The notes beneath the pieces are model-generated. The model did not search any database and was not told the origin of the DNA. It saw only the letters and a list, made by a program, of their open reading frames with translations. The translations under genes and the position numbers were made by a program. Source: Candidatus Wolfebacteria bacterium RIFOXYB1_FULL_54_12 (GTDB lineage Bacteria > Patescibacteriota > Minisyncoccia > UBA6257 > UBA9933). Taken from it: a stretch of 64,000 nucleotides of DNA. Numbering within the stretch: position 1 is the stretch's first letter; each line of letters begins with the position of its first letter. Of the stretch, positions 1 through 64,000 are shown in pieces. The stretch is from NCBI GenBank assembly GCA_001793895.1, contig MGIT01000001.1:106508-170507 (forward strand), written 5' to 3'.

Positions 1-530
1 AAATGCCGCCACCGAATGCCCGACACCAATACGAACCCGAACCACACCGAAAACATGAGCAACACGGAACCAAGATCGGGCTGCAAATAGATAAGCGCCG
101 CGGGAATGACGAAATAAATGAACGACTTCGCAAGCGTGGAAAGCCGGGCGATGCTTCGATGGCTTTTTCTGAAAAAGCTCGCCAGCACCACGATGAGCGC
201 AAGGTTCGCAAACACCGATGCCTGAAATTGAAAAGGGCCAATGGGGATCCATGCCTTGTTTCCCCGGATCTCGGGGGCAATGACCAGCGTCAATGCCAAT
301 AATCCGATAGCCGCCGCATAAACACCGAAGATAACCCCGCGGTAGTTTGCGAACGAACGCCAATCGAAATAGGTCACAAACAGCATGAGCGCGAACCCCA
401 TACCGATAAACAACAGCTGCTTCCAAAACAAATCCAAGCTTATGCTCGCCAACTCAAGCAACCCTGCGAACGAAAGAAGCGCAACCGCGCCATTCAACTT
501 CCAATCAAAATGTCGCAAATAAGATAACAT
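1..530 (-). CDS. FtsW/RodA/SpoVE family cell-cycle membrane protein; the 3' end runs off the window start
   Basis: The reverse-complement frame reads MLSYLRHFDWKLNGAVALLSFAGLLELASISLDLFWKQLLFIGMGFALMLF..., a multi-TM pattern typical of SEDS proteins. It is absent from the ORF track because it runs off the window edge. Confidence 0.55.
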   Translation of the reverse strand, partial: MLSYLRHFDWKLNGAVALLSFAGLLELASISLDLFWKQLLFIGMGFALMLFVTYFDWRSFANYRGVIFGVYAAAIGLLALTLVIAPEIRGNKAWIPIGPFQFQASVFANLALIVVLASFFRKSHRSIARLSTLAKSFIYFVIPAALIYLQPDLGSVLLMFSVWFGFVLVSGIRWRH

Positions 531-558
531 GTCCTTTTAATCACCGACGCCCTCTCTT

Positions 559-628
559 TGTCATCCTGAACTCGTTTCAGGATCTTATTGTCCATAAACG
601 AGATTCCGGCTCGTAGGCCGGAATGACA
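559..628. repeat. TGTCATTCC nested-palindrome element (composite, 18 bp spacer)
   Basis: tgtcatcctgaactcgtttcaggatc ttattgtccataaacgag attccggctcgtaggccggaatgaca. Confidence 0.85.
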
Positions 629-812
629 GCTCCTAACTCAAATCCCTTATAGAATACCCGTTAAACGTACCTTTGTCATCTTTCTTGCAATGTATCGACG
701 TTCAACGTCGATACAATCAATATTTGCGTCTTGCAATAACGCAAATATTGCCATTATTTAGCCATTACTTGCTTAAATTCAATTGAGCGACATCGAATGT
801 CGCTCATATTCA

Positions 813-1958
813 TCATAAATTCAAATCCCCATTCGCCTCAATTTTATACTTCTTGCCACGCAAATAGTCGATATATCCCGAAACGGCAATCATCAACGCA
901 TTATCGGTAGAAAATTCGCTCACGATCAACAGTGGTCGATCTTTCTTTAGCGTGAACTTCTTTTCGATTGCTTCCGTAAACAAAGCACGCAAGGTGCGGT
1001 TGGCCGAAACTCCGCCCGAGATCATAATGGACTTCGCACCGAATTCTTCTACCGCGCGGAGCGTCTTTTTGATCAGTACATCCGCCGCCGCCTTTTGAAA
1101 ACTCGCGGCAATATCCGCTTTCGGAATACTTTTCCCCGCTTTCGTCAGATCGCGGATATAATACAGCACAGAGGTCTTCAGGCCGGAAAAACTGAAATTA
1201 TAATTTTTATGCCCGATCATCGGACGCGGGAAATCGATCGCCATCGGGTTGCCATCTTTCGCCAAGCGTTCGATTTCAGGCCCGCCCGGATACGGGAGGC
1301 CAATCAAACGCGCAACCTTGTCGAACGCCTCCCCCACCGCATCGTCAACCGTCTCGCCCAATTTTTTAAAATGGGTCAGGTCGTCCATTCTCAACAAAAT
1401 GGTATGACCCCCGCTGATGATCAACGCGATCGCGGGGAATATCCCCGCATTGTCATTCCCGCGGAGGCGGGAATCCACATCCTTACTTACCAAAAAACTA
1501 TATAAGTGCCCCTCCAAATGATTAGTGGGCACCAGCGGCTTGCCATATTTGGCCGCAAGCTCCTTTGCAAATTCAATGCCGGTCCACAATGCAGGTTCCA
1601 AACCAGGCCCAACGGTCACGGTAATGAAATCTACCCGATTCATAAAATCAGCCTCCCCCGCATTGTCATTCCCGCCCTTCTCTTTGTCATTCCCGCGGAG
1701 GCGGGAATCCACCACTATTTTATCAACAATCTCTTTAAATAATAGTGGCAAATTCTCCAAATGCGCGCGCTTTGCCAATCCCGGCACTACGCCGCCATAC
1801 GGCTGGTGCAGCTTGATCTGCGACGCGACCACATCGCCATGTACCTCAAACTTCGGCTTTTCCAAACCCCCGCTCGCCGTAACAAAAGAAAGGGCTGTTT
1901 CATCACAGCTCGTTTCAATCGACAAGATATACACCTTTTGTTTCTTCTCTAAAGACAT
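813..1958 (-). CDS. tsaD: tRNA N6-adenosine threonylcarbamoyltransferase TsaD (Kae1/Gcp family). It carries two in-frame repeat-element insertions.
   Basis: The 381 aa ORF reads MSLEKKQKVYILSIETSCDETALS...HLEGHLYS...GGVSANRTLR. It is longer than a typical TsaD of about 340 aa. The extra segments VDSRLRGNDNAG and VDSRLRGNDKEKGGNDNAG are exact translations of the palindromic repeat. Confidence 0.9.
   Translation of the reverse strand: MSLEKKQKVYILSIETSCDETALSFVTASGGLEKPKFEVHGDVVASQIKLHQPYGGVVPGLAKRAHLENLPLLFKEIVDKIVVDSRLRGNDKEKGGNDNAGEADFMNRVDFITVTVGPGLEPALWTGIEFAKELAAKYGKPLVPTNHLEGHLYSFLVSKDVDSRLRGNDNAGIFPAIALIISGGHTILLRMDDLTHFKKLGETVDDAVGEAFDKVARLIGLPYPGGPEIERLAKDGNPMAIDFPRPMIGHKNYNFSFSGLKTSVLYYIRDLTKAGKSIPKADIAASFQKAAADVLIKKTLRAVEEFGAKSIMISGGVSANRTLRALFTEAIEKKFTLKKDRPLLIVSEFSTDNALMIAVSGYIDYLRGKKYKIEANGDLNL
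1451..1475. repeat. TGTCATTCC-family A-module inserted in frame in tsaD
   Basis: tgtcattcccgcggaggcgggaatc, which encodes DSRLRGND on the coding strand. Confidence 0.85.
1664..1709. repeat. TGTCATTCC-family A-module with a partial tandem duplication, inserted in frame in tsaD
   Basis: tgtcattcccgcccttctctttgtcattcccgcggaggcgggaatc. Confidence 0.85.
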
Positions 1959-2079
1959 AGCGAAATATATTTTAGCTTATCGCACCTTGCAGAACAATGC
2001 AAAAATCCATTAGCCATAAAGAAGAGGGCTTTAGCCCTCTTCTTATCCATAAACTATGAACTGTTGGCTGTGAACTTTT

Positions 2080-2376
2080 TTATATCCCCCAATGTCGTAC
2101 TCCTTTCTTTTCATAGCGGATGATGCCGGAAAGCACCAGCCCTACGCCCAAAAAACCGAACAGGTTAATAACGATCAATGCAATGTTGTGCAACAAAACG
2201 CTGTACAGTAGCAACACAAAATATCCGAATGAAAGGATGCTGTAGGTCAACAACGAAACATCCTTTGCACTGCGCCGTTTATATATTTTTAACGCTTGCG
2301 GAATATTGGCCAAACCCATAACAATTCCCATGAGTCCCGCCAATGAAGCAAATAGTTGAGTAAAGTCGATCATCAA
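2080..2376 (-). CDS. small membrane protein with a PQ-loop, SemiSWEET-like
   Basis: 98 aa with three predicted TM segments. A PQ motif (IPQALKIYKRRSAKDVSL) sits after the first TM. Confidence 0.5.
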   Translation of the reverse strand: MMIDFTQLFASLAGLMGIVMGLANIPQALKIYKRRSAKDVSLLTYSILSFGYFVLLLYSVLLHNIALIVINLFGFLGVGLVLSGIIRYEKKGVRHWGI

Positions 2377-2380
2377 TTTC

Positions 2381-2456
2381 TGTCATTCCCGTCCGCCAGC
2401 CGGCGGAGGAATCTATTTATAGAGTACTGGATTCCGGCTCGGAGGCCGGAATGACA
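2381..2456. repeat. TGTCATTCC nested-palindrome element (composite)
   Basis: tgtcattcccgtccgccagccggcggaggaatc tatttatagagtactgg attccggctcggaggccggaatgaca. Confidence 0.85.
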
Positions 2457-2548
2457 ATGCGGTGCCTGCAATAAGCAAAATGCCCATGTGGTTGAAGGAG
2501 GATAAAAAGAGCCCTCCTCCTGATGCCACATGGGCATTTTGCGATCAG

Positions 2549-5014
2549 TTATTTTGCTTTCTTGGCAAGTGCCGCCTCCTTCTCCGCGATAGCCATCGTA
2601 GTTTTTACCACCGTGTCGGGATTAAGCGAAATGCTTTCAATACCCGCTTCTACGAGAAACTGGGCAAAGTCCGGGTAATCGCTTGGTGCCTGTCCGCAAA
2701 TGCCGATATATTTCTTGCGGGCGATACACTTAGCAATCACATCCTTGATGAGTGTGGTTACTGCTTCATCCTTTTCGTTGGTGATATATTTAATCTTTTC
2801 ATTGCCGTCACGATCGATACCCACTGTCAGCTGGGTCAGATCGTTCGATCCAATACTCATGCCATCAAACACATCAAGAAACTTATCTGCCAAGATGACA
2901 TTTGCCGGGATTTCGCACATGACATAGGTGCGAATGCCGGTCTTTTTGCCAAGGCCGTTCTTTTCCATAATGGCAAGATTCTTTTTGCCTTCCTCGACGG
3001 TACGGCAAAACGGGATCATGACATGCACATTGTCCAAGCCCATAGCCTCGCGCACCTTTTTGATTGCCTTCAGCTCAAGCACGAATGCATCGGCAAAATC
3101 CGGATGATAATACCGCGAAGCCCCGCGCCAGCCGATCATCGGGTTTTCCTCCTTCGGTTCATACAGCTCACCGCCGATCAACGTACGGTATTCATTCGTT
3201 TTAAAATCGGAGAAACGTACGATGACCTGCTTCGGATAAAATGCCGCGCCGATCTTCGCAATGCCATAAGCAAGCTTATCGATATAGAACTGCACCTTGT
3301 CGTCGTAACCGACGGTCTTTTTGTCGATCTCGCCGACGATCTTCTTGGCGACCTTGTCGCCTTTCTTTGCCTGCGCCTGCAATTTCTTGTAGTTCAGCAA
3401 TGCGTTCGGGTGGATGCCAATCGAAGATGCAATGATGAATTCTTCACGTGCCAAACCAACGCCGCCATTCGGAAGGAACGATTTTTCAAACGCCGTATCC
3501 GGAGTCGCAATGTTCATCGTAATCTTTGTCTTCGTCTGCGGGATCTTTTTTACGTCATGCTCGCGCACGCTAAACTTCTTTGCGCCATCATAGACATATC
3601 CTTCGGTCCCTGCCGTATCAACGGTGACCAGCTTGCCGGTCTTGAGCTTTTTAGTCGCGTCAAGGCTGCCGACAATACACGGAATGCCGAGCTCGCGCGA
3701 CACAATGGCCGCATGCGATGTGCGCCCGCCCTTGTCGGTCACGATCGCGGAAGCGATCTTCATGATAGGCTCCCAATCCGGATCGGTCATGTCGGTCACC
3801 AACACTTCGCCCTGCTTGAACTGGGTAATATTCTTTACATTCATGATCATATGCACCTTGCCAGTCGCGATCTTGCTGCCCACGGAAATGCCCGTGACGA
3901 TCGGAGTGACCTTTTCTTCGAGCACATATTCCTTGACCTTGGTGAGGTCGCGTTCCGCGTGGATGGTTTCCGGTCGCGCCTGCACGATGAACAATTCACC
4001 GGTCTTGCCGTCGCGCGCCCATTCCATATCCATCGGAGTCCAACGATTGTGTACCTTGGTGTAGTGATCTTCGATCAGCACACCCCACTTTGCCAACTGC
4101 AAAACTTCCTTGTCATTCAATACAAATGAATTGCGCTCCTTCGGGCTTGTTTTTACGATCTTGGTCGACTTGGCACCCACGGACGTCGAGGTCATATAAA
4201 CCATTTTCGCATCCTTCGGCGCAAGCTTCTTGTCGATCACCGGATCCATGCCTCCGTTTTTGCCCGCCATCATCTCCTTCAAGCGCGGCTTGAATACCAA
4301 AAACTCATCGGGGGTCACTTCGCCCTGCACGATCATTTCACCCAAGCCCCACACAGCGTTGACCACGACCACATCTTTGAAGCCGGATTCGGTATCGAGC
4401 GTGAACATGACACCCGAGCTGCCAATATCGGAACGGACCATTTTTTGAACGCCCACGGACAAGGCCACCTTAAAGTGGTCGAAGCCCTTGTCGACGCGGT
4501 AGCTGGTTGCACGATCGGTAAAAAGTGACGCCATGGCGGCGCGCACGGCAAAAGAAACATCCTTTGCTCCACGGATGTTCAAAAAGGTTTCGTGCTCGCC
4601 GGCAAACGAAGCACCCGGAAGATCTTCGGCGGTCGCCGAAGAACGAACGGCAACATCTACATTCTTGCCGTATTTCTTTTCCATTTCACGATAGGCGTCT
4701 TCGATCTGCTTGCGCATATCGGCCGGAAACTCGGCTTTTTTGATCGCCTCGCGAATGAACTTGCACTTTTTCTGCAGTTGCGGAATATTCTTCGAATTAA
4801 GGTCCTTTAATGTGTCCTTGATCAACTTCTTCAAACCGGTCTCTTCCAAAAAATCGCGATAGGCTGTTGCCGTTACGATAAAACCGCCCGGGATGTTTAC
4901 CCCCTGCGGAACCAAGTGTTGTAGCATTTCGCCAAGCGATGCGTTTTTACCTCCAACCTCGCCGACATCATTGATGCCGACTTTGTCCATTTTCAGTGTA
5001 TATGATTTCTGCAT
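2549..5014 (-). CDS. ppsA: phosphoenolpyruvate synthase (pyruvate, water dikinase)
   Basis: 821 aa with an N-terminal ATP-grasp, the PEP-utilizing phospho-His motif GGRTSHAAIVSRELGIPCIVG, and a C-terminal PEP-binding TIM domain. Confidence 0.8.
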   Translation of the reverse strand: MQKSYTLKMDKVGINDVGEVGGKNASLGEMLQHLVPQGVNIPGGFIVTATAYRDFLEETGLKKLIKDTLKDLNSKNIPQLQKKCKFIREAIKKAEFPADMRKQIEDAYREMEKKYGKNVDVAVRSSATAEDLPGASFAGEHETFLNIRGAKDVSFAVRAAMASLFTDRATSYRVDKGFDHFKVALSVGVQKMVRSDIGSSGVMFTLDTESGFKDVVVVNAVWGLGEMIVQGEVTPDEFLVFKPRLKEMMAGKNGGMDPVIDKKLAPKDAKMVYMTSTSVGAKSTKIVKTSPKERNSFVLNDKEVLQLAKWGVLIEDHYTKVHNRWTPMDMEWARDGKTGELFIVQARPETIHAERDLTKVKEYVLEEKVTPIVTGISVGSKIATGKVHMIMNVKNITQFKQGEVLVTDMTDPDWEPIMKIASAIVTDKGGRTSHAAIVSRELGIPCIVGSLDATKKLKTGKLVTVDTAGTEGYVYDGAKKFSVREHDVKKIPQTKTKITMNIATPDTAFEKSFLPNGGVGLAREEFIIASSIGIHPNALLNYKKLQAQAKKGDKVAKKIVGEIDKKTVGYDDKVQFYIDKLAYGIAKIGAAFYPKQVIVRFSDFKTNEYRTLIGGELYEPKEENPMIGWRGASRYYHPDFADAFVLELKAIKKVREAMGLDNVHVMIPFCRTVEEGKKNLAIMEKNGLGKKTGIRTYVMCEIPANVILADKFLDVFDGMSIGSNDLTQLTVGIDRDGNEKIKYITNEKDEAVTTLIKDVIAKCIARKKYIGICGQAPSDYPDFAQFLVEAGIESISLNPDTVVKTTMAIAEKEAALAKKAK

Positions 5015-5142
5015 ACGATAGGATTCTTAAAATGTAATTTCTTATTGGTGTATGCGCCCAGTATACTACAATCAAAACCAAAAAAATACCCCAAATCATG
5101 GGATATTTTTGTCGAATTTGGCGATCATATTCAAGGCAACGG

Positions 5143-5436
5143 TCATTCCGCAGAATTTCCATCCAGTTGGCCAAAATGTTCTTTTGTGGCTCCGCAACTT
5201 GCGCATTCGGCCGGCGATTCGTCGGAAAGCTCCACGCGACCGCACGCATCGCACTCCCAACGCTTCTTATGGCGCGGTATGTGCTCCTCGGATACATATA
5301 CGCTTCCCAAAGGCTCAAACTCGAGCTTATTGAATTCCTCGCGCAAAGCGCCACAGTTCGGACATTCCGCAGGCGGCACCATGCCGTTATAGACATGACC
5401 GCATTTCTGACATTCCCATCGTGCAAGAGTTTCCAT
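5143..5436 (-). CDS. rubredoxin-like double zinc-ribbon protein
   Basis: 97 aa with four CxxC pairs: CQKC...CPNC and CDAC...CASC. Confidence 0.5.
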   Translation of the reverse strand: METLARWECQKCGHVYNGMVPPAECPNCGALREEFNKLEFEPLGSVYVSEEHIPRHKKRWECDACGRVELSDESPAECASCGATKEHFGQLDGNSAE

Positions 5437-5543
5437 GAAAAGATAAAATTATCGATTAATACAAAGTGCGCTGCGAATATCGCATCCGCACGCATATACA
5501 GTGTACACCACGCCACGAATATCGCGCAAACGTCCGCACACGA

Positions 5544-6095
5544 TCAGCGGATATGTTTTATGGTCGATGAACGAAACCGCGGCGGCTTGCCATAAATGGC
5601 GATGCCGCGATGCGTAATGTGCGGCCCCTTCGGCCCGTTGCCCACATCATGCCAACGCTCCAGAAATTCGGCAAAGGTAAGGTAGCCGCGATTCATAAGC
5701 GAAGGATCTTCAAAAATAAACTGTTCGTCATCATACCCGATGACCACGACATAATGCCCGTCATCGTAATCGCCCTTATAGTTTTGATGCCGATGCCCGG
5801 ACCATGCCTGAATATCCACGATGACGGGTACGCTCTTATCGATGTAACCCTTGATATCCGCAATGTTCATAGCGCGCATGTCCACGGAAAATCCTTCCGC
5901 CTTGGCAAAATCCGCTATCGCTTCCGGGTCCGTTCCGTCATGCGTGGTGTGCAGGCGCTTGATGAGCTGATCTTCACGAAATTCAATGCCGTAATAATAC
6001 AAAACCGACTGCATGGCGGAATCGCCACAGGTATAATCGGTCCCCTGCCGCACCTCAGGGAAATCAAGCAACCGCGTGTTGGAATGATTGGTCAT
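5544..6095 (-). CDS. peptidase C39-like (papain-fold) domain protein
   Basis: 183 aa. The YTCGDSAMQSVLYYYG segment holds a candidate catalytic Cys, followed by conserved His and Asp further on. Confidence 0.5.
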   Translation of the reverse strand: MTNHSNTRLLDFPEVRQGTDYTCGDSAMQSVLYYYGIEFREDQLIKRLHTTHDGTDPEAIADFAKAEGFSVDMRAMNIADIKGYIDKSVPVIVDIQAWSGHRHQNYKGDYDDGHYVVVIGYDDEQFIFEDPSLMNRGYLTFAEFLERWHDVGNGPKGPHITHRGIAIYGKPPRFRSSTIKHIR

Positions 6096-6126
6096 GATAT
6101 ATCAATACGCCACAAACAAAACGCCG

Positions 6127-6549
6127 TCAGTTAAAACCGTGCTGGTTGAAGAAAGGGGTAAATTTCTTATCCATGCCAAGAATATGCTCCTGCAACCATG
6201 TCCCCGAATACATCGCCATCTCTTCGGCAAGTTTTTGCACATCCACGTCCGGCTTTTGTATTTCATTCATAAAACGATTCGCGATCATGTCACGATACGC
6301 ATCATGCGCGGCGACATGTGTCGCAGTGTCCTCATAGTTGAATCCCCTGAAAAAACTTTCTTCGGTACTCAAATGATACAATGCATAATCTCCAAGTTCG
6401 CCGAACAAATTGGACAAAGCTTCCCGATCCGGGCTTTTCTCCCGGGAAATCGACGCCAGTTTATTTGCAATGGCAAAAAAATGTTGATGCTGTTCATCCA
6501 CCAACTGCACACCGACGCTGTACTCCGAAGTCCAAATAAATGTATCCAT
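6127..6549 (-). CDS. hemerythrin-like (bacteriohemerythrin) metal-binding protein
   Basis: 140 aa with an HHE cation-binding pattern: the start is MDTFIWTSEYSVGVQLVDEQHQHFF, and several H..H / H...D ligand positions follow. Confidence 0.6.
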   Translation of the reverse strand: MDTFIWTSEYSVGVQLVDEQHQHFFAIANKLASISREKSPDREALSNLFGELGDYALYHLSTEESFFRGFNYEDTATHVAAHDAYRDMIANRFMNEIQKPDVDVQKLAEEMAMYSGTWLQEHILGMDKKFTPFFNQHGFN

Positions 6550-6625
6550 AAAAAAATGGGTTAATTATTAAATATTCGCCTACACTTAAGAATAGCATAA
6601 GTAATCGGAATGCTCCACACAAAAC

Positions 6626-6649
6626 AAAAAACTCCTTTCGGAGTTTTTT
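6626..6649 (-). terminator. rho-independent terminator hairpin (bidirectional shape) downstream of tRNA-His
   Basis: The hairpin aaaaaactcc-tttc-ggagtttttt is flanked by T/A runs. Confidence 0.5.
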
Positions 6650-6655
6650 GCATAG

Positions 6656-6732
6656 TGGGGGTGCCCAGAGGGTATCGAACCCTCGACCTTCGGTACCACA
6701 AACCGACGTTCTACCACTGAACTATGGGCACC
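6656..6732 (-). tRNA. tRNA-His (GTG)
   Basis: Cloverleaf read from the reverse complement: acceptor GGTGCCC/GGGCACC, anticodon loop ttGTGgt, T-loop GGTTCGATACC. CCA is encoded. Confidence 0.8.
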
Positions 6733-6834
6733 ATGTACAATGTGGTCATTATAATAACCCGTTTGTTCATAAAAAACAAGCAAGAAAAAGCCCGGCCAAT
6801 AAACAGCCGGGCGTGGGTACCACAGAAACGTCAG

Positions 6835-7599
6835 TCAGAAAAGTGCACGAAAGATCCGGTCGCGCATCTTCCTATCGTCAAGTGCGATGACTTCTTCATA
6901 CAGCGTTACCAGATCATAGACCAGCTTGGCCCGATCGGTATACAACCGAAGGTCTTCGATGCGCCCGGCAGATACCATGCATTGCCCGCTCGCGGTAAAC
7001 GATGCCCGTGCGGCACTTTTTACCATGGCCAAGGTTCCGCACTCGCCTTGCATGCACTCAAGTTCATGGACCTTGTACGGAAAGCACTCGGAATGAAAAT
7101 CGCTTGCCTGAAACGCACTTTGCCCCGGATCATGCCGGATGAACTTGAATGCCTTCCCGTTTCCGGTGTAAAGAAATTTGATGTTTCCCGCGGTATCGGC
7201 CGGCGAGCTGCTCAAAGCGCCGCCGGTAAACACCGTGATGGCGACGTTGGTCGCAATACACGCTTTACCCTGACGCTCGACCGTCATAACCGTGCGTATC
7301 ACATCCGTCCTGCTTGCCCACATGGATATGGGCGTGATCGCGGCACCATTACGCAACCGCTGTCCGATCGCACGGCGGGTAAGCATTTCGATACTGCTCA
7401 ATCGCTGGGGGCTGGGATTGCCCCGCGCAGTCGCGCGCAATATCCTGCACACTCCATCCAATAAACTCTGCATCGACGATTCCTCCTCTCTTTCGGATTC
7501 CGTGATACTGAATATGTAAACAGAACTGCACCTATTTAACCCCACAATTATGTAAAAGTCAATAATAATCGTTTTATAACAAAAAAAGGGTTCCCTCAC
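6835..7599 (-). CDS. hypothetical protein between the tRNA genes; the true start is probably the internal MQSLLDGV
   Basis: 254 aa ORF. Its composition is more protein-like than the overlapping plus-strand ORF 6724..7464. No recognizable motif. Confidence 0.35.
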   Translation of the reverse strand: MREPFFCYKTIIIDFYIIVGLNRCSSVYIFSITESEREEESSMQSLLDGVCRILRATARGNPSPQRLSSIEMLTRRAIGQRLRNGAAITPISMWASRTDVIRTVMTVERQGKACIATNVAITVFTGGALSSSPADTAGNIKFLYTGNGKAFKFIRHDPGQSAFQASDFHSECFPYKVHELECMQGECGTLAMVKSAARASFTASGQCMVSAGRIEDLRLYTDRAKLVYDLVTLYEEVIALDDRKMRDRIFRALF

Positions 7600-7606
7600 A
7601 GAATCC
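7578..7606 (-). terminator. hairpin plus T-run downstream (minus-strand sense) of the tRNA-Phe 3'-end paralog
   Basis: aaaaaggg ttccctcacagaatcc tttttt. The loop motif CCTCACA is shared with the tRNA-Phe terminator at 7801..7830. Confidence 0.35.
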
Positions 7607-7621
7607 TTTTTTGTTTATTCA

Positions 7622-7775
7622 AATCCCTTTCGGTGCCGCGGGAGGGAGTTGCCTACAAGTCTCGCTTCGCCGCCGCTCAGCGAGCTCGCAGGCCGCCCCT
7701 CGCGATGTGCCCTGCTGGGCCGCATATCGCTGCGGTCTTAAACTCCCCACGCGGGCAAAGCAGTTTGCCCGCTCC
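7622..7775 (-). ncRNA. candidate structured RNA or att-site remnant. It is a 154 nt GC-rich segment closed by a GGTGCCG/CGGCACC stem, and it reuses the 3' 20 nt of tRNA-Phe.
   Basis: The segment has internal palindromes (gcgagctcgc, and gcgggcaaa-ctgc-tttgcccgc). Its GC content is far above the surrounding sequence. It shares a 38 bp exact direct repeat with the tRNA-Phe 3' flank. Confidence 0.2.
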
Positions 7776-7800
7776 ACGGCACCAACCAGATAAAAATAAA

Positions 7801-7830
7801 AAACATACTCCTCACAAGTATGTCTTTTAT
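7801..7830 (-). terminator. rho-independent terminator downstream of tRNA-Phe
   Basis: acatact-cctcaca-agtatgt, followed by a T-run on the minus strand. Confidence 0.5.
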
Positions 7831-7848
7831 TTTATTCAAATCCCTTTC

Positions 7849-7922
7849 GGTGCCGCGGGAGGGAGTTGAACCCCCGACGCTTGCCTCTTCAGGGCAACGC
7901 TCTACCGCTGAGCTACCGCGGC
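7849..7922 (-). tRNA. tRNA-Phe (GAA)
   Basis: Reverse complement reads GCCGCGGTAGCTCAGCGGTAGAGCGTTGCCCTGAAGAGGCAAGCGTCGGGGGTTCAACTCCCTCCCGCGGCACC. The anticodon loop is cTGAAga. Confidence 0.85.
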
Positions 7923-7998
7923 TTATACACCTATTCAAGATGTGCAATCATTATACATGGTTGGAATTTTTTTTCAATCCCAATCCCCTGTTATTGGT

Positions 7999-8033
7999 TA
8001 TAGGTTATTAGTTATTGGTTATCTTAGTCGGAG
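7999..8033. repeat. degenerate heptamer tandem tract (GGTTATN)n
   Basis: gttattggttataggttattagttattggttat. Confidence 0.6.
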
Positions 8034-8037
8034 AGCC

Positions 8038-8108
8038 GGGAATCGAACCCGGACCATATGCTCCCAAAGCATACATACTACCACTATACTACTCTCCGTT
8101 TGACAACT
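8038..8108 (-). tRNA. tRNA-Pro (TGG)
   Basis: Reverse complement reads CGGAGAGTAGTATAGTGGTAGTATGTATGCTTTGGGAGCATATGGTCCGGGTTCGATTCCCGGCTCTCCGA. The anticodon loop is ttTGGga. Confidence 0.8.
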
Positions 8109-8168
8109 GTTGCAGTTTGTCGCTTTCTTAGTATACTGAAATAGTCACAAAAGTAAATGCATTTGCAC

Positions 8169-8240
8169 GCCCCTGTAGTTCAATGGATAGAACAGGAGAC
8201 TTCTAATCTCCCAATATAGGTCCGATTCCTATCGGGGGCA
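8169..8240 (+). tRNA. tRNA-Arg (TCT)
   Basis: GCCCCTGTAGTTCAATGGATAGAACAGGAGACTTCTAATCTCCCAATATAGGTCCGATTCCTATCGGGGGCA. The anticodon loop is ctTCTaa. Confidence 0.8.
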
Positions 8241-8256
8241 CAAACCAAACACACAA

Positions 8257-8292
8257 ACACCCCGATGTAAACTGAACTGCGGGGTGTTTTTT
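8257..8292 (+). terminator. rho-independent terminator after tRNA-Arg
   Basis: acaccccg ... cggggtg, followed by tttttt. Confidence 0.6.
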
Positions 8293-8299
8293 GTATTCA

Positions 8300-10006
8300 T
8301 TAAGGGCAAATTTTGGGGGCAATATCCCGGGCAACGCCGGTAGTGCCAAGCAGCTCACCTACTTCGTTGTAAGTCGGCGTCTTGATCGTCTCTACCAAAA
8401 TAACATTACCTTTCGAGTCCGGCATGCCCTCTTCGATTCGTTTCTGCATGCGACCCTGCATAACGATCTTATCGTCAGCCATATATTTATCGGCGTACTC
8501 TTCGGGCCAGACATCGTGATCAGTCTTGCCAATGATATCCTCACGCCGTTTCCCTGCACGCGAAAGAAATGCTTCGTTGACCTCAAGATACTCGCCTGCC
8601 GCATTTTTCATCCACACCAAATCGGGAATGTTATCCAAACAAACGCGTTGCTGTAGCTGATACAGCTTCATCTTTTCCTCGGCGATAACCTGCTTGCTTA
8701 GATTCCACCCGGTACCGATGATCCCGATGTCGTTGCCCTTCGCGTCGCGCAACGGAGCAGCCGACCAGCGATACGGGATCGTTGTGCCGTCTTTTTTGAC
8801 AAGATGCGACCGAACCTCGGTATATCCTTTCACGTACGCATCATTGACCATGCCGATCACCAACGGTCGGTCGCGATCCGGAAGCAATTCAAATATCAAT
8901 TTATGGGAAAGTTCCTCCGCTGAATATCCGCTGGCGGTCTCTGCCATTCGATTCCACTTGACGATATTGCGCTCGGTATCCAATACATATACGACGTCAG
9001 GAATCGCATCCATAAGATTGCTTAGCTCGTTCAAGGATCTGCTAAGATTTTTTTCACTTTCCTGCAGATTGCGGTATGCCAATAGGCTCGTCAACCCGTC
9101 GGCCAATCGCCGGCTGATTTCCTGGAAAAGTTCCTGTTCGTCGGCCGTCCATACCCGTGGATGGGAGCACTGGTGCATGCCAAATATCCAAGGCTTGTCC
9201 AATTTTGGATGGACGGCGATAAGCATTTGAGATTGAACACCAAAGCGCCCTGTGGTAGATTTGTCTACCGGGTTTTCCGTACCGACGGTGTAGATCACCG
9301 GCTTCTGAGACGCCAAAACTTCACGCATGGCTTGGACCATGTCCGGACTATCCATCGGCACATCAATATTCAAGGCCTTGGCACCTGCATATTCCGGCTT
9401 GGTAACTTCCATGGGTATGCGATACGAGGGCGCTTCAGGATCGCACGGATAAAGAAGCCACGCTCGATCACAATCAAAAATAGAAAGTACCTTGCTGAGA
9501 ACATTGGTCAATATCTGCTCAGGATCAGTAGCCCCCTGCATTGATTGATTGATCTGATCCATGCTCTCAAAAAAGAGGCGCTTGGTCCGATCCTTTTCCT
9601 CTACATTTTTACGATCGGTAATATTGTCGAATGCGGCGGTAAAAAATCCCCGCTCGGCGCTATATACGGAAACGACGAACCACAGCTTGAACGGACTCAG
9701 ATAGATCTCTATTTTTTCCGGATTGCCGGTATCGGAGACCCGGGCATATGTTTCAAATAACTCGGGGTTGGTATTCCGTATATTAGGAACGAGCTCCGTA
9801 GCCCGCCTGCCGACAACCTGTTGTAGGCCGGTTAGCCATTCAAAAGAAGGGTTGACTTCAAGATACACAAAATCGACAGGCTTGCCCGCCTCGTCAAAAA
9901 TTATTTCACAATGGGCAAACCCGGAAAGCATGCTGTTAAACAACATTTGGTAATGTTCTATACCATGCTTCTTCATGTGATTTTTTACCTTCTCCGAGTA
10001 TTCCAT
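8300..10006 (-). CDS. PAS-GAF-PAS-PAS sensor protein with no recognizable output domain
   Basis: 568 aa. PAS-like segments include DAIPDVVYVLDTERNIVKWNRMAETASGYSAEEL and NIPDLVWMKNAAGEYLEVNEAFLSRAG. A GAF-like core lies between them. No HisKA, HATPase or GGDEF/EAL domain is present. Confidence 0.6.
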   Translation of the reverse strand: MEYSEKVKNHMKKHGIEHYQMLFNSMLSGFAHCEIIFDEAGKPVDFVYLEVNPSFEWLTGLQQVVGRRATELVPNIRNTNPELFETYARVSDTGNPEKIEIYLSPFKLWFVVSVYSAERGFFTAAFDNITDRKNVEEKDRTKRLFFESMDQINQSMQGATDPEQILTNVLSKVLSIFDCDRAWLLYPCDPEAPSYRIPMEVTKPEYAGAKALNIDVPMDSPDMVQAMREVLASQKPVIYTVGTENPVDKSTTGRFGVQSQMLIAVHPKLDKPWIFGMHQCSHPRVWTADEQELFQEISRRLADGLTSLLAYRNLQESEKNLSRSLNELSNLMDAIPDVVYVLDTERNIVKWNRMAETASGYSAEELSHKLIFELLPDRDRPLVIGMVNDAYVKGYTEVRSHLVKKDGTTIPYRWSAAPLRDAKGNDIGIIGTGWNLSKQVIAEEKMKLYQLQQRVCLDNIPDLVWMKNAAGEYLEVNEAFLSRAGKRREDIIGKTDHDVWPEEYADKYMADDKIVMQGRMQKRIEEGMPDSKGNVILVETIKTPTYNEVGELLGTTGVARDIAPKICP

Positions 10007-10065
10007 GATACATTCAGTATACTAAAGCAAATACCATGGGGCAAGGTCCCTGTGTGGCGGAAGCG

Positions 10066-10677
10066 TCAGAACCCCCGGTCAAATGTTGTCATTTGCTCAT
10101 TGAATGTGTCATTCAATTCATTGACCATGATCGATTCATCGTTGATCTTTTTTACCAACGCAGATACATCCGCACCAACCGCTTCCGGATCGCCGGTGAT
10201 CTTGCCTTTGATGATTACCAGCAGCTGGTTCAGATAGTCGTTATAGGTAAGCAAATGCCCTATGAGGGTGACTTCCGTACTGACCGCGCCCAAGGCCGTT
10301 TCTGCCGAAGTCTTTGGTTCAATAGAAGAAACACCGAGTGTCATGGTCTGCAGATGTCCGGACAATGCGATGGCCTTATCGCGGATCTGTCGATTGCGTT
10401 CAAGTTCCTGCTTTACCAATTCGAGCGCTTCGGCGTATTTTTTATCATTGTTCAATGCGGAAATATCGCCGATATGCTTCGCGGAATCTTTGGACATGCC
10501 AACAATGTCATGCGCAATAAGCGAAGCCTCCTGTCGCGCCTGCATGAAATCATCGGGAACCGTCTTTGTTTGGGCAAGCAAAAAGCGCCCCACAAAATAG
10601 GCAAAAAATACCATGATCAAAAGGATCACAAACAAACGGATCTTTCGGGGAACTCTAAAATACAATTCACTCATCAT
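10066..10677 (-). CDS. hypothetical protein with an N-terminal membrane anchor
   Basis: 203 aa with an N-terminal TM (LFVILLIMVFFAYFVGRFLL) and a helical soluble domain. The overlapping plus ORF 10036..10680 is less protein-like. Confidence 0.4.
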   Translation of the reverse strand: MMSELYFRVPRKIRLFVILLIMVFFAYFVGRFLLAQTKTVPDDFMQARQEASLIAHDIVGMSKDSAKHIGDISALNNDKKYAEALELVKQELERNRQIRDKAIALSGHLQTMTLGVSSIEPKTSAETALGAVSTEVTLIGHLLTYNDYLNQLLVIIKGKITGDPEAVGADVSALVKKINDESIMVNELNDTFNEQMTTFDRGF

Positions 10678-10760
10678 TAGGGATATTTAATAGCATTCCA
10701 GACCAAAAAGCAACAACGATCAAAGCAACAAGAAGTGCCAAAACCAAGCTTGTCAAGTCA

Positions 10761-12167
10761 TTGCAAAACCGCCCCCCCTTGCCATACAATGGAAGTATTA
10801 TTGCCATGTCCAAAGGAACCACCAAAGGAAATCTTGACCCAAAACTGCCGCCACAGGACATTGACGCCGAAAAGTCGGTCCTCGGTGCGTTGATGCTCGA
10901 CAAAAATGCCGTATTAAAGGTTCTCGATTTTCTCGAAGACCGGGATTTTTATATCCCCGCGCATCAAAAGATCTATCAGGCGATCATTGAGCTATTCGAA
11001 AAAAACCAGCCCATCGATGTACTGACCGTTACGACGAAGCTAAAAGATAGAAATCAAATAGATACCGTCGGCGGCTCGACCTACCTTACCGAGCTCATCA
11101 ACTCGGTTCCTTCATCCGCTCACGTGGACCACTACGGGGGCATCGTAAAGCAAAAAAAGGTATTGCGTGAATTGTTGACCACGGCCGCACGCATCAGCGA
11201 AGATGTGTTCCAAAATCAGGAAAATCCCGATGAGATGCTCGATATGATCGAGCAAAAGATCTTCGCGATCAACCAAAAGTCAAAGACATACGCATTTACG
11301 CCGATTTCCGACCACCTCAAGGCCGCGTACGAACGCATGGAAAAGAACTTAGGCATGCAAGGCCTTTCGGGCACCAGCTCGGGCTTCAAGGGGCTTGATA
11401 CGCTGCTTTCAGGGTTTCAAAAATCAGACATGATCATTCTCGGCGCGCGCCCGTCCATGGGTAAAACCGCGGTAACGCTCGACATGGTGCGCGGCGCGGC
11501 AAAGGCCGGCGCTTCGATCGCAGTGTTCTCGCTCGAAATGTCCAAAGAACAGATAATCGACCGTCTTATCGCCACCGAATCGGGCGTTCCATTGTGGAAC
11601 CTGCGCTCGGGCCGCATCACCGACGAAATGGACTTCCAAATGATCCAGGCCGCGCTCGACCGCCTATCACGCATGAAGATCTATGTCGATGACACGCCGT
11701 CCCCGACCGTACTGCAGATCCGCTCCATGGCGCGCAAACTCAAAATGGAACACGAACTCGACCTGATCGTCATCGACTATGTCCAGCTCATCCAACCGAG
11801 CCGCCACAGCGAAAACAGCGTTCAACAATTTACCGAGATCAGCCATGGCATCAAAGGCTTGGCGCGTGAATTAAATGTTCCTGTGCTTGCCTTGTCACAG
11901 TTGAGCCGTGGCGTAGAAAGCCGCGACGATAAAACACCGCGTCTTTCCGACCTGCGGGAAACCGGCTCATGGGAACAGGACGCCGACATCGTCATGTTCA
12001 TCCACCGTTTCAACCGCGATGCAAAGGACCTTATGTCAGCCGAAGAGAAAAACAAGTCGGCCCTGATCGTCACCAAACACCGCAACGGCCCACTTGGCGA
12101 TGTTCCGCTTTTGTGGAACCCGGAAAAGGTTTCCTTCACCGAAGTGGATACCGTGCATACGATTTAA
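10761..12167 (+). CDS. dnaB: replicative DNA helicase DnaB
   Basis: N-terminal DnaB domain (DIDAEKSVLGALML), Walker A (GARPSMGKT), and a RecA-like core (VIDYVQLI, SQLSRGVESR). Confidence 0.9.
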   Translation: MQNRPPLPYNGSIIAMSKGTTKGNLDPKLPPQDIDAEKSVLGALMLDKNAVLKVLDFLEDRDFYIPAHQKIYQAIIELFEKNQPIDVLTVTTKLKDRNQIDTVGGSTYLTELINSVPSSAHVDHYGGIVKQKKVLRELLTTAARISEDVFQNQENPDEMLDMIEQKIFAINQKSKTYAFTPISDHLKAAYERMEKNLGMQGLSGTSSGFKGLDTLLSGFQKSDMIILGARPSMGKTAVTLDMVRGAAKAGASIAVFSLEMSKEQIIDRLIATESGVPLWNLRSGRITDEMDFQMIQAALDRLSRMKIYVDDTPSPTVLQIRSMARKLKMEHELDLIVIDYVQLIQPSRHSENSVQQFTEISHGIKGLARELNVPVLALSQLSRGVESRDDKTPRLSDLRETGSWEQDADIVMFIHRFNRDAKDLMSAEEKNKSALIVTKHRNGPLGDVPLLWNPEKVSFTEVDTVHTI

Positions 12168-12175
12168 CATTGGCA

Positions 12176-12226
12176 GTAGGTATACAGCAGCTCGTATACC
12201 GTATAATACGGCAGCTTATTTCTATT
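12176..12226. promoter_or_regulatory. cluster of short palindromes (GGTATAC-N8-GTATACC; CCGTATAATACGG) upstream of recR
   Basis: aggtatacagcagctcgtataccgtataatacgg. It contains a TATAAT-like box. Confidence 0.2.
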
Positions 12227-12271
12227 CCTTCTTATACCGAATACTGTATACCTAATACCCGCTACTCCCCC

Positions 12272-12871
12272 ATGCTTCCCAACCAGATCCGCAACTTCAT
12301 CGACGTATTTTCAAAGCTCCCCGGCATCGGCCCGCGCCAAGCGACGCGGCTCGCTTTTTTTATGATTGGCGGAGGCAAAAGCAAAATAAATGAAACCGCG
12401 CGTGCCATCGTCGATCTCGCATCTATCAAGGTCTGCACGAACTGCTTCTTTATCCACTCCAACCAAGAAGCCTTGTGCGACATTTGCCAAAATCCCGACA
12501 GGACCAAAGAAACGATCATGATCGTTGAAAAAGAAACAGACCTTATATCCATCGAACGCACGCGTAAGTTCAAGGGCAGATATCTTATCATCGGTGAGCT
12601 CACCAAAGGCGGCATCCTCGACGCCGTGCAACGATTGCGCCTGAACCACCTAAAAGACGTCATAAAGAACCAGCTCGACGGCCAAGCCGACGAAGTAATC
12701 ATAGCCACCAACCCCACAACCTACGGCGATATGAATGCCATGGTCATCAAAAACGAACTCGAAGGATACGCGAAAAAGTTTACCCGTCTCGGCCGGGGCA
12801 TCCCGACCGGCGGCGAAATAGAATTCGCCGACGAAGATACGCTTGAGCAGGCACTCGAACGACGCATATAA
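12272..12871 (+). CDS. recR: recombination protein RecR
   Basis: MLPNQIRNFIDVFSKLPGIGPRQATRLAFF (HhH), a C4 zinc finger (CTNC...CDIC), and a Toprim domain. The listed ORF 11969..12871 has a spurious N-terminal extension. Confidence 0.9.
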   Translation: MLPNQIRNFIDVFSKLPGIGPRQATRLAFFMIGGGKSKINETARAIVDLASIKVCTNCFFIHSNQEALCDICQNPDRTKETIMIVEKETDLISIERTRKFKGRYLIIGELTKGGILDAVQRLRLNHLKDVIKNQLDGQADEVIIATNPTTYGDMNAMVIKNELEGYAKKFTRLGRGIPTGGEIEFADEDTLEQALERRI

Positions 12872-12898
12872 TGCACTAATCATATTTGTAACACAAAA

Positions 12899-12927
12899 AA
12901 AGAGGCGGATCGCTCCGCCTCTTCAAC
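12899..12927 (-). terminator. rho-independent terminator (bidirectional shape)
   Basis: gaggcgg-atcgct-ccgcctc, with an A-run on one side and a T-run on the other. Confidence 0.5.
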
Positions 12928-12949
12928 ATAGGTAAACATGCTATACCCG

Positions 12950-13291
12950 CTAATGCCGGGCTTTTTCTAGCTCTCGCAGAAAATCTTCGGCCCGCCACTT
13001 GGGAAAATTAGGAATTGCCGAGAATTTATACTTGACCATGCCTTCAATAACAACATTTTTCGGAAGGCCTAACCTCTCGACGGCTTCAGATATTTCCTTG
13101 ATAATCCTTTTCACTAACGCAATAAAGCATATAGTGAACACTATCTCGTACACCGCAAAGATAGACCAAAAGCCTTCTGCAAAAGACACTTTAAAGAAGT
13201 AATGGATGAGCCAACCGAGAATTGTTGAAATGCCGCACGCCTTAATACTATCCGCAAATACCATCATCAAAAGCCGCCAGTACAAAATCAT
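12950..13291 (-). CDS. small hypothetical membrane protein
   Basis: 113 aa with three hydrophobic helices. Confidence 0.4.
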   Translation of the reverse strand: MILYWRLLMMVFADSIKACGISTILGWLIHYFFKVSFAEGFWSIFAVYEIVFTICFIALVKRIIKEISEAVERLGLPKNVVIEGMVKYKFSAIPNFPKWRAEDFLRELEKARH

Positions 13292-13472
13292 CGCGCATAC
13301 CTCCGTAAATAAATTAAAGTTGATAAAGTTTCTGAATATAGCATATGTTATATACTATATTTTGTCAATACCTTGTAATGGTTCAATGCCTTTGCAACAC
13401 CCTATAAACATACGAAGCAGCAAATTCGCTTCATCACAGGCTAAGCGTCCGAGGTTCTGCGCGAAAAGAATA

Positions 13473-13503
13473 AAAAACACGACGCCCGCGCGTCGTGTTT
13501 TTT
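13473..13503 (-). terminator. rho-independent terminator (bidirectional shape)
   Basis: aaaaaacacgacgc-ccg-gcgtcgtgtttttt. Confidence 0.6.
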
Positions 13504-13515
13504 AAACAACTATTT

Positions 13516-13947
13516 TTATTGGGTAATGGCCGCTTGCGCCTTCATACCCCTGCCCTGTCCGCGTCCATGCATGCCCTGGCCCACGCCTCCCTGCTCGCCC
13601 AAGCCAAGCTCCTGGCGAATGGCATCTGCCTGCCCCATCAGTTTATGCATTTCGACGAATCGCCCGAAGTTGGCCTCGGTAATGCCACTTGTCATGTCGG
13701 CTCCGCGTCCGTTGCCCGGGAGTAAACTCATGGCTTCTTTCCAAGCCGTATAGTCACCAGCCTGAATGGCCGCTTCCACCGCAGTACGATGGGCTTCCAT
13801 AGCCTCACGCTGTGCCGCAACCGCCGCAGTTGGCGCAACATTGCCACCCATCATTCCTCCGCGAGCATAGGTCGTGTTTGCCGCAATCCCTGCGACGCCT
13901 GCGACAATGGCCAACCCGGCTACCCCTACTGCAATTTTTTTGTTCAT
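13516..13947 (-). CDS. secreted hypothetical protein with a Gly/Met/His-rich C-terminus (possible periplasmic metal-binding or chaperone-like protein)
   Basis: 143 aa with a signal peptide (MNKKIAVGVAGLAIVAGVAGIAA), a GGMMGG motif, and a C-terminal MHGRGQGRGM. Confidence 0.45.
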   Translation of the reverse strand: MNKKIAVGVAGLAIVAGVAGIAANTTYARGGMMGGNVAPTAAVAAQREAMEAHRTAVEAAIQAGDYTAWKEAMSLLPGNGRGADMTSGITEANFGRFVEMHKLMGQADAIRQELGLGEQGGVGQGMHGRGQGRGMKAQAAITQ

Positions 13948-14037
13948 AATGATATGCGTTAGATTATTTCAGGCAAAGCTACGGAGCAAAACAATGTGCA
14001 CGATCGAAAAGCAATGCAGCAAAGCCTTCATTGATTA

Positions 14038-14811
14038 CTACGAACGCAACGGCATTTTTCTTTCACGCATAAGCATCCCCCTGCCGTCAAATCGTTCGGG
14101 GATCATCATCGCGCCCTGTTTCGTCCAAGGGAACAGCTCGGTCGCGTGGAATACGCCCGGGGCAACCACGGAACCAAAAACTCGGATCCGTTCACCCGGC
14201 ACAGCCTCGATCGTTCCGCGCGAGACAACGGCATCAGTCTCGACGATCCATCTCATTCCCGTAAAATCTTCTATCGTCAGCGTAGTGGTCGCAGAGCCGG
14301 AAACAATCCTGCCGGCAATCACGCCTTCCTGCGGATGCATCCATAAGTGCATCTTGCGTGCATCCAATCCGCGATACTGCGGGACCACTTCGGCAAATCG
14401 TCGATCCACCAGCCGTCCAGCCCCGGCAGCATGCAACAATCCGCCAAGCACAATGCTAGCCAAAAAACTTGCGCCCACAATGGTCGCCATTCGATAGCGA
14501 TACCCGGCTTTGGTATGCCGCGCCTCGACATATGCCAAGGCACCGAACGCGATCATGACCAGCACCCAAACATACGGCAAGTAGGTAAACAGGAACGGGC
14601 CCGGATGCATGCGCATCATGCGCCCCATGCCTGTTTCAACCGCATCGGACAATGAAAACAAAATGACTGAAACGGATATGCCTCCGACAAGTACCGAAAG
14701 CAAAAAGGCACCGATCAGCCCCGCCTGTTGCGCAAAAAATATCCACCGGGGCAAAGGCTGTATGTTTTTCCGTTCTATGGTTTGTAAAATATTTTTGGAA
14801 AAATCTTTCAT
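14038..14811 (-). CDS. membrane protein immediately downstream of the ECF sigma factor; putative anti-sigma factor
   Basis: Internal start MKDFSKNILQ, TM helices, and co-directional adjacency to the sigma gene. The listed ORF start at 14949 overlaps the sigma gene and is likely spurious. Confidence 0.4.
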   Translation of the reverse strand: MKDFSKNILQTIERKNIQPLPRWIFFAQQAGLIGAFLLSVLVGGISVSVILFSLSDAVETGMGRMMRMHPGPFLFTYLPYVWVLVMIAFGALAYVEARHTKAGYRYRMATIVGASFLASIVLGGLLHAAGAGRLVDRRFAEVVPQYRGLDARKMHLWMHPQEGVIAGRIVSGSATTTLTIEDFTGMRWIVETDAVVSRGTIEAVPGERIRVFGSVVAPGVFHATELFPWTKQGAMMIPERFDGRGMLMRERKMPLRS

Positions 14812-14815
14812 AGTA

Positions 14816-15439
14816 TTAGCGGATTGTTGATAACGGACCGTCTTCGACCTTGCCCTTGAATTGCTTCTTCGCCCGATTGATAAGCGTGGCAATAGTGCCC
14901 ATCGGTTTCTGCAAAATGTCCGATATTTCGCGATAATCCTTGTCTTCAAGATATTTCAGAACAAGCACTTCACGATATTTCGGATCCATGGCATCAAGCA
15001 CAGCTCGAATGCGCATTGCGGTCATAGCACGATCCGCATCCCGTGCTACATCGACCTCGGACGCAAGCAATTCAAACACATCGTCATTCTCTTCGACCGA
15101 AACGGTCTGCGGTCGGGCGCGCCGCTTGCGGTGCTGGGATATGGTTTCGTTATGCACGATCCGGTATAGCCACGAAGAAAACTTGAGCGATGGATCAAAC
15201 CCATTCAAATTGCGATACGCGCTAATGAACGCATTTTGTAATATATCGGCAATGTCGTCATCCGAATAGCCAGAAATACGCCACACATAGCGGGCAAGTG
15301 GAGCTTCATAGCGACGGATCAAACACGCATATAGTTCACGATCCTTGAGCGTCAATGTGACCAGCTCCTCATCGGTTTTTTCGGCGCACTGCCCGTGGTC
15401 GGTCATATAGTTACAGTATACTACGCTTTTCAGCAACAT
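14816..15439 (-). CDS. ECF-type RNA polymerase sigma-70 family factor
   Basis: Region 2 (NAFISAYRNLNGFDPSLKFSSWLYRIVHNETISQHRKRR) and region 4 (REVLVLKYLEDKDYREISDILQKPMGTIATLINRAKKQ). Confidence 0.85.
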   Translation of the reverse strand: MLLKSVVYCNYMTDHGQCAEKTDEELVTLTLKDRELYACLIRRYEAPLARYVWRISGYSDDDIADILQNAFISAYRNLNGFDPSLKFSSWLYRIVHNETISQHRKRRARPQTVSVEENDDVFELLASEVDVARDADRAMTAMRIRAVLDAMDPKYREVLVLKYLEDKDYREISDILQKPMGTIATLINRAKKQFKGKVEDGPLSTIR

Positions 15440-15470
15440 TTTCTTTCAGAGCTGTGCCATCCCCGCGCTC

Positions 15471-15533
15471 TGTCATTCCCGCGGAGGCGGGAATCTATTT
15501 AATACTGGATTCCCGCCTCCGCAGGGATGATAC
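15471..15533. repeat. TGTCATTCC nested-palindrome element: composite of two A-modules with a 13 bp spacer; the right end is degenerate
   Basis: tgtcattcccgcggaggcgggaatc tatttaatactgg attcccgcctccgcagggatga. Confidence 0.8.
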
Positions 15534-15563
15534 CGTCTCTAATTAATACATTACTCAGCGCAT

Positions 15564-15654
15564 TGTCATTCCGGCCTAAGCCTGTCCGCCAACTGGAGGA
15601 AGCCGGAATCTTGTTGAAAGAACTCGAGATCCCGTGTCGAGGCACGGGATGACA
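15564..15654. repeat. TGTCATTCC nested-palindrome element: composite with an 18 bp spacer ending cgag
   Basis: tgtcattccggcctaagcctgtccgccaactggaggaagccggaatc ttgttgaaagaactcgag atcccgtgtcgaggcacgggatgaca. Confidence 0.8.
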
Positions 15655-15749
15655 TCGGAGAGCGACACAGGAAGCAATCGGAATGAATTTATTAGGGATG
15701 GCATGGCAGCTACAAAAAATCGCCGAATATCATTCGACGATTTTTATCG

Positions 15750-16073
15750 TTAGGAAATTTTACCAATTTCTACTTCGGTATAATCCTGCCTATGCGTCTT
15801 GAACTTTCGATAGCGGTTCTTGTTGTGGTAGCGGAAGACGATCTTTTTGTCGTCCCGATCCTTGCTCAACACGGTCGCTTCGACTTTCGCATTGGCCACA
15901 TACGGAGCTCCGATGGTCGCATCGGCGCCATCTTTCTGCTCGTCGGCGACAAGCAAAACCTTATCAAAAACGAACTGCTCGCCAATGGCGGCCTCCAGTT
16001 TTTCTACTCTTAGCTTTTGTCCGGCGGAAACCTTGTACTGCTTTCCACCCGTTTCGATGACTGCAAATTTCAT
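15750..16073 (-). CDS. rplU: 50S ribosomal protein L21
   Basis: MKFAVIETGGKQYKVSAGQKLRVEKL. Confidence 0.9.
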   Translation of the reverse strand: MKFAVIETGGKQYKVSAGQKLRVEKLEAAIGEQFVFDKVLLVADEQKDGADATIGAPYVANAKVEATVLSKDRDDKKIVFRYHNKNRYRKFKTHRQDYTEVEIGKIS

Positions 16074-16117
16074 ATCACTTAAAGATACCTGAAGACCCTT
16101 AAAATGTCAACAGAATT

Positions 16118-16189
16118 GTCATTCCCGCGAAGGCGGGAATCCACTACGTTCATATAGATCCCTCCGCCAGTCGGCGGACGGGAATGACA
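16118..16189. repeat. TGTCATTCC nested-palindrome element (composite)
   Basis: tgtcattcccgcgaaggcgggaatc cactacgttcatatagatc cctccgccagtcggcggacgggaatgaca. Confidence 0.8.
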
Positions 16190-16321
16190 GAAATAACCTG
16201 CACCCTATCCGAAAAATTGGAAAAATGCCGTCCACGCCAAGTACTTCCGCAAGCTTCGGGACACCCTCCGTTGATGTTCAATGATTTTATTTCTACCAAG
16301 GTCAAATCGGAAACAGCCTAT

Positions 16322-16897
16322 TCATAAGATGAATTTTAAGATGCTGTCACGCACGATCGGAAGTTCATAAATGCCGGCAGCTTCGCTAAAATGCCCCATG
16401 TCATGCATAACCGTAACGAAACCGCCCAAACGATCCTCAAATAACCGCTTGTTTTCATCAAGTGCAACATATGGGTCATTGTCGGAAAGGATAACGCACA
16501 ACGGACGGCATCGCTCACGCACAAAGGCAAGATTAATCGCGGTATCCAACCACGGCCTTGCGATATCCTCCTCTTCGGCGTTTTCCAGACCTTGCAACGA
16601 AAACCAGCCGGCAACAAAAATGACCGGCACAGATACGCCGTCCCCGTACAATTCCAAATAGCGCAAAATAGTCTGACACCCGATACTATGGCCAACTAAA
16701 ATATCCGTAGACCGTAACTCACCGATCTCCGTATGGAGCGCGCCGACCCACTCATCGATTGTTGGACGCATCGTATCGGGCATCGCAGGAATATGCACCG
16801 CAAGGCCATACGGCTCAAGCTGGTCCGCGAGCCATGGAAACCATTCTCGATCCGGAGCTGCGCTCCACCCATGTACGATAAATATGCGCTGTTTCAT
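16322..16897 (-). CDS. alpha/beta hydrolase (YdeN/RBBP9-like serine hydrolase)
   Basis: MKQRIFIVHGW, nucleophile elbow GHSIGC, and a downstream Asp/His. Confidence 0.55.
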   Translation of the reverse strand: MKQRIFIVHGWSAAPDREWFPWLADQLEPYGLAVHIPAMPDTMRPTIDEWVGALHTEIGELRSTDILVGHSIGCQTILRYLELYGDGVSVPVIFVAGWFSLQGLENAEEEDIARPWLDTAINLAFVRERCRPLCVILSDNDPYVALDENKRLFEDRLGGFVTVMHDMGHFSEAAGIYELPIVRDSILKFIL

Positions 16898-16899
16898 GA

Positions 16900-17235
16900 T
16901 TAGAAATATAAATAATACACCACCGATCCGATGGCCAATAATGCAATGCATACCAAAACAGATAGGGCAATGATCACGCGTTCCTTTTTTGCATCTTCAG
17001 GCTTCAATTGCGCCTCTTGGGCAATGTCATTGAACACCTCATCGGCCTTTTTAAGAACATCCTCGCCGGAAACCTGGGCAGGTTTCGCATCGCCCGTCGC
17101 AAGCACCGCCTGCATGATAGCATCCACATCGGCCGGCTCGACGCCCCGATACACGAGCAGTTCACGAACCTGGTCCTGTCCGATGCCCCCCTTCAGCTGG
17201 TCTTTTGCGATTGTGATGAGTTTTTGTTTATCCAT
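16900..17235 (-). CDS. hypothetical protein with a C-terminal TM anchor; it shares an N-terminal domain of about 45 aa with the next gene
   Basis: MDKQKLITIAKDQLKGGIGQDQVRELLVYRG aligns with MIQQALIEVVKNQLGGGVSEAEVREFLRRRG from 17374..19170. Confidence 0.5.
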   Translation of the reverse strand: MDKQKLITIAKDQLKGGIGQDQVRELLVYRGVEPADVDAIMQAVLATGDAKPAQVSGEDVLKKADEVFNDIAQEAQLKPEDAKKERVIIALSVLVCIALLAIGSVVYYLYF

Positions 17236-17286
17236 GGCTAAAATCTATTTTTCTATCGTTTTATTATTATGCAAACTTCGCTTATT

Positions 17287-17356
17287 TGTCATTCCGGCCT
17301 CCGAGCCGGAATCTTACCGTTTAACCGCGAGATCCTGAATCAAGTTCAGGATGACA
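17287..17356. repeat. TGTCATTCC nested-palindrome element (composite, 18 bp spacer)
   Basis: tgtcattccggcctccgagccggaatc ttaccgtttaaccgcgag atcctgaatcaagttcaggatgaca. Confidence 0.85.
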
Positions 17357-17373
17357 GTCGTAGACGCATCATC

Positions 17374-19170
17374 CTATTTAGTTGCACTGATTTTAACCCC
17401 TAATTCCGCATACGGCGCCCGCACGGTTATCTTTCCAGTCTTTGGGTCGCGAAGCACGGAATAGCCACTCATTGTTGCCGTTCCCCTGCTCGGGTCCCGC
17501 GGCAATGCGCGCAGATACCACGGCGCAAGGCAAGACTCGATGGCATATCCGCTCGTACCCAGAACCTTTGCAGTCGTCGGCAACGGTCCGGCAGAACAAG
17601 TAAATGCGCCGTCGTTATCGGCTTCGTTTTTCTTGATGGCGTTGGTGATCGCTTCGACATCAAAACTCCTGCGGGCGTTGCGCTCCAGCGCGGTCTTCGG
17701 CGCGGGGATGCGCGCATCGCCGCCAAGCATCTGCGTGAACAACGATTGCAAAGCGCTATCGATCGATCGCGCATCTTCCGGAGGGAAAATGTCCACAGGC
17801 TTATCGAAGCTGTTACCGGTAAGCGTTACCAGAACGCTCGCACTGCGCGCGCTGTCTTGCGGATCAATCGCAATGTGCATCTGCACTTTGCGTGGCGCCC
17901 CGCCAAGTTTCCCGATCCACACGTGCAAATCATCAATGGCGACGTTGGATAGCATGTCTCGCGCTTCCGGTGAACCATTTTTTTCAAGCCAACGAATAAA
18001 AGCTTCCTTATCGAACGCAAGCACATAGTGCCGCGATGAAACACCGTCAATGACCTCGTCTGCCAATGTACTTTGCACGGTCAAAAATCGATGTTCTTTC
18101 CATGCGGCAATACTCGTACTGCGCTCCTGCTTTGAAAGCCACGGCACAAGCCCACTCGCAGGATCCGTAGGTGATCCAAACTGTTCATGCGCATCTTTGT
18201 CCGACACCATGAACCACTGTTGCTGCAATGCGCTCAAGTTGAGAAACCCAAGGCTGGGCATGGCCGTTATATTTACATAACTGACCCGGTCGATATTGTT
18301 ATAAATAAATCCAAGCGTCGCTTCGCCCACGGCCCACTTGTCCATGGTCGATACGGCGGTAAAGGCCAACCGAGGATCGCCTTCTTGCGTTCCGTCAAAA
18401 GAACCGACGATATTTGATGTAAGCGTCGCCGGCCCATCAGCGGCAAACATGCTCACGAACGGCCCTGCGGCTCCCGTCGTTGCGACCAAGCCGGTCTTTG
18501 CATTTGCCATTTCCACCACGATCTCGCTCGCGAACGTAAACGATTCCACGCTATGCAATCGCGACATAGCCCGATCGATATCCCGCTCGGGCGATATGAA
18601 ATAGGCGGCATAAGCAAACCAAATACCCAGCGCCAATACCGCAATGCCAACGATCGCAATGGCGGTAAATGTAATGATTTTTTTCTTGTTGCGAATTTCG
18701 GAAACAGGTTTTTCTGCAACAGCGGAAGCGGTTGCTTTAAAAACAGAGGCTAACGGAGGTTGCTGTATTCCATTGGCAACGGCAAACGGAACGGTAGGCT
18801 GCAAAGGTGGCACAGGGCGGACCACGCCATGCGCTTCCGTGCGTGCAGGCGCAGGCTCAGGCGACGGCACCGTCGGCTTTGTAATAGGAGCAACCGGGAC
18901 TGCTTCTTGTACCACAGGAACAATCGGTCCGGGAGCTGGCGCTGGTTTAGGTGCCGGAGTCGGCTCGGCAACGATCTCAGGGGTTGGGATGGGATCAGCA
19001 ACCACTTCCTTACGCGCCATGCCCGTAACTCCGGGCGATACCAGTTCAAATATCTCGCGTATTTCTGCTTCATCGGTTCCCCTCCTACGCAAAAACTCGC
19101 GGACTTCCGCTTCACTCACCCCTCCACCCAATTGGTTTTTCACCACTTCAATAAGCGCCTGTTGTATCAT
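17374..19170 (-). CDS. hypothetical membrane-anchored protein: paralogous N-terminal domain, Pro-rich linker, one TM, and a large extracytoplasmic domain
   Basis: 598 aa with TM IITFTAIAIVGIAVLALGIWFAYAAYFI and a Pro/Ala-rich segment. Confidence 0.5.
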   Translation of the reverse strand: MIQQALIEVVKNQLGGGVSEAEVREFLRRRGTDEAEIREIFELVSPGVTGMARKEVVADPIPTPEIVAEPTPAPKPAPAPGPIVPVVQEAVPVAPITKPTVPSPEPAPARTEAHGVVRPVPPLQPTVPFAVANGIQQPPLASVFKATASAVAEKPVSEIRNKKKIITFTAIAIVGIAVLALGIWFAYAAYFISPERDIDRAMSRLHSVESFTFASEIVVEMANAKTGLVATTGAAGPFVSMFAADGPATLTSNIVGSFDGTQEGDPRLAFTAVSTMDKWAVGEATLGFIYNNIDRVSYVNITAMPSLGFLNLSALQQQWFMVSDKDAHEQFGSPTDPASGLVPWLSKQERSTSIAAWKEHRFLTVQSTLADEVIDGVSSRHYVLAFDKEAFIRWLEKNGSPEARDMLSNVAIDDLHVWIGKLGGAPRKVQMHIAIDPQDSARSASVLVTLTGNSFDKPVDIFPPEDARSIDSALQSLFTQMLGGDARIPAPKTALERNARRSFDVEAITNAIKKNEADNDGAFTCSAGPLPTTAKVLGTSGYAIESCLAPWYLRALPRDPSRGTATMSGYSVLRDPKTGKITVRAPYAELGVKISATK

Positions 19171-19223
19171 GCCTGCTCAAAAAATAACTATACACTAAGT
19201 ATATCCGACAACGCCCAACAAAA

Positions 19224-19264
19224 CAAAAACCATGCATTAAAATGCATGGTTTTTGTTTTTGTGG
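19224..19264 (-). terminator. rho-independent terminator, copy 1 of a duplicated hairpin
   Basis: aaaaaccatgcatt-aaa-atgcatggttttt gtttttgtgg. Confidence 0.6.
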
Positions 19265-19408
19265 TGTTTGTTTGAAAAAGTCAGAACCCATTTTGAGAAA
19301 GATCCCTAACCGCTCCGCTCGGGGTGCGGCGGAAAAAGAAAAAAAAAATTAGGGAGGCGGGAAGAATCCCGCGCCGTCCGAGTTAAAAAATTGGCACTGG
19401 GCGAATTT

Positions 19409-21829
19409 CTAATAAGTCGAATAGGCGTAGTCAAACACGGCATGAGCTACTGTCTCTAAACTTTTAGCACTACATTTATCGAGCGTATCGCCAGTCGTAT
19501 GATATGGCGGGTATTCAAAATCAATCAACAGGAAACTCGGAATTCCAGCTCGATTGAGCGGGGTGTGATCATCTTGGACACTTTGCCCAACCTTATCTTG
19601 AAAAACGTGGCTGTCCACTTTTTGCGCAATACTCCAAAATGCGTCCGCTTGAGACTGGGCATTTTGCACGGATGATTGCTCCTTGTAAATTCTCAAGTCT
19701 TTATCGCACACCATATCAAGAACAAGTGCGGATACCGGTATATTATTCCCATAAAGTTCGCTCAAATGTTCGGAAAAATAAGTAGAACCGAGAGGTCTCC
19801 AATTGCTATAATCACTGCCTTGATTTATATCTCCCTCTTCTCCATCAAAGAAAACGATGTCCACGCCAACACTCGGTATCACATGAGAATTGCCGAGTAT
19901 CCGCGCTAATTCCACAAGGACGGCAACACCCGAAGCAGAGTCGTTGCCCCCTGGCACTGGTTGATCTTTGTATACGTGATCCTTATCCGCAAGTTTTTTA
20001 CTGTCATAATGTGTCGCTAAAATAATGCGCCGTTCTTGGGTTGGGTATAGACGGCCTATGATATTCGATAATTTATGGATTTTACCGTCTGTCCCTTTGT
20101 AATCCCACGATTGTGTAATTACTTCGTTGGTTTGTTCTTTCATCTCCGCAATTAGAAATTTCTGCACGTTTTCATGCCCGGGTGCGCTCATGTGGCGCGG
20201 CCCATACCTTAGTTGTTGGTTTATCACGGCAAGCATTTCGTTGCCATCAATAAACGGTTTTTCCTTAAAAGTACGCCGGAGAACTTCGGACGTTAAGTAC
20301 TCAACCGGAGAAAAATTGTCGGTGAGAATTGGGTATGGAGACAAATTAAATCTGTCCAAGTTGATAACTTTATTTCGAAGCGAGCTAATGATTGAGTTCT
20401 CATTTTGCAGAATTGAAGCCGCGCTCAAATCAATTTTTTTATTACCATTCCATCCAACCAAAATAATATTTTGGGAATCTGTTTTTCCGGGAGTTTCAAC
20501 CGCAAAAAAATAACTATTTGGAAAAACACTTTGAAAAGTTTTTATCTCCGCAAAAATAAGAGATGGCTCTTGTCTTGATAAATCTCCGATTAAATTAGCG
20601 ATAAACAATCCATCGTCAGATAATTTCTCTTTTGCGATGGTAAAAAATTCCTGCGTTGTAAAGTGAGCAGGAATGGAAAAAAGAGAATGGTACGCATCGC
20701 TAAATATAAAATCATATTTTTTATTCGAATCCCAAAGCAGGCGACGACCATCTTCAGTATAATTGTATAGATTTGAATTGTCTTCTACGGCAAAATATTC
20801 TTTTGCTAATGCCAATAACGATGGTTCAATTTCTGAAACATCGAGTGTCGCGTTTGGCAACTCCGCTAAAAGGGCCTTCGGTATAGAATATGCGCCACCG
20901 CCTATAACTAAAGCATTTCGTACGTCCGGCTTGAAAACTTTGTAGAGAGAATAGTATTTCGTGTATTCATAAACGAGATCGGCCGGGTTATCCGAATCGA
21001 GAAACATCGCACCGGAACCACTCCGATCCTGTTGAAAAAATCTTGTCGGCCTGCTTTCAAACATACCATCGTAGATGGTGATTTTTTCGTAAATACCATC
21101 TTTGCTGTACAATACATCGCCTTTTGTTTGCTGAACCGCAACAATGGTAATAAGGGCTAAAGTGACAACGGCAACCAAAGACTGGGTTAGGCGTTTTTTG
21201 TCAAAACCAAATACCGTAAGTGGGATAAATCCGAGAAGGAAGAGAACAACTCCTGTGGCAATAAAAATATGGTCTATGCCAAAATTAGGTATAAGCACAA
21301 AACCCGCAAGTAGACTGCCAATGATACTCCCCAGAGTAGACCAAAAAAATATTTTACCCGAAACACTTCCCACTCCCTGCTCTGGTGCTTGAAGACTCTG
21401 TAATTTTATAGCATAGGGCGACAAAGTGCCGAGCAATAACGCAGGAACAAGGAACAGCAGCAAAGAAGAGATCAGTGGTCCGCTTGTAAGTGAAAGATTT
21501 TTGCTTAAAATTGGAAGAATTATCAAACCAAAAAAATGAAATACAAGGACAAGAAGACCGCTTACGAGAATTATCCCGAAGAACCACCGTAACGATGGGT
21601 GACGATCTGCAAATTTTCCGCCCACATAATATCCTATGCTAAGAGCTGCGAGTATAACACTTATTATACTTGATACAGTAAAAATTGTGTTTCCATAGTG
21701 AGGCGAAAGGACACGGACGGCAACGACTTCAATAATCAAAACACACGCCCCAGTGATAAATACTGAGATTGGCAGCAAATTTTGCTTTAAAAATTTGTTC
21801 ATGTATTTAATCATGGTAGCAGTTTGCAT
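19409..21829 (-). CDS. fusion protein: polytopic membrane domain plus spermidine/spermine synthase-like methyltransferase fold plus C-terminal M28 zinc peptidase domain
   Basis: 806 aa. The N-terminus has about 8 TM segments. The ALVIGGGAYSIPKALLAELPNATLDVSEIEPSLLALAKEYF segment is spermidine-synthase-like. The C-terminus has GGNDSASGVAVLVELARIL and VFFDGEE (M28 metal ligands). Confidence 0.55.
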   Translation of the reverse strand: MQTATMIKYMNKFLKQNLLPISVFITGACVLIIEVVAVRVLSPHYGNTIFTVSSIISVILAALSIGYYVGGKFADRHPSLRWFFGIILVSGLLVLVFHFFGLIILPILSKNLSLTSGPLISSLLLFLVPALLLGTLSPYAIKLQSLQAPEQGVGSVSGKIFFWSTLGSIIGSLLAGFVLIPNFGIDHIFIATGVVLFLLGFIPLTVFGFDKKRLTQSLVAVVTLALITIVAVQQTKGDVLYSKDGIYEKITIYDGMFESRPTRFFQQDRSGSGAMFLDSDNPADLVYEYTKYYSLYKVFKPDVRNALVIGGGAYSIPKALLAELPNATLDVSEIEPSLLALAKEYFAVEDNSNLYNYTEDGRRLLWDSNKKYDFIFSDAYHSLFSIPAHFTTQEFFTIAKEKLSDDGLFIANLIGDLSRQEPSLIFAEIKTFQSVFPNSYFFAVETPGKTDSQNIILVGWNGNKKIDLSAASILQNENSIISSLRNKVINLDRFNLSPYPILTDNFSPVEYLTSEVLRRTFKEKPFIDGNEMLAVINQQLRYGPRHMSAPGHENVQKFLIAEMKEQTNEVITQSWDYKGTDGKIHKLSNIIGRLYPTQERRIILATHYDSKKLADKDHVYKDQPVPGGNDSASGVAVLVELARILGNSHVIPSVGVDIVFFDGEEGDINQGSDYSNWRPLGSTYFSEHLSELYGNNIPVSALVLDMVCDKDLRIYKEQSSVQNAQSQADAFWSIAQKVDSHVFQDKVGQSVQDDHTPLNRAGIPSFLLIDFEYPPYHTTGDTLDKCSAKSLETVAHAVFDYAYSTY

Positions 21830-21887
21830 ATGATTAGTCTATCCGCCATTGTATTTTTTAAGCGAGGACTATTTTCAAAATATTTCA

Positions 21888-21934
21888 CAAAAACAAAGAC
21901 CACGCATTTTAATGCATGGTTTTTGTTTTTGTGG
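21888..21934 (-). terminator. rho-independent terminator, copy 2 of the duplicated hairpin; it abuts the tRNA-Ala 3' end
   Basis: aaaaacaaagaccacgcatt-ttaa-tgcatggtttttgtttttgtgg. Confidence 0.55.
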
Positions 21935-22002
21935 ACCTAGGCGGAATCGGACCGCCGTCTCAGCAATGCGAATGCCGTGTTCTACCACTAGACTATAGGC
22001 CC
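21932..22002 (-). tRNA. tRNA-Ala (CGC)
   Basis: Reverse complement reads GGGCCTATAGTCTAGTGGTAGAACACGGCATTCGCATTGCTGAGACGGCGGTCCGATTCCGCCTAGGTCCA. G3:U70 is present. The anticodon loop is ttCGCat. Confidence 0.8.
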
Positions 22003-22052
22003 TTTTATTAGCCTTTTTATTATAGGGATATTGGGGTAAAAATCAACCGGAT

Positions 22053-22173
22053 TGTCATATACCGGCGTCCGCCCGCAACGATGTAGCAACTTCTGGCGGG
22101 GAGGCCGGAATCCGGTAGTATATTTCCACAAAGACACTTAGTACTCTGGATCCCGATTTTCATCGGGATGACA
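22053..22173. repeat. TGTCATTCC-family element, degenerate composite
   Basis: tgtcatataccggcgtccgccc...ggcggggaggccggaatc ... tagtactctgg atcccgattttcatcgggatgaca. Confidence 0.6.
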
Positions 22174-22188
22174 ATACAAAAACTTGGT

Positions 22189-23457
22189 TTATTCGGGAAT
22201 TTCAACAAAATGGTAATTCTTCTTACCGCGCTTCACGATGATATATGTATTAAACAGGATATCGTCGTTACTCAATAGGGCGTCAACATCGGATATTTTC
22301 TTTCCGCTTATTTCAATCGCTCCGGATTCGATATCTTCCCGTGCCTGTCGCTTCGACAGCGGCGTCTTCCATGCAAGCGACGCGAGAAAATCGACGACGG
22401 TCATATCTTTGATGCTTGCGGCATCAATCTTTTGTACGGCAACATTCCCGACGAACAATGCTTCGCATTTCTTTTTGTCCGTCACAATCTCCGAAATATC
22501 TCCGCCAAACAGCGCCTCGGAAATATTCTGTGCCTGCTTCAGCGCTTCTTTCCCATGCACGAATTCCGTCACCGCTTCCGCAAGCGCCTTGTGTGCTTCG
22601 CGCTTCTCGGGTGCGGCCTGCAACGATCGTTCCAGTTCTGCAATTTCTTCAAGCGTCAAAAATGTATAGTATTTCAAAAATTTCACCACATCGGCGTCGT
22701 CAACATTCAACCAAAATTGGTAAAAATGATAGGGCGAGGTCAATGTCGCGTCGAGCCAAACAGCTCCCCCTTCGCTCTTGCCCATCTTCTTTCCGTCTGC
22801 CTTTGTGACGAGCGGCATGGTCAAGCCATACACTTCTTTGTGCAACGCCTTGCGAACCAACTCGATGCCCGCGGTAATATTTCCCCACTGGTCGGAACCG
22901 CCGATCTGCAATGCCACTTCGCGCGATTCATGCAGTTTCAAAAAATCATACGCCTGCAACAACATGTAGCTGAACTCGGTGAACGAGATGCCCGTTTCCA
23001 ATCGGCTCTTTACCGATTCCTTGGCAAGCATTTCATTGACGGTAAAATATTTTCCCGCATCGCGCAAAAAATCAACAAGCGGCATTTGCCCGAGCCAATC
23101 GTAATTGTTCACATATTGCGCATGTTTGAAATTAAATTGTCCGATTTGCTTTTCCAACCCGGCAGTCATCGATTCCACAACATCGCTTGTGTTAAGCGTA
23201 CGCTCCTGTGCCTTTCCGCTCGGGTCGCCGATCAGGCCCGTGGCCCCGCCCACCAGCATCACCGGCACCATGCCGGCATCCTCAAGCCGCTTGGCAAATA
23301 CGATACCCAAAAGACTGCCCACATGCAGGCTCGCCGCCGTCGGGTCGAAACCCATGTAAAACAGCCCGCCTTTGCGGTCTACGAGCGCCCGGAGCGCTTC
23401 TTCGTTGGATACCTGATAGATCAGTCCTCGTTCCTTTAATTCATCCAAAATATGCAT
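22189..23457 (-). CDS. tyrS: tyrosine--tRNA ligase
   Basis: HIGH-like HVGSL, KMSKS-like KMGKS, and a C-terminal S4 domain. Confidence 0.9.
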   Translation of the reverse strand: MHILDELKERGLIYQVSNEEALRALVDRKGGLFYMGFDPTAASLHVGSLLGIVFAKRLEDAGMVPVMLVGGATGLIGDPSGKAQERTLNTSDVVESMTAGLEKQIGQFNFKHAQYVNNYDWLGQMPLVDFLRDAGKYFTVNEMLAKESVKSRLETGISFTEFSYMLLQAYDFLKLHESREVALQIGGSDQWGNITAGIELVRKALHKEVYGLTMPLVTKADGKKMGKSEGGAVWLDATLTSPYHFYQFWLNVDDADVVKFLKYYTFLTLEEIAELERSLQAAPEKREAHKALAEAVTEFVHGKEALKQAQNISEALFGGDISEIVTDKKKCEALFVGNVAVQKIDAASIKDMTVVDFLASLAWKTPLSKRQAREDIESGAIEISGKKISDVDALLSNDDILFNTYIIVKRGKKNYHFVEIPE

Positions 23458-23498
23458 ATGTGTGTATTGTATCGCAAAAGGCCGGCCTTATGAAAGGG

Positions 23499-24440
23499 TT
23501 ACGGCACGATGCGGATTTCCTCCTCCAAAACGATCCCATACCGCCCAAGAGCCTTCTTTTTGGCGAGCTTGATCAAGCCGATAACATCGGCAAAGGTGGC
23601 CCGGTTTCGGTTGATGAAAAAATTGGGATGCTTTTCCGATATTTCGGCGCCGCCAATGCGCGACCCCTTCAGATCAAGCCGGTCAAGCACCGCGGCAACG
23701 GGAATCACAGGAAACGGATCCACCTTGACCACGCTGGCGAATTCTTTTCGCACCTGCGGGGTGACGGATGCGACGGGAATATTTTTGAATGTGCTTCCTG
23801 CGCTCGGATATTCGAGGGGCTGAAACCGTTCACGGTATGCGATGCATCGTTCCACTTCCGCACAAACCGCTTGCTTGTCTCCCGGCGTGGCACGCACCAC
23901 GACGCTCGCAATGATCTCGTTGCCGTTGCGCTTGAATACGCTATCGCGGTAACCAAACGCACATTCTGCGGCACTGCGAACACGGCGCTCTACCATTCCC
24001 GCTGCGCGATCATAAAAAATACTTTCCACCGAAACAACGCAGTCTTTCATTTCCCCGCCAAAGCACCCCGCATTCCCAAACACCGCACCGCCGACCGTAC
24101 CGGGCAACCCGCCTGCCCATGCAAGATCGTCGAGCCCCTGCGCCAAATGATAACGGACCGCATCCTGCATGGATGTCCCGGCGGAAATGCGCACGCCTCC
24201 CGCCTCTTTACGAATGTGCTTGTTTACATATTGCATGATCAATCCATCGTAACCCCGTTCGGAAAAAAGCATGTTCGTACCGGCTCCCAAAAAAAGAAAC
24301 GGGATACGACGCGCAAACGCCCATCGCACGGCACCGACGATATCGTGCGCGTTCTGCGGCTCGCAAAAATACCGGGCCTTTCCGCCGATCCGGTAATGCA
24401 TGCGCCGTGCAAGTGAAATGTTTCTTCGAATGGCTATCAT
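23499..24440 (-). CDS. murB: UDP-N-acetylenolpyruvoylglucosamine reductase
   Basis: 313 aa with an N-terminal FAD-binding PCMH domain (FLGAGTNML) and a MurB C-terminal domain. Confidence 0.8.
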   Translation of the reverse strand: MIAIRRNISLARRMHYRIGGKARYFCEPQNAHDIVGAVRWAFARRIPFLFLGAGTNMLFSERGYDGLIMQYVNKHIRKEAGGVRISAGTSMQDAVRYHLAQGLDDLAWAGGLPGTVGGAVFGNAGCFGGEMKDCVVSVESIFYDRAAGMVERRVRSAAECAFGYRDSVFKRNGNEIIASVVVRATPGDKQAVCAEVERCIAYRERFQPLEYPSAGSTFKNIPVASVTPQVRKEFASVVKVDPFPVIPVAAVLDRLDLKGSRIGGAEISEKHPNFFINRNRATFADVIGLIKLAKKKALGRYGIVLEEEIRIVP

Positions 24441-26632
24441 GAGAGTTTCTTTCCGCTCCAGCGCAACAACAGCGCGTTAGCCGCAACGACCACCGTACTC
24501 AACGACATGAGCGCCGCAGAAAGGGCAGGCGAAAGCACGATCCCCTGCGAATGCAGTACGCCCGCGGCAAGTGGAATGGCAATCACATTATATCCGGTCG
24601 CCCAAAACAGGTTCTGCAACATCTTGCGATAGGTCAATCGGGACAGTTCAAATATCTTTGCCACATCGCGCGGATCGCTCTTGGCCAAAATGATCCCCGC
24701 GGATTCGATGGCCACGTTCGTACCGGCACCGATGGCGACCCCGACGTTCGCCTGCATCAATGCAGGCGCATCGTTGATGCCGTCACCGACCATGGCAACG
24801 CGATAGCCCTGTTCCTGATACTTTTTAACCTTCTCGACTTTTTCATGTGGCGATATGCGGAAAAAATATTCCTCAATGCCGAGATCTTGCGCGACCCACT
24901 CGGCAACCTCCTCGGAGTCACCCGTCATCATGATCGGCTTGATGCCGAGGCGCTTTAATGTTTCGATCGCTTCTTTTGATTCCGGGCGGATGACATCGGC
25001 AAGCGCAATGACACCGATCGGCGCGTCATCCACTACGACGTACACGATGGTCTGCCCTTTGCCCGCGAGCAATGCAACTTCTTGGCGCACTTCTTGTGGC
25101 ATTTGGTCGACGATCTTTGCCCCTACAAGCGCTTCTCCGCCCACTTCCACACGAAGCCCGCGCAATGTACCCCGCACACCCTTGCCGGGCAATCGCTCGA
25201 AGCCGGTCACCAGAAACAGTTCAATCTCGCGTTGCCGCGCTTCCGCCACGATCGCGCGGGAAACGGGATGTTCCGAAGCGGTATCAACCGAAGCGGCAAG
25301 CCGCAATATGTTTTCTTCGACACGAGATTCCACTACACCCTGCGCATCACCCTCAACAGTTTCTTTTTCAAACGGAATGATCTTGTGGACTCCATATGCA
25401 CCGGCGGTCAATGTGCCGGTCTTATCAAACAGCACCATGTCGATGGTTCGCGCGGCCTCAAGTGCAAGCCGATCTTTGACAAACAACCCGTTGCGCGAAG
25501 CAAGTGAAGTCGATATGGCGACCACCAACGGCACGGCAAGCCCAAGTGCGTGCGGACACGCCACCACCAACACTGCGACGACCCGACCCAATACGAACGA
25601 AGGGTCGGCGCCCAATGTACTCCAAACAATCGCAGTGGCCAACGCGGCAGTAATGGCGATTCCGGTCAAATAAGAAGCGGCCCTGTCGGCGAGAATCTGC
25701 ATATGCGATTTTGACATCTGCGCCTTGACGACCAAACGCATGACACCCGCCAAAAAAGTATTCCCTCCGATTTGGGTAATGCGTATGACCAACCGGCCAT
25801 CTGCATTGATGGTGCCTGCAACGACCCCGCCGTCTATCCGCTTCGCAATAGGAGCCGACTCGCCCGTGATCATGGCCTCGTTGACCTGCGATTCCCCTTC
25901 GACGACAATTCCATCTGCCGGTATTTTCCCGCCCGGCTTCACCACGACCATGTCGCCTAAGTTCAGTTCATCCAACGTCACGGTCTTGGTCTCTTTTCCT
26001 GCGACGACCTCGGCGGTATCGGGCAGCAGCGCGGCAAGCGTCTGCAACGCACGTTGCGCGGTATCGATGGAACGCATTTCTATATAATGTCCAAGCAACA
26101 TGATGGTGATCAATGTTGCAAGCTCCCAAAACAAACCATGCGGATCGCCGGTGGCAAACACATACACGCTATAGGCATACGCATTAATGATCGCAAGTGA
26201 AATGAGCGTCATCATTCCCGGAACCTTTGCGCGCAATTCACGCACGGCGCCGACAAGAAAGATCCACCCGGCATAAACAAACACAATGGACCCAAGCGCG
26301 GGCGCAAGATAACGCACGCCACGAAACACAGGCACAGAAAACCCAAATAACGTCTCAGGGAGTTCGGAATACAATACGATCGGAATGGTCAATGCAAGCG
26401 AAATCCAGAATTTTTTCAAAAATGAACCGGCGGTATGGCCGGCATGTGCATCATGCACCGGAGCCTGTTCGCCCGGCAGCGCGTGGTCAACAAACCCGCG
26501 AACGGTCAATACCATGCCGCACTTCGGACAATTGCCCGCGCGCTCGGAAGAAACATCGGGATGCATGGGGCAAGTATATTCGACTACCGGATCATTCAGG
26601 AGATCGTGGACCATATTACAGCAGTATACCAT
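24437..26632 (-). CDS. heavy-metal translocating P1B-type ATPase (CPH membrane motif; CopB-like)
   Basis: N-terminal CPMHPDV...CPKCGM metal-binding domain, TM CPH (VVACPHALGLA), DKTGTLT, and GDGINDAP. Confidence 0.85.
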   Translation of the reverse strand: MVYCCNMVHDLLNDPVVEYTCPMHPDVSSERAGNCPKCGMVLTVRGFVDHALPGEQAPVHDAHAGHTAGSFLKKFWISLALTIPIVLYSELPETLFGFSVPVFRGVRYLAPALGSIVFVYAGWIFLVGAVRELRAKVPGMMTLISLAIINAYAYSVYVFATGDPHGLFWELATLITIMLLGHYIEMRSIDTAQRALQTLAALLPDTAEVVAGKETKTVTLDELNLGDMVVVKPGGKIPADGIVVEGESQVNEAMITGESAPIAKRIDGGVVAGTINADGRLVIRITQIGGNTFLAGVMRLVVKAQMSKSHMQILADRAASYLTGIAITAALATAIVWSTLGADPSFVLGRVVAVLVVACPHALGLAVPLVVAISTSLASRNGLFVKDRLALEAARTIDMVLFDKTGTLTAGAYGVHKIIPFEKETVEGDAQGVVESRVEENILRLAASVDTASEHPVSRAIVAEARQREIELFLVTGFERLPGKGVRGTLRGLRVEVGGEALVGAKIVDQMPQEVRQEVALLAGKGQTIVYVVVDDAPIGVIALADVIRPESKEAIETLKRLGIKPIMMTGDSEEVAEWVAQDLGIEEYFFRISPHEKVEKVKKYQEQGYRVAMVGDGINDAPALMQANVGVAIGAGTNVAIESAGIILAKSDPRDVAKIFELSRLTYRKMLQNLFWATGYNVIAIPLAAGVLHSQGIVLSPALSAALMSLSTVVVAANALLLRWSGKKLS

Positions 26633-26665
26633 ACCGAATAAGCCCTTAAAACCGTCCCTTGTGGC

Positions 26666-27760
26666 TCAACGCATAACCCCACCTCCGATGACAACTCCAT
26701 CGGCATCGTAAAATACGGCAGATTGTCCCACGGCAACAAACCGTTGCGGTTCATCGAATTGCAACCGATAGGCCTCACCATCGGCGACCAATGTCGCCGC
26801 AAACAACGGCTGGCGATAGCGGATGCGCACCATGACCGGAATGGACTTCGGGGGGGCTATGGCGCACATGCCCATGAAATTAAGTTCAACAAGGCCAATA
26901 TCCGCACATGCCTGCTCAAGCAAATGATCATCATGCGAAACCGTGATGACATTGCTTGCGACATCTTTTTTGACCACAAAATACGCCGGTCCGCCCCCGA
27001 CATGCAATCCGTGCCGTTGCCCGATGGTATAAAACCACACACCCTCGTGCTCGCCCACCTTCACTCCGTCGACGGTAACAATGTCGCCCTTCCGTTTCGG
27101 CAGATACTGTTCCAAAAATTCACGCAACGATATCTTCCCCAAAAAACAAATACCTTGGGAATCTTTTTTCTGCGCCGTCGGAAGTCCCGCGGCCGCCGCA
27201 ATCTCCCTGATCTTCGGCTTTTCATAGGCACCGATCGGAAACAAACAATGCCGCAGTTGCTCCTGCGTAAGCGTCCACAAAAAATAACTCTGATCTTTAT
27301 TCCCATCAATCCCTTTCTGTAATGAGTAAGTAGTTTCCTGTTTTTTGTTATCGGTTATAGGTTGTAGGTTATAGGTTGCGCTTCGCGCATAATGCCCCGT
27401 CGCCACATAATCAGCCCCCAACGCAAGCGCCTTTTGCAAAAACACGCCAAACTTGATTTCCTTGTTGCACATCACATCCGGGTTCGGGGTAATGCCGTTG
27501 CGATACCCGTTGACCAAATATTCCACCACGAATTGTTTGTATTCTTCTTCAAGATCGATGACATAAAACGGGATGCCCAAATGTTCGGCAACGCGCCGCG
27601 CATCTTCCGCTTCGCGGTCTTGGCATCCGTCCATGTTATATCCTTTAATGAACGCGCCGATCACATCATAAGTCCCCTGCTCGCGCAACAAAAAAGCGGC
27701 GACACTCGAATCGACGCCGCCCGACATCATGACAAATACTTTTGGCTTTAAACCATTCAT
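26666..27760 (-). CDS. mnmA: tRNA-specific 2-thiouridylase MnmA; an in-frame heptamer-repeat insertion encodes SATYNLQPITDN
   Basis: PP-loop MMSGGVDSSV, catalytic Cys residues, and a C-terminal beta-barrel. The insertion maps to 27347..27380. Confidence 0.9.
   Translation of the reverse strand: MNGLKPKVFVMMSGGVDSSVAAFLLREQGTYDVIGAFIKGYNMDGCQDREAEDARRVAEHLGIPFYVIDLEEEYKQFVVEYLVNGYRNGITPNPDVMCNKEIKFGVFLQKALALGADYVATGHYARSATYNLQPITDNKKQETTYSLQKGIDGNKDQSYFLWTLTQEQLRHCLFPIGAYEKPKIREIAAAAGLPTAQKKDSQGICFLGKISLREFLEQYLPKRKGDIVTVDGVKVGEHEGVWFYTIGQRHGLHVGGGPAYFVVKKDVASNVITVSHDDHLLEQACADIGLVELNFMGMCAIAPPKSIPVMVRIRYRQPLFAATLVADGEAYRLQFDEPQRFVAVGQSAVFYDADGVVIGGGVMR
27347..27380. repeat. degenerate heptamer tract (GGTTATN)n, intragenic and in frame in mnmA
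   Basis: gttatcggttataggttgtaggttataggttgcg. Confidence 0.7.
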
Positions 27761-27817
27761 ACTATCGGAAGCCTACCAAAAAAGACATAAAAGTAAACCC
27801 CCGCCGGTAAGGTGGGT

Positions 27818-28432
27818 TTATATGATGATGCTTGTCAGGCTTAATGCGGCAATAATGTATCCGGTCGATACAAGCGCGATTGCATACCCGATAAAAAACG
27901 GCAGGCCGAGCGCCGTATATGCTTCGCGCAAAAAAATGTCACGAATGAGGCTGATGACGACCACAGACAAAAACACGGCCGGCACGAACACCACAAAATG
28001 CGGCCACCCGACAACAAGTGCCAGCAACGCCCCAAGTTCCACTTCGCCTTCTTCAAAATAACGCGGATTATGCGCTCGCAACGCGCGCAGTACCGCAAAA
28101 AACAGCAAGGCCGCACCGATGGACACGATCGCGTTGAGCCAAAAATGGGTCCAACTGTAGTGCAACAGAACGGCAACGCTTTGATGTGGCGGCAGAAAAA
28201 ATCGCGTAAGTTCGGTTCGCATCCATGCATAATATTGCAATGCCGTTCGCACCCCCGCGAACAATAATCGAAAGACCGCGACGCCGAATGCAAATCGCAA
28301 GAATATGCGCCGTCTATCCGCCATTGGCCTGTAATACATAACGCATACCGCAATGGCAACCGCAAAAAGAGCGCCGGTGCGCACCCAATCGATCGAAGAA
28401 GAGAATAGAAACTGTAAAAATGATTCGCGCAT
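27818..28432 (-). CDS. polytopic membrane protein, possibly prepilin-peptidase (A24)-like
   Basis: 204 aa with multiple TM segments. The GEVELGALLALVVGW segment resembles the A24 motif GDVKLLAALGAWLGW, with D replaced by E. Confidence 0.35.
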   Translation of the reverse strand: MRESFLQFLFSSSIDWVRTGALFAVAIAVCVMYYRPMADRRRIFLRFAFGVAVFRLLFAGVRTALQYYAWMRTELTRFFLPPHQSVAVLLHYSWTHFWLNAIVSIGAALLFFAVLRALRAHNPRYFEEGEVELGALLALVVGWPHFVVFVPAVFLSVVVISLIRDIFLREAYTALGLPFFIGYAIALVSTGYIIAALSLTSIII

Positions 28433-28439
28433 GCGATCG

Positions 28440-29009
28440 TTACGCTTTTTCCACGCGCTCGGCGTACTCGCCAGTCTGCGTATTTACACGAATGATGTCG
28501 TTTTCGTTGATGAACATGGGTACATTCACCTTTGCGCCTGATTCAAGGACCACGACCTTAGTGCCGCCTTGTGCGGTATTGCCCTTGATGGCCGGAGGAG
28601 CTTCCGCAACCCGGTATTCCATTTTGACCGGCAACCGCACGGCGAATATCTTTTCGTTAAAAATAAGGGCGACCACTTCCATATCCGCCTTTAGAAAATC
28701 TTTTTGATCGCCGACAGTTTCTTCGGTCAAGCTGAACCGCTTGCCCGGATTTGCCGATTCGCAAAACCAAAACTCGCCTTTACTTGCATACAGATATTTC
28801 GATTTCAATTCTTCCACTTCGGCTTCTTCAAATTCGTCGGCCGGCTTAAAGTTGCGCGACAGCACCTGGCCGGTGCGCAGATTCTTCAATTTCGTCTGCA
28901 CGGAAGAACCTCCCCGTCCGACGTGCTGATGCGATATCTCGATCACGGTGAACGGATCTCCGTCCATAATGATAGAACTTCCTTTTTCCAAGTCGTTGAT
29001 GTCAAGCAT
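28440..29009 (-). CDS. efp: elongation factor P
   Basis: MLDINDLEKGSSIIMDGDPFTVIEISHQHVGRGGSSVQTKLKNLRTGQ. Confidence 0.9.
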   Translation of the reverse strand: MLDINDLEKGSSIIMDGDPFTVIEISHQHVGRGGSSVQTKLKNLRTGQVLSRNFKPADEFEEAEVEELKSKYLYASKGEFWFCESANPGKRFSLTEETVGDQKDFLKADMEVVALIFNEKIFAVRLPVKMEYRVAEAPPAIKGNTAQGGTKVVVLESGAKVNVPMFINENDIIRVNTQTGEYAERVEKA

Positions 29010-29026
29010 GTATTGTTTATAATCTC

Positions 29027-29088
29027 TGTCATTCCCGCGGAGGCGGGAATCTATTTAATACTGGATTCCCGCCTCCGCGGGAATGACA
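29027..29088. repeat. TGTCATTCC nested-palindrome element: canonical perfect composite
   Basis: tgtcattcccgcggaggcgggaatc tatttaatactgg attcccgcctccgcgggaatgaca. The terminal inverted repeats are perfect. Confidence 0.9.
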
Positions 29089-29106
29089 ACCTTTCTGATT
29101 CACTTA

Positions 29107-30843
29107 TTACAAATCCCCCTTCTCGCTCTTGTGTGGTTGCTTTGGTCGTTCTTCGGGGGTAGCTTCTTTTCTTTTTTGTAATGATTCTTCGATTGCCTTT
29201 TTCAGGTCATCAATATTGACCGCCTTTTTCTCGAACACATGTTTTGGCCTATCCTGCGGCATACTGCGAAGTCTATCGTCCATCGCTGGGCGATGCGGCA
29301 CAGGGCTGGCGCCACGATCTCCGCTAAATGGCCGCACGCTCGTCGGCCTATCGGTCAACGGCCCGTCCTGGGATGCCCGCGCAAACGACGGTCTGTCCTG
29401 CCTGCCCGCCGTAGTGTTAGCGGAGGAGGAATCCGCCGGCTGGCGGACGAAGGGTTTACGCTCGAAAGAAGGCTTCGGCGCTTGCGCACGAGGGGTTAGA
29501 GTCGAGCTCAACGACCGCTCGTCACGGCGCATAACCTTATCTGCCATGGATGTCTTACCCGACCCCATATATTCCTTGGCGATCATTTCATCCACCAACG
29601 CCTTAGGCATGGAATAATTTCTGCGGGAGTTTTCAATAATGACATCCTCGTAATTCGGCTGCGGGATTGGATACGGCGGCAAGGTCTCTGCCGAAAATGG
29701 TCTCGATGCCTGGCCGTCAACCAACAATTTAAGGTAAATATGCCGGTTTGACAAGCCGATCATATCTTGCGGCGTAAACTCGGGTTCGAATTCCTTTTCA
29801 AAAAATACGGCGTCGATGGCGCCAACGCGAAACATAGCCAAGGTGCCAATGTTGCCGACGATTGCCTCTGCAAGCCCTTCTTCTTTTTTAAGCTGATCGA
29901 CATACTGGTGGGCCAGCGTCAAGCCAAGTCCGTATTTGCGCGCCTCGGCGAAGATCTTCGTAAATGAACCGGTAGAAAAGTTTTGAAACTCGTCGATGTA
30001 CAAAAAGAACGGCCTGCGTTCGCTCTCGGGAATATCGATGCGGCTCATGGCGGCAAGCTGGATTTTGGTAATGATCATGGCGCCGAGCAATGCGGAATTG
30101 TCTTCGCCGAGACGGCCCTGCGAAAGATTGCAGATCAATATCTTGCCTTCATCCATTGCCTTGCGCATGTCGATGGTCGACTTCGGCTGGCCGATGATGT
30201 TACGGATGACCGGATTGGAACTGAACTGCCCTACCTTGTTCTGCAACGGTGCAATGGCCTCGGTCATGAACTTGTCGGTATATTTTGCAAATTCGTTTTC
30301 CCAGAACGACTTAATGACCGGGTCCTTTAAATTGGAAACGACCTTCAGGCGGTACTCTTTCTCCGCAAGCATGCGCATAATACTCAGTAAGGTCGTTCCC
30401 GGATATTCCAAAAGCGCCAACAGGGTATTGTTCAAAATATATTCCATGCGCGCAGACCATGCGTCCACCCAGATTTTTTGAAACACACCCATCACCGCCG
30501 ACGCGACAAGGTGCGCATGTTCGTCACCGACGCGTTCAAGCGGATTAAATCCGACCGGATTTTCGATATCGGCCGGATTGACATAAATGACATCCTTGAT
30601 GCGGTCTTCTGGCACATGCTTAAGCAACTCTTCGACGAATTCGCCATGCGGGTCGAGCACGGCAACACCAAATCCGTTCTTGATGTCGTTGATCATCAAG
30701 TTTTTCATCATGGTGGTCTTACCCGTGCCGCTCTTCCCGACGATGTACATATGCCGCAGGCGGTCGTTCATTTTGATGCCAAAATTAACGCTTTGATTGC
30801 GAAAATTCGTCTTTGCAAAAATTGAAATTTCTTTGTTGCTCAT
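29107..30843 (-). CDS. TraG/TraD/VirD4-family (type IV secretion coupling-protein-like) P-loop ATPase with a low-complexity C-terminal tail
   Basis: Walker A (IVGKSGTGKTT), Walker B-like (FLYIDEFQNF), and a C-terminal Pro/Ser/Arg-rich tail of about 150 aa. The alternative start at 30858 (MTNSPM) lies inside the repeat TIR. Confidence 0.6.
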   Translation of the reverse strand: MSNKEISIFAKTNFRNQSVNFGIKMNDRLRHMYIVGKSGTGKTTMMKNLMINDIKNGFGVAVLDPHGEFVEELLKHVPEDRIKDVIYVNPADIENPVGFNPLERVGDEHAHLVASAVMGVFQKIWVDAWSARMEYILNNTLLALLEYPGTTLLSIMRMLAEKEYRLKVVSNLKDPVIKSFWENEFAKYTDKFMTEAIAPLQNKVGQFSSNPVIRNIIGQPKSTIDMRKAMDEGKILICNLSQGRLGEDNSALLGAMIITKIQLAAMSRIDIPESERRPFFLYIDEFQNFSTGSFTKIFAEARKYGLGLTLAHQYVDQLKKEEGLAEAIVGNIGTLAMFRVGAIDAVFFEKEFEPEFTPQDMIGLSNRHIYLKLLVDGQASRPFSAETLPPYPIPQPNYEDVIIENSRRNYSMPKALVDEMIAKEYMGSGKTSMADKVMRRDERSLSSTLTPRAQAPKPSFERKPFVRQPADSSSANTTAGRQDRPSFARASQDGPLTDRPTSVRPFSGDRGASPVPHRPAMDDRLRSMPQDRPKHVFEKKAVNIDDLKKAIEESLQKRKEATPEERPKQPHKSEKGDL

Positions 30844-30852
30844 AGGGCTATT

Positions 30853-30990
30853 TGTCATTCCGAATTTATTTCGGAATCTCGTGGTAAAATGCCAAGATCC
30901 TGTATCCGTCAGCCGACGAACGGAAGGATCTGTTTTGCATTGTCATACCGGCGGGTGAGGGCCTGTCCTCGACCTGATCGGGGACCTGTC
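30853..30990. repeat. TGTCATTCC-family elements, degenerate cluster
   Basis: tgtcattccgaatttatttcggaatc ... atcctgtatccgtcagccgacgaacggaaggatc ... tgtcataccggcgggtgagggcc... Confidence 0.6.
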
Positions 30991-31030
30991 AATTTCGTGC
31001 GATACGCACACCATAATAATGCATTCTAAT

Positions 31031-31123
31031 TCCGTTATCCGTTATCGGTCATCCGTTTTCGTTTTCGGTTATAGGTTATTAGTTGTAGGTTTTAGGTTAT
31101 TGGTTATCAGTCATTGGTTATTC
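31031..31123. repeat. degenerate heptamer tract (GGTTATN)n, about 13 units
   Basis: ccgttatccgttatcggtcatccgttttcgttttcggttataggttattagttgtaggttttaggttattggttatcagtcattggttat. Confidence 0.7.
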
Positions 31124-32461
31124 TATCGGCAAATTCTCCGGAGGCTCGCCTTTCTTTGCCTCGATACGGCGCATACTCGGCGCGGTAACCAACGATGACG
31201 GAACATGGTAAAGCGTAGCCAACTCTTCTATGGAAAAGACGGGAGCCTTCTTTATCATGATCCGCTGGCGGTATGCAAAGAACATTGCCCTCTTTTTCAA
31301 AAATTCCTGATGCTTTTTCCACGCCGGAAACAGCCATGCCTTGAAACCTTTCGGCGGGTTTACCGACGTATCCCTGTTTGGCTTGAACGAATTGATATGC
31401 TGGGAACCGAATTGCTTGAATGAGCCGATGATCCCCCCTATATAGGACTTATGAAACGTTTCCTGCCGATCGATAAACACTGCACGCACGCTCACTTCAT
31501 AGCACAGTTTGGATATTTTTCCTTCAATGCCTTCAAGTACTTCCTTTTCAGAAAAGCTCAAAGACGCAATCGTCTTGGGTGGAGCGTCGGATTTTTTCGG
31601 CGGCTCGGGCCATTCCGGAGTGCTTATGAATACAAGAAAAAAATTCTTGATCCACATGACAAGATGATCAAATATGCTCAATTTAGGAGCGACCTTCACC
31701 TCACGGCCTAACATTTTATCGACGATCGCCTGTCCCTTCTTTTTGTAGTCGCTCGTTTTTTCGCCGGTCGGCTTGGATATATATTGCACGAAGATCATTT
31801 CATTCTCGCGGAGCTTCGACATGGTTTCCAAAATGACCGTAAGCGGATCAAGTCGTTGCTCTTCCTCTTTCTCTTCAAAATAGGCGTATGTCTTAATCGG
31901 ATATGCGCTGTCTTTGTCGAGAACCATATCGACGCCCCATACATCATAAACATCGTTGGGCAACATCATCGGCAAGAAGCTGAGATAGTCTTCGACAAGG
32001 GCTATTTCCGCGGCGGGATATTGCGCAAACAATGCGGACTCCACCAAATTGCGGTGCTCGGCAGGTACGCGCACATAAAAATATACACCGCCGCTTCGCC
32101 CGACCATTTCAAACGAAAGGGCGTTTTGAACCTTCCCTTTGATATTTTCATCCCACCATTTGATCTCGCCGGCATAGGTGCCATGTACCGTGGCAAACAC
32201 CTGTTCCATGGATTTCGGACTGCGCAAATTTTCCTTGGGGATGCGCAATTCAAGCACGACCCACTTTTGCGCCTTCTTTGCCGCTTTTTTGTTCGAGTCG
32301 ATGTACAGGTCCCAAAGATAGAACGCCAAAACAACCGGAACGACGGCCCACCATACGTACGAAAAGACCTCGCCAATGCTTTGCGCAATGCCAAGGATGA
32401 TATTCTGCACGACCGGTGTGATCGAAAAATAGTCCAGTAGAAAGTCTGAAATGTTTGCCAT
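31118..32461 (-). CDS. hypothetical membrane-anchored protein encoded directly upstream of the TraG-like ATPase
   Basis: 447 aa with an N-terminal TM (VVQNIILGIAQSIGEVFSYVWWAVVPVVLAFYLW). The soluble domain has no recognizable motif. Confidence 0.45.
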   Translation of the reverse strand: MANISDFLLDYFSITPVVQNIILGIAQSIGEVFSYVWWAVVPVVLAFYLWDLYIDSNKKAAKKAQKWVVLELRIPKENLRSPKSMEQVFATVHGTYAGEIKWWDENIKGKVQNALSFEMVGRSGGVYFYVRVPAEHRNLVESALFAQYPAAEIALVEDYLSFLPMMLPNDVYDVWGVDMVLDKDSAYPIKTYAYFEEKEEEQRLDPLTVILETMSKLRENEMIFVQYISKPTGEKTSDYKKKGQAIVDKMLGREVKVAPKLSIFDHLVMWIKNFFLVFISTPEWPEPPKKSDAPPKTIASLSFSEKEVLEGIEGKISKLCYEVSVRAVFIDRQETFHKSYIGGIIGSFKQFGSQHINSFKPNRDTSVNPPKGFKAWLFPAWKKHQEFLKKRAMFFAYRQRIMIKKAPVFSIEELATLYHVPSSLVTAPSMRRIEAKKGEPPENLPIE

Positions 32462-32524
32462 GTATCTCTTTTAGTATATCGCAAAATGGTCCAACAAAAA
32501 AGAGACACTCGTCTCTTTTTTGCA

Positions 32525-32575
32525 TTCCGTTATCCGTTATCCGTTTTCGGTTATTGGTTATTGGTTATCCGTTAT
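32525..32575. repeat. degenerate heptamer tract (GGTTATN)n
   Basis: tccgttatccgttatccgttttcggttattggttattggttatccgttatt. Confidence 0.7.
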
Positions 32576-33619
32576 TTACGCAACATGATATGTTCCGTTG
32601 TCCAATCGTTTGAAATATTTTTTGTTCTGCAAGTTAAGCAGAATGGTGTTTTCCTTCAAGAATCGCTGAGAGGAAACCAACTGCACGACCTCATGCTGGG
32701 CAAGCGGGCCATTGTCAACAAGCACCTGCTTGATGACGTCCTTTGCCGTACCCGGGAAAAATCCATGCTCGGTCAAACCATACATACCGCGACCTACAAG
32801 GACAAATCGTCCATCCTTGATCAATTCATTATGGATCGTCTGTGCATACACCGGCTTTTTATCGAACCCGACCGAATTGATCGTAGTGGCGATATCGCGG
32901 AAGTGCATCGGCTTGCCATGCTTGCGCAAGATAAGATATGCCTTTGCGCGCGCGGTCTTCGGCGTGATCTCTTCCCAATGGGAAAGACCAAAGTCGGAAT
33001 ACGGATTCACGGAAAACTGTTTCGAGATGCCGAGGTAGTTCATGCCGACGGCGCGGTCGACGTTCGAAGCGGTCGCAACCTGCTTGAAGTGCGGATCGAA
33101 TTGACCCTTGAAGACTATTTCTTCTTTCTTGCCGCCAAAGAACTTGACCGCCTTTTCAATGAAAGTCTCTGCCTTTTTGACGACAGCCTTGTCCGAAGCC
33201 CAAAACCCATAGGAATGATCGCTTTCAGCATGGTACATCGGCTCGCCGGCAATGCGGAAAAGGAAGCGGAACTGATACTTGTTCACGGTCGCATCTTTCA
33301 ACACCGTGCGCATGTCTTCGACAAAATCATCTTCCTTGCGAACGCCGCCCAAGGCAACGAGTTGCTCCTTGGCGATTTGCACCAGGCGATCGCCGCCTGC
33401 ATCGCTAAAACGTTCCCGCGCCAAACGAAGCCCTTCTGCCTCTATCTGGCGCACGCGCTCACGGGTAATGCCGTTGCGTTCGCCGAGTTCCTGCAGGGTC
33501 TTTTCCTGTCCATCGCGAAGTCCAAAACGTTCCTCGACTATTTCTCGCTGTCGAGCGGACAATGCGTGCGTTACCTGTTCGATGATATTGCCTGTGTTCT
33601 TCATAAGAGTTGAATCCAA
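32576..33619 (-). CDS. hypothetical protein with an N-terminal sigma-70 region-4-like HTH
   Basis: LSARQREIVEERFGL...TLQELGERNGITRERVRQIEAEGLRLAR, followed by a domain of about 270 aa with no known motif. Confidence 0.45.
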   Translation of the reverse strand: MDSTLMKNTGNIIEQVTHALSARQREIVEERFGLRDGQEKTLQELGERNGITRERVRQIEAEGLRLARERFSDAGGDRLVQIAKEQLVALGGVRKEDDFVEDMRTVLKDATVNKYQFRFLFRIAGEPMYHAESDHSYGFWASDKAVVKKAETFIEKAVKFFGGKKEEIVFKGQFDPHFKQVATASNVDRAVGMNYLGISKQFSVNPYSDFGLSHWEEITPKTARAKAYLILRKHGKPMHFRDIATTINSVGFDKKPVYAQTIHNELIKDGRFVLVGRGMYGLTEHGFFPGTAKDVIKQVLVDNGPLAQHEVVQLVSSQRFLKENTILLNLQNKKYFKRLDNGTYHVA

Positions 33620-33634
33620 TCTACCGATTAGTGA

Positions 33635-34534
33635 TTAAACTTTACTTAATTTACGGGATAATGTCAAGAGGGGGCTCGCCACGAAGATCGAGGAGTAAGT
33701 TCCCATGGCAATGCCGATCAATAGGGTCAAAACAAAGTACTGCAAGGTAGCGGGCCCGTAAAAATACATAGCCACCAAAACAATCAAAACGGTCAATGAC
33801 GTGTTAATGGAACGGGCGATCGTTTGGTTGACGCTCTTATTTACGACGTCGGAAAACGAAGTATTCCCGCTGTGGTTAAGCACGTTTTCACGGATCCGAT
33901 CAAACACCACAATGGTGTCGTGAACGGAAAAGCCCATGACCACAAGCAACGCGACGATGAAATTCGTGTCGATCTCGACGCCAAACTTCCAACCCAAAAA
34001 GGCAAAGAAGCCTGCGGGTACGATCACGTCATGCAACAAGGTGATCAGCGTGATGATGCCGTACTTCCATGATTTCACCGGATAGGAAACCTTACGGAAC
34101 GCATAGGTCACGTACAGTGAGATGCCCAAAACGACATACAGCATTGCCCACAATGCCTTGTTGCGCAATTCCTGCCCCACGGTCGCACCGATGGACTGAA
34201 ACTGTCCTTCTTCGATGATTCCAAAGCGGGTGCGCATATCCTGCAAGTGCTGTTGATGTACGACCTCGGAAATGGCCGGCATGCGGATCAAATAGCTTCC
34301 ATCTTCGACGGGAAACATGGTGAAATTTTTATCTTCGAGCGTGGTGCCCAAAAAATCTTTCAGTGCGGTTTCGTTCATGACGACCTCGCCGGAAACCTGC
34401 CTTACCTGCCACATCGTTCCCCCGCGGAAATCAATGCCGGTCTTCAGACCGAATATGGCGAGCGCGGCGATGCTCACGATAATCAAGATCGTCGAGAAGC
34501 CGAGAAACCATGCTTTGTGTTTTATGATATTCAT
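33635..34534 (-). CDS. secF: protein translocase subunit SecF
   Basis: 299 aa with the SecD/SecF C-terminal 6-TM domain. Confidence 0.85.
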   Translation of the reverse strand: MNIIKHKAWFLGFSTILIIVSIAALAIFGLKTGIDFRGGTMWQVRQVSGEVVMNETALKDFLGTTLEDKNFTMFPVEDGSYLIRMPAISEVVHQQHLQDMRTRFGIIEEGQFQSIGATVGQELRNKALWAMLYVVLGISLYVTYAFRKVSYPVKSWKYGIITLITLLHDVIVPAGFFAFLGWKFGVEIDTNFIVALLVVMGFSVHDTIVVFDRIRENVLNHSGNTSFSDVVNKSVNQTIARSINTSLTVLIVLVAMYFYGPATLQYFVLTLLIGIAMGTYSSIFVASPLLTLSRKLSKV

Positions 34535-34555
34535 AGACCGATTAAATGATGACGA

Positions 34556-35800
34556 TTAGTGCTTCTTTGTTTTTAGCGAAAACACATGCATGAGCAACCG
34601 GGTCACGGTAATGGCCGAGAACATGCTGACCAATACGCCGATGCCGAGTGTCAACGCAAATCCTTTCACAAAGCTGGATGTGGTAAAGAACAGAATCAAG
34701 CAGGTAATGCCCGTTGAAACGTTCGAATCGCGAATGGAAGACCACGCACGACGAAACCCTTCTTCAACCGCGGCCGATTTGGAAAGCCCGCGCTTCAGCT
34801 CTTCTTTGGTGCGCTCGAAAATAAGGATGTTCGCGTCCACGGCCATGCCGATGGAAAGTATGTAGCCCGCAATACCCGCAAGGGTCATGGTAATGCCCAA
34901 TTTGAAGATCGCGGCGGACAGTGCGATGTAAATGACCAATGCAACGGACGAATAGAGACCAAACCCGCGATAGTACGCGAGCATAAACAATATGATGGCG
35001 ATGGTGCCAAGATACCCGGCCTTGATCGCGTTCTTCAGCGATTCCTGGCCAAGGCTTGCGCCGACGGTCTGCTGGCTGATGAGCGACATCGGAGCGGACA
35101 ATGCGCCCGCGTTAAAACGCTCCACCATTTTGCGCGCTTCATCGGAAGTGAATTTGCCCGTGATCTGTGCGGTTCCGCCGGAGATCTTTTCCCGTACGGT
35201 CGGCACTTCGATAGGCTCTCCATCCAAAAAGATCGCAATCGGTTTGCCGATGTTGCGGGCGGTCAATTCTTCAAACAACGCGGCGCCTTCGTCATTGAAT
35301 TCAAGGCTTACGCTCGGCGTGCCAAGCGTTTGATCGAACGTCATCTGCGCATTTTTCAAATAACGGCCGGTGAGGCTGGTCGGCAAAAATGCGGTCGATG
35401 TGCCGACCTCATACACCTCACGAAAATCAAGCATCGGAGTTTCGCCGATCTGCTTGATGGCCTCCTCTACGGGAATGCCCGCGAGCTCCACGATCAATCG
35501 ATGCGACTCGCCTTCTTTCGCGGTAACGACCTGCGGCTCGCTGACGCCGAACATATTCACGCGACGTTCGATGACATCCTTGAGTCCGTTCATGACGGAA
35601 TCGCGATCTTTTACTTCGACGCTGGACATGTCGACCTCGTATACCAAATGGGAACCACCTACCAGATCAAGCCCCAGCCTCCATGGAGCGATCCTTGAAC
35701 CAAAATCAAACGGTTTTTTCGATATTGGGAGAACAAACACTGCGGCCAACACGGCCACAACGGCAATACCGGTTAAGATAAGTTTTGCGTATGTTTTCAC
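34556..35800 (-). CDS. secD: protein translocase subunit SecD
   Basis: 414 aa with an N-terminal TM, a periplasmic domain, and a C-terminal 6-TM domain. Confidence 0.85.
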   Translation of the reverse strand: MKTYAKLILTGIAVVAVLAAVFVLPISKKPFDFGSRIAPWRLGLDLVGGSHLVYEVDMSSVEVKDRDSVMNGLKDVIERRVNMFGVSEPQVVTAKEGESHRLIVELAGIPVEEAIKQIGETPMLDFREVYEVGTSTAFLPTSLTGRYLKNAQMTFDQTLGTPSVSLEFNDEGAALFEELTARNIGKPIAIFLDGEPIEVPTVREKISGGTAQITGKFTSDEARKMVERFNAGALSAPMSLISQQTVGASLGQESLKNAIKAGYLGTIAIILFMLAYYRGFGLYSSVALVIYIALSAAIFKLGITMTLAGIAGYILSIGMAVDANILIFERTKEELKRGLSKSAAVEEGFRRAWSSIRDSNVSTGITCLILFFTTSSFVKGFALTLGIGVLVSMFSAITVTRLLMHVFSLKTKKH

Positions 35801-35899
35801 GATGAAAAGAATATATCACAAAAAATAAAAGGGTGCAAGAAACGGCGCAAAAAAAGAGGGGCCGAAGCCCCTCCATATGGTTTTACCGGTAGACCGGTG

Positions 35900-36940
35900 T
35901 TACGCCGCCGTAGCGCGGCGCCCCGCGACCACAGCCGCACTAAGAACGCGAATGAATTTGTCGGAAAATACCAACAGTTCGCCCGCAAGGTTCTTGTCGC
36001 TTGCGTCGCGACGGAACGATGAGAGGGAAATCCACGTCCCCTTGTGTTCGTTCATCCACGCCAACGTGCCGGCGCCCTTGCCGATCTTGATGATCGTCAT
36101 CTCGCCACCCTTGCCGATCTTTTTCTGTTCGACAGCGACGAGCGCCGCTCCGGCGCGGAAGACCTTTCCCTTGACCTCCCGATGGGGGAGGTTGAGGACG
36201 TAGGTTCCGACAATGCCTTTCCGCATATTGCCAAGATCGGCCTCTCCACTTTGCAGGATGTGGTCGATCTCGGCCTGCTCGGCCTTGCCGTCGTTTTTCT
36301 TGACAGCGCCGATGAACTTGCGCAACTCCGCTTCGAGCGCGCGTTGCGGGGCACCGGTGTGGACCGACAGATATGCCTTCTTGGCATAGAACAAGGTCCC
36401 CGAGGGGTACTTGTTGTCGGCAACACGGAAAGCCTGCTTCTCGGCATCGGTCGGTTCGCGGAACCGTCCGATCTCCACGGCACGCGCCAGAAAAGCGAGC
36501 GCGTTTTCTGCGCTGGCCACGCCAGAGCGGATCTCTTCAATGAAGAGCGCGAACCGCAAAGACTTCTGCAGCTCTTCATCGCCCGCGCCGAGGATCTTTT
36601 CCTCCTCGGCCTTGAGCTTCTTAAGCTCGGCGACATCACTGGAAGTCAGCATGCCACCACGCTCCTTGACCAGATTGATCTGGAGCTGGCGGGCGCGGAT
36701 CATAATGATCTTCTGCGCCGCCTTTTGGGCATACGCGCTACGCCCGCGCGCTTCCTTGATCTGCTCCTCAATGTCGTCATCACTGACGACCGCCACCTGA
36801 ATGGCGTCGAGGTCGGGCAGAACGGGTTTTACTTTTTCCTTGCTCCTCTTTGCGAGGGCAAGTTCAAACTGCTGGGCAAGCGGGGCGGTAAGTTTCTTGG
36901 TGGGGCCTTGGGGATCGGTTGATGCGGTTGATGCGTTCAT
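35900..36940 (-). CDS. hypothetical protein
   Basis: 346 aa, Lys/Glu/Ala-rich and helical. The antisense ORF 36044..36922 is judged spurious. Confidence 0.4.
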   Translation of the reverse strand: MNASTASTDPQGPTKKLTAPLAQQFELALAKRSKEKVKPVLPDLDAIQVAVVSDDDIEEQIKEARGRSAYAQKAAQKIIMIRARQLQINLVKERGGMLTSSDVAELKKLKAEEEKILGAGDEELQKSLRFALFIEEIRSGVASAENALAFLARAVEIGRFREPTDAEKQAFRVADNKYPSGTLFYAKKAYLSVHTGAPQRALEAELRKFIGAVKKNDGKAEQAEIDHILQSGEADLGNMRKGIVGTYVLNLPHREVKGKVFRAGAALVAVEQKKIGKGGEMTIIKIGKGAGTLAWMNEHKGTWISLSSFRRDASDKNLAGELLVFSDKFIRVLSAAVVAGRRATAA

Positions 36941-37115
36941 CGTTCTTCCTCCGTTGTTTTTCTTCCAAACTTCCTTGGTTTCTTCCTGTAAACAACATTC
37001 CGATAATTAGCACTCTCCGATAATTCACCTCCTTGGTATATGGTTTTGTAAACGAACTGCGTATATTTAAATTAAAGCATATTTGTGGCAATAAGTCAAT
37101 ACCGCCAAAAAACGC

Positions 37116-37658
37116 TTAGAATGGCCCAAAATTGAAGGTCGCCCGTTCCGGCTCGTCGCTCCCCCACTGCGGAACCAACAAATAGCCCTGCGCGCGGGCA
37201 AGCTCATATAGATCTTTTGTTATGCGCACATCGTGCAAACAATAATCGGCAAGCTCCTCCAGCCTGCCCTCGCGATACATCACCGGAGCCTCAAGGCTAT
37301 GGTGCGTTTTTTGCGTTCCCAAATTTATTTTTGCCAAAAGATCCAAGCTGATCCGTCTTCCTAATTGCATTTCAATGTCATCGAGCAGATCGATGCGCGG
37401 CACGCCGAACAGGTTGAACTTGCAGTGCTTATTCAATACGGGAATGTCGAATCGGGTAATACTGAACCCGATGATGCATTCGGCATCGCGTAACAGTTCA
37501 CTGCATTCGATCATGTGGTGCTCGTCGAACGAAATATATTTGTCTTGCGCGTAGGAAAAAAGACCCACCACGGAAACCTGCAGGTCGTTGAAATTATCCC
37601 GCCCCACCTCGGCGAGCGTATTTTTTGTCTCGATGTCGAAAACGATAAAGTCGCGCAT
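37116..37658 (-). CDS. DEDDh 3'-5' exonuclease (DnaQ/RNase T-like)
   Basis: Exo I (VFDIETKN), Exo II (IGFSITRFDIPVL), and Exo III (YCLHDVRITKDLY). The listed start at 37736 translates a heptamer repeat. Confidence 0.65.
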   Translation of the reverse strand: MRDFIVFDIETKNTLAEVGRDNFNDLQVSVVGLFSYAQDKYISFDEHHMIECSELLRDAECIIGFSITRFDIPVLNKHCKFNLFGVPRIDLLDDIEMQLGRRISLDLLAKINLGTQKTHHSLEAPVMYREGRLEELADYCLHDVRITKDLYELARAQGYLLVPQWGSDEPERATFNFGPF

Positions 37659-37665
37659 ACATAAA

Positions 37666-37700
37666 AATAACCTATGACCCATAACCAACAACCCATAACA
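37666..37700. repeat. degenerate heptamer tract (reverse orientation)
   Basis: aataacctatgacccataaccaacaacccataac. Confidence 0.6.
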
Positions 37701-37741
37701 AAAGAAATCGGGATGCAAGGGTGAAACAGAAAGCAAACATA

Positions 37742-37847
37742 TGTCATCCTGATCCGTCAGCCGACGGATTCAGGATCTCCCCGCAAAAACACGAGATTCC
37801 GGCTCCCCGTATCGTGGTACGGGGCAGGCTCCGGGCCAGAATGACAA
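37742..37847. repeat. TGTCATTCC nested-palindrome element: composite with extra nested hairpins in both loops
   Basis: tgtcatcctgatccgtcagccgacggattcaggatc tccccgcaaaaacacgag attccggctccccgtatcgtggtacggggcaggctccgggccagaatgaca. Confidence 0.8.
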
Positions 37848-37865
37848 CACATAAGAGTCGATACC

Positions 37866-38825
37866 TTACTTAATACCCCTCTTAAGCACTGTTGTCAATT
37901 TTTTCAATTGCGCATCATAGGTGGCCTTGTCGCGCGCTTCCACATTTAACCGAACTAACGATTCGGTATTGGAAAGCCGCACGTTGAACCACCAATCGGG
38001 ATCGGCAAAGTCCATGGCAATGCCATCGATCTTCGATATAGCCTTTGCGTCTTTTTTATATGTCCGTTCTATGTGCGCAAACAATCCGGCGGGCGCAATG
38101 GAAGACGAAACAGGGACATTGATCTCCGGCGACCGATACGTTTCCGGCAAGAGGTCTACGAATTCCGACAGCGCATACGGCAATCGCGCAAGCGCGTTCA
38201 GCACCGCGACGGCCGCCATGATGCCCGAATCGCAATAAAAAAAGTTTTTAAAATAATAGTGCCCCGATCGCTCGCACCCGAATTCGGCGCCATTTTTCCG
38301 CATGGCGTGTTTCATGGCGTAATGCCCTGTCTTGCCCGCAATGCGTTTTGCGCCAAGCAGCGACTCGTCCCGAGTGAAATCGAGGGATTGCCGACGCACA
38401 AGCCATCCGTCTTTTGCATCGGTCACAAATCGATTCGGACGCAAGGACCACAGCAACAGATACGCCACGACATCCGGGTCCACAAAACGACCCTTGTCGT
38501 CGACGAAGAAAACACGGTCTCCATCCGCATCAAAGATGACACCTATATCGGCACCATTGGAAACAACGCTCTTTTGTAACGCGCGCAACGAACCGGCATG
38601 CAACGGATCCGGCGCATGATTCGGGAAGTTCCCATCAGGCTGACCATTCAAAATAGCCCATTCCCTTTTTTCCTTTTTCCTTTTTCCTTTTTCCCTGAGT
38701 GCCTCCATGATCGGCCCTGTAGCCCCGCTGGAACAATCAAAAACAACATCAAGCGTTTTTGCATCGTCGCGCAAAAACCCGTTCAAAAACGAAACATATT
38801 CATCGACAAAGGGTGAGGTATTCAT
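37866..38825 (-). pseudogene. phosphohexomutase (PMM/PGM family) lacking the N-terminal catalytic domain I; it contains an in-frame (TTTTCC)4 tract
   Basis: 319 aa covering only domains II-IV (GVIFDADGDRVFFVDDKGRF). No active-site Ser loop is encoded upstream. The insertion encodes GKRKKEKRE. Confidence 0.5.
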
Positions 38826-38874
38826 GCTTAAATATTGACTAATCCAGGAAAGTAGCCTACGATTACTTATATCA

Positions 38875-39471
38875 CTACGAAAAAGACCCTTGCAAGGTTC
38901 CGTCCTTGCCGGGGGCTTTTTTATTTAGTTCTATTTTATGCCGCACATCATGGCAATACACGATCGGCGCATCCGTTCGCTTCAACAGGATCGAGCACTT
39001 CTCGACCTTGCTCGGAGAAATAACCACTTCTAACTTTTCTTTCGTCTGCAAAAATTTTACCAGCCCGGCGTAATCACCATCGCTCGTGACAAGGACTTGT
39101 TTGTCGCAATTATTCTCAAATGCATCTACTGACGATTGCAATACGAGATCGGCATCGCAATTTCCCTTAGCCTCGCCCGAGCCATTATAAACGACCTCCT
39201 TGAATATCAATGTAAAGCCTGCCTTTTGCAAAGCGGTATAAAGATCTTTTTGCTTGGGAACAAGCCCTATAAAATAATACGCACAAACAACGCCATACTT
39301 ATCCGAAAGCCACCTTCTTAAGCGATACATGTCAACGCTCCAGCCGTCATTGCCCGTTCCGCGATACAAATTATTCCCGTCAATATACGCAAAATTTTTC
39401 TTGTAGCGATTCATGCCATACTCAGTATACCAAAAATAAAACCAAAGCCCCATGTCAAACTCAAAAACCAA
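38875..39471 (-). CDS. NYN-domain (LabA-like) protein
   Basis: NFAYIDGNNLY...VLVTSDGDYAGLV. Confidence 0.6.
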   Translation of the reverse strand: MVFEFDMGLWFYFWYTEYGMNRYKKNFAYIDGNNLYRGTGNDGWSVDMYRLRRWLSDKYGVVCAYYFIGLVPKQKDLYTALQKAGFTLIFKEVVYNGSGEAKGNCDADLVLQSSVDAFENNCDKQVLVTSDGDYAGLVKFLQTKEKLEVVISPSKVEKCSILLKRTDAPIVYCHDVRHKIELNKKAPGKDGTLQGSFS

Positions 39472-39500
39472 TCGTAAAAAATAGCACCCCCACGCTCATC

Positions 39501-39536
39501 TGGTGTCCAAAATGACGATCGTCATTTTGGACACCA
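39501..39536. promoter_or_regulatory. perfect 36 bp palindrome (candidate operator) upstream of the NYN gene
   Basis: tggtgtccaaaatgacgatcgtcattttggacacca. Confidence 0.35.
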
Positions 39537-39567
39537 AATTGAATTGTAGGTCTCGATACTATGCAAT

Positions 39568-39597
39568 AAAAAAAGCCACGGGATGTCCGTGGCTTTT
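39568..39597 (-). terminator. rho-independent terminator
   Basis: gccacggg-atgt-cccgtggc, with a T7 run on the minus strand. Confidence 0.65.
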
Positions 39598-39618
39598 GCG
39601 CAATGGAACGTCGACACC

Positions 39619-39957
39619 TTATTCATGCATGTCGGATAAAAACCCTTCTGAGTAATTAGCAGGCTTAGGCATCATTTTGGTCGCCTCCGCCATAAGCTCC
39701 TCGATCAACTGCCCAAGAAACAAATAGCACGCGTTCATATCGGTCCCGTCGGAAGGCATGGCGGTGCGAATCTCTGACAAATGACGCGCCGCGACGACAA
39801 GATATTCCGCCGACTGCCATTCCGACATGCGCAGCAGATTCCCAAGCTCGAAAAGTTCTTTTTCATGCGCCTGCGATACACGCACCCGCTGTGCCTTCGC
39901 TTTCATCAGCTTGATAACCCCGAGATACAACGGCAACTTCCCTTCGATTGTATGCAT
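39619..39957 (-). CDS. hypothetical small helical protein
   Basis: 112 aa with no recognizable motif. Confidence 0.4.
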   Translation of the reverse strand: MHTIEGKLPLYLGVIKLMKAKAQRVRVSQAHEKELFELGNLLRMSEWQSAEYLVVAARHLSEIRTAMPSDGTDMNACYLFLGQLIEELMAEATKMMPKPANYSEGFLSDMHE

Positions 39958-40211
39958 ACCGGCTCCTCCTTTCTGCGCTAATGATGAATAATGGAATAGT
40001 ACTAAGCCCAGTAAAGCGCATAGTGGAAGAACTTGTCAAATCCCGTAACCTACAAAAAATCGGAACATCTGTCCCGATTTTTAACATTATACAACCCTCC
40101 TATATCTTATGAAGCGCCAAACGGGGACATGGTCCGGAAACCCAAACGGAAGCGCAGCGCGAAGCGCGTGAGCGGGTTGACGGGCATGTCCTCGTTTGGG
40201 CGCCCCCACAC

Positions 40212-41219
40212 TTAACGCTTATTCAACAGCGTCCGCTTGTACACATCCAAATGGGTCAATATAAGCCCAGCGCCTTTTGCCACACAGAACAGCGGCTCTT
40301 CGGCGACATAGGCATTCACGCCCAACATGCGCTTCAGGAAGTCGGCCAAATACGGGATTTGCGCTCCGCCACCGGAAATGATAATACCTTTTTCCATGAC
40401 ATCAGCGACCAGTTCGGGCGGCGTTTCATTGAACACGTTCTGTACTTCACTTGCAATGTCGAGCAGGTACGGATGGATCGCTTCTGCGACCTCGTTCGAT
40501 GTGACCATGATATCTTTCGGCAATCCGGTAATAAGGTCGCGCCCGCGCACTTCCATAGTGCGCTTGTCTTTGGTCGTCAATGCGGAACCGATCTGGATCT
40601 TGATCGCTTCGGATGTTTGCTGTCCTATGGAAAGCGAATATTTTTTCTTGATGTAGTCGACGATGGCCATATCGAACTTGTTTCCCGCCACGCGCAAGCT
40701 CGCCCATGACACGATGCCGCCCAGCGAAACAACCGCAGTTTCGGTAGTACCGCCGCCGATATTGATGATCATGTTGCCCGCATGGGAATTGATCGGAATG
40801 CCCGCGCCCAATGCGGCGAGCATCGGTTCACGCACGATATAGGCTTCGCGTGCGCCCGCTTCCTTTGCGGCATTGATCACCGCGCGGCGTTCCGTTTGCG
40901 TAATGCCGGCCGGGACGGAAATGACGATGTCCGGCTTAAACACGTTAAATGACCCGATGGCCTTGTTGATGAAATATTTCAACATCGCCTTGGTAATATA
41001 GTAGTCGGCGATGACACCATCACGTAACGGCTGATAGGCCACAATGTCGCTCGGCGTTCTGCCGATCATTTCCTTTGCCTCCCTGCCGACGGCAAGCACC
41101 GTATTGTCGGGCGCGCTCAACGCAACGATGGTCGGTTCGTTAATGACAAATCCCTTCCCTTCCACAAATACGATGGTATTTGCGGTTCCCAAATCGATTC
41201 CAATTTTTCGTGTAAACAT
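40212..41219 (-). CDS. mreB: rod shape-determining protein MreB
   Basis: IGIDLGTANT...actin-fold phosphate loops. Confidence 0.9.
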   Translation of the reverse strand: MFTRKIGIDLGTANTIVFVEGKGFVINEPTIVALSAPDNTVLAVGREAKEMIGRTPSDIVAYQPLRDGVIADYYITKAMLKYFINKAIGSFNVFKPDIVISVPAGITQTERRAVINAAKEAGAREAYIVREPMLAALGAGIPINSHAGNMIINIGGGTTETAVVSLGGIVSWASLRVAGNKFDMAIVDYIKKKYSLSIGQQTSEAIKIQIGSALTTKDKRTMEVRGRDLITGLPKDIMVTSNEVAEAIHPYLLDIASEVQNVFNETPPELVADVMEKGIIISGGGAQIPYLADFLKRMLGVNAYVAEEPLFCVAKGAGLILTHLDVYKRTLLNKR

Positions 41220-41354
41220 GCGATTATTTCTTAAAAACGGGCTGATGCATAACGCAAAATCACCCGCGATATACTTGGTTATACTACTCGATACTACCCT
41301 TTTTTCCCCGATTGCACAAATCGCTCCCTCCTGCGCAGAAATTAAAAACGATCG

Positions 41355-42653
41355 TCAATCAACCCGCCGTATATCCGCCCCGATAGCACGCAATCGGGTA
41401 TCAAGATCTTCGTATCCCCGATCGATCTCTTCAATCCCCTCGATAGTCGATTCACCTTCGGCAACCAATGCGGCGATCATGTGCGCCATGCCGGCACGCA
41501 AATCGCGCACCTTGAGCGTGATGCCGGTAAGCGGCGTAGGCCCGGAAACAATGGCGCTATGCGGATGTCCTTGCCCATTATAACGACACGGCAGTTCGCC
41601 TAAACATTTGGAGAAGACTGCGATGTTCGCCCCCATAGCCCTCAATTCTTCAGCATAGCCAAATCGATCCTCATAGACGGTCTCGTGTATGACGGACGTA
41701 CCCACTGCTTGCGTCAACAAAATCAAAAATGGCTGTTGCCAATCGGTCATGAATCCGGGGTGCGTATCGGTTTCCACTTCGCTTGCCACCAGTCCATCTT
41801 TACGGAAAAAGGTAATGCCGTCGTCTTCGATACGGTACTCCCCGCCGATCTTGCGGACCGCATTCAAAAATGTGATCAGATCTTTTTGCACGGCGTTCTT
41901 TACTGTTACCTCGTTGCCCGGAAACGCCAGCCCAAGACAGGCGAACGAAACCGCCTCGTTGCGGTCGGGAAGAATGCGATGGCGCGCGCCATGCATTTTT
42001 TTGACGCCTTCAATATAAATCGTACGGTCGGAACCAAGTCCGATGATCGCGCCCATTTTTTGCAAAAGCAAAATAATGTCCATGATCTCGGGCTCGACGG
42101 CCGCGTTATGAATGACCGTGCGCCCCTTCGCCAACACGGATGCCAGTATAATATTTTCCGTGGCACCGACACTCGGATAACGCAGCGTGATCGTCGCGCC
42201 TGTCAATCCGTTCGGAGCGCTGGCGTAGAAAAATTTGTCGTCATGCGTGATCTCGGCGCCGAGCTGCTTCAATCCGTCGAGATGAATGTCGACCGGCCGG
42301 GCGCCGATCTTGTCGCCGCCCAACACGGGAACCTCCGCCTTGCCGACGCGGTTCAACAGCGGCCCAAGCGCAAGGATCGGAATGCGATTTCTGCGGGTCA
42401 ATTGCGTTACCCGATGACTTTTTATATTCGGAGTGCACAGACGCGCAGTGGAGCCGTCAATGGTCACGGTTGCCCCGATATGCTCGCACAGCTCTTTTGT
42501 GATCTCCGTATCTCCTATCGACGGAAAGTTTTCCAGCACGCATTCTTCGTCGGTAAGAAGCGACGCGATCATCATTTTCGTCGTGGCATTTTTCGAACCT
42601 TTGACCTCGATAGTCCCCCGCAATGGCTTCCCTCCGTTGATAATAAACCGCAT
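41355..42653 (-). CDS. murA: UDP-N-acetylglucosamine 1-carboxyvinyltransferase
   Basis: MRFIINGGKPLRGTIEVKGSKNA, EPT fold. The listed start at 42737 adds 28 spurious residues. Confidence 0.9.
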   Translation of the reverse strand: MRFIINGGKPLRGTIEVKGSKNATTKMMIASLLTDEECVLENFPSIGDTEITKELCEHIGATVTIDGSTARLCTPNIKSHRVTQLTRRNRIPILALGPLLNRVGKAEVPVLGGDKIGARPVDIHLDGLKQLGAEITHDDKFFYASAPNGLTGATITLRYPSVGATENIILASVLAKGRTVIHNAAVEPEIMDIILLLQKMGAIIGLGSDRTIYIEGVKKMHGARHRILPDRNEAVSFACLGLAFPGNEVTVKNAVQKDLITFLNAVRKIGGEYRIEDDGITFFRKDGLVASEVETDTHPGFMTDWQQPFLILLTQAVGTSVIHETVYEDRFGYAEELRAMGANIAVFSKCLGELPCRYNGQGHPHSAIVSGPTPLTGITLKVRDLRAGMAHMIAALVAEGESTIEGIEEIDRGYEDLDTRLRAIGADIRRVD

Positions 42654-42728
42654 GGATTGTTGCTTAATTAGTGTTTTTATACTATAACATATATATTGCA
42701 AACGCAAAAAATTGCACAATAAGACACC

Positions 42729-44015
42729 ATGCCCCATAAGACACGCTTAATCCTTTTCTATCTGTTCGTAGCCGCTTTTCTCATGGGAGGAACCGGGGTG
42801 CTCCTCTACTCATACGGATGGCGATTTTCCACCGAAACAAGGATGTTTCAAAAAATCGGTGCGATCTATATCAAAACGAATGTCCGCGATGCCGCCATTA
42901 CGATAAATGGAAAACCGTACAAGGATGCGTCGGGCATCCTGCAAAGCGGCACGCTCATATCAAATTTACTACCCAAAACATATCGGGTGGAAATTACAAA
43001 AGATGGTTACCATACCTACCGCAAAACCCTTACGGTAAAACCATCGCAGGTAGAGGAGCTGTTGAACGTCCAACTTATTCCAAAAACCCCTGAGTCGGCA
43101 TTCGTGGCGCCAACCAAAGGAACGCGCTTTATCGACGCAACCCGATCGGCGGATAAAATGATCCTGCAAGATGCCGCGACCGGAATCTATTATTTGTACG
43201 ATAAGGCAAACGCGTCCAGCACGCTCAACCTAAGCCTTGCCGCTGCCAATGCACAACGGGGACTAAAGATCAAAAAGGTCATGTTCGTTCCGTTCAAGCC
43301 GACCCAGTTCATCATCGAAGACGCAACCGGCCTCAAGTTGTTCGATTCCGAAAAAAAGACGGTCGAGGTCTTGCTCAAAGGATCGCTCGCCACATGGGGC
43401 ATGCAAGATTCGACGATCGTCGGAGTTGAGCTGGTTGGCACCGGCGCACGACCGCGCACGCAAAAGGCATTCACGCTCAATCTGATCTTCAAGTCAAAGG
43501 CCTTGCTCGATGAATTGAACGCGCGCATGGCAACCACGACCGTCATTACGGCACTGTCCACGACCGGAAGCGGATCAATGGCGTTTTCCGACACGGCATA
43601 TGCGTTGTCTCTATTCGACCCAAAAACAAAGACGATCCGACGCGTTTCAAGCAATGTAACCTCGTTTACATTCTCTCCGGATGGAAAAAAGTTGGCCTTT
43701 GTCGAAGCAACCGGCGAAGCAGGTGTGCTGTTCATCGAAGATTTCAATGGCGACATCCGCAAAAAGGCGGGCGAACTCATTCCTATTACACTGCCACAAG
43801 AAAAACCGGTACAAACCGTTCGCTGGCATAGGGATTCCTATCACCTGTTGATCGAATGGACCGGCGAACTTGCGATCACGGAATTAGACGACCGAAAACC
43901 CCTAAATACATTTCCCCTCATAAGCGGGTTCACCGACTATCGCTATATTGCTGAAAACGATTTTGTTTATTTCATCGACAATAAAGGTATCCATACAATA
44001 CGCATAGAGCGTTAA
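42729..44015 (+). CDS. membrane-anchored PEGA-domain / beta-propeller protein
   Basis: N-terminal TM, a PEGA-like segment (IKTNVRDAAITINGKPY...YRVEITKDGYHTYRKTLTV), and a C-terminal repetitive beta-rich domain. Confidence 0.5.
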   Translation: MPHKTRLILFYLFVAAFLMGGTGVLLYSYGWRFSTETRMFQKIGAIYIKTNVRDAAITINGKPYKDASGILQSGTLISNLLPKTYRVEITKDGYHTYRKTLTVKPSQVEELLNVQLIPKTPESAFVAPTKGTRFIDATRSADKMILQDAATGIYYLYDKANASSTLNLSLAAANAQRGLKIKKVMFVPFKPTQFIIEDATGLKLFDSEKKTVEVLLKGSLATWGMQDSTIVGVELVGTGARPRTQKAFTLNLIFKSKALLDELNARMATTTVITALSTTGSGSMAFSDTAYALSLFDPKTKTIRRVSSNVTSFTFSPDGKKLAFVEATGEAGVLFIEDFNGDIRKKAGELIPITLPQEKPVQTVRWHRDSYHLLIEWTGELAITELDDRKPLNTFPLISGFTDYRYIAENDFVYFIDNKGIHTIRIER

Positions 44016-45317
44016 ATGCGTACGACAATCCGTCTTCACTGCGCAATAACGCCCACCCCCATCATGCAAACCATCCGAACAACGACCGGCATCCTTATCG
44101 CAGCCCCGCTTCTTTTTTGGGGTGGATGGAACATCGGCAAAGCGGTCTATCCGGAACCCGCACAACAACTGGCGGCACAGTCGCAAGTGGCGACACTTTC
44201 ACGCCGGCTGATCGCCATGTCGCAAGAAGAAACACAAAAGAACATTTGCGCAGAAACGCTGCAATTGGCAGACGAAGCCGACCGGCATTACTGTTTTGAA
44301 GCCCCAAAATTGACCGAACAAAAAGGAGCGCAGATCGATCTTACGACGCAAAAGATTATTTTGTTTGAAAACGGAAAGATCGTCGACATACTGCCCGTCG
44401 CCTATCAATCGCCGGAAAACGTATGGTTTCAAACGCCGACGGGTTACTTCCGCGTGGGGTTTATGAACGAAAAGCACCGGTCTTCATTGTTTCCGGTCAA
44501 TATGCCCTATGCGATCCAGATAACCGAAGACTTTTTCATGCATGAGATCCCATTTTATGACGATGGCACAAAAGTGACATCGAAGTTCAGCGGCGGATGC
44601 CTGCGCTTCGAAACGGATATCGCAAAACGCTTGTTCGCTTTTTTGGATCGCGGCGACCAGCTTGTCATTTATAAGACCTTCGGAGACCGAACGATCAAAC
44701 CGACCTTACATGCGCCTGTAGCCATGGATCAATTCTGGATTCGTCAGCGGTTCTATAGCCCATTGCGATCCTTGTGGAATTACTCGGGTAACCTCGACAA
44801 ACTCATGCTCGATTACGATGAACACGCGGGCGTAGACCTTGCTCCGAACCGCGATGCGACGAACCTTAGCGCATATGCGATAACTGACGGAACGGTCATG
44901 CGAGTACAACCGAACGATGGAACGGATCATGGCATGGGAGCAACGGTCATCGTCGAACACACTATTGACGGGAAAACGCTTTACGGCGTCTATGCGCATC
45001 TTGCCTCGATAGCCGCATCGATCACGGAAGGCTGCACGGTACACGCCGGCGACACACTCGGAACGGTCGGTAACAGCGCCTATGACTGCCAAAACAACTG
45101 GAAAGTCGGTACCGATGGATGCGACAGCACCAACCCTGATGACATTCATTTGCATTTTGAATTGAAGACGAAGCCGGTATTGGAAAATCCCGAAGGCGAC
45201 GAAGCATGCAAACTGAAGACGACAGGCGAACCGCACGCGTGTTATGGCTACACGCCGGGCGATCCGCGCGATTACGGCTACCTCGATCCGATCAAGGAGC
45301 TATTCGATAAACAATGA
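44016..45317 (+). CDS. L,D-transpeptidase (YkuD) plus M23 (LytM) peptidase fusion protein
   Basis: YkuD core (HEIPFYDD...SGGCLRF), then an M23 domain (HAGVDLAP...HLHFEL). Confidence 0.65.
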   Translation: MRTTIRLHCAITPTPIMQTIRTTTGILIAAPLLFWGGWNIGKAVYPEPAQQLAAQSQVATLSRRLIAMSQEETQKNICAETLQLADEADRHYCFEAPKLTEQKGAQIDLTTQKIILFENGKIVDILPVAYQSPENVWFQTPTGYFRVGFMNEKHRSSLFPVNMPYAIQITEDFFMHEIPFYDDGTKVTSKFSGGCLRFETDIAKRLFAFLDRGDQLVIYKTFGDRTIKPTLHAPVAMDQFWIRQRFYSPLRSLWNYSGNLDKLMLDYDEHAGVDLAPNRDATNLSAYAITDGTVMRVQPNDGTDHGMGATVIVEHTIDGKTLYGVYAHLASIAASITEGCTVHAGDTLGTVGNSAYDCQNNWKVGTDGCDSTNPDDIHLHFELKTKPVLENPEGDEACKLKTTGEPHACYGYTPGDPRDYGYLDPIKELFDKQ

Positions 45318-45326
45318 GTTTCAATT

Positions 45327-45412
45327 TGTCATTCCGAGCCTGCTGTCATCCTGAACTCGTTTCAGGATCTCGCGTACAAACAGTGAGCTTCTGAAATAAA
45401 TTCAGAATGACA
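45327..45412. repeat. TGTCATTCC nested-palindrome element: composite with an extra truncated left end
   Basis: tgtcattccgagcc tgctgtcatcctgaactcgtttcaggatc tcgcgtacaaacagtgag cttctgaaataaattcagaatgaca. Confidence 0.8.
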
Positions 45413-45425
45413 CTTTAAAAAATAT

Positions 45426-45458
45426 TGTCATTCCCGTCCGCCCACCAGCAGAGGAATC
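45426..45458. repeat. TGTCATTCC-family half element (left module, degenerate)
   Basis: tgtcattcccgtccgcccaccagcagaggaatc. Confidence 0.6.
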
Positions 45459-45471
45459 CAGTACCCCGCAT

Positions 45472-45496
45472 TGTCATTCCCGCGAAAGCGGGAATC
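45472..45496. repeat. TGTCATTCC-family solo A-module
   Basis: tgtcattcccgcgaaagcgggaatc. Confidence 0.8.
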
Positions 45497-45513
45497 TAGT
45501 ACACTAAAAAAGG

Positions 45514-46236
45514 ATGTACCAAATAAACACCGCACAATTCACCGGCCCCATAGAAACACTGCTCGAAATGATCGAGGCGCGCAAATTGGAGATCACACAA
45601 GTGAGTCTTGCTTTGGTGACCGATGATTTTCTTAAATTCGTACAGGAAATGAATCTGTCGGGCAAGGAGCGCAACGAAGCGGAAATTCGGTTTCTTTCGG
45701 ACTTTGTCGCAATCGCATCGCGCCTATTATTGATCAAATCAAAAGCACTTCTTCCCTCGCTTGAATTATCGACTGAAGATCAGGAAGATATCAAAGATCT
45801 CGAACATCGCTTGAAGTTCTACCAACAATTCAAACCTGCCATGGTACATGTAAAAACGCTCTATGAACAAGAATCGGTGGCGGTCGCGCGTCCGCTTTTG
45901 CTCGGCCGGCCGACCATTTTCTACCCATCACCCGAAATAACACCGTCAACAATGCACGCGGCGATGGCAACCCTATTCGAAACCCTTAAAGCCGCGGCAC
46001 TTGAGTTCAAAAAGGTTGAGAACACGGTAGTAAGGCTCGAAGAAAAGATCGAGGAAATACTCATGAAGGTTACTGCGGGCATAAAAAGCTTCGGCAACCT
46101 GATCAATGAAAAATCAAAGAAGGAGGTCGTGGTCCTCTTTCTTGCGCTGCTTCACCTGCTACGCGACCAACATATTCACGTGGAACAACCCGACCGCTTC
46201 GGCGACATCGCCATCAAAAAATCCCCCCACGAATGA
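45514..46236 (+). CDS. scpA: segregation and condensation protein A
   Basis: MYQINTAQFTGPIETLLEMIEARKLEITQVSLALVTDDFL. Confidence 0.8.
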   Translation: MYQINTAQFTGPIETLLEMIEARKLEITQVSLALVTDDFLKFVQEMNLSGKERNEAEIRFLSDFVAIASRLLLIKSKALLPSLELSTEDQEDIKDLEHRLKFYQQFKPAMVHVKTLYEQESVAVARPLLLGRPTIFYPSPEITPSTMHAAMATLFETLKAAALEFKKVENTVVRLEEKIEEILMKVTAGIKSFGNLINEKSKKEVVVLFLALLHLLRDQHIHVEQPDRFGDIAIKKSPHE

Positions 46237-46244
46237 TGCGGATA

Positions 46245-46291
46245 AAAAACGCTTAATAATATTGCTATAGCAATATTATTAAGCGTTTTTT
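46245..46291 (+). terminator. rho-independent terminator (perfect palindrome) after scpA
   Basis: aaaaaacgcttaataatattgctatagcaatattattaagcgtttttt. Confidence 0.7.
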
Positions 46292-46339
46292 ATTTCAGAA
46301 TTTCTCTGACTCTTGTCGCAGTCATCCATGTCACCGCCC

Positions 46340-46393
46340 TTATACCCTTTGGTGATAGAATATATCCACGATCAGGCGGTTATCGGGTTTCAT
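46340..46393 (-). pseudogene. duplicated 3' terminal fragment (17 codons plus stop) of the SDR gene; left direct repeat of the HEPN insert
   Basis: Reverse complement encodes MKPDNRLIVDIFYHQRV*. The SDR C-terminus is MKPDNRLIVDTFYHQRV*. 50 of 54 nt are identical to 47039..47092. Confidence 0.7.
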
Positions 46394-46394
46394 A

Positions 46395-47030
46395 TTACAT
46401 CGGTATTAGTTTAGCGCCCTCACTTTGTATCTTCTTATATATTCTTTCTATTCCATCAATATGTCTCACCCCTCTTTCATTATTACCCGCTTGCGCTTCA
46501 TGAATATTTTTTATCCAATCTTTTAACATTAGGATGCCTCCTTGCTTAATCAACTCATAAAGATCCTTTGGTTTCACCATAATTACAAGAGACTCTCCTA
46601 ATTTATTAATTCCACTCTCATACTCATCAACTTCTTTATCAGAAAATTTATTCGACGCCAGCGCCATATAAATACCATCACTTTCATTAGATAACCCGAA
46701 GAAATGGACTAAGGAATTTCTAAGATGCCAAAGACGTTCACTGCTTAATTTATGCCACCGTGTATTTTTAACATATTCCACATTTTGGCCTATTAAACAA
46801 AATGTACGGAGCCAAGAAGTAAACCGCTTGCTTTGTGTTTCGCATTTTCCATCATATTCATACCAGTAACTTGCAAGAATATCTAACAAGCTAAAAACAA
46901 TTATCGCTTGAATTCTAGGAGAAGAAGGATAATCACATAAAAAAATACTGTTGATATCTCTTATCACATCGTTAATGAAATCAACCACCTCCTTCTTCCG
47001 CTCATTATGCTTTTCAATCATTTGAACCAA
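46395..47030 (-). CDS. HEPN-like protein (Rx4-6H motif) on an AT-rich insert; possible toxin or abortive-infection-type nuclease
   Basis: 211 aa. The LWHLRNSLVHF segment carries an R-x4-H motif. The gene is visibly AT-rich compared with its flanks. Confidence 0.5.
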   Translation of the reverse strand: MVQMIEKHNERKKEVVDFINDVIRDINSIFLCDYPSSPRIQAIIVFSLLDILASYWYEYDGKCETQSKRFTSWLRTFCLIGQNVEYVKNTRWHKLSSERLWHLRNSLVHFFGLSNESDGIYMALASNKFSDKEVDEYESGINKLGESLVIMVKPKDLYELIKQGGILMLKDWIKNIHEAQAGNNERGVRHIDGIERIYKKIQSEGAKLIPM

Positions 47031-47038
47031 ATATAATA

Positions 47039-47770
47039 TTATACCCTTTGATGATAGAATGTATCCACGATTAGGCGGTTATCGGGTTTCATTTCTCCGA
47101 TGACCGTCTTGTAAATGACCTCCGCGACATCTGCGGGCGTATGGTGCGCCTCTGTGCCTTTGAACAGTTCTTTGAACATGTTCGTCCCTACTGACCCGGG
47201 GGTAATGGTGATCACATCGATCCCCGACTGCACCAGCTCGGCCGACAACGCCTGCGTAAACGCGATCACGCCGGCCTTGGTCGCCGAATAGACGGCAAGC
47301 TCGGGAATGCCACAGAGTCCCGCTCCCGATGAAATATTAATGATGCATTTTCGTTTCACGGTACAACCGTCATGATCGGTTTCCGCAACGCCGGTATCCA
47401 TGCTCTTCAAAGCCTCCTGCGTAACAATAAACATGCCGCCCAGGTTCACATTGACCATGCTTTGCCACTCGGCTTCCGTCGTATCCGCAAATCGCTTGCG
47501 CTGGGCAACGCCCGCATTGTTGATAAGCACATCGATGCCGCCAAAACGCTTCTTCGCTTCCGCAATGGCAAGGGCGACCTGCGCCCGATCGCACACATCC
47601 CCTTCTATGACCAATGTGCGATCAATAGGAAGCGTCATCGCTTCCGAGCTTGTCGCACCATGGGAATAAATGACAACATTCGCACCTTCGGCAATGAACT
47701 TTTTCGCGGTTTCCAATCCGATGCCCGTCGCCCCACCGGTAATGAATACTGTCTTTCCTTTGATATCCAT
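47039..47770 (-). CDS. short-chain dehydrogenase/reductase (SDR) family oxidoreductase
   Basis: MDIKGKTVFITGGATGIGLETAKKF (TGxxxGxG), NNAG, and a YxxxK-like motif. The listed start at 47842 lies inside the repeat TIR. Confidence 0.8.
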   Translation of the reverse strand: MDIKGKTVFITGGATGIGLETAKKFIAEGANVVIYSHGATSSEAMTLPIDRTLVIEGDVCDRAQVALAIAEAKKRFGGIDVLINNAGVAQRKRFADTTEAEWQSMVNVNLGGMFIVTQEALKSMDTGVAETDHDGCTVKRKCIINISSGAGLCGIPELAVYSATKAGVIAFTQALSAELVQSGIDVITITPGSVGTNMFKELFKGTEAHHTPADVAEVIYKTVIGEMKPDNRLIVDTFYHQRV

Positions 47771-47796
47771 AATGGTATTAGTATAGCATAACTTTT

Positions 47797-47824
47797 TGTC
47801 ATTCCGGCGGAGGCCGGAATGACA
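47797..47824. repeat. TGTCATTCC-family minimal single-module element
   Basis: tgtcattccggcggaggccggaatgaca. Confidence 0.85.
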
Positions 47825-47836
47825 ACATAAGAAGTT

Positions 47837-47904
47837 TGTCATCCTGAACTCGTTTCAGGATCTCATGGTAGTGCGATGAGATTCCGGCCTCCGCCGGAAT
47901 GACA
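47837..47904. repeat. TGTCATTCC nested-palindrome element (composite, 18 bp spacer)
   Basis: tgtcatcctgaactcgtttcaggatc tcatggtagtgcgatgag attccggcctccgccggaatgaca. Confidence 0.85.
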
Positions 47905-47937
47905 AATGCGCGGTTCTATTAATAGAACCGCGCATTC
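47904..47937. promoter_or_regulatory. perfect 34 bp palindrome abutting the repeat element
   Basis: aatgcgcggttctattaatagaaccgcgcatt. Confidence 0.3.
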
Positions 47938-48012
47938 ACCACCCTCCCACAAAAACAAAGAATCCGCTCGTCCATCAAATGGCGGACGAACAGATCCGGT
48001 AGAATTTCGCAT

Positions 48013-48046
48013 CCCTGTTATTAGTTATAGGTTGCTGGTTGTTAGC
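48013..48046. repeat. degenerate heptamer tract
   Basis: cctgttattagttataggttgctggttgttagcc. Confidence 0.5.
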
Positions 48047-48051
48047 CTGAA

Positions 48052-48088
48052 GTCAAATAAAAAACGCCTATGGCGTTTTTTATTTGAC
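48052..48088 (-). terminator. rho-independent terminator (37 bp perfect palindrome) overlapping the rplK stop codon
   Basis: gtcaaataaaaaacgcc-tat-ggcgttttttatttgac. Confidence 0.65.
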
Positions 48089-48502
48089 TTCGATTCCCAT
48101 CGATCGGGCTGCGCCCTTGATGATCTTTGCGGCCTGCTCGACGTCTTCAGTGTTAAGATCCACCATTTTCTTTTCGGCGATCTCACGCACCTGCGCCTCG
48201 GTAACGGTTCCCACCTTGATCTTCAGCGGATTCGCCGATCCCTTGGCGACGCCTGCCGCTTTGCGCAACAGATCGGATGCCGGGGAGGTCTTCAGCTTGA
48301 AGTCGAAGGTTCGATCTTCATAGATGTTGATCTCTGCGGGAATGATGCTTCCGACCATATCTTTGGTCGCTTCGTTGAACTGCTGGCAGAACTGCGCGAT
48401 ATTCACGCCGTGCTGACCCAATGCCGGACCAATCGGAGGAGCAGGGTTTGCCGCGCCACCCGGGATCTGAAGCTTAATGATAGTTTTGATTGCTTTTGCC
48501 AT
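48080..48502 (-). CDS. rplK: 50S ribosomal protein L11
   Basis: [35 protein letters not shown]. Confidence 0.9.
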
Positions 48503-48504
48503 AC

Positions 48505-48608
48505 TGTATATGAATTATGAATACTAAATAATGGATTATGGTAAGGAATATGTCAAGAATCTCATCTGCATTCATTCATTATTCATGATTCATGCTTCTT
48601 GATTCACG
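48505..48608. promoter_or_regulatory. long imperfect inverted repeat (ATGAAT/ATTCAT-rich) in the nusG-rplK intergenic region; candidate rplK leader or promoter region
   Basis: atgaattatgaatactaaataatggattatgg ... gcattcattcattattcatgattcatgcttcttgattcac. Confidence 0.25.
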
Positions 48609-48609
48609 C

Positions 48610-49206
48610 TTATATTTTTTGCAACTGCAACGAGTCCAACTCGACCGCAGTCTCTCGCCCGAAGATCGGCACAAGTACCTTGATCTTTGCGTGCTCCTGA
48701 TCGATATCGGATATCTTTCCTTCGTAGTCTTTGAACGGTCCGTCGGTGATCTTTACGATATCGCCAACGACATAATCCAAGGTAATTTTCTTCTCGCCAC
48801 CTTCCATGCGGGCGAGCAGAAAATCAACCTCTTCCTTCGACAACGGCGTCGGCTCGGTAGAATCCGATCCGACAAAACCGGTAACGCGCGGCGTATTGCG
48901 CACGACATACCATGAGTCTTCGCCCATGATCATGTCAACAAGCACATACCCGGGATAGATCTTTTCCTCGACTTCCTTGCGCTTTCCGTTCTTGATCTTG
49001 ATGCTCTTTTCCTTGGGAACGACGACGTTAAAGATCTTGTCATCCATTTCCAAAGAATCGACGCGCTGTTTCAAATAGCGCGCGACGGCATCTTCGTAGC
49101 CGGAATAGGTGTGCACGGCATACCAATGCCGCTCCCCTTTTTGGGAAAGTTCCTTTTTCTTCTCGGCCTTCTTTTCCGAAGTCGGTTGTGATGTTGTTTC
49201 AGTCAT
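48610..49206 (-). CDS. nusG: transcription termination/antitermination factor NusG
   Basis: NGN domain (WYAVHTYSGYEDAV) and KOW (GDIVKITDGPFKDYEGKI). The N-terminus has a Lys-rich extension. Confidence 0.85.
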   Translation of the reverse strand: MTETTSQPTSEKKAEKKKELSQKGERHWYAVHTYSGYEDAVARYLKQRVDSLEMDDKIFNVVVPKEKSIKIKNGKRKEVEEKIYPGYVLVDMIMGEDSWYVVRNTPRVTGFVGSDSTEPTPLSKEEVDFLLARMEGGEKKITLDYVVGDIVKITDGPFKDYEGKISDIDQEHAKIKVLVPIFGRETAVELDSLQLQKI

Positions 49207-49243
49207 GAATAATGTGCATTAATGCGCCACGCGCAATTCTTTG

Positions 49244-49465
49244 TTATATGAAGTACTGGACAAGCGCATAATTAAATACCATGTCCAATACACCCAAAAA
49301 GACGGCGAATATGAGCGAAAGTCCAATAACCATGCCGGTTAATCGAATGGTCTCCTGCCGGGTTGGCCAATTGACCCGCTTGAATTCGAGCTGCGACTCC
49401 TGAAAATACGAGGTAAGACGTGAAAACATAAGAATATAATAAGTTAGACAGTAATTACCATACAC
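49244..49465 (-). CDS. secE: preprotein translocase subunit SecE
   Basis: 73 aa, single TM, immediately upstream of nusG. Confidence 0.7.
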   Translation of the reverse strand: MYGNYCLTYYILMFSRLTSYFQESQLEFKRVNWPTRQETIRLTGMVIGLSLIFAVFLGVLDMVFNYALVQYFI

Positions 49466-49490
49466 TAAACCTTGAGAAAATGCAAGCCAT

Positions 49491-51494
49491 TTAAGTTATA
49501 TCCAAGTTGCGCACCAATGTTGCATTTGACTGGATGAACTGCTTGCGTGGCGCGACTTCGTCGCCCATCAATATCTCAAACAATCGATCGGCTTCCTGAG
49601 CGTCATCGATCTCAACCTGAAGCAACGTACGGAACTCCGGATTCATAGTCGTTTCCCAAAGCTGGTCGGGGTTCATTTCACCAAGACCCTTATAGCGCTG
49701 CACATTTACGTTCGACTCGCTCTTTTTACCGGCGGTCATTTCCGAAACGGCCTTGTCTTTTTGCTCGGGCGTGTACACATAGCGCACATCCTTACCAAGC
49801 TGGAGGCGGAACAATGGCGGCTGTGCAATGTACAAGAAACCTCCATCGATCACCGGGCGGAAGAAACGATAGAACAAGGTCAATAACAATGTTCGAATGT
49901 GCGCTCCATCAGTATCGGCGTCGGTCATGATGACAACTTTATGGTACCGCAACTTCTCGATATCAAAGCTATCGGAAATGGCAGTGCCGAGCGCAATGAC
50001 CAATGACTTGATTTCGTTATTGACAAGCATCTTGTCGAGCCGCGCGCGCTCGACGTTCAAGATCTTTCCCTTAAGCGGAAGAATGGCCTGGAACCGGCGA
50101 TCACGACCCTGCTTGGCCGAGCCTCCGGCAGAATCGCCTTCGACTATGTACAGCTCGGAATCAGCAGCTTTGCGACTGGAACAATCGGCAAGCTTCCCCG
50201 GCAGAGTCATACCCTCGAGCATGCCTTTGCGCAACACGGTATCCTTTGCGGCTTTTGCGGCCTTACGGGCCTTTTGGGCCAAGATACATTTTTCGATGAT
50301 CGCTTTGCCATCACCCGAATATTTTTCAAAGTATTCCTTTAGCGCTTCAGAGAGCACGGACTCCACTGCTCCGCGCGCTGCCGGCGTTCCTAAGCGGGCC
50401 TTGGTCTGCCCCTCGAATTGCGGATCGCGCAGCTTCACGGAGATGATCGCCGTAATACCCTCGCGCACATCATCGCCGGTCAAGTTATCTTCCGTTCCTT
50501 TTAATGCATTTATGTTGCGCGCGAATTCATTCAACGCGCGCGTCAGGGCCGTGCGAAAACCGGTCACATGCATACCGCCATCCGATGTATAGATATTGTT
50601 TGCAAAACTCAACTCACGAGCATCAGGGTCGTCGTTATAAATAAATGCCGCCTCAACATCAATACTCTCGTAACTTTTATGCGCATAGAAAGTCTCCTTG
50701 TGCACTGGGGTATGATTGCGATTTACATAACGGACGAACGAAATAAGTCCCCCTTCAAAATAGAAGGAGTAATAGAATGGAAGATCCTCTCGATCATCAA
50801 CGATCTCGATGCGGATCCCTTTGGTCAAAAACGCCTGTTGGCGCAAATGGCTTACGATTTCTTTGCGGTCGAATTCGAGCGTGGAGAAAATGGACCCGTC
50901 CGGCTTAAATAAGACCTTTGTTCCGTTGGCCGTGCACTTACCCGCTTTCTTTACATCGTATTGCGGTTTGCCGATCTTATATTCCTGCACATACATCGTG
51001 CCTTCTTTGCACACTTCGATCTTCATCCATGTCGAAAGTGCGTTTACGACCGAAAGGCCCACGCCGTGCAGACCGCCGGAAACCTTGTACGAATCGCCGT
51101 CAAACTTACCGCCGGCATGTAATGTAGTAGCCGCGGTTTCGAGTGCGGATTTTTTTGTCTTCGGGTGAATGTCTACGGGGATACCGCGCCCATCGTCGGC
51201 AACCGTAACCGTGCCGTCTTTCAACAGCTCTACCTTAATGCTCTTGGCATACCCAGCCATGGCTTCATCGAGCGAGTTGTCAAACACCTCCCAGATCAAA
51301 TGATGCAATCCCTGTTCGCCGGTCGAACCGATATACATACCGGGGCGCTTGCGCACCGGCTCCAATCCTTCGAGTACCTGAATATCCTTCGCGCTATACG
51401 AAGCATTCCCCCTGTTGTCGGTCGGTTCGTCCAACTTTTTGGCAGCCGCTTTCCGAGGCTTTTCTTCTTCTATGTTTTCTGCTTTTTTCGCCAT
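49491..51494 (-). CDS. gyrB: DNA gyrase subunit B (short form of 667 aa)
   Basis: GHKL ATPase (LHHLIWEVFDNSLDEAMAGY), Toprim (EGDSAGGSAKQGRDRRFQAILPLKGKILNVE), and a C-terminal QFIQSNA. Confidence 0.85.
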   Translation of the reverse strand: MAKKAENIEEEKPRKAAAKKLDEPTDNRGNASYSAKDIQVLEGLEPVRKRPGMYIGSTGEQGLHHLIWEVFDNSLDEAMAGYAKSIKVELLKDGTVTVADDGRGIPVDIHPKTKKSALETAATTLHAGGKFDGDSYKVSGGLHGVGLSVVNALSTWMKIEVCKEGTMYVQEYKIGKPQYDVKKAGKCTANGTKVLFKPDGSIFSTLEFDRKEIVSHLRQQAFLTKGIRIEIVDDREDLPFYYSFYFEGGLISFVRYVNRNHTPVHKETFYAHKSYESIDVEAAFIYNDDPDARELSFANNIYTSDGGMHVTGFRTALTRALNEFARNINALKGTEDNLTGDDVREGITAIISVKLRDPQFEGQTKARLGTPAARGAVESVLSEALKEYFEKYSGDGKAIIEKCILAQKARKAAKAAKDTVLRKGMLEGMTLPGKLADCSSRKAADSELYIVEGDSAGGSAKQGRDRRFQAILPLKGKILNVERARLDKMLVNNEIKSLVIALGTAISDSFDIEKLRYHKVVIMTDADTDGAHIRTLLLTLFYRFFRPVIDGGFLYIAQPPLFRLQLGKDVRYVYTPEQKDKAVSEMTAGKKSESNVNVQRYKGLGEMNPDQLWETTMNPEFRTLLQVEIDDAQEADRLFEILMGDEVAPRKQFIQSNATLVRNLDIT

Positions 51495-51538
51495 GTCTTA
51501 GAAAATAAAAGGCCATTGTCTGGCGCTTATGTAAATTC

Positions 51539-51563
51539 TGTCATTCCCGCGGAGGCGGGAATC
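51539..51563. repeat. TGTCATTCC-family solo A-module upstream of gyrB
   Basis: tgtcattcccgcggaggcgggaatc. Confidence 0.8.
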
Positions 51564-51656
51564 CATTACCATTATGATAGCAAAAACGAGCCAAAAAAGC
51601 CAGCGGCCAGAGGAGTAAAGCCCCTTCAAAACAACCGGGACGCTACAACAAAAAAA

Positions 51657-51692
51657 GCCCGATGGCACACCCTATAAAGGTGCCCACCGGGC
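51657..51692 (-). terminator. candidate rho-independent terminator
   Basis: An imperfect hairpin, gcccgatggcacc...ggtgcccaccgggc, with a T7 run on the minus strand. Confidence 0.35.
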
Positions 51693-51714
51693 TTTGCCCT
51701 AAAAAGAAAGGGGG

Positions 51715-52329
51715 CTATTCCAATGCCAACGGGATGCAGGAAGGGACGTCTATTTCACAACCCTCCCGATCCAAACAGATCGTGGTCCAATTGACCTCCG
51801 GCGAATATGATTTTCCAATGATCAAGCAACCCGTCGCCAGCACATTGCCCTCAGTCAGCTCATTCGGAAACTTGGACCGTTTATTACTTCGCAGGGCAAT
51901 CGGAAGTCGAGGAGCCAACTCCACCCAGCCGGTTTTATCAAGACGGATAAGAACCGAGCTATTAAACCCCCTGCGCGGAGCTTCAACGACGATCTCACCA
52001 CTACCTGTTAAAATATCTCCCGGCATAAGCGCCCGCGGCTGGGAAATTGTCGGCGTGCGCAACATGCTTGAACCGTTGCTCTTTTGCCTCTCGTAATATT
52101 CGCGAAGATCGTATGAACGCTCGTGGATCTCGTCGGGCCAACCGGGAGTTTCCAGCTCGGCCAGTCTTCCCGCTCTCATAAGGATCATTGTATTGCTTTT
52201 GCTATCAGCAAAAACGATCCCGACATGATCGCAGGCCTTGTTAGTCCGGATGACGCAATGCTTTCCTTTGTGCTCGCCCGAAATAATACGAAATACCTTA
52301 CTGTCCGGCCTAATGATAGACATGCCCAC
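51715..52329 (-). CDS. hypothetical protein
   Basis: 204 aa with no confident motif. Confidence 0.35.
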   Translation of the reverse strand: MGMSIIRPDSKVFRIISGEHKGKHCVIRTNKACDHVGIVFADSKSNTMILMRAGRLAELETPGWPDEIHERSYDLREYYERQKSNGSSMLRTPTISQPRALMPGDILTGSGEIVVEAPRRGFNSSVLIRLDKTGWVELAPRLPIALRSNKRSKFPNELTEGNVLATGCLIIGKSYSPEVNWTTICLDREGCEIDVPSCIPLALE

Positions 52330-52426
52330 ACCCTCCTCTTTCTATGGATATATATGTAAAATAAGAGCTAACTCAAACTAACACCTGCGTTGCGCACTGT
52401 CAAACGATATTTAAAAAAATATTTTG

Positions 52427-52497
52427 AGCGGGTAAAGGGAATCGAACCCTCGCTTCAACCTTGGGAAGGTTGCGCACTACCACTATGCAATACCCGC
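52427..52497 (-). tRNA. tRNA-Gly (CCC)
   Basis: Reverse complement reads GCGGGTATTGCATAGTGGTAGTGCGCAACCTTCCCAAGGTTGAAGCGAGGGTTCGATTCCCTTTACCCGCT. The anticodon loop is ttCCCaa. Confidence 0.75.
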
Positions 52498-52880
52498 AAA
52501 AACGATACAGGCATTATAAAGAACAACCGGACAAAAGTGAAGTCATGGAAATAAAAAAACGACCTCTATGGTCGACGCGAATAAAGAAAACAAACCCGGT
52601 TGATGGCGATCGAACGAACCCAGTATTCCACGCAAGAAGAATGTAAGAATTCCCATATGAAATTGTCTGCCCATGCGCACAATAAAATACTGTATTTAGT
52701 ATAGGGCAACCAAATAAGATATACAACACCCGCACACCTTTTCTGTAACCCCGGCGGAGCTCGCCACGTGGAAAGTAGAAACTTTCTTTACGTGGGCCGG
52801 AGGAGTCCAGCGTTTTCCGCGATAGCGGTAGCTGGACATTCAGACCCTAACAATGCCGGGAATGACGATGCGAGATTGGG

Positions 52881-52987
52881 TGTCATCCCCGTCCGTCCGC
52901 CAGCCGGCGGACGGAGGGATCCATGGTTTTTGCAGTAGTAGGGCTGGGATACCCAGACTCTGGATTCCCGTTTTCACGGGAATGACA
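52881..52987. repeat. TGTCATTCC nested-palindrome element (composite, long spacer)
   Basis: tgtcatccccgtccgtccgccagccggcggacggagggatc ... gactctgg attcccgttttcacgggaatgaca. Confidence 0.75.
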
Positions 52988-53054
52988 ATACCGAGGTGAC
53001 AAAGCAAGAAAATACTCATACAAAAAGGTTGTGACCCCGGCGGAGCTCGCCACG

Positions 53055-53084
53055 TGGTCCGCCAATGGCGGATCGGAATGACAC
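53055..53084. repeat. TGTCATTCC-family right-end fragment
   Basis: tccgccaatggcggatcggaatgaca. Confidence 0.5.
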
Positions 53085-53151
53085 CATCCACGCATTGTCA
53101 TGTCGACGCCTACCCGCCTTGGTCGGGAAGGCCGGTATCCGGTGTCTTGCA

Positions 53152-53289
53152 TTGTCATTCCGAGAGTAGCGGAGCGGAGCCAAGGAATCTGTTTTTAGTA
53201 CGGATCCCTGCTCCACCTCCGCCAGCTGGCGGATATGGCGGCACGCGGTCGATTTAATTCCGCTTCGCTATATTGCACTCGGGATGACA
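53152..53289. repeat. TGTCATTCC-family element, degenerate long composite
   Basis: tgtcattccgagagtagcggagcggagccaaggaatc ... ctccgccagctggcggatatggcgg ... cgggatgaca. Confidence 0.55.
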
Positions 53290-53476
53290 GAAAGAACTGC
53301 TATCGAATTAGTAAACAATTTGCCGTGTTTATTACCACCGCTTGAATTCGTTTGGTATGCGCGTTAGCTAAGCAATAATTGACTACAGCCAATAAGTGTT
53401 CTATACTTGTTCTATATTAGAATAAATACATTGAATACTGCTCACGTTTTATTGTTCTATCTACGTTCTAACATAT

Positions 53477-53938
53477 ATGTCCATAACAAAAACACAAAAA
53501 CAAATATTGGATATCTTTGAAAAAAATGGCGGGGCACTTCCTTCGTTTCGCGAAATAGCCCGTCAGATTGGAGTGTCGTCGACAAACACTGTCTCCTATC
53601 ATATAGAGCGCCTGCGAAAGAATGGCTACCTCGATATCGGACACTCCCCCCAAGGGATGGCAAACCTGTCACTTAAAACGATTCTTGCCTTGGATGCGAA
53701 GCCGGGAGTCTACGTGGTTCTCTGCGCGAACAAACCATTTTATATTGGGTCGTCCACGAACATCCGAAAGGACATTCTTGAAACGGTCATTGGCATAGAC
53801 CGGTCCCCGTTTCCACAGATCGTCGGCAAGCCGGAAGAACTGTCCATTGCCTACCACATCATCGAAAGCGAACCCGAACGGGCCGACCTCAAACAATACC
53901 TGCTCGAATTTTACCAAGCCAAGGGCATCGACATATGA
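53477..53938 (+). CDS. LexA-like winged-HTH DNA-binding domain fused to a GIY-YIG nuclease domain
   Basis: The N-terminus LTKTQKQILDIFEKNGGALPSFREIARQIGVSSTNTVSYHIERLRKNGYL resembles the LexA N-domain. The C-terminus carries GVYVVLCANKPFYIGSSTNIRKDI (GIY-YIG). Confidence 0.55.
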   Translation: MSITKTQKQILDIFEKNGGALPSFREIARQIGVSSTNTVSYHIERLRKNGYLDIGHSPQGMANLSLKTILALDAKPGVYVVLCANKPFYIGSSTNIRKDILETVIGIDRSPFPQIVGKPEELSIAYHIIESEPERADLKQYLLEFYQAKGIDI

Positions 53939-53980
53939 ACAATAAAACGGTCCGCCAACATGGCGGACCGTTTTATTGTT
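53939..53980 (+). terminator. rho-independent terminator (bidirectional palindrome)
   Basis: aacaataaaacggtccgcc-aacat-ggcggaccgttttattgtt, followed by ttttatt. Confidence 0.7.
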
Positions 53981-53984
53981 TTTA

Positions 53985-55064
53985 TTAATACAGGAACTTG
54001 CTCAAGAAATACAGAATCAGACCAAGCCCGGAGAAAATCGATGACAACAACCAGAAGCGCATCGTGATCTGGCTCTCGCTCCACCCCAACGCTTCGAAGT
54101 GATGGTGGATCGGAGCGGCGAGAAACACTTTTTTCCCGTGACGCAACTTTTTTGAGGTCAGCTGTATGATGACCGACAACGATTCGATAACGAGCACAAT
54201 GCCGATGATCGGAAGCAGTACGACCGAGTTGGTCAGGAACGCGATCACGGCAAGCACCGCCGTAAGCCCAAGGATGCCCGTCTCGCCCATATAAAACTTT
54301 GCGGGCGGTACATTGTACCACAGGTAGGTCAACATCGCCCCGACAATGATCACGATCAAGGTAACCAGGTCATACAATCCGCGCGAATATGCAATGACGC
54401 CAAAGGATATGAAGATGGGGGTCAACACGCCCGCCGACAATCCATCAAGTCCATCCACGACGCCGCTCGAAAACGTGGCGAGCATCGTCAACACGAACAG
54501 CACCATGTACAATCCGTCGATCTCGATATTGCCATGAAACGGAATGTAAATGCTGCTCCAGCCGAGCTTGAAATGAAACCACCACGCGCCCACGAATGCG
54601 ATCAGACAAACGATGGCCAATCGCCACTTAAAACGAAGGCCTCCGCTGATATAGTTTCCGCTGTTGCGTACCGTCATAATATCGTCGACCAACCCAAGTA
54701 GCGAGGCGGCGATCAACGTGAACAACGGAAGCCATGTCTGCGAACGGCTTAGAAAATTGACTTGTTCGGAAAGCGGGTATGGAAGCACCTGCACCAAAAT
54801 AAGATCGAGTATGGCGATCGCCAATACGGTTCCCCATATCAAAATGCCACCCATGCGCGGCGTGGTAACTTCTTTCTTTGCATGAAACTTCTGAAATATC
54901 GGCGTGGCATAACCGCCGATGGATAATTCCTTTGGCTTCTTTTTCCACGCCTTGTATTTATAAAGAAAATGGATCAGTACCGGGGCAAACAAAATGGCGA
55001 CAAGAAATGATGCCATAAAAAAACTGAGGAACTTTACGATAAGGAATGCGTGTGTCAGATACAT
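53985..55064 (-). CDS. mraY: phospho-N-acetylmuramoyl-pentapeptide transferase
   Basis: LVDDI, VVDGLDGLSAG, and PIHHHFEALGW. Confidence 0.85.
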   Translation of the reverse strand: MYLTHAFLIVKFLSFFMASFLVAILFAPVLIHFLYKYKAWKKKPKELSIGGYATPIFQKFHAKKEVTTPRMGGILIWGTVLAIAILDLILVQVLPYPLSEQVNFLSRSQTWLPLFTLIAASLLGLVDDIMTVRNSGNYISGGLRFKWRLAIVCLIAFVGAWWFHFKLGWSSIYIPFHGNIEIDGLYMVLFVLTMLATFSSGVVDGLDGLSAGVLTPIFISFGVIAYSRGLYDLVTLIVIIVGAMLTYLWYNVPPAKFYMGETGILGLTAVLAVIAFLTNSVVLLPIIGIVLVIESLSVIIQLTSKKLRHGKKVFLAAPIHHHFEALGWSESQITMRFWLLSSIFSGLGLILYFLSKFLY

Positions 55065-56008
55065 TTGAGCAGTGTTTTTGTTTCGCCAAATCGATCGGGG
55101 CTCCCCAGGACGATGATCGTGAACGGTTGGCCATTATGCGTAAATACGGAAAGCAGATTTCCATTTCCCTCAGCTTCGACGATGTAGCCTGTCTTTCCTC
55201 CAAGAAATGCAGCCTGTCCGGCAAAATCATTAATGGTGGTAATGACGCGCTTACGATTCGTATTCAGATCGACGATCGTCGCCTTGCGCTGGCTGGAGAT
55301 TTTCAAAATGTCCGGGTGGATCGCATGCAGATACCCCGCCAATTTATACAGATCGCTCGGAGTTGATTGGTTCAAAGGAGACAAGCCCGATGGGTCGACG
55401 TAATGCGTGCTCAGCATACGCAGCTCCTGTGCCTTTACGTTCATGCGCCGAATAAATGCGTCCCTGCCATATGACTGGGCAAACACCTCTGCGGCATCAT
55501 TACTTGAAGACAACAGCATGGCCGCAAGCAGGTCATCTCCCGCAAACGATTCCCCTGTTTTAAAACCGCCGGCATCTCCCTCGGTCTTGACCGCTGCTTC
55601 CGTAACGGTAAAATCCTGATCGTTCATGCCGAGATCGGTTGCAACGATGGCGGTCATCAACTTGGTGATCGATGCGATGGGCCATCGACCTTCCGCTTTC
55701 CGCTCAAAAAAAACTTCGTCACTATTAAGATAGCTCGCCAACCCTTCCCGCATGCCCACGCCAGCCCCGCACTGTTGATCCGAGTCTACCGCAGGAGGAG
55801 GCACAAAAGCACCCTGTGCGGCAAGCTCGGGAGCAACACCTTCGGTAACAATGATTGGCGACCAGTCGGACTCCGAATCGGAAATGCTATCTTTCACGAC
55901 GGCGGTTTGGTCGATAATGTAATGGTTTCCTTCTTCTCCCATTGCCTTGAACACCACTAACGAAAGTGATGCGAAAAGGATAAGGAGTATGATTCGGCTC
56001 TTTCTCAT
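55055..56008 (-). CDS. D-alanyl-D-alanine carboxypeptidase (S11, PBP5/DacA-like)
   Basis: SxxK (SITKLM), SxN (SSSND), KTG (GKTGYI), and an N-terminal signal/TM. Confidence 0.8.
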   Translation of the reverse strand: MRKSRIILLILFASLSLVVFKAMGEEGNHYIIDQTAVVKDSISDSESDWSPIIVTEGVAPELAAQGAFVPPPAVDSDQQCGAGVGMREGLASYLNSDEVFFERKAEGRWPIASITKLMTAIVATDLGMNDQDFTVTEAAVKTEGDAGGFKTGESFAGDDLLAAMLLSSSNDAAEVFAQSYGRDAFIRRMNVKAQELRMLSTHYVDPSGLSPLNQSTPSDLYKLAGYLHAIHPDILKISSQRKATIVDLNTNRKRVITTINDFAGQAAFLGGKTGYIVEAEGNGNLLSVFTHNGQPFTIIVLGSPDRFGETKTLLKCI

Positions 56009-56137
56009 GAAGATTATTTCGGTTCAGGGGAACAAAATGACGCACATTTCACGCTATATTCATTCTACCAAAAGTACCGGGGATAATCAAAAGGCCGCAA
56101 AAGTGGCCTTTTCTGAGTTCATAGACAAACAAACACG

Positions 56138-56773
56138 TTATGCTTCGACTTCCGAAGAGATGGCCTTATATTTTTGATAATCAGGGAGATCTTCGATGGA
56201 AGAAACGCCCAGATGCTTAAGCAGGTCGAAGCTGACACGATATGCGACGACATGCGGACTTTGCGGATCGGAGGTCTTTTCAACCAATCCACGCATCAAT
56301 AAATTGCGAACCGAATAAGAAGAATTGACTCCACGCAGATAATCCACCCGCGCACGGGAAATGGGCCCCAAATATGCGATCAACGAAAGTGTTTCAAGTG
56401 CGGCAGGCGTAAGCTTTTCTTCGAACTCATCCTTTACCAAATGCTCCACCATAGAAGCAAACGTCGGCTTGGTGGCCAACTGCACCCGCGATTCTTGACG
56501 CACAAGCATCAAGCCGCGTTCTGCGTGTTCCAAATGTCCGGCAAGCGTGGCAATCGCCTGTTCGACATCCTGCTTTTCCGCCTTAAGCACCGATGATATC
56601 TTTTTGACATCCAACGGATCTCCATGCACGAACAAAAGCGCCTCAAGGGCGGCGACAAGCCCTTCGGCAGGCTCAGGGTAGGACCGCTCGCTTTTGCTCG
56701 AGGCGGACGGATTGGACTGTTCGGGATCAATAGACATAAGATAATTTCCTCCTTTATGACGATTATAGTACAA
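56138..56773 (-). CDS. scpB: segregation and condensation protein B
   Basis: VAALEALLFVHGDPLDVKKIS...LETLSLIAYLGPISRARVDYLRGVNSSYSVRNLLMRGLV (tandem wHTH). Confidence 0.8.
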   Translation of the reverse strand: MYYNRHKGGNYLMSIDPEQSNPSASSKSERSYPEPAEGLVAALEALLFVHGDPLDVKKISSVLKAEKQDVEQAIATLAGHLEHAERGLMLVRQESRVQLATKPTFASMVEHLVKDEFEEKLTPAALETLSLIAYLGPISRARVDYLRGVNSSYSVRNLLMRGLVEKTSDPQSPHVVAYRVSFDLLKHLGVSSIEDLPDYQKYKAISSEVEA

Positions 56774-56804
56774 TTAACGCAAAGAAAAAAGACTTCTCTG
56801 CTCT

Positions 56805-57374
56805 ATGCACGCTCCGCTCACATCTGATTTTTTCAATAGGCCAACTCCCCTTGTCGCCGAAGCGCTCATAGGCAAATTTTTAATCCGTGAATACGACGGG
56901 CATCTTTGGACGCTCATGATAACCGAGGTCGAGGCATATGACGGCCCCGACGACAAGGCATCACATGCACACAAGGGACGCACACCACGTACCGAACCCA
57001 TGTTCGCCCATGCGGGTTCGCTCTATGTCTACCTCGTCTATGGCATGCACTGGATGCTGAACATCGTAACCGGCCCAAAAGATTATCCCGCCGCGATATT
57101 GATCCGGAGCGCACTCATCATGCTTCCGACCGGAGAAATTGAACACATTGACGGCCCGGCAAAACTCACAAAGTTTTTAAGAATAGGAAAGAAATATGAT
57201 GCACTTGAAGCAACGGAACAAAACGGCATTTGGTTCGAAGACCGGGGCATTACCATCCCGCCGGAGCATATCATCCGCAAAAAACGCATCGGCGTAGACT
57301 ATGCCGCAGAATGGAAAGATGCGCTCTACAACTTTAGCATTGCGGTCGTAAAGAATAGGCACCCCGCAGACTGA
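56805..57374 (+). CDS. mpg: DNA-3-methyladenine glycosylase (Mpg/AAG family)
   Basis: TEVEAYDGPDDKASHAHKGRTPRTEPMFAHAGSLYVYLVYGMHWMLNIV. Confidence 0.85.
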   Translation: MHAPLTSDFFNRPTPLVAEALIGKFLIREYDGHLWTLMITEVEAYDGPDDKASHAHKGRTPRTEPMFAHAGSLYVYLVYGMHWMLNIVTGPKDYPAAILIRSALIMLPTGEIEHIDGPAKLTKFLRIGKKYDALEATEQNGIWFEDRGITIPPEHIIRKKRIGVDYAAEWKDALYNFSIAVVKNRHPAD

Positions 57375-57383
57375 CCGCCACGA

Positions 57384-59093
57384 TCACGCAAACCGCCTTG
57401 CATCGCCAAGTGCATGCTCCTGTTCTCTCTGCTCCTTCTTAAGATCAGAGAATGTCTTTGCGGTCCAACGCTTTGTCTTTACTACGTCGGCTATCCAATT
57501 GCCGCCCAAAAGATGGGGCATCATGACATAATCGGCACCGGCCCGATACAGGATATCCATATCCGGATATTGCGCCGCATTGGCGACGATCAGGGTCGTT
57601 CCGCCCGATTTACGGATGTGGTTGATCAAGCTGATCTGGTCATCGGTTGATGGCAAGGTCATGACCAGAAGCTTGCCGTTCGCCAATGGAAGATCCTGCA
57701 CAAACTCAATATCGCCGATATCACCAAAAAAAGAAGGGATCTTTTGGCGCCGCAAATGCTTTATGGCGGACGGATCAAAATCCACTACTGCAAATTTCAC
57801 GCGCATATCCTGCAATGCTTCGCAGACCCTGCGCCCGATGCGATGATAGCCGACGACCCATGCGTCGTACATGACAGGAACTTGATTGTCCTGCCGATGC
57901 TTATCTTTTCCGAACAAATTAAATACCGGCAATAGGACGTTATAGATCCGCTCGCTGTAGGTAATAAGATAGGAAGAAATGAAGATGGTCGAAAGCGCCA
58001 CGATTGTAAAAATAGGCAGCTCCGTGCCGGAAAGATGCCCCATTTGTTCGCCCGTAAACAAAATGACAAATCCGAATTCACTGACCTGAGCGGCCGTCAC
58101 CCCTGCCAAAAAACTATTTCGCCGGGTAAACTTAAGGCTTCTAAAAAGCAGGTAGAGCACAAGTGGATTGCCGATCAAAATAAATAGGGAAAGAATTACG
58201 CCGGGGAACCAAATCGAAGCAACGCTTGCAAATGCCATTTTACTGCCCAATACCACAAAGAACAGTACAAGGAAAAAATCCCGCAACGGCTTGATGCGAC
58301 TCCCTATTTCCGGCTGATACGGCGACGATCCAAGCGAAAGGCCGGCGGCTATCGCCCCAAGCTCGACGGAAAATCCGGAAAGGTAAATGAGGCTCGAAAT
58401 GCCAAAACACCACGTGATCGTAAATATGAAAAGCAATTCGCTCGAATAGGATACCTTGTCCAATATTCTTGGCAGGAGATATTTTGAGGCAGCCACGACA
58501 AGGGTGATTATCAGGAAAATCTTTACGATAAGCATTCCCAATGAATCCATGATCGCTCCTTCATATTTTAAAATGCCTATTGCGACCAAAATGAGTACCG
58601 CAATGATATCTTGGACCAGCATGAGTCCGATCGTATATTTTCCATAAATGGTCTCCGTATCTTTTTTGTCCGTCAAAAACTTCATGATGATAATGGTGCT
58701 GGAAAATGTCATCGCCGCCGCCAAATAGATCGATGCCGTTACGGACATGCCCATTGCCAACAAAATAAGGGCGCCAATGACACCCGTAAATACGACTTGC
58801 CCCGCACCGGTAATAAAAGAGACTCTGCCGATGCTCTTTAGATGGTTGAAGTTCAGGTTGAGTCCGATGACAAAAAGTAGCAGCACCACGCCAAACTGGG
58901 CGAACACCTCATACAGATCCTTCCCGCCATGCAGCAGGTTAAAGAACATCGGCCCCGCTATGATGCCGGCTACGATATATGCAATGATCAACGGCTGTTT
59001 TAATAACCGCACCAAAAAAGCGATGGACACGGTCAGCGCAAGCAACGTGCTTAGTTGTAAGAAAATATTTCCTTCCATACCATTAAAACTCAC
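57384..59093 (-). CDS. monovalent cation:proton antiporter (CPA2/Kef-type) with a C-terminal RCK/TrkA-N domain
   Basis: 12-13 TM Na+/H+ exchanger domain, then a Rossmann segment (VVGYHRIGRRVCEAL). Confidence 0.8.
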   Translation of the reverse strand: MSFNGMEGNIFLQLSTLLALTVSIAFLVRLLKQPLIIAYIVAGIIAGPMFFNLLHGGKDLYEVFAQFGVVLLLFVIGLNLNFNHLKSIGRVSFITGAGQVVFTGVIGALILLAMGMSVTASIYLAAAMTFSSTIIIMKFLTDKKDTETIYGKYTIGLMLVQDIIAVLILVAIGILKYEGAIMDSLGMLIVKIFLIITLVVAASKYLLPRILDKVSYSSELLFIFTITWCFGISSLIYLSGFSVELGAIAAGLSLGSSPYQPEIGSRIKPLRDFFLVLFFVVLGSKMAFASVASIWFPGVILSLFILIGNPLVLYLLFRSLKFTRRNSFLAGVTAAQVSEFGFVILFTGEQMGHLSGTELPIFTIVALSTIFISSYLITYSERIYNVLLPVFNLFGKDKHRQDNQVPVMYDAWVVGYHRIGRRVCEALQDMRVKFAVVDFDPSAIKHLRRQKIPSFFGDIGDIEFVQDLPLANGKLLVMTLPSTDDQISLINHIRKSGGTTLIVANAAQYPDMDILYRAGADYVMMPHLLGGNWIADVVKTKRWTAKTFSDLKKEQREQEHALGDARRFA

Positions 59094-59154
59094 TCCATTC
59101 TATCATACCTAACACCCTTTTAAAAACAGGCTCGCACGTGCTTCAGGAGGATTC

Positions 59155-60123
59155 TTATCGGTAATATGCCCTGTTTTCCGACCGCAGATCGACATATCCG
59201 AGCTTGCTCCAACTGCCCGATCGTTTTATGGCCTCAATGGCACTCAGCGCAAAATCAGGGTCTGTGTGGAGCGAGAAATAAAGCGTGGGGTCCGAAACGG
59301 AATCGGCAGACGCCTCCTCGAGCGCAAGATCGCGAATGGATACTGTTTTCGTATTGATGTCGGCAGCTTCCAAAAGAGCAAAGATCTTGACCAAATTGAC
59401 GAACAGGCGATCGGAAAGTATCTTATCGCGCAATTCAAGCGCGCGCCCCGTAGAATCATGCACCCGATTGAACAACTCGCTTTGTACATGCGGCGCCTTG
59501 GCAAACAAAACGCCATCGCGATCAAACCAATAACATTCATCTGCATGGTCATTGGCGGCAATACCGCTATCGATCGCGGTCGCACCGCCATCATCCTCGA
59601 TCGGCTGAGTAACGCCCTCGCTTCCCGCTCCGCACCATACGCCAAATTTTTCACGCACATCAATGGTGATTCTTATCGCGCGACGTACGGGGTCCTTTTG
59701 CAAGCGCAATGTCTTGAATTGCGGATTCGCAGCAAGAAACTCCTCCATATCGGAACTCCACGCAAGCATGTTATCCGCTCCCAAAAATCGGAATGCCAAC
59801 GAATGCGCACGGGAAAACACTTCCATGTCGCGAAGCACCTGCTCGCCGTAAATAGCCGGTACACCGGAAACCTCCTTGGCACGAACCGTAAAAAGTCCCG
59901 ATTGCTTTACGGCAAGCAGCGCCAATCCGACCAATAACAAAAAAACAACACCGGCAACGGCGATGAAATATTTTTTACGTGCATCCCGTTTGTCGCGCTT
60001 TTTGCGCAGATCGGTAGGCCGCCGAATGTTCATACGATACAGTATAGCATGCATTGTTATTCCAGTGAACGCATGAATGACACGCTCACATGCTTCATGG
60101 TACAATAGAATCATATGGAACAT
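59155..60123 (-). CDS. FtsQ/DivIB-like cell division protein (single TM plus POTRA-like domain)
   Basis: Basic cytoplasmic N-terminus (RRPTDLRKKRDKRDARKK), TM (YFIAVAGVVFLLLVGLALLAV), and an extracytoplasmic domain. Confidence 0.45.
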   Translation of the reverse strand: MFHMILLYHEACERVIHAFTGITMHAILYRMNIRRPTDLRKKRDKRDARKKYFIAVAGVVFLLLVGLALLAVKQSGLFTVRAKEVSGVPAIYGEQVLRDMEVFSRAHSLAFRFLGADNMLAWSSDMEEFLAANPQFKTLRLQKDPVRRAIRITIDVREKFGVWCGAGSEGVTQPIEDDGGATAIDSGIAANDHADECYWFDRDGVLFAKAPHVQSELFNRVHDSTGRALELRDKILSDRLFVNLVKIFALLEAADINTKTVSIRDLALEEASADSVSDPTLYFSLHTDPDFALSAIEAIKRSGSWSKLGYVDLRSENRAYYR

Positions 60124-61170
60124 ACGGATAGCTTTGTATCGGTCGTCAGAAAGGCACTACCCGCCACGGTAACGATCGTCGTATCGAAAAAATTTGGTGA
60201 AATAGAAAAAGAGGCAACGGAACAGTACCCGGATATCCCGTTGTGGCTCAAGCGACGCGAGCTCGGATTTTTGAAGCAGCAAACGGATAAGCGCGGCATG
60301 TTGAAGGTCGGGAATGGATCGGGGTTCATCATCGATCCGTCGGGAATCGTGGTCAGTAATCGGCACATCGTAAGCGATGTGAAAAACGCCTACACCGTCA
60401 TCACCAATGACGGACAAAAATATCAGGCAAAAATACTTGCACGCGACCCGTTGAGTGATATCGCCATCTTGAAGATCGACAATGGGGCTACATTCCCCTT
60501 TCTCTCCTTGGGCGACTCGGCACACCTTGAGCTGGGCGAACCCGTCATAACCGTAGGCAATGCGCTTGGCATGTTCCAAAACACCGTTTCCAAAGGAATC
60601 ATTTCCGGCCTCTCCCGGGCGATCACTGCGCAAATAGACGCACGTTCCCCCATTCAAGAGATCCACGGACTCATTCAAACCGATGCGGCGATCAACCCGG
60701 GTAACTCGGGAGGTCCGCTGATAAACAGCGCCGGAAAGGTCATCGGCATCAACGTAGCCATCATACAAGGCGCGCAAAACATCGGTTTTGCATTACCGAT
60801 CAACACGCTCAAAAGGGATCTTATCGATCTACAGCACTATGGCCGCATTCGCCAACCGTTTCTCGGAGTGCACTACGTTACGGTCACGGAAAACATGCAA
60901 GATAAATTAAAACTCCCCGCCGATCATGGCGCGCTTGTAGTAAGTCCGAGCCCCTACATGAAGAGCGTCATCGATAAAAGCCCCGCGGCCATTGCCGGAC
61001 TCAAAGAACACGACCTAATCGTAGAGTGCAATAAGGAGCTGATCAGCGGCGAAAAACCACTCGGCGAGCTGCTCGAGAAATACGAGGTGGGAGACACCAT
61101 TCATCTCACGGTATTGCGCAAAAACCGCACGCTTTCCCTGTCCGCAAAATTGACGGAGAAAAATGGCTGA
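60115..61170 (+). CDS. htrA: HtrA/DegP-family serine protease with a PDZ domain
   Basis: GSGFIIDPSGIVVSNRHIV (His), GNSGGPL (Ser), and a C-terminal PDZ. Confidence 0.85.
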   Translation: MEHTDSFVSVVRKALPATVTIVVSKKFGEIEKEATEQYPDIPLWLKRRELGFLKQQTDKRGMLKVGNGSGFIIDPSGIVVSNRHIVSDVKNAYTVITNDGQKYQAKILARDPLSDIAILKIDNGATFPFLSLGDSAHLELGEPVITVGNALGMFQNTVSKGIISGLSRAITAQIDARSPIQEIHGLIQTDAAINPGNSGGPLINSAGKVIGINVAIIQGAQNIGFALPINTLKRDLIDLQHYGRIRQPFLGVHYVTVTENMQDKLKLPADHGALVVSPSPYMKSVIDKSPAAIAGLKEHDLIVECNKELISGEKPLGELLEKYEVGDTIHLTVLRKNRTLSLSAKLTEKNG

Positions 61171-61215
61171 CGCAAAAAACAGCGACGAGAGTCGCTGTTT
61201 TTTTATGCAAAGGCG

Positions 61216-61339
61216 ATCATTCAAACAATCCCCGCACCACAGGGACGACGCCCGCAAGCTCGGCGAAATGCCGGACAACATACAGCGCGACACCCGCAAT
61301 GATGATCCACGCGATGATCGTACCAAGATATTTCGTCAT
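61216..61339 (-). CDS. candidate 40 aa single-TM micro-protein translationally coupled (ATGA overlap) to the leuS stop
   Basis: MTKYLGTIIAWIIIAGVALYVVRHFAELAGVVPVVRGLFE. It is below the ORF-track length cutoff. Confidence 0.3.
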
Positions 61340-64000
61340 GACTCAATAACAAGATTAATGAGACGGTCGGGCACAAAAATGACCTTTTTGATTTGCATGC
61401 CGGGAGCGGCATCGAACACCTTTTTCGAAGCAAGCGCAAGTTCACGCGCACGCTCCTGCGTGATTCCCTTCGATACGCGCACGGTATCGCGCGTCTTTCC
61501 GTTGATCTGCACTACCAATTCAAATTCGTCTTCAGCCACCAGCCGGGTATTGTATTTAGGCCATGCCGCAATGTGAACGGACGTCTTTTTTCCCAGCACG
61601 CTCCGATATAGCTCTTCGGAAAAATGCGGGGCAAAAGGGGCAAGCATGATCAGAAATTGCTCCAGCGTTTCGGCATCGATCGCATCGCGTCGGTCTTCCA
61701 TGGCGTTGAGCAGTATCATCAACGCACTGACTGCCGTATTAAACCGAAACTCGCCGACATCTTCCCCTACCTTTTTAATGGTCTGATGCAATATCTTTTT
61801 CAATGAGGCACTCGCAGCAACCTGCCTTGCGGAAGATGCGTGCTTCCTATGCGCGTCAAACAGCCGCTCGACGCGTTGCAAAAACCGGGCAATGCCGACC
61901 ATTCCTCCGGGTTGCCATGGCCCGCCCTGATCATACGGCCCCATAAAACACAGGTACATGCGCACGGCATCGGCACCAAACGTATCCACCAGATCATCAG
62001 GATCGATGACATTGCCTTTCGACTTGGACATTTTCTGTCCATCGGGACCGAGAATCGTGCCTTGGTGCCGCAGCGCAGTAAACGGCTCTTTAAACTTAAA
62101 AAGCTTAAGGTCATGCAATACCTTGGTAAAGAAACGTGCGTAGAGCAAATGCATTACGGAATGCTCGGCTCCGCCGACATACATATCGGCCGGCAACCAC
62201 GCCGCAAGCTTCTTTTCATCGGCAAACCGCTTCGCATTATGCGGGTCGGGATAGCGCAGATAATACCACGACGAACACATGAACGTGTCCATGGTATCGG
62301 TCTCGCGCGCACCCTTTCCTTTGCATCGCGGGCAGGGAGCATTCACGAATGCTTTCGAATGCGCCAAGGGTGATTTTCCTTCTTCGGTCGGCAAATAGTT
62401 TTTTACCGTCGGCAACAACACCGGAAGCGCTTTTTCGGTAACACCGATCCAGCCGGGGTTTGCGAGTTCGCCTTTGGTAAACTCGCCCTTTTTATATTCA
62501 CCTGATTCGATGCGCGCCTTGCAATGTGCGCAAAATACAAGCGGAATGGGAGAGCCCCAATAGCGCTGGCGCGATATGAGCCAATCACGGAGCTTATAAT
62601 TTACCTTCCCCGTTCCGCGCCGCTCATGCTCAAGCCACGCCGTCATATGCGTGCGGGCCGCGGCCGAATCCATGCCGGTAAACGATTCGGAATCGACAAG
62701 TACGCCGTCTTCGGCCATGCACCCGTCGGCTGGCGCGGCATCTTTTGCGACAACAGAGGTCTTGATAGGCAGCTTGAACTGCTTCGCAAATGCAAGATCA
62801 CGCTCGTCATGCGCGGGAACGGCCATAACGGCACCCGTACCATAGCCACCCAAAACATAGTCGGCAACAAATACCGGCACGCGCTCGCCCGTAAATGGAT
62901 TGATCGCCTTGATCCCTTGCAACTCGACGCCGGTCTTTTTCTTTTCTTCGATCATGCGCTCGCGCTCCAACTTTTTACGCGCCTTTGCGACATATGCGGA
63001 AACCTCCTTGCCATTCGTTATTTGTTTTTGCAATGCGCCGATAAGCCGGTGTTCGGGAGCGACCACAACGTACGTACAGCCAAAAATGGTATCCACACGC
63101 GTAGTGAACACGTCGATGGAATCATCGACGACCGCCATATGATACATCCACATATCGGTATCATCGGCAACCTTCCTGTCGTAGTACCTGGAATATGTAT
63201 CATAGAACTCCTTTCGACTTTTAAATTTCTCGTGCCCTTCATGCGTTTCGGACACCTGTTTCATCGTTGTCTTTACCACCTTGGTGATGCGCGCCAACGC
63301 AAAGCGTTCTTTGCTTGCGTGGTTGACGAGCTGCACGATATCACCGACTTTTACCTTTTTCGGCTCAAGCCGATACGTGATGTTTTTTTCACCGGACAAC
63401 ACTAATGGAATAAGATGCGGCATGAACTTGAATGTTTCCTTGGAAATAGCCGCGTCAATCCCGTCGATCATGAACTTGACTGTCGTACCTTCGGATTTGC
63501 CGATCCAATTGCGCTGCATGGCCTTGGTCTTTTCCGGCCAATCAAGTCCGTCCAGATCCTGCAATAAACGCTCCGCATAATCGGTGATCTTCAAAAGCCA
63601 CTGGTCGATGTCGCGTTGAACGACCTCCGCTCCGCACCGGTCGCACTTGCCGTCGATGACCTGTTCATTTGCAAGAACGGTCCGATCCTTCGGACACCAG
63701 TTCGCTTTCGCCTTTGTGCGGTACGCAAGTCCTGCATGGAACAACTGCAGAAACATCCATTGCGTCCATTTGTAATATTCCGGGTCGGCGGTAATGACAC
63801 GCCGATCCCAATCGTACATCGTGCCCATGTTCTCCAGCTGGGCCGTCATGGTCTTGATATTCTTGTACGTCCACGTCTTCGGATGAATGCCTCGTTTGAT
63901 GGCCGCATTTTCTGCGGGCAGACCAAACGCATCAAACCCGATTGGAGAGAGTACATTGAAACCGCTCATGCGCTTGAACCGCGTAAAAACATCCGCAGGA
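61336..64000 (-). CDS. leuS: leucine--tRNA ligase; the 5' end runs off the window end
   Basis: The PIGFDAFGLPAE segment, the CP1 editing domain, KMSKS, and the anticodon-binding domain are present. The reading frame stays open to position 64000 (...PADVFTRFKRMSGF). Confidence 0.9.
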   Translation of the reverse strand, partial: PADVFTRFKRMSGFNVLSPIGFDAFGLPAENAAIKRGIHPKTWTYKNIKTMTAQLENMGTMYDWDRRVITADPEYYKWTQWMFLQLFHAGLAYRTKAKANWCPKDRTVLANEQVIDGKCDRCGAEVVQRDIDQWLLKITDYAERLLQDLDGLDWPEKTKAMQRNWIGKSEGTTVKFMIDGIDAAISKETFKFMPHLIPLVLSGEKNITYRLEPKKVKVGDIVQLVNHASKERFALARITKVVKTTMKQVSETHEGHEKFKSRKEFYDTYSRYYDRKVADDTDMWMYHMAVVDDSIDVFTTRVDTIFGCTYVVVAPEHRLIGALQKQITNGKEVSAYVAKARKKLERERMIEEKKKTGVELQGIKAINPFTGERVPVFVADYVLGGYGTGAVMAVPAHDERDLAFAKQFKLPIKTSVVAKDAAPADGCMAEDGVLVDSESFTGMDSAAARTHMTAWLEHERRGTGKVNYKLRDWLISRQRYWGSPIPLVFCAHCKARIESGEYKKGEFTKGELANPGWIGVTEKALPVLLPTVKNYLPTEEGKSPLAHSKAFVNAPCPRCKGKGARETDTMDTFMCSSWYYLRYPDPHNAKRFADEKKLAAWLPADMYVGGAEHSVMHLLYARFFTKVLHDLKLFKFKEPFTALRHQGTILGPDGQKMSKSKGNVIDPDDLVDTFGADAVRMYLCFMGPYDQGGPWQPGGMVGIARFLQRVERLFDAHRKHASSARQVAASASLKKILHQTIKKVGEDVGEFRFNTAVSALMILLNAMEDRRDAIDAETLEQFLIMLAPFAPHFSEELYRSVLGKKTSVHIAAWPKYNTRLVAEDEFELVVQINGKTRDTVRVSKGITQERARELALASKKVFDAAPGMQIKKVIFVPDRLINLVIES

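Follow-up and report, generated by a model that had tools for sequence, protein, structure and literature searches.

How does a tandem repeat with a unit of seven nucleotides, a length that is not a multiple of three, come to lie in frame within the gene of an essential-type enzyme, and what accounts for its counterparts elsewhere in the same DNA? The question is raised by mnmA of a Candidatus Wolfebacteria bacterium from Rifle groundwater (the source of OGM93172.1), and we addressed it in a stretch of 64,000 nucleotides that contains this gene (the window). Over-representation of heptamers in many bacteria has been known since 2007, together with the hypothesis that polymerase slippage produces it (Mrazek 2007, in the summaries given by PMC4679880 and PMC4692102). 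New here is the very different lineage, the small-genome Patescibacteria of groundwater; for Patescibacteria or the candidate phyla radiation, a literature search on heptamer repeats and simple-sequence repeats returned nothing relevant.

Heptanucleotide tracts in the window

An initial annotation, made from the sequence, had listed six sites with GGTTAT-type repeats, and all six do carry tandem 7-nt units (GGTTATN, CCGTTAT, GGTTGTN; Table 1). They were the only matches in 64 kb to a regular expression for at least three NGTTNNN units. Tandem Repeats Finder reported period-7 arrays of 4.4–7.1 copies at 7990-8022, 27347-27377, 31031-31122 and 32526-32575, and a lag-7 scan agreed with both methods on head-to-tail 7-nt arrays of at least three units. 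The motif GTTATNNGTTATNNGTT, at one mismatch or fewer, had 23 matches, against a mean of 0.07 expected from 100 dinucleotide-preserving shuffles. Two further period-7 tracts with other units had been overlooked (38667-38694 and 48569-48606), and a single unit family (GGTTAT) accounts for six of the eight. Orientation is identical in five of these six; the copy at 37667-37700 has to be corrected to inverted, as its plus strand reads ATAACC. With their 7-nt head-to-tail arrays, an excess of period 7 and a unit family dispersed over mostly intergenic sites, the tracts are heptanucleotide simple-sequence repeats of the LSSR/STRR class, here in a bacterium of the candidate phyla radiation.

Table 1. 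Period-7 tracts of the window and the genes next to or around them
Feature	Position	Strand	Context
Tract, units GTTATTG GTTATAG GTTATTA GTTATTG GTTATC	7989..8026	+	Spacer between tRNA-Pro and tRNA-Phe
tRNA-Pro	8027-8098	minus	3' end 0 nt from the 7989..8026 tract
tRNA-Phe	7849-7922	minus	Other side of the spacer with the 7989..8026 tract
mnmA, tRNA 2-thiouridine(34) synthase, 364 aa	26666..27760	-	Identical to OGM93172.1
Six-unit heptamer block, GCAACCT ATAACCT ACAACCT ATAACCG ATAACAA AAAACAG	27338..27379	-	In mnmA
Longest tract, about 13 mixed units (CCGTTAT, CGTTTT, GGTTATN, AGTCATT)	31031..31123	+	
DUF8128 ORF	31118-32461	minus	Stop codon is the TAA (31118-31120) of the 31031 tract's last unit
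Seven-unit tract	32525..32575	+	Starts 0 nt after the TAA stop of the sigma70-r4/HARE-HTH ORF
sigma70-r4/HARE-HTH ORF	32576-33619	minus	TAA stop 32576-32578
Inverted copy, GGTTAT on gene strand	37667..37700	-	Leader of RNase-H-like exonuclease gene
PGM/PMM-like gene	37866-38825		Contains the 38667..38694 tract within a GKRKKEKRE segment
Perfect (GGAAAAA)x4 on coding strand, (TTTTTCC)x4 on +	38667..38694	-	In frame, PGM/PMM-like gene
Degenerate tract, four to five units	48013..48046	+	33 nt downstream of rplK
rplK	48080-48502	minus	
ATTCATG-like period-7 tract	48569..48606	+	Between nusG and rplK

Of the tandem-repeat periods, 7 alone is enriched, both in the window and in other Patescibacteria loci. 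At a score of at least 12, the window holds five period-7 tracts and no more than one at each of the other periods between 4 and 15, while 738 kb of other Patescibacteria loci hold 36 against 0–6 for any other period in that range. Shuffles gave about one period-7 tract, and 660 kb of Firmicutes loci gave none at this score.

The in-frame copy in mnmA

The identity of the gene product is clear: it has the Pfam domains PF03054, PF20259 and PF20258, conserved SGGVDS, PDVMCN and GICF motifs, and a match to the solved MnmA structures 2HMA/9HLV over residues 4-362 (E-value 2e-89). As had been annotated, the tract lies in frame inside this minus-strand ORF and encodes SATYNLQPITDN. Its footprint, earlier given as 27347-27380, is six units, that is, 42 nt or 14 codons (127-140 of 364), which are translated as A-T-Y-N-L-Q-P-I-T-D-N-K-K-Q. 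The two units with a would-be in-frame TAA carry CAA and AAA instead. The proposed length constraint on the in-frame copy holds and can be put more sharply, in that every third unit must lose its TAA, and has.

The block is orthologous across relatives: it aligns codon by codon, with point substitutions only and no indels, with the genes of three metagenome contigs (L085, L086, L087) whose proteins are 77–85% identical, and CAA replaces the would-be TAA in all four sequences. One ortholog (L088/P0004) has no such segment and another (L090) has a decayed one. TYNLQPITDN faces a 10-residue gap in 2HMA and 9HLV. The earlier remark that the segment is without counterpart holds for some close orthologs and for solved MnmA structures. 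The insertion sits at the tip of a hairpin. In an AlphaFold model of the protein (mean pLDDT 89), the block occupies the tip of a beta-hairpin formed by strands 125-132 and 142-149, with a mean pLDDT of 64 for tip residues 131-140. The block is an insertion of 10–12 residues in a surface hairpin, an old heptamer copy frozen in frame. An old expansion of six units would have landed in the hairpin tip and would have survived because the two units with in-frame TAA mutated to CAA and AAA; purifying selection probably now holds it in frame, admitting point substitution only.

A second coding tract lies in the PGM/PMM-like gene. Its unit is outside the GGTTAT family and of the same heptamer class, and the alignment of the protein to a solved PGM has a gap of 5 residues at this position.

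Variation among strains and relatives

Length polymorphism exists among strains. One strain contig (L001, 99.7% identical to the window) has a 41-nt block of about six repeat units inserted inside the 31031-31123 tract. This is the only length variant seen. Apart from it, alleles were identical at seven of the eight tracts in up to ten strain-level contigs per site, the tract at 7989-8026 being covered by no strain contig; these are consensus assemblies, which hide within-population stutter, and several were re-assembled from the same aquifer samples. Six strain contigs agree in their mnmA tract. Of the six other members of the MnmA 90% protein cluster in which the loop is covered, five encode an identical peptide and the sixth has an in-frame variant loop. 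Frameshifted mnmA alleles were seen in none of these contigs and cluster members, among which consensus assemblies could hide minority alleles.

The GTDB representative genomes hold no MnmA above 59% identity, and we took close relatives from metagenome contigs. About 97 kb of such close-relative loci contain hardly any intergenic tracts. In a syntenic relative (L091, with an MnmA 77% identical), the ortholog of the spacer that holds the 32525 tract is free of GGTTAT tracts; it was the only orthologous spacer that could be aligned. To judge from these comparisons, the intergenic tracts are probably young and lineage-specific. The unit itself is not: we rejected GGTTATN as a lineage-specific unit, as more than 120 metagenome contigs, of GC contents from 28% to 71%, hold runs of three units.

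The initial annotation had suggested slipped-strand tracts with phase-variation-like behaviour. Its first half fits the evidence as an account of origin, given the excess of period 7, the L001 allele and the absence of the insert from some orthologs; for its second half we found no evidence. Were the tracts contingency loci, a one-unit slip would turn mnmA or genes beside a tract on or off; a 7-nt unit does shift the reading frame, and one tract does vary in length. We regard this as highly improbable, since the mnmA tract is imperfect, mid-gene, invariant among strains and free of indels relative to the relatives above, and the polymorphic tract lies 3' of a gene. None of the tracts is placed between promoter elements or in a 5' coding region, the exception being the inverted 37667 copy, invariant in its three covering contigs. 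Phase variation of mnmA in particular was rejected on its invariant strain alleles, the lack of indels and the shared peptide. Phase-variable contingency loci (e.g., Haemophilus tetranucleotides, 7-bp repeats at hmw1A, neuO heptanucleotides) resemble the tracts in that their tandem units are prone to slippage and have lengths not divisible by three. However, they are perfect, lie in promoters or 5' coding regions and have on/off alleles visible in populations, whereas the units in the window are imperfect and mostly placed 3', and the coding copy does not vary.

We consider it probable that these are heptanucleotide repeats made and resized by strand slippage during replication, and that in Patescibacteria slippage, or the retention of its products, has a specificity for 7-nt units. 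From the comparisons we infer both that slippage generated the tracts and that they are nearly neutral; the intergenic copies are most likely neutral or nearly so.

Placement at gene ends

Six of the eight period-7 tracts are non-coding, although non-coding DNA makes up only 14.5% of the window (85.5% coding; P = 2e-4). The unit as read on the gene strand, ATAACCN, puts TAA in all three frames, and tracts would therefore survive only outside ORFs. Within the spacers, placement is also uneven: four of the six intergenic tracts overlap the 3' end of the gene upstream or begin 0–3 nt away from it (P = 3.5e-5 under random placement within spacers), which may point to a seed, to copying or to some function linked with the ends of genes. 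Tracts in forward orientation have 63–172 nt to the next start, with the 31031 tract 172 nt upstream of the start of a T4SS-coupling-like gene. The 48569 tract follows the nusG stop (48610) at a distance of 3 nt, with 66 nt between it and the start of rplK.

The tracts could be functional 3'-end elements, (AUAACCN)n being an unstructured, C-rich, G-poor stretch of mRNA with UAA in three frames directly after the stop codon. Such a stretch might offer a backup stop to ribosomes that read through or have shifted frame, provide spacing ahead of terminator hairpins, or be a site of Rho/RNase loading or processing. Along with the abutment, several features agree with this reading. Stops fall in all three frames on the gene strand of the tracts at 7989, 31031, 32525 and 48569, and in two frames at 48013. 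The sense-strand RNA is largely unstructured (0 to -7.8 kcal/mol), and three of four tracts folded no better than shuffles, the best being the 31031 tract (z -2.3). After the 32525 tract, in the sense direction, comes a hairpin with a T-run (32497-32522), read here as a putative intrinsic terminator, which places the tract between stop codon and hairpin. In the metagenome set, 23 of 76 intergenic GGTTAT tracts are within 10 nt of a gene end. We nevertheless hold a 3'-end function to be unlikely. One of the abutting tracts comes after a tRNA, where translation plays no part; the 37667 copy, which is inverted, lies in a 5' leader, 8 nt upstream of the likely ATG (37658-37656) of its gene; and the 48013 tract comes after a long hairpin (48048-48085, directly preceding it) rather than before one. 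The one comparable orthologous spacer, in L091, has no tract, so that gene needs none. Abutment in the metagenome set occurs in both orientations, a test that is confounded because a tract's own stop codons terminate ORFs. Finally, a streamlined genome that sheds non-functional spacer would also leave a tract flush with a stop codon.

Three other candidates were rejected. Structured RNA or DNA is at odds with the weak folds, whose z-scores are mostly near 0, and with z = -1.6 for the apparent CCG/CGG dyad in the 32525 tract. Rfam at gathering thresholds matches only six tRNAs in the window, which speaks against a known RNA family. An origin or DnaA-box cluster, prompted by TTATCCGTT, was dismissed as the cumulative GC skew is monotonic across the window, and hence no origin lies in it.

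Resemblance between tracts

The slippage reading is less comfortable with the resemblance between tracts. Random seeding does not predict that six of eight share one unit family, and the common orientation of five of these six, the placement at gene ends and the single length variant are further points against it. The leader GCATTC...CCGTTATCCGTTAT, noted before as common to two tracts, was found again at 31022 and 32522; the 31031 and 32525 tracts that follow also share the order of their unit variants (CCGTTAT, CCGTTAT, CCGTTTT, CGGTTAT, TGGTTAT), and are 77% identical over 60 nt. A common beginning, CCCTGTTATT-GTTATAGGTT, is seen in the tracts at 7989 and 48013. Shared leaders, beginnings and unit family are what one would expect of a dispersed element that is copied between sites, through ectopic recombination or through template switching, or that some templated process adds, and that is not born at each locus. 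This is, in our estimate, slightly less likely still than a role at 3' ends. Terminal repeats, target-site duplications and an associated gene are all absent, the units are degenerate and the lengths range from 34 to 93 nt. In addition, arrays of the same 7-mer are expected to be similar by construction, and single loci of other Patescibacteria hold many different heptamer units.

One unit family at several intergenic sites could also reflect arrays of double-stranded-DNA binding sites for a lineage-specific protein (e.g., a nucleoid-associated or HTH protein), the 7-bp spacing presenting a motif around the helix; protein-binding arrays were the other idea put forward in the initial annotation. 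We give this little credence: the orthologous spacer of the syntenic relative L091 lacks the tract, one copy is coding, with codon constraints acting on its sequence, the unit also turns up in unrelated organisms, and there is no identified candidate for the binding protein.

Heptamers in MnmA loops of other Patescibacteria

Among the 36 period-7 tracts in the 738 kb of Patescibacteria loci, 16 are in mnmA, yet mnmA makes up 6.6% of that sequence. Across many Patescibacteria these MnmA tracts fall at three loops, with units that differ. Within the Wolfebacteria clade, the first of the loops holds one of three unrelated units (ATAACCN, GAAATAC/GAGATAC, GGAAAAN), a decayed tract, or nothing. Tentatively, Patescibacteria may have a period-7-specific process that time and again adds new peptide insertions to conserved enzymes at the same surface loops, a proposal we put forward as a possibility rather than as the expected outcome. 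MnmA is the clearest target under it. If the pattern reflects recurrent de novo expansion, and not one ancient tract with turnover of its units, heptamer slippage would be a main source of the lineage-specific protein insertions typical of the radiation, and a longer MnmA hairpin might be selected for.

Discussion

Several known repeat systems invite comparison. Heptanucleotide STRR repeats exist in cyanobacteria (Calothrix/Nostoc), as cited in PMC4692102. As with STRRs, the tracts described here are 7-nt head-to-tail arrays at many, mostly intergenic loci, each genome having its own unit families. The cyanobacterial units, reportedly described by Mazel et al. in 1990, are CCCCAGT (STRR1), TTGGTCA (STRR2) and CAACAGT (STRR3); written as TTGGTTA, the unit of the window is one base from STRR2. 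GGTTATN tracts and STRR1-like units occur on the same metagenome contigs (e.g., L210). The differences lie in the host, which is a small, non-photosynthetic Patescibacteria genome of about 50% GC, and in the arrays, which are short (4–13 units) and degenerate, with one copy fixed in frame in an essential-type enzyme.

A further parallel is offered by the TAACTGA direct repeats of marine Beggiatoaceae, cyanobacteria and Bacteroidetes (MacGregor 2015, PMC4679880). These too are heptamers that, read forward, supply each of the three frames with stops; some copies run into the stop codon of the gene before them, and rare copies within ORFs add short peptides at the periphery of proteins. The unit ATAACTG differs from ATAACCN by one base and is present, as single units, in the mnmA tracts of L085 and L086. 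The Beggiatoaceae (BOGUAY) repeats, however, mostly lie a few nucleotides upstream of start codons, whereas the tracts of the window abut 3' ends, and only the inverted 37667 copy is close to a start. Copies of TAACTGA within ORFs are in reverse orientation; the mnmA copy is forward and is rescued by TAA-to-CAA and TAA-to-AAA changes. Given the consensus ATAACCN, which is not exactly TAACTGA, and the distance of the forward tracts from the next start, we do not assign the tracts to that family.

The intergenic heptamers GGGAATC of Xanthomonas and GGGGAYT of Nostoc (Rehm et al. 2015, PMC4692102) are similarly over-represented relative to repeats of 4–11 nt, vary in length and sequence at the same intergenic positions in close relatives, and form inverted pairs. 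They differ in being G-rich and able to form G-quadruplexes, while GGTTATN/ATAACCN has no G-runs. Finally, tandem repeats of Borgs create new disordered regions in proteins (PMC9879509), and there as here tandem duplication at the DNA level writes low-complexity surface segments into proteins. A Borg is an archaeal extrachromosomal element, in contrast to the bacterial chromosome of the window, and with a 7-nt unit seven codons take three units, which must be free of in-frame stops.

The same period-7 specificity, with units one base from cyanobacterial and Beggiatoaceae families, argues for a shared molecular cause and not for lineage-specific functions. In the mnmA copy, nature shows cleanly how a non-triplet repeat turns into a permanent protein insertion, by way of a unit number that is a multiple of three and the mutation of units with an in-frame stop. 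The recurrence of such tracts in the same MnmA loops across the radiation offers a concrete, testable route to the protein insertions of the candidate phyla radiation. For annotation, there is a warning in that such segments are DNA-driven low-complexity inserts and not conserved functional motifs.

As a separate observation, some metagenome contigs with GGTTATN runs also bear cyanobacterial-type units or arrays of CCCTAAA, which resemble eukaryotic telomeres.

Heptanucleotide tracts in the window

The period-7 tracts of this Candidatus Wolfebacteria genome are, in our judgement, probably heptanucleotide simple-sequence repeats born of strand slippage; the intergenic copies would be recent and probably near-neutral, and the copy in mnmA (tRNA 2-thiouridine(34) synthase) would be an old expansion that became fixed in a permissive hairpin once its in-frame stops had been lost. 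The window MnmA is identical to OGM93172.1, from a Candidatus Wolfebacteria bacterium of the Rifle aquifer, and ribosomal protein L11 matches the RIFOXYB1/B2 bins.

All six GGTTATN sites proposed in the initial annotation carry tandem 7-nt units, and a pattern search of the 64 kb finds three or more consecutive NGTTNNN units only there; GTTATNNGTTATNNGTT, allowing at most one mismatch, has 23 matches in the window, where shuffles average 0.07. Two further period-7 tracts, built of other units, had been overlooked. GGTTAT lies on the + strand at five of the six sites, the sixth being inverted. Nearly all genes are on the minus strand and GC skew is negative throughout. In gene-strand sense the unit is ATAACCN, which includes TAA.

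Coding sequence makes up 85.5% of the window, yet six of the eight tracts fall outside it (P = 2e-4). At four of the six intergenic sites the tract touches or overlaps the 3' end of the gene upstream (P = 3.5e-5 under random placement in their own spacers). Stop codons in all three gene-strand frames occur in four of the six intergenic tracts, and the hairpin and T-run behind the tract at 32525 we read as a putative intrinsic terminator. The sense RNA of the tracts is mostly without structure, and an Rfam search returned no family matching them. The abutment statistic is the main support for a 3'-end RNA function, which we consider unlikely. Dispersal by copy-and-paste, to which we give rather little credence, draws on what the tracts at 31031 and 32525 have in common, namely a leader, already pointed out in the initial annotation and confirmed here, and the order of unit variants, which is included in their 77% identity over 60 nt. 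That the tracts form a protein-binding array is, in our view, very improbable.

Coordinates of repeat tracts and other features (window positions unless a locus is named; TRF, Tandem Repeats Finder)
Feature	Position	TRF array	Context
GGTTAT-family tract	7989-8026	7990-8022	0 nt after tRNA-Pro 3' end
GGTTAT-family tract, six units	27338-27379	27347-27377	in mnmA (26666..27760, minus)
GGTTAT-family tract	31031-31123	31031-31122	provides TAA stop codon of DUF8128 ORF
GGTTAT-family tract	32525-32575	32526-32575	0 nt after stop of sigma-r4/HARE-HTH ORF; then hairpin and T-run
GGTTAT-family tract, inverted	37667-37700		start codon 8 nt downstream
GGTTAT-family tract	48013-48046		after the hairpin that follows rplK
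Perfect (TTTTTCC)x4, + strand reading	38667-38694		(GGAAAAA)x4 on minus coding strand, in PGM/PMM-like ORF 37866-38825 (minus)
ATTCATG-like tract	48569-48606		begins 3 nt past nusG stop
REP-like 36-nt copies	1444, 1678, 15464, 16110, 29020, 45465, 47790, 51532		
Further REP-like sites	557, 30851, 45342, 47835; 2381, 37742, 45426, 52881		
REP-like 87-nt pair	15468-15554, 29024-29110		87% identity
Low-GC segment	19195-21945		single 806-aa ORF 19409-21829 (minus)
Palindromic 45-nt elements	19220-19264, 21890-21934		flank low-GC segment, with tRNA-Ala 21931-22002
54-nt direct repeat	46340-46393, 47039-47092		94% identity
Inverted heptamer pairs, other Patescibacteria	L013 7863-7953; L015 6037-6098; L030 7487-7559; L044 14494-14559		

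The tract within mnmA

The coding strand of the mnmA copy reads GCAACCT, ATAACCT, ACAACCT, ATAACCG, ATAACAA, AAAACAG, with successive units in the phases xxx-ACC-N, AT-AAC-CN and A-xAA-CCN; its two third-phase units hold CAA and AAA in place of the in-frame TAA that the family consensus would give. The encoded TYNLQPITDN falls exactly opposite a 10-residue gap in the solved MnmA structures 2HMA and 9HLV (alignment E = 2e-89) and, in the AlphaFold model (mean pLDDT 89), at the tip of a beta-hairpin with strands 125-132 and 142-149, residues 131-140 (mean pLDDT 64) ranking with one other block as the lowest in confidence. It follows that this segment was inserted at the protein surface and does not belong to conserved MnmA, as had been suspected from its lack of a counterpart there. 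The second low-confidence block comprises residues 251-260 (mean pLDDT 58).

Alignment of MnmA orthologs, as advocated initially, recovers the block in three relatives (L085, L086, L087; 77-85% MnmA identity), codon for codon and without indels, with CAA at the critical unit in these and in the window, so that the tract is orthologous and now changes by point substitution only. Other clade members differ at this position: L089 and L092 have GAAATAC or GAGATAC units, L091 has GGAAAAN units, the insert of L090 is decayed, and L088 (protein P0004) has none. The loop unit of the syntenic L091 (mnmA at 10001-11182) is that of the window PGM tract, unlike the window mnmA tract. In P0132, from the 90% cluster of the window MnmA, a window-type N-terminal part is joined to the loop of an 85%-identical relative (VRITDNQQPITNNGGGEKK), a mosaic which suggests that loop alleles recombine within the population.

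Period-7 repeats across Patescibacteria

A lag-based scan (periods 4-15) covered mnmA and its surroundings in GTDB representative genomes. There, 738 kb of Patescibacteria held 36 period-7 tracts and 0-6 of any other period; Firmicutes loci (660 kb) had no period-7 tract, and shuffled sequence had about one. The mnmA gene, 6.6% of the Patescibacteria sequence scanned, holds 16 of the 36, at three positions (+356 to +424, +741 to +760 and +898 to +974 nt); 11 are in other long ORFs and 9 are intergenic. The TGHY-KDQ loop measures 17-20 residues without lag-7 signal in 35/35 control loci (labelled Firmicutes) and 14 to 60 residues in Patescibacteria, where the best lag is 7 in about half. The mnmA enrichment stems partly from shared ancestry (an AAAATTC-type loop, for example, was passed on within a single clade); even so, the unit turnover seen at one MnmA site is striking. 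Such recurrent heptamer remodelling of MnmA loops is a new, testable observation.

Two more MnmA loops (+741 to +974 nt) bear in-frame heptamer tracts in L010, L013-L015, L023, L026 and L030, and one of them appears to correspond to window residues 251-260. Intergenic heptamer tracts of other Patescibacteria are often closely spaced inverted pairs, such as AAAACTA... then CTTTTAG..., which could form long imperfect hairpins.

Relation to known heptamer families

Three-unit GGTTATN runs occur in at least 120 metagenome contigs of 28% to 71% GC, ruling out a lineage-specific unit. Among the contigs listed, many abound in further heptamer arrays, among them units like STRR1 (short tandemly repeated repetitive sequences) and TAACTGA, and a few have CCCTAAA arrays of telomere type. 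A single base separates the window unit from the Beggiatoaceae TAACTGA (ATAACCN vs ATAACTG) and from cyanobacterial STRR2 (TTGGTTA vs TTGGTCA); membership of the TAACTGA family is ruled out by unit identity and position. Two papers describe heptamers as more over-represented in many bacteria than any other long simple-sequence repeat, and summarise the proposal of Mrazek (2007) that polymerase holds about 7 nt, which would favour slippage (PMC4679880, PMC4692102). Described families include the cyanobacterial STRR and Xanthomonas GGGAATC (PMC4692102), and TAACTGA, with its three-frame stops, overlap with upstream stop codons and occasional ORF copies (PMC4679880). Our literature search found no paper on such repeats in Patescibacteria; the phenomenon is now extended to the candidate phyla radiation.

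Strain variation

Comparison with relatives shows the intergenic tracts to be young. Synteny with L091 extends over the whole region, and its only alignable spacer, orthologous to that at 32525, has no GGTTAT tract; almost no intergenic period-7 tracts occur in eight close-relative loci (about 97 kb). The length variation among strains envisaged in the initial annotation was seen once, in a 99.7% identical contig (L001) from a sample that also gave the window allele; its 31031 tract is longer by 41 nt, all of them repeat units. At seven of the eight tracts all other covering contigs, up to ten per site, agree with the window, and no contig covers the tract at 7989. Several of these contigs were assembled anew from the same aquifer samples, and a consensus assembly masks stutter, so the data show majority-allele stability, not absence of slippage. 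The slipped-strand idea was half right: phase variation failed its defining tests and is scarcely credible, and an origin by slippage is the best-supported reading.

Other features of the window

The (GGAAAAA)x4 tract is in frame in the GKRKKEKRE segment of the PGM/PMM-like ORF, at a 5-residue gap in the alignment with the solved PGM 6NN2. The alignment spans residues 182-466 alone of that enzyme's 468, so domain I appears to be missing from this ORF. An abundant REP-like intergenic hairpin family (TGTCATTCCCGCGGAGGCGGGAATC and variants), to which the 87-nt pair belongs, is probably the first repeat class of the earlier annotation. The low-GC segment (GC 0.40 vs about 0.50), whose flanking palindromic elements are near-identical, may be an inserted segment. 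Finally, the 54-nt direct repeat is a copy, about 700 nt beyond the original, of the 3' end of a short-chain dehydrogenase gene (47039-47842, minus).

Follow-up and report, generated by a model that had tools for sequence, protein, structure and literature searches.

Introduction

Coupling ATPases of the VirD4, TrwB, TraD, TraG and DotL type possess an N-terminal two-helix TM domain, and T4CPs are tied to relaxase or mating-pair-formation genes. VirB4 proteins, such as TrwK of R388, and the VirB3-VirB4 fusions carry an N-terminal domain and the ATPase in a single polypeptide. The TraI-TraJ pair of pIP501 combines a coupling ATPase lacking the TMD with a proposed separate membrane anchor (PMC12857230). 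This pair is plasmid-borne and located inside a complete T4SS operon; its TraI is small, has two predicted TM domains and lacks a large cytoplasmic domain. In phages, homologues of the ATPase described here had been described as the "coupling ATPase" belonging to a "DNA translocation operon" of phages (PMC3357382), and the operon of 0305phi8-36 that contains orf201 is non-essential in the laboratory.

VirD4-like homologues were reported from 2,918 of 3,035 Patescibacteria genomes; of the 5,713 homologues, no more than 148 are found near virB4. These near-universal and T4SS-unlinked genes were considered to be possibly "exapted" for another role, and neither a partner nor an architecture was named for them (PMC12102498).

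In this study, we analyzed a cluster of three genes on a Candidatus Wolfebacteria chromosome, within a continuous stretch of 64 kb (the window), together with related loci. With some reserve, we lean to the interpretation that the locus encodes a split, two-polypeptide and membrane-tethered motor of the T4SS ATPase class, which is vertically inherited and probably acts on DNA.

Genomic setting of the locus

The three genes all lie on the minus strand and encode an HTH protein, a DUF8128 membrane protein and an ATPase (Table 1). Homologues of each of them were found by the thousands in database searches, which far excludes chance ORFs. All features that had been described in a sequence-only reading of this DNA were found again at their positions.

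Table 1. Positions and properties of the genes, protein segments and repeats at the locus, in window coordinates.
Feature	Position (nt)	Strand	Residues	Remarks
HTH protein	32576..33619	-		347 aa from TTG start; homologues 342 aa
Heptamer tract TCCGTTA/GGTTATN	32526..32575	.		~7 copies; Tandem Repeats Finder; HTH-DUF8128 spacer
Perfect 12-bp hairpin CAAAAAAGAGAC/GTCTCTTTTTTG	32495..32522	.		inverted repeat; A and T runs on either side
DUF8128 (PF26449) membrane protein	31118..32461	-		447 aa
Single N-terminal TM helix of DUF8128	32300-32380		~28-54	sole strongly hydrophobic stretch
Conserved C-terminal tail of DUF8128	31121-31240			LNIEELATxYHxP...EAKKGEPPxxLPI
Heptamer tracts TCCGTTA then GGTTATN	31031..31122	.		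Tandem Repeats Finder; part of 259-nt DUF8128-ATPase spacer
Small hairpin GTCATTCCGAA-TTTA-TTCGGAATC	30855..30880	.		overlaps first ATG of ATPase ORF
VirD4/TrwB-type P-loop ATPase without TMD	29107..30858	-		583 or 578 aa
Walker A of ATPase	30715-30738		41-48	GKSGTGKT
Helical insert of ATPase			112-237	all-helical in AlphaFold model, between Walker A and Walker B regions
Walker B of ATPase	29989-29994		D289-E290	
Disordered R/S/P-rich linker of ATPase	29224-29484		459-545	AlphaFold pLDDT <50
C-terminal helix of ATPase	29164-29214		549-565	kept in close relatives
Palindrome	29027..29088	.		inverted repeat; arms 29027-29051 and 29064-29088, 25 nt, 100% complementary, 12 nt between

A total of 51 long ORFs (180 aa or more) in the window were scanned against Pfam. 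All 51 are housekeeping genes or have no Pfam match, and no VirB4, VirB6, integrase or relaxase gene was found among them; a search for a relaxase nearby had been suggested in the earlier reading. The genes scpA, scpB, gyrB and mreB are also encoded in the window. The GC content of the cluster equals that of its flanks, no tRNA gene lies beside it, and tRNAs were the only structured RNAs detected in the window with Rfam, so that the long spacers are not accounted for by any of them. Neither a channel-forming partner nor a relaxase was found near the pair of DUF8128 and ATPase genes in the window. Likewise, phmmer queries with TrwK, phage G gp155, PrgI and pilin gave no match within 8 kb in 80 related loci.

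The gene order secD-secF-HTH-DUF8128-ATPase was found repeatedly in many candidate phyla, with secF located upstream in 33 of 46 loci, including six loci without the HTH gene. Conservation of the three genes with each other, as anticipated by the sequence-only reading, extends across Patescibacteria. DUF8128 lies directly upstream of the ATPase gene and on the same strand in 55 of the 73 related Patescibacteria loci that have enough flank for a neighbour count, and the HTH gene precedes DUF8128 in 48 of these 55. The locus is a vertically inherited core gene pair, fixed in the chromosome throughout Patescibacteria. The idea of a remnant conjugative locus was abandoned in view of the absence of VirB4, VirB6, relaxase and integrase genes among the 51 ORFs, the GC content shared with the flanks and the gene order kept across phyla, and the locus should not be annotated as a conjugative element.

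A VirD4/TrwB-type ATPase without TMD

Translation of the ATPase from the first ATG gives 583 aa; the second ATG, at 30843, gives 578 aa and is the position where its homologue P0122 (92% identical) begins. Its earlier assignment to the VirD4/TraG/TrwB type was supported by the sequence searches. The Pfam model TrwB_AAD_bind (PF10412) matched with 54.4 bits (cut-off 20.5), and DUF87 (45.1 bits), T4SS-DNA_transf (31.3 bits) and TraG-D_C (25.2 bits) were also above their respective cut-offs. Alignment by hhalign to R388 TrwB gave a probability of 96.4% (E 1.4e-9, 259 columns), and PDB searches by phmmer and by profile returned TrwB and DotL, with no other matches in the profile search. The alignment to TrwK/VirB4, on the other hand, covered only the P-loop in 19 columns, and AAA_10 stayed under its cut-off (20.9 versus 27.5 bits). 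When CPR loci were searched by phmmer, 81 ORFs were picked up by the TrwB query and none of the CPR ATPases by the TrwK query. Judged by sequence, the ATPase therefore belongs with T4CPs and not with VirB4.

Nevertheless, the ATPase differs from described T4CPs in several respects. Unlike VirD4, TrwB, TraD, TraG and DotL, it has no N-terminal TM domain: no window of 19 residues exceeds a Kyte-Doolittle value of 1.5, and Walker A is reached already at residue 41. No NCBIfam equivalogue or subfamily threshold for T4CPs (CD1115, TraD, TraG) was attained, the best being NF045973 with 55.9 bits versus a cut-off of 250 and the others falling far below. It is chromosomal and near-universal in the phylum with about two paralogues per genome, it is linked neither to a relaxase nor to mating-pair-formation genes, and its partner is a protein predicted to resemble the VirB4 N-terminal domain. 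A plasmid match from Sulfitobacter (39% identity) is a stand-alone ATPase of 395 aa near transposases and was uninformative on the partner.

Walker A (residues 41-48) is invariant, as are the Walker B residues D289 and E290 in 26 homologues. The alignments between the ATPase and TrwB cross the region of the helical insert with low identity, and the AlphaFold model of this region indicates that the all-alpha domain inserted in the nucleotide-binding domain, as in T4CPs, is present. We conclude that the nucleotide-binding domain of the ATPase is of the VirD4/TrwB type and carries a helical insert, and that the protein lacks a TMD. The long disordered tail rich in Pro, Ser and Arg that had been noted before is evident both in the model and in the composition of the C-terminal stretch beginning with residue 431 (R 12%, S 11%, P 11%). 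The helix at its end is present in 26 of 26 close relatives. It was rejected as a subfamily marker, for a short HMM of it matches 13 of 60 distant DUF8128-linked ATPases and 2 of 25 others. The linker and the helix probably serve in partner recruitment.

The DUF8128 protein and its pairing with the ATPase

The DUF8128 protein is 100% identical to the database protein P0001, and the PF26449 domain is precomputed on P0001 and on all of the at least 120 listed homologues. As proposed from the sequence, it is a membrane protein of 447 aa with an N-terminal anchor. The N-terminus is acidic and a K-rich segment lies behind the TM helix, which places the large domain in the cytoplasm according to the positive-inside rule. 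A Foldseek search of PDB with the predicted model gave TrwK as the top five matches (E 3.7e-6 to 1e-3). The aligned TrwK residues were not given; since no other P-loop ATPase appears in the Foldseek lists, the match should be to the TrwK N-terminal domain. The predicted fold of the cytoplasmic domain probably matches the N-terminal, non-ATPase part of VirB4. This putative structural counterpart of the VirB4 N-terminal domain, predicted to form one unit with the ATPase, was overlooked in the sequence-only reading.

In contrast to the fold, the sequence has no detectable similarity to TrwK (hhalign probability 0.2%) or to the Pfam family CagE_TrbE_VirB. A profile of DUF8128 found no match in PDB at E up to 10, the NCBIfam and Pfam models (a local set without PF26449) yielded nothing, and DUF8128 is absent from the literature searched. 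Similarity of the predicted model to EccE of mycobacterial type VII secretion is much weaker, comes with no sequence relationship and concerns another machine with other partners. TraI of pIP501, which has no large cytoplasmic domain, is comparable to DUF8128 in its proposed anchoring role, and the pair described here is chromosomal.

The gap between the DUF8128 and ATPase genes has a median of about 20 nt and does not exceed 60 nt in 45 of 60 related loci. Here it is 259 nt with hairpins inside, so that co-transcription of the two genes at this locus is not assured. A further 18 loci encode paralogous ATPases without DUF8128, and the ATPase can therefore exist without a partner encoded alongside. 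Whereas VirB4 unites both parts in one polypeptide, DUF8128 and the ATPase are separate ORFs in this window and in all 60 DUF8128-linked loci, and VirB3, VirB6 and VirB8 are not adjacent. No fusion was found in CPR among the best 150 DUF8128 representatives, which are all 550 aa or shorter. On the basis of the conserved adjacency and of the fusions described below, DUF8128 and the ATPase are predicted to be two halves of one functional unit.

Fused relatives in phages and megaplasmids

Outside CPR, a single polypeptide combining both halves was found in Bacillus phages and Bacillaceae megaplasmids, with phage G gp156, PHROG 5156 and a gene on a Priestia megaplasmid as the examples. The CPR profiles detect a DUF8128-like N-terminal half and an ATPase C-terminal half in these relatives. 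In PHROG 5156, with 824 positions, DUF8128 occupies positions 43-313 and the ATPase positions 392-807. Phage G gp156 (825 aa) is matched by the DUF8128 HMM with E 2.8e-19 (hhalign 97.8%) and by the ATPase HMM with E 4.7e-56, and in the ORF on the Priestia megaplasmid pFDU301A a single frame encodes a TM helix, DUF8128 and the first part of the ATPase. Phage G gp156, SPO1 gp27.4, 0305phi8-36 orf201 (PHROG 5156) and the Priestia ORF belong to the same two-domain family as the CPR pair. However, these relatives are single polypeptides on mobile elements, whereas the CPR pair is encoded by two chromosomal genes, and they share only about 22-28% identity with the CPR proteins. An interface left by the gene split is probably made up of the conserved DUF8128 tail and the beta-hairpin at the N-terminus of the ATPase.

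The neighbours of the fused genes in phage G and in the Priestia and Pontibacillus megaplasmids are VirB4-like, PrgI and T4SS_pilin genes. The fused gene of SPO1 adjoins a Replic_Relax nickase and an actin-like protein.

HTH protein and intergenic repeats

A sigma-70 region-4-like HTH in the protein of 347 aa had been recognized before, and Sigma70_r4 (PF04545) indeed matches its N-terminal part with 48.8 bits; a C-terminal HARE-HTH domain (35.1 bits, cut-off 25.9) is present in addition. A profile of 29 homologues matches region 4 of RpoD/RpoS with E 3e-15. Sigma-70 factors have both region 2 and region 4, but no match to region 2 was found in the HTH protein and all NCBIfam sigma models are far under their cut-offs. 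The RNA polymerase delta subunit, with an N-terminal HARE-HTH and an acidic tail, also differs from the HTH protein, whose HARE-HTH/winged-helix domain is C-terminal and not accompanied by an acidic tail; the delta model TIGR04567 gave 31.6 bits versus a cut-off of 42. A role as relaxase or accessory factor was rejected, as hhalign to SPO1 gp27.3 (Replic_Relax) gave 0.1% and only region 4 and HARE-HTH are recognizable. The HTH protein is probably an RNAP-binding or DNA-binding transcription factor rather than a part of the motor.

The palindrome was confirmed to be perfect. It is built from the hairpin unit TGTCATTCCCGCGGAGGCGGGAATC, present twice in inverted orientation, and sits between the stop codon of the ATPase gene and the start codon of efp, and both arms were separately scored as terminator-like stem-loops in a terminator scan. 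By its sequence, the 12-bp hairpin in the HTH-DUF8128 spacer looks like an intrinsic terminator working in both directions; it is not among the calls of the simple terminator scan. The small hairpin at the ATPase start resembles the GTCATTCC...GGAATC hairpin family, with members at 602, 2430 and 17288. Heptamer tracts similar to those at the locus are located at 7989-8022, 27346-27379 and 37667-37700, and the heptamer pattern has 30 matches in the window versus 4.5 expected. In 83 related loci the pattern was not found, and the tract is therefore lineage-specific. The repeats that had been described as bracketing the cluster do exist, but the heptamer tracts occupy its two internal spacers and do not bound it. 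With two of the three repeats inside the cluster and the repeats dispersed genome-wide, they do not delimit a mobile unit. Palindrome and heptamer tracts are lineage-specific, genome-wide intergenic filler and no part of the machine.

Proposed mechanism and alternative explanations

In the split-motor model, DUF8128 would dock the ATPase to the membrane, by analogy with the VirB4 N-terminal domain and with TraI-TraJ of pIP501. The assembled ATPase ring would then use ATP hydrolysis to move a substrate, most probably DNA, to or from a conduit in the envelope, which may be encoded elsewhere as the T4SS of Patescibacteria or the competence machinery. The sequence-only reading had suggested a minimal DNA-translocation module with a remnant conjugative locus as the alternative; DNA translocation stays the most plausible function, while the alternative is rejected.

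It is possible, if rather doubtful, that the ATPase is a classical T4CP serving the T4SS of Patescibacteria from a gene outside the virB4 cluster, with DUF8128 as a mere detachable anchor. The only role of the pair would then be substrate recruitment for this T4SS, which is a narrower claim that overlaps with the split motor. The T4CP-like sequence of the ATPase conforms to this explanation. Furthermore, the T4SS_pilin, PrgI and VirB4-like genes adjoining the fused relatives correspond to the component set of the T4SS in Patescibacteria, and T4CP genes are frequently far from virB4 (PMC12102498). However, T4CP-like genes were found in 2,918 genomes versus 2,417 for VirB4, at about two copies per genome, and relaxases are almost absent from the phylum, with 109 in 103 genomes (PMC12102498). 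In S. epibionticum the T4CP homologue is dispensable whereas the T4SS genes are essential (PMC12102498), which means that the essential function of the T4SS does not depend on the pair. Wang et al. could recognize neither a coupling protein nor a relaxase in that T4SS cluster.

We consider it unlikely that the pair is a working VirB4-like, membrane-associated motor which extracts or inserts proteins such as pilins and secreted proteins, a role that the adjacency to secD-secF would reflect. The predicted VirB4-like fold of DUF8128 and the secF genes upstream, also where the HTH gene is missing, are in line with such a role, but the adjacency may represent an inherited gene order with no functional link. 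In the sequence profiles the ATPase falls with the T4CPs rather than with VirB4, nickases adjoin the fused phage homologues, and the genuine VirB4 is usually encoded elsewhere in these genomes.

A cytoplasmic or septal DNA pump of FtsK-/HerA-like kind, acting in chromosome segregation or nucleic-acid salvage and unrelated to secretion, appears highly improbable. The core, chromosomal and vertically inherited nature of the locus would suit it, as would the scpA, scpB, gyrB and mreB genes in the window and the CPR paralogues in nrdR-nrdD-nrdG-ATPase-RNase_T exonuclease operons; the latter, however, are paralogues without DUF8128. FtsK_SpoIIIE (Pfam) reaches only 14.3 bits versus a cut-off of 24 and the HerA equivalogue NF040819 only 16.2 versus 970, with nothing but the generic DUF87 matched, and no NurA-like gene is found beside the ATPase. 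Membership in FtsK/HerA, which would have spoken against the earlier assignment, was thus not observed, and the neighbours are conserved.

Finally, a repeat-delimited remnant of a conjugative or integrative element, or a defence system, is effectively refuted: T4SS families are among the Pfam annotations of the ATPase, a palindrome and repeats lie close to the genes and PADLOC gave weak matches to mad8 (E 2.4e-15), DndH and HerA, but these matches are confined to the generic fold of the ATPase, no match was obtained for DUF8128, the repeats are genome-wide and also inside the cluster, the same housekeeping neighbours recur across many candidate phyla, no relaxase, integrase, VirB4 or VirB6 was found among the 51 long ORFs scanned in the 64 kb, and there is neither a flanking tRNA gene nor a deviating GC content.

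Implications

This study provides the near-universal VirD4-like ATPase of Patescibacteria with a putative dedicated membrane partner, the DUF8128 protein, and with a concrete and testable model. Saccharibacteria are genetically tractable and may serve as a test lineage if the pair is confirmed there. The pair may also be an evolutionary link between the two families of T4SS ATPases. Tentatively, and with considerable doubt, the pair and its fused relatives could represent a distinct and ancient third lineage of T4SS-class ATPases, which joins a VirB4-type N-terminal domain to a VirD4-type motor, links VirB4 to the coupling proteins, and was domesticated in Patescibacteria as a core, relaxase-independent motor for nucleic-acid translocation. 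Patescibacteria are ultra-small bacteria of the CPR that account for a large part of bacterial diversity and rely on their hosts for nucleotides. If this third-lineage interpretation is true, the pair may serve nucleotide salvage or gene exchange by moving host-derived DNA, with the T4SS or the competence apparatus as the route.

Composition of the gene cluster

The cluster encodes a VirD4-type ATPase without a transmembrane (TM) domain and a single-pass membrane partner carrying the domain DUF8128 (PF26449), whose predicted fold probably resembles the N-terminal domain of VirB4. The two genes are tightly linked, and they are fused in relatives outside Patescibacteria. All three ORFs described in the sequence-only reading are present; the third encodes a helix-turn-helix (HTH) protein.

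Coordinates of the cluster genes, repeats and other features in the window
Feature	Position	Strand	Remark
ATPase ORF	29107-30858	minus	
Membrane protein ORF (DUF8128)	31118-32461	minus	
HTH protein ORF	32576-33619	minus	
ATPase C-terminal helix	29164-29214		residues 549-565
Perfect palindrome	29027-29088		arms 25 nt, 100% complementary, spacer 12 nt
Heptamer tract	31031-31122		spacer between DUF8128 and ATPase
Heptamer tract	32526-32575		spacer between HTH gene and DUF8128
Further (GGTTATN)n tract	7989-8022		
Further (GGTTATN)n tract	27346-27379		in coding sequence, variable loop of mnmA, encoding YNLQPITDN
Further (GGTTATN)n tract	37667-37700		in coding sequence, near 5' end of RNase_H-like ORF 37116-37736
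Hairpin GTCATTCC-N12-GGAATC	602-627		
Hairpin GTCATTCC-N12-GGAATC	2430-2455		
Hairpin GTCATTCC-N12-GGAATC	17288-17313		
Perfect hairpin	32495-32522		A/T-flanked, between HTH gene and DUF8128
806-aa ORF	19409-21829		MFS-like, spermidine-synthase-like and M28 peptidase domains
598-aa ORF	17374-19170		no Pfam match
204-aa membrane protein ORF	27818-28432		no Pfam match
346-aa ORF	35900-36940		no Pfam match; directly precedes secD upstream

The ATPase and its membrane partner

The VirD4/TraG type proposed for the ATPase was borne out by Pfam searches, in which TrwB_AAD_bind (54.4 bits), DUF87 (45.1), T4SS-DNA_transf (31.3), and TraG-D_C (25.2) each scored above the cut-off. PDB searches led to TrwB, the R388 coupling protein, with the single sequence and to TrwB and DotL with a 26-sequence profile, which hhalign aligned to TrwB over 259 columns (96.4% probability, E 1.4e-9). 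The AlphaFold model displays a RecA-like fold (core pLDDT ~80); residues 112-237 form an all-helical insert, and a disordered stretch (459-545) comes before the C-terminal helix. Since no hydrophobic segment was found in the protein and its Walker A starts at residue 41, it lacks the TM domain of canonical coupling proteins. The C-terminal helix, EKKxVNIDDLRxAIxESL, comes after a hypervariable disordered linker and is a candidate partner-docking motif; it is kept in 26 of 26 close relatives and detectable in 13 of 60 more distant DUF8128-linked ATPases.

For the membrane protein, no match emerged from the local Pfam, from NCBIfam or PADLOC, or from a sequence search of the PDB. PF26449 is a precomputed annotation in the protein database, carried by this protein and by every listed homologue. 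A 100%-identical copy of the protein is listed under Candidatus Wolfebacteria bacterium RIFOXYB1_FULL_54_12, which places the window in a patescibacterial (CPR) chromosome. A full-library profile search yielded 3,559 cluster representatives of DUF8128, and no mention of the domain was found in the literature searched. The single TM helix (~residues 28-54) contains a near-invariant WW..P motif and separates an acidic N-terminus from a lysine-rich stretch, and the 390-residue domain is predicted to be cytoplasmic by the positive-inside rule. The C-terminal tail, LNIEELATxYHxP...EAKKGEPPxxLPI, is also near-invariant. With the confident AlphaFold model of this protein (pLDDT 81, pTM 0.75), Foldseek placed five TrwK (R388 VirB4) chains at the top, E 3.7e-6 to 1e-3. 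Because DUF8128 has no P-loop and neither structural hit list contains a P-loop ATPase other than TrwK, we infer that the match would lie in the N-terminal domain of VirB4, outside its ATPase; the hit lists do not name the aligned TrwK residues.

Linkage across Patescibacteria

A scan with the ATPase alignment, limited to a single genome for each species, left 80 loci, from Lipton-, Uhr-, Doudna-, Morani-, Nealson-, Kerfeld-, Niyogi-, Wildermuth-, Falkow-, Magasanik-, Yanofsky-, Buchanan-, and Wolfebacteria, among others. At least 1.5 kb of flank is available in 73 of the loci; 55 of them have DUF8128 immediately upstream of the ATPase in the same orientation, and the HTH gene precedes DUF8128 in 48 of these 55. 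The gap between DUF8128 and the ATPase is short (median ~20 nt, at most 60 nt in 45 of 60); the 259-nt, repeat-filled spacer in the window is atypical. secF is found upstream in 33 of 46 loci, six of which miss the HTH gene.

Across the 80 loci, phmmer with TrwK, phage G gp155, PrgI, and a type IV secretion system (T4SS) pilin detected no VirB4-like, PrgI or pilin gene within 8 kb of the pair, and TrwB detected 81 ATPase ORFs in the same loci. This agrees with the counts of Quinonero-Coronel et al. (PMC12102498), who listed 5,713 VirD4-like homologues, spread over 2,918 of 3,035 genomes; just 148 of these homologues lie close to virB4, and VirB4 itself occurs in 2,417 genomes. Orphan VirD4-like genes have been published before as widespread in Patescibacteria; S. 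epibionticum can do without its homologue, and exaptation was raised as a possibility (PMC12102498). An essential T4SS cluster without recognisable coupling protein or relaxase was described by Wang et al. It is unlikely that the ATPase is a plain type IV coupling protein (T4CP) of a patescibacterial T4SS. The literature searched did not mention that DUF8128 is the partner, that its predicted fold is VirB4-like, or that the pair is linked to the fused proteins of phages and megaplasmids.

The ATPase has the domains of coupling proteins but neither their TM domain nor their genetic linkage, and it stays below the curated thresholds, its top NCBIfam equivalogue score being 55.9 bits against the 250 required.

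Paralogous ATPases without DUF8128 were found in 18 loci. Some stand in the conserved order nrdR-nrdD-nrdG-(small ORF)-ATPase-RNase_T-type exonuclease-GT2 (L016, L024, L030, L032, L051; ATPase at ~8000), which hints that the ATPase family is tied to nucleotide or DNA metabolism in Patescibacteria. Others come after dnaK (L040, L059, L062, L065, L072, L079), flanked by repeated ~580-aa zinc-ribbon proteins without Pfam match and a second divergent ATPase, whose N-terminus KYAPPPPELP... resembles the DUF8128 tail GEPPxxLPI.

Fused relatives outside Patescibacteria

PHROG 5156 is a phage family of unknown function with 824 positions; its positions 43-313 match DUF8128 (E 8e-10), and 392-807 match the ATPase (E 9e-70). 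In gp156 of Bacillus phage G (825 aa), residues 46-297 fit the DUF8128 profile by hmmsearch (E 2.8e-19), an hhalign match of 97.8% covers residues 31-319, and residues 380-814 fit the ATPase profile (E 4.7e-56). The arrangement recurs with weaker matches in SPO1 gp27.4, and one ORF of the Priestia megaterium megaplasmid pFDU301A holds a TM helix, the DUF8128 domain and the ATPase start. Such fusions provide gene-fusion ("Rosetta stone") evidence for DUF8128 and the ATPase forming one unit.

Next to gp156 on its upstream side stands gp155, a VirB4-like protein that matches P-loop_TraG and AAA_10, and the fused genes of Priestia and Pontibacillus adjoin T4SS_pilin, PrgI (VirB3-like), and VirB4-like genes. 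SPO1 gp27.4 comes after an actin-like partition protein and before a Replic_Relax nickase. Pathria et al. (PMC3357382) named gp27.4 and orf201 of 0305phi8-36 the "coupling ATPase" of a phage "DNA translocation operon", whose deletion in 0305phi8-36 gave no laboratory phenotype. The DUF8128-ATPase gene is in three ORF pieces with several-hundred-base gaps in pFDU301A (L084, 5950-9609) and in the Pontibacillus plasmid (L086, 6968-10951); introns, homing elements or decay could account for the breaks. The broken gene lies divergently beside genes for T4SS pilin, PrgI, a VirB4-like protein, CheW, and a sigma factor; it resembles gp153-156 of phage G.

The fused relatives match VirB4 in the order of anchor, N-terminal domain and ATPase, and DUF8128 probably resembles the VirB4 N-terminal domain, at the level of predicted fold only. 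That the pair works as a Sec-linked, VirB4-like motor for proteins or pilins is distinctly improbable; the ATPase profile aligned with TrwK at the P-loop only.

The HTH protein and the genomic context

The proposed sigma-70 region-4-like HTH was recovered in the N-terminus of the third protein, which is close to region 4 of group-1/group-2 sigma factors (profile E 3e-15). Sigma region 2 is absent, the C-terminal half is a HARE-HTH/winged-helix module, and no similarity to Replic_Relax was found. The protein is a conserved neighbour of the pair and probably a transcription-related factor.

The cluster is flanked by efp and mnmA downstream and by secF and secD upstream. The 51 long window ORFs scanned against Pfam are housekeeping or without match, the former including tsaD, ppdK, dnaB, recR, tyrS, murB, a P-type ATPase, mnmA, efp, secDF, mreB, murA, scpA, scpB, nusG, gyrB, and leuS, and the locus is ordinary for a patescibacterial genome. 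A housekeeping pump of the FtsK/HerA kind is very improbable, the ATPase scoring under the Pfam cut-off for FtsK_SpoIIIE. A remnant conjugative locus, or what is left of any mobile element or defence system, is in effect ruled out, as no T4SS, relaxase or integrase gene was found among the 51 ORFs and GC content is flat across the cluster relative to its surroundings. The sole marked GC dip of the window (0.398 at 20001-22000) coincides with the 806-aa ORF.

The perfect palindrome and the heptamer tracts said to bracket the cluster are real, but both tracts lie within its two spacers and not at its borders. Matches to (GGTTATN)n number 30 in the window against 4.5 expected, and the pattern was not found in 83 related loci. 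The short GC-rich hairpin family GTCATTCC...GGAATC also covers the palindrome and 30855-30880, and spurious ORFs across it yield peptides such as VIPAEAGI...RLRGND. This family resembles the REP-like intergenic elements of many environmental bacteria. Heptamers lie inside the cluster and both families recur elsewhere in the window, so the repeats belong to the genome at large and do not delimit an element.

Proposed role of the motor

In the proposed arrangement, DUF8128 would hold the ATPase ring at the membrane's cytoplasmic face. The two partners would meet at the point of the split, through the DUF8128 tail (residues 408-447) and the N-terminal hairpin of the ATPase (residues 11-29). DNA would be the most likely cargo, passing to or from a conduit whose genes lie elsewhere. 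DNA is favoured as substrate because of the sequence affinity to T4CPs, the nickase and T4SS neighbours of the fused relatives, and the nucleic-acid metabolism contexts of the paralogues. The finding would gain in interest should the clade turn out to be intermediate between VirB4 and VirD4, or to be a motor that imports nucleic acid.

Follow-up and report, generated by a model that had tools for sequence, protein, structure and literature searches.

The repeats described here lie within the 979-nt gap at positions 52498-53476, which is the longest intergenic spacer of the 64-kb window (the window being the whole stretch of DNA that was analysed), with the runner-up measuring only 310 nt. The window was obtained by metagenomics of groundwater from the Rifle aquifer, and the same stretch is also represented as scaffold_93 of ERZ28563683 / MGIU01000011 (GCA_001793905.1). 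Region 52744-53289 of this gap is composed of five elements (E1 to E5) made of a TGTCATTCC unit plus a direct repeat, with no credible ORF. The G+C content is 54-57% over the repeats versus 32-45% elsewhere in the gap. The cluster is located upstream of two diverging promoter-like sites, one of them lexA-like (53379-53407) and the other a minus-strand block whose start is near 52700. A candidate small RNA is placed at 52550-52680 on the minus strand. Note that in the following list the sister species is RIFOXYD12_FULL_48_21 (loci L013, L014, L137-L142), the flanks of which are 83-85% identical to those of the window, and that the strict SRM pattern is given in the next section.

52426..52497, minus strand: tRNA-Gly(CCC), the left boundary of the gap, with its 5' side towards the repeats
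52744..52868: E1, a 125-nt composite; ssDNA fold of -28.1 kcal/mol, z = -4.2 versus shuffles
52744..52771, plus strand: direct repeat copy 1, 28 nt with one mismatch, of which 24 nt are exact (52748-52771); it is the left end of E1
52748..53033: 286-nt segment absent from strain L002, comprising one repeat copy and everything between both copies
52881..52987: E2, a REPIN-like inverted dimer with tags outward; ssDNA fold of -30 kcal/mol, z = -5.75
52881-52921, plus strand: left unit of E2, a 15-bp stem holding a TCCGCC-N4-GGCGGA hairpin
52960-52987, minus strand: right unit of E2, canonical, reading TGTC, ATTCCCGT, GAAA, ACGGGAAT, CCAG; it fits the strict SRM pattern
52988..53029: A-rich spacer, unstructured and conserved in the sister species
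53030..53057, plus strand: direct repeat copy 2, 28 nt with one mismatch, of which 24 nt are exact (53034-53057)
53030..53083: E3, truncated, 54 nt; ssDNA fold not significant, z = -0.84
53092..53152: E4, a degenerate fragment belonging to repeat family D4; z = -0.85
53153..53289: E5, a MITE-like composite of 137 nt; ssDNA fold of -30.7 kcal/mol, z = -3.8
53477..53938, plus strand: gene for a 153-aa protein with a LexA-type winged helix and a UvrC-like GIY-YIG fold, the right boundary of the gap; non-Ssn

The left end of E1, TGTAACCCCGGCGG, is a variant of the sister-species TGTCACCCCGGCGG unit with a nested hairpin in its loop, and the right end, CCGGGAATGACG, is a CGTC-tagged unit on the minus strand that has its CGTCATTCC tag at 52859-52867 (-). 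Pieces of E1 are shared with the sister-species locus L137 at 3581-3604 and 3475-3487. E2 spans TGTCATCCC to GGAATGACA, and E3 consists, in order, of the head of the direct repeat, a TCCGCC-AAT-GGCGGA hairpin and an exact GGAATGACA tag at 53075-53083 (-). Within E4, GCATTGTCATGTCGA repeats the GCATTGTCATTCCGA head of E5 without a unit hairpin following it. Finally, E5 terminates in 12-nt terminal inverted repeats (TGTCATTCCGAG / CTCGGGATGACA) and carries in its interior a 40-nt insert with TCCGCC-N4-GGCGGA; the sister species has both an orthologous copy (L137 3699-3806) and a paralogous copy elsewhere (L134 5102-5197).

The initial annotation, which described a non-coding region with at least four complete or partial copies of a repeat family, agrees well with these results. 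Specifically, all four copies are present (52859-52867 (-), 52881-52987, 53075-53083 (-) and 53153-53289), they belong to a family that is scattered through the window, and no plausible ORF exists; ORFs that span the repeats reach 91 aa at most. The largest of these, 52883-53158 (91 aa), gave nothing in Pfam and was dropped as a candidate gene. The reported 25 bp direct repeat is likewise real, with coordinates that were off by one: 24 nt are exact (52748-52771 and 53034-53057), and 28 nt match with one mismatch. The first reading had overlooked that repeat copy 1 forms the left end of the 125-nt E1, as well as the degenerate fifth piece at 53092-53152, and it did not identify the family (CGTC-tagged REP / dRS3 / NTS-SRM; PMC3733652, PMC11893778).

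The hairpin unit and its published relatives

The TGTCATTCC-type unit is the most common repeat of this genome. When up to one mismatch is allowed, TGTCATTCC occurs 52 times in the window versus 16.2 +/- 3.5 times in dinucleotide shuffles (24 of the occurrences are exact), and GTCA-anchored hairpins number 28 versus 2.5 +/- 1.8 in shuffles. Over all window copies the unit is laid out as (T/C)GTC, an 8-bp stem beginning with A-T and T-A pairs, a loop of 4-6 nt and a C-rich tail, the commonest form being TGTC-ATTCCCGC-GGAG-GCGGGAAT-CC. Tails read CC or CT followed by A, as in ...GGGAATCCAG and ...GGGAATCCAC. We analyzed covariation in copies that were chosen solely by the tag, the first five stem bases and a matching closing pentamer. 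Stem positions 6-8, which were unused in this selection, pair in 26 of 30 copies (G-T counted) with two to four pair types at each position (G-C/C-G; G-C/A-T/T-A; C-G/A-T/T-A/G-C), and position 9 shows no pairing. The persistence of pairing with varied pair types at positions 6-8 indicates that the hairpin itself is conserved, beyond its sequence.

With the spurious ORF over the repeats discounted, approximately 28 of 39 tag octamers are intergenic, a class of sequence that makes up ~10% of the window; the unit also occurs in frame inside tsaD in this genome. Many units form inverted pairs within 130 nt, including pairs with tags outward at 29027-29088, 2381-2456, 16117-16189 and E2, and in some cases one unit sits inside the loop of another (45327-45412, E1). 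Tags in the region itself are found at 52859-52867 (CGTC) and at 52881, 52979, 53075 and 53153 (TGTC). An intact local hairpin accompanies two of six tags in the region, as opposed to most tags elsewhere in the window, leaving four of the six without one.

This architecture matches a repeat family that has been described more than once. CGTC-tagged REPs, in which the tag is often TGTC, were defined by Di Nocera et al. 2013 (PMC3733652), and their CGTC-1 family has an 8-bp stem beginning AT (complementary A-T at the first two positions), a 4-nt loop and a CCA tail (PMC3733652). CGTC-1 is the same as dRS3 of Neisseria and RPE-6 of Rickettsia conorii and forms clusters in Neisseria and Wolbachia (PMC3733652). 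CGTC REPs are mostly located downstream of genes, also occur as in-frame copies within genes, and had no dedicated transposase that could be found (PMC3733652). More recently, Chenal et al. 2025 widened dRS3 to a 28-nt NTS, CGTCATTCCCGCGMAVGCGGGAATCYRG, and further to the 'Ssn-related motif' (SRM), which is degenerate (PMC11893778). In their work SsnA, a GIY-YIG protein of 94 aa, binds the NTS hairpin solely as ssDNA and cleaves a few bases upstream of it, does not interact with the RNA form, and lowers transformation by NTS-bearing DNA, and ssn genes typically have motifs on both flanks (PMC11893778).

The units of the window agree with the CGTC-1 description in several features. Canonical copies have TGTC or CGTC ahead of the stem; their 8-bp stems start from AT and enclose 4-nt loops, as in ATTCCCGC/GCGGGAAT with loop GGAG and ATTCCCGT/ACGGGAAT with loop GAAA (52962-52986), while some subfamilies have loops of 5-6 nt; and CCA-like tails follow. 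Inverted dimers, clusters and in-gene copies are shared as well. However, the survey in PMC3733652 covered five phyla with no CPR among them, and the cluster studied here is located between diverging genes. Agreement with NTS/SRM is likewise seen in the unit sequence, in an oriented hairpin with a conserved 5' tag and 3' C, and in clustering. For example, a single nucleotide separates the copy at 45472 from the Neisseria NTS consensus, and nine window copies are within 3 mismatches of it. The strict SRM pattern, HGTCWYN(0-2)YYVSBRHN(0-5)WNVSBRGN(0-2)RNCYNB (PMC11893778), is matched four times in the window versus 0.14 times in shuffles, and one of these matches (52960-52987) is the single canonical unit of the region by this pattern. 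The differences are that units with a GGAG loop, the most common variant here, miss the SRM pattern at its W position, that Patescibacteria/CPR are not mentioned in PMC11893778, and that no ssn gene was found in ~74 kb of host DNA.

REPIN-RAYT systems and BIMEs resemble the cluster in that their REPs form inverted doublets and mosaic clusters and their copies recombine; they differ in that their tag is GTAG, whereas the tag here is CGTC/TGTC, and no RAYT association is seen here. Another comparison is provided by the NIMEs of Neisseria, arrays of dRS3-type hairpins with variable segments between them that are linked to local sequence variability. The comparison, which covers their dRS3-type hairpins, suggests a resemblance to this cluster. 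Our literature search found no paper that links a Rickettsia palindromic element to GIY-YIG.

Small Ssn-like genes and turnover of the locus

The exact 25-mer TGTCATTCCCGCGGAGGCGGGAATC is present in more than 118 genome stretches from many phyla. Among the matches listed, hosts include Proteobacteria, Rickettsiales, Planctomycetota, Desulfobacterota, Chloroflexota, Cloacimonadota, Bdellovibrionota, Omnitrophota, a cyanobacterium and others, with CPR/Patescibacteria contributing 33 of 118 (~28%). We assayed gene association with no prior candidate by clustering all ORFs located <=400 nt from the 25-mer at the 118 loci listed. Among these matches the sole recurrent non-housekeeping family near the 25-mer is a ~95-aa GIY-YIG protein, found at four loci at a distance of 10-71 nt, and no transposase or RAYT-like family recurs among the ORFs near the 25-mer at these 118 loci. 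When the search is widened to an 8-kb block, six loci among the matches listed have the ~95-aa GIY-YIG gene, one of which is from a Moraniibacteriota (CPR).

The ~95-aa Ssn-like family comprises no fewer than 7,962 proteins (E<=1e-10), and its alignment exhibits invariant Y6, Y17 and E64. Mutation of the SsnA residues that correspond to these three positions abolished cleavage (PMC11893778). The sister species contains an intact putative ssn gene of 93 aa (P0019), which is located between rpsI and tsaE and bordered by units on either side, an arrangement that repeats the NTS-ssn-NTS layout with a ~93-aa GIY-YIG gene. Its size of 93 aa, single PF01541 domain, positions of the catalytic residues and flanking units provide indirect support for P0019 being Ssn-like. 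The spatial association that PMC11893778 describes for single-domain GIY-YIG genes of ~94 aa (cd10448) is present, with Ssn-like genes, in relatives and in other phyla. In the host itself, tblastn revealed no Ssn homologue in ~74 kb of DNA (the window and ~10 kb to its left) from a genome of ~1 Mb, or at other host loci.

The locus turns over rapidly. An identical neighbouring protein is encoded on eight contigs from different samples, seven of which match the window at this locus. The exception, strain L002, is 99.9% identical over 9.6 kb and is shorter by exactly 286 nt at the direct repeats, with the pieces of its BLAST alignment overlapping by exactly the direct repeat. The sister species keeps homologues of the E2 right end and of the spacer from the missing segment, indicating that the short L002 allele is a derived deletion, which is most simply explained if the 24-nt repeats recombined or underwent slippage. 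This allele is probably real rather than an assembly artefact, since a 24-nt repeat is too short to collapse in a k=141 assembly. The region is still recombining.

Gene order in relatives is conserved as gyrB, a variable gap with tRNA-Gly, the lexA-like gene and a GT4 gene. The initial annotation had proposed comparing the orthologous tRNA-Gly flank in relatives, and this comparison reveals a gap that varies. The repeat zone aligns with the sister species only as permuted scraps, except at the right end of E5. In L011/L012 (71% protein identity) the orthologous gap contains two units and an ssn-like reading frame with a stop at its third codon, which suggests decay. No units exist at the orthologous gap in L009 (83%) or L146 (62%). 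A 204-aa ORF here and a 247-aa ORF at the equivalent place in L011 have no homology. A metagenome scan with the conserved block left of the repeats recovered the sister species only. The idea that the site is a hotspot for accumulation is supported, given that this is the longest spacer and that several of its units are nested or truncated. The accompanying term 'graveyard' is fair for part of the region, where only two of six tags retain an intact local hairpin.

Weighing of the readings and their implications

We conclude, with a probability of roughly 80%, that CGTC/TGTC-tagged REP-type DNA hairpin repeats (CGTC-1 REP = dRS3/NTS = RPE-6 = SRM) make up a mosaic cluster at 52744-53289, of the kind also found in Neisseria. 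This kind of repeat is already described and does not constitute a new kind of biology. An improbable alternative is that the units are REPINs copied by a RAYT, with the cluster representing decaying REPINs, as has been proposed for the ATTCCCGCGCAGGCGGGAATC repeat in Neisseria. The many inverted pairs within 130 nt (E2, 29027-29088, 2381-2456, 16117-16189) would fit this model, as would the assignment of the Neisseria repeat to a group-2 RAYT by Bertels and Rainey. However, it is the Ssn-like gene and not a RAYT-like family that recurs by the 25-mer in the 118 loci listed, Di Nocera et al. observed no IS200/RAYT gene flanked by CGTC units (PMC3733652), and no Y1 transposase occurs among the Pfam-annotated called genes of window ~19-60 kb and ~10 kb of contig to the left. 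A role as RNA, either with hairpins acting as terminators, insulators or stabilisers for flanking transcripts or with the region encoding a structured small RNA, is rated slightly lower still. E1, E2 and E5 do fold much better than shuffles, REPs are often transcribed, and many were proposed as RNA elements by Di Nocera et al. (PMC3733652). Against such a role here is the position of the cluster upstream of both diverging promoter-like sites (53379-53407 and the minus-strand block near 52700). In addition, no T-run follows the hairpins, SsnA ignores the RNA form (PMC11893778), and Rfam gave no match in the repeats at the gathering threshold and none that was meaningful at E<=10. The sequence of the region is also not kept even in the relative with 83-85% identity, and L009 and L146 lack it. 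A conserved structured RNA, which the initial annotation had named as the finding that would overturn its view, is therefore not what these results point to. Readings as attC/integron or as CRISPR were also dropped, as there is no regular spacing, no integrase and a different unit architecture.

Two further readings involve the genes at the boundaries of the gap, and both are very unlikely. One would make the neighbouring LexA-wHTH/GIY-YIG-fold protein a CPR-specific partner of the repeat, with the cluster serving as an array of its binding sites. This gene adjoins unit clusters in three related lineages, and the C-terminal half of its 153-aa product is confidently predicted as a GIY-YIG fold (AlphaFold pLDDT 87) that has the UvrC N-domain as its nearest fold (Foldseek TM 0.63-0.67, target-normalised). 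In conflict with this reading, comparison of the protein with the Ssn family profile gave an HHalign probability of 2%, and its catalytic positions (Y89, R97 and E130) vary. Together with its two domains and its resemblance to the UvrC N-domain, these results led us to reject the neighbour as an Ssn member. Furthermore, homologues of the gene in L009, L146 and L143 have no units upstream, and the gene carries conserved operator-like GTTCTA-N5-GTTCTA pairs of its own. The other, which was also raised in the initial annotation and is the least probable of all, is that a mobile element integrated at tRNA-Gly and left the region as its scar. The gap between gyrB and the lexA-like gene does vary among relatives, and L011/L012 and L146 have partial second tRNA-Gly 3' ends plus extra genes. 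This idea nevertheless fails since the tRNA is on the minus strand, which places the repeats on its 5' (promoter) side, and since its 3' end is not duplicated in the window, where the 3' 20-mer of the tRNA has a single occurrence at <=3 mismatches. There is also no integrase nearby, and the content is a genome-wide hairpin family rather than unique cargo.

In the mosaic cluster of REP-type DNA hairpins, units pair in inverted orientation and nest in each other's loops, giving rise to composites of 54-137 nt. By analogy with SsnA, the single-stranded hairpin would be bound by a cognate ~94-aa Ssn nuclease and cut a few bases 5' of the tag (PMC11893778). We infer that an Ssn acts on these copies and that the host possesses one. 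The cluster itself probably serves neither flanking gene, with the gap instead acting as a permissive spacer between diverging promoters in which units accumulated, decayed and recombined. A more far-reaching proposal concerns the CPR, which are ultra-small and presumably DNA-scavenging. In such cells the units and Ssn might process incoming or replicating ssDNA as NTS and SsnA do in Neisseria transformation, so that clusters would be maintained hotspots of recombination and cleavage rather than junk, with the LexA-wHTH/GIY-YIG gene serving as a lineage-specific second partner. We regard this proposal as speculative and unlikely.

The most common repeat of this genome now has a name and is tied to a published mechanism, and the dRS3/NTS/CGTC-REP family, together with its Ssn-like gene, gains Wolfebacteria and many other CPR lineages as hosts. 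The family accounts for several oddities in the annotation of CPR MAGs, such as spurious small ORFs (with motifs such as DSRLRGND) and overlong spacers, and it also accounts for assembly gaps at repeat sites and for short in-frame inserts in essential genes. Finally, the 286-nt deletion in one strain shows that clusters of this type actively recombine in natural populations.

A lexA-like gene and its putative operator

Immediately to the right of the repeat cluster, we examined the lexA-like gene together with its upstream region, which contain the following features:

53397-53414 and 53453-53470, two GTTCTA-N5-GTTCTA direct-repeat pairs, immediately upstream of the lexA-like gene
53477-53938, plus strand, lexA-like gene coding for a 153-aa protein with a LexA-type DNA-binding domain fused to a UvrC-like GIY-YIG fold

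In this protein the UvrC-like GIY-YIG fold takes the place of the LexA peptidase domain, and the usual catalytic Tyr, Arg and Glu positions show no conservation. The homologues found number only 17, and those with a name belong to Wolfebacteria or Patescibacteria. The direct-repeat pairs overlap a promoter-like site (53379-53407) of the gene and are kept in every relative down to 62% protein identity, with partial retention at 42%. These pairs are likely the operator of the winged-helix protein that the gene encodes.

The tRNA-Gly flank and its relatives

To the left, a conserved non-coding block separates tRNA-Gly from the hairpin repeats:

52545-52745, minus strand, conserved non-coding block

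This block, which was found in five lineages, two of them with an inverted tRNA, has a nearly invariant core (...ATTCTTCTTGCGYRGAAYA...) at ~52600-52665, a palindrome, ATACT-N6-AGTAT, at 52687-52702 that is followed by TTTTAT, and, at 52574-52550, a hairpin with a T-run that resembles a terminator. Rfam gave no match to the block, no start codon is conserved in it, and it shows no signal of folding (z = +0.9); it is possibly a small RNA specific to the clade, or else a regulatory site.

Two more distant relatives, L011/L012 and L146, have tRNA-Gly on the plus strand and carry second, partial copies of its 3' end (tccctttacccgctca) downstream of the tRNA, at ~3863-3880 and ~1668-1695, respectively. 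Extra genes are bracketed by these copies in both relatives, an arrangement that is the signature of small-element integration at tRNA-Gly in those lineages. At this same locus, gyrB of the sister species (L013, L137 and L138) codes for 1099 aa and bears an intein (PF14890), and gyrB in the window codes for 667 aa without an intein.

Hairpin units inside and near reading frames

Hairpin units also extend into the N-termini predicted for a short-chain dehydrogenase (47039-47842, minus strand; MTNFLCCHSGLRRND...) and for a TraG/VirD4-like ATPase (29107-30858, minus strand; MTNSPM...), where the real start is probably the next Met in each case. The ATPase additionally contains a TCCGCCAGCCGGCGGA hairpin at 29432-29449, within its C-terminal low-complexity tail. 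At 48052-48088 a perfect 14-bp palindrome, AAATAAAAAACGCC-TATG-GGCGTTTTTTATTT, lies between runs of T/A on both strands and resembles a bidirectional terminator. Around the hairpin unit at 51539, the version of this contig in the NCBI MAG (L005 3936-4229, equal to window ~51412-51705) fails to align to the window on both sides, probably because assembly or scaffolding left a gap at this repeat. In the sister species, tsaE (L134 4318-4944), a neighbour of ssn, the gene for a putative small GIY-YIG ssDNA nuclease, has unit sequence within its frame at 4640-4720 (GTCATCCCcgcgcgcattgtcataccggcggaggccggtatcc).

An essential gene of the window also carries such units:

813-1958, minus strand, tsaD, with hairpin-unit inserts at ~1451-1480 and ~1664-1710

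Both insertions are in-frame, encoding the peptides ...DSRLRGNDKEKGGNDNAGEA... and ...DSRLRGNDNAG..., and residues 81-106 and 158-170 of the window TsaD are pure insertions relative to T. maritima TsaD (6n9a). The identical 381-aa product was found on 13 contigs, indicating fixation of both insertions in the population. These in-frame insertions resemble the Rickettsia palindromic elements (RPEs), here in a minimal CPR genome.
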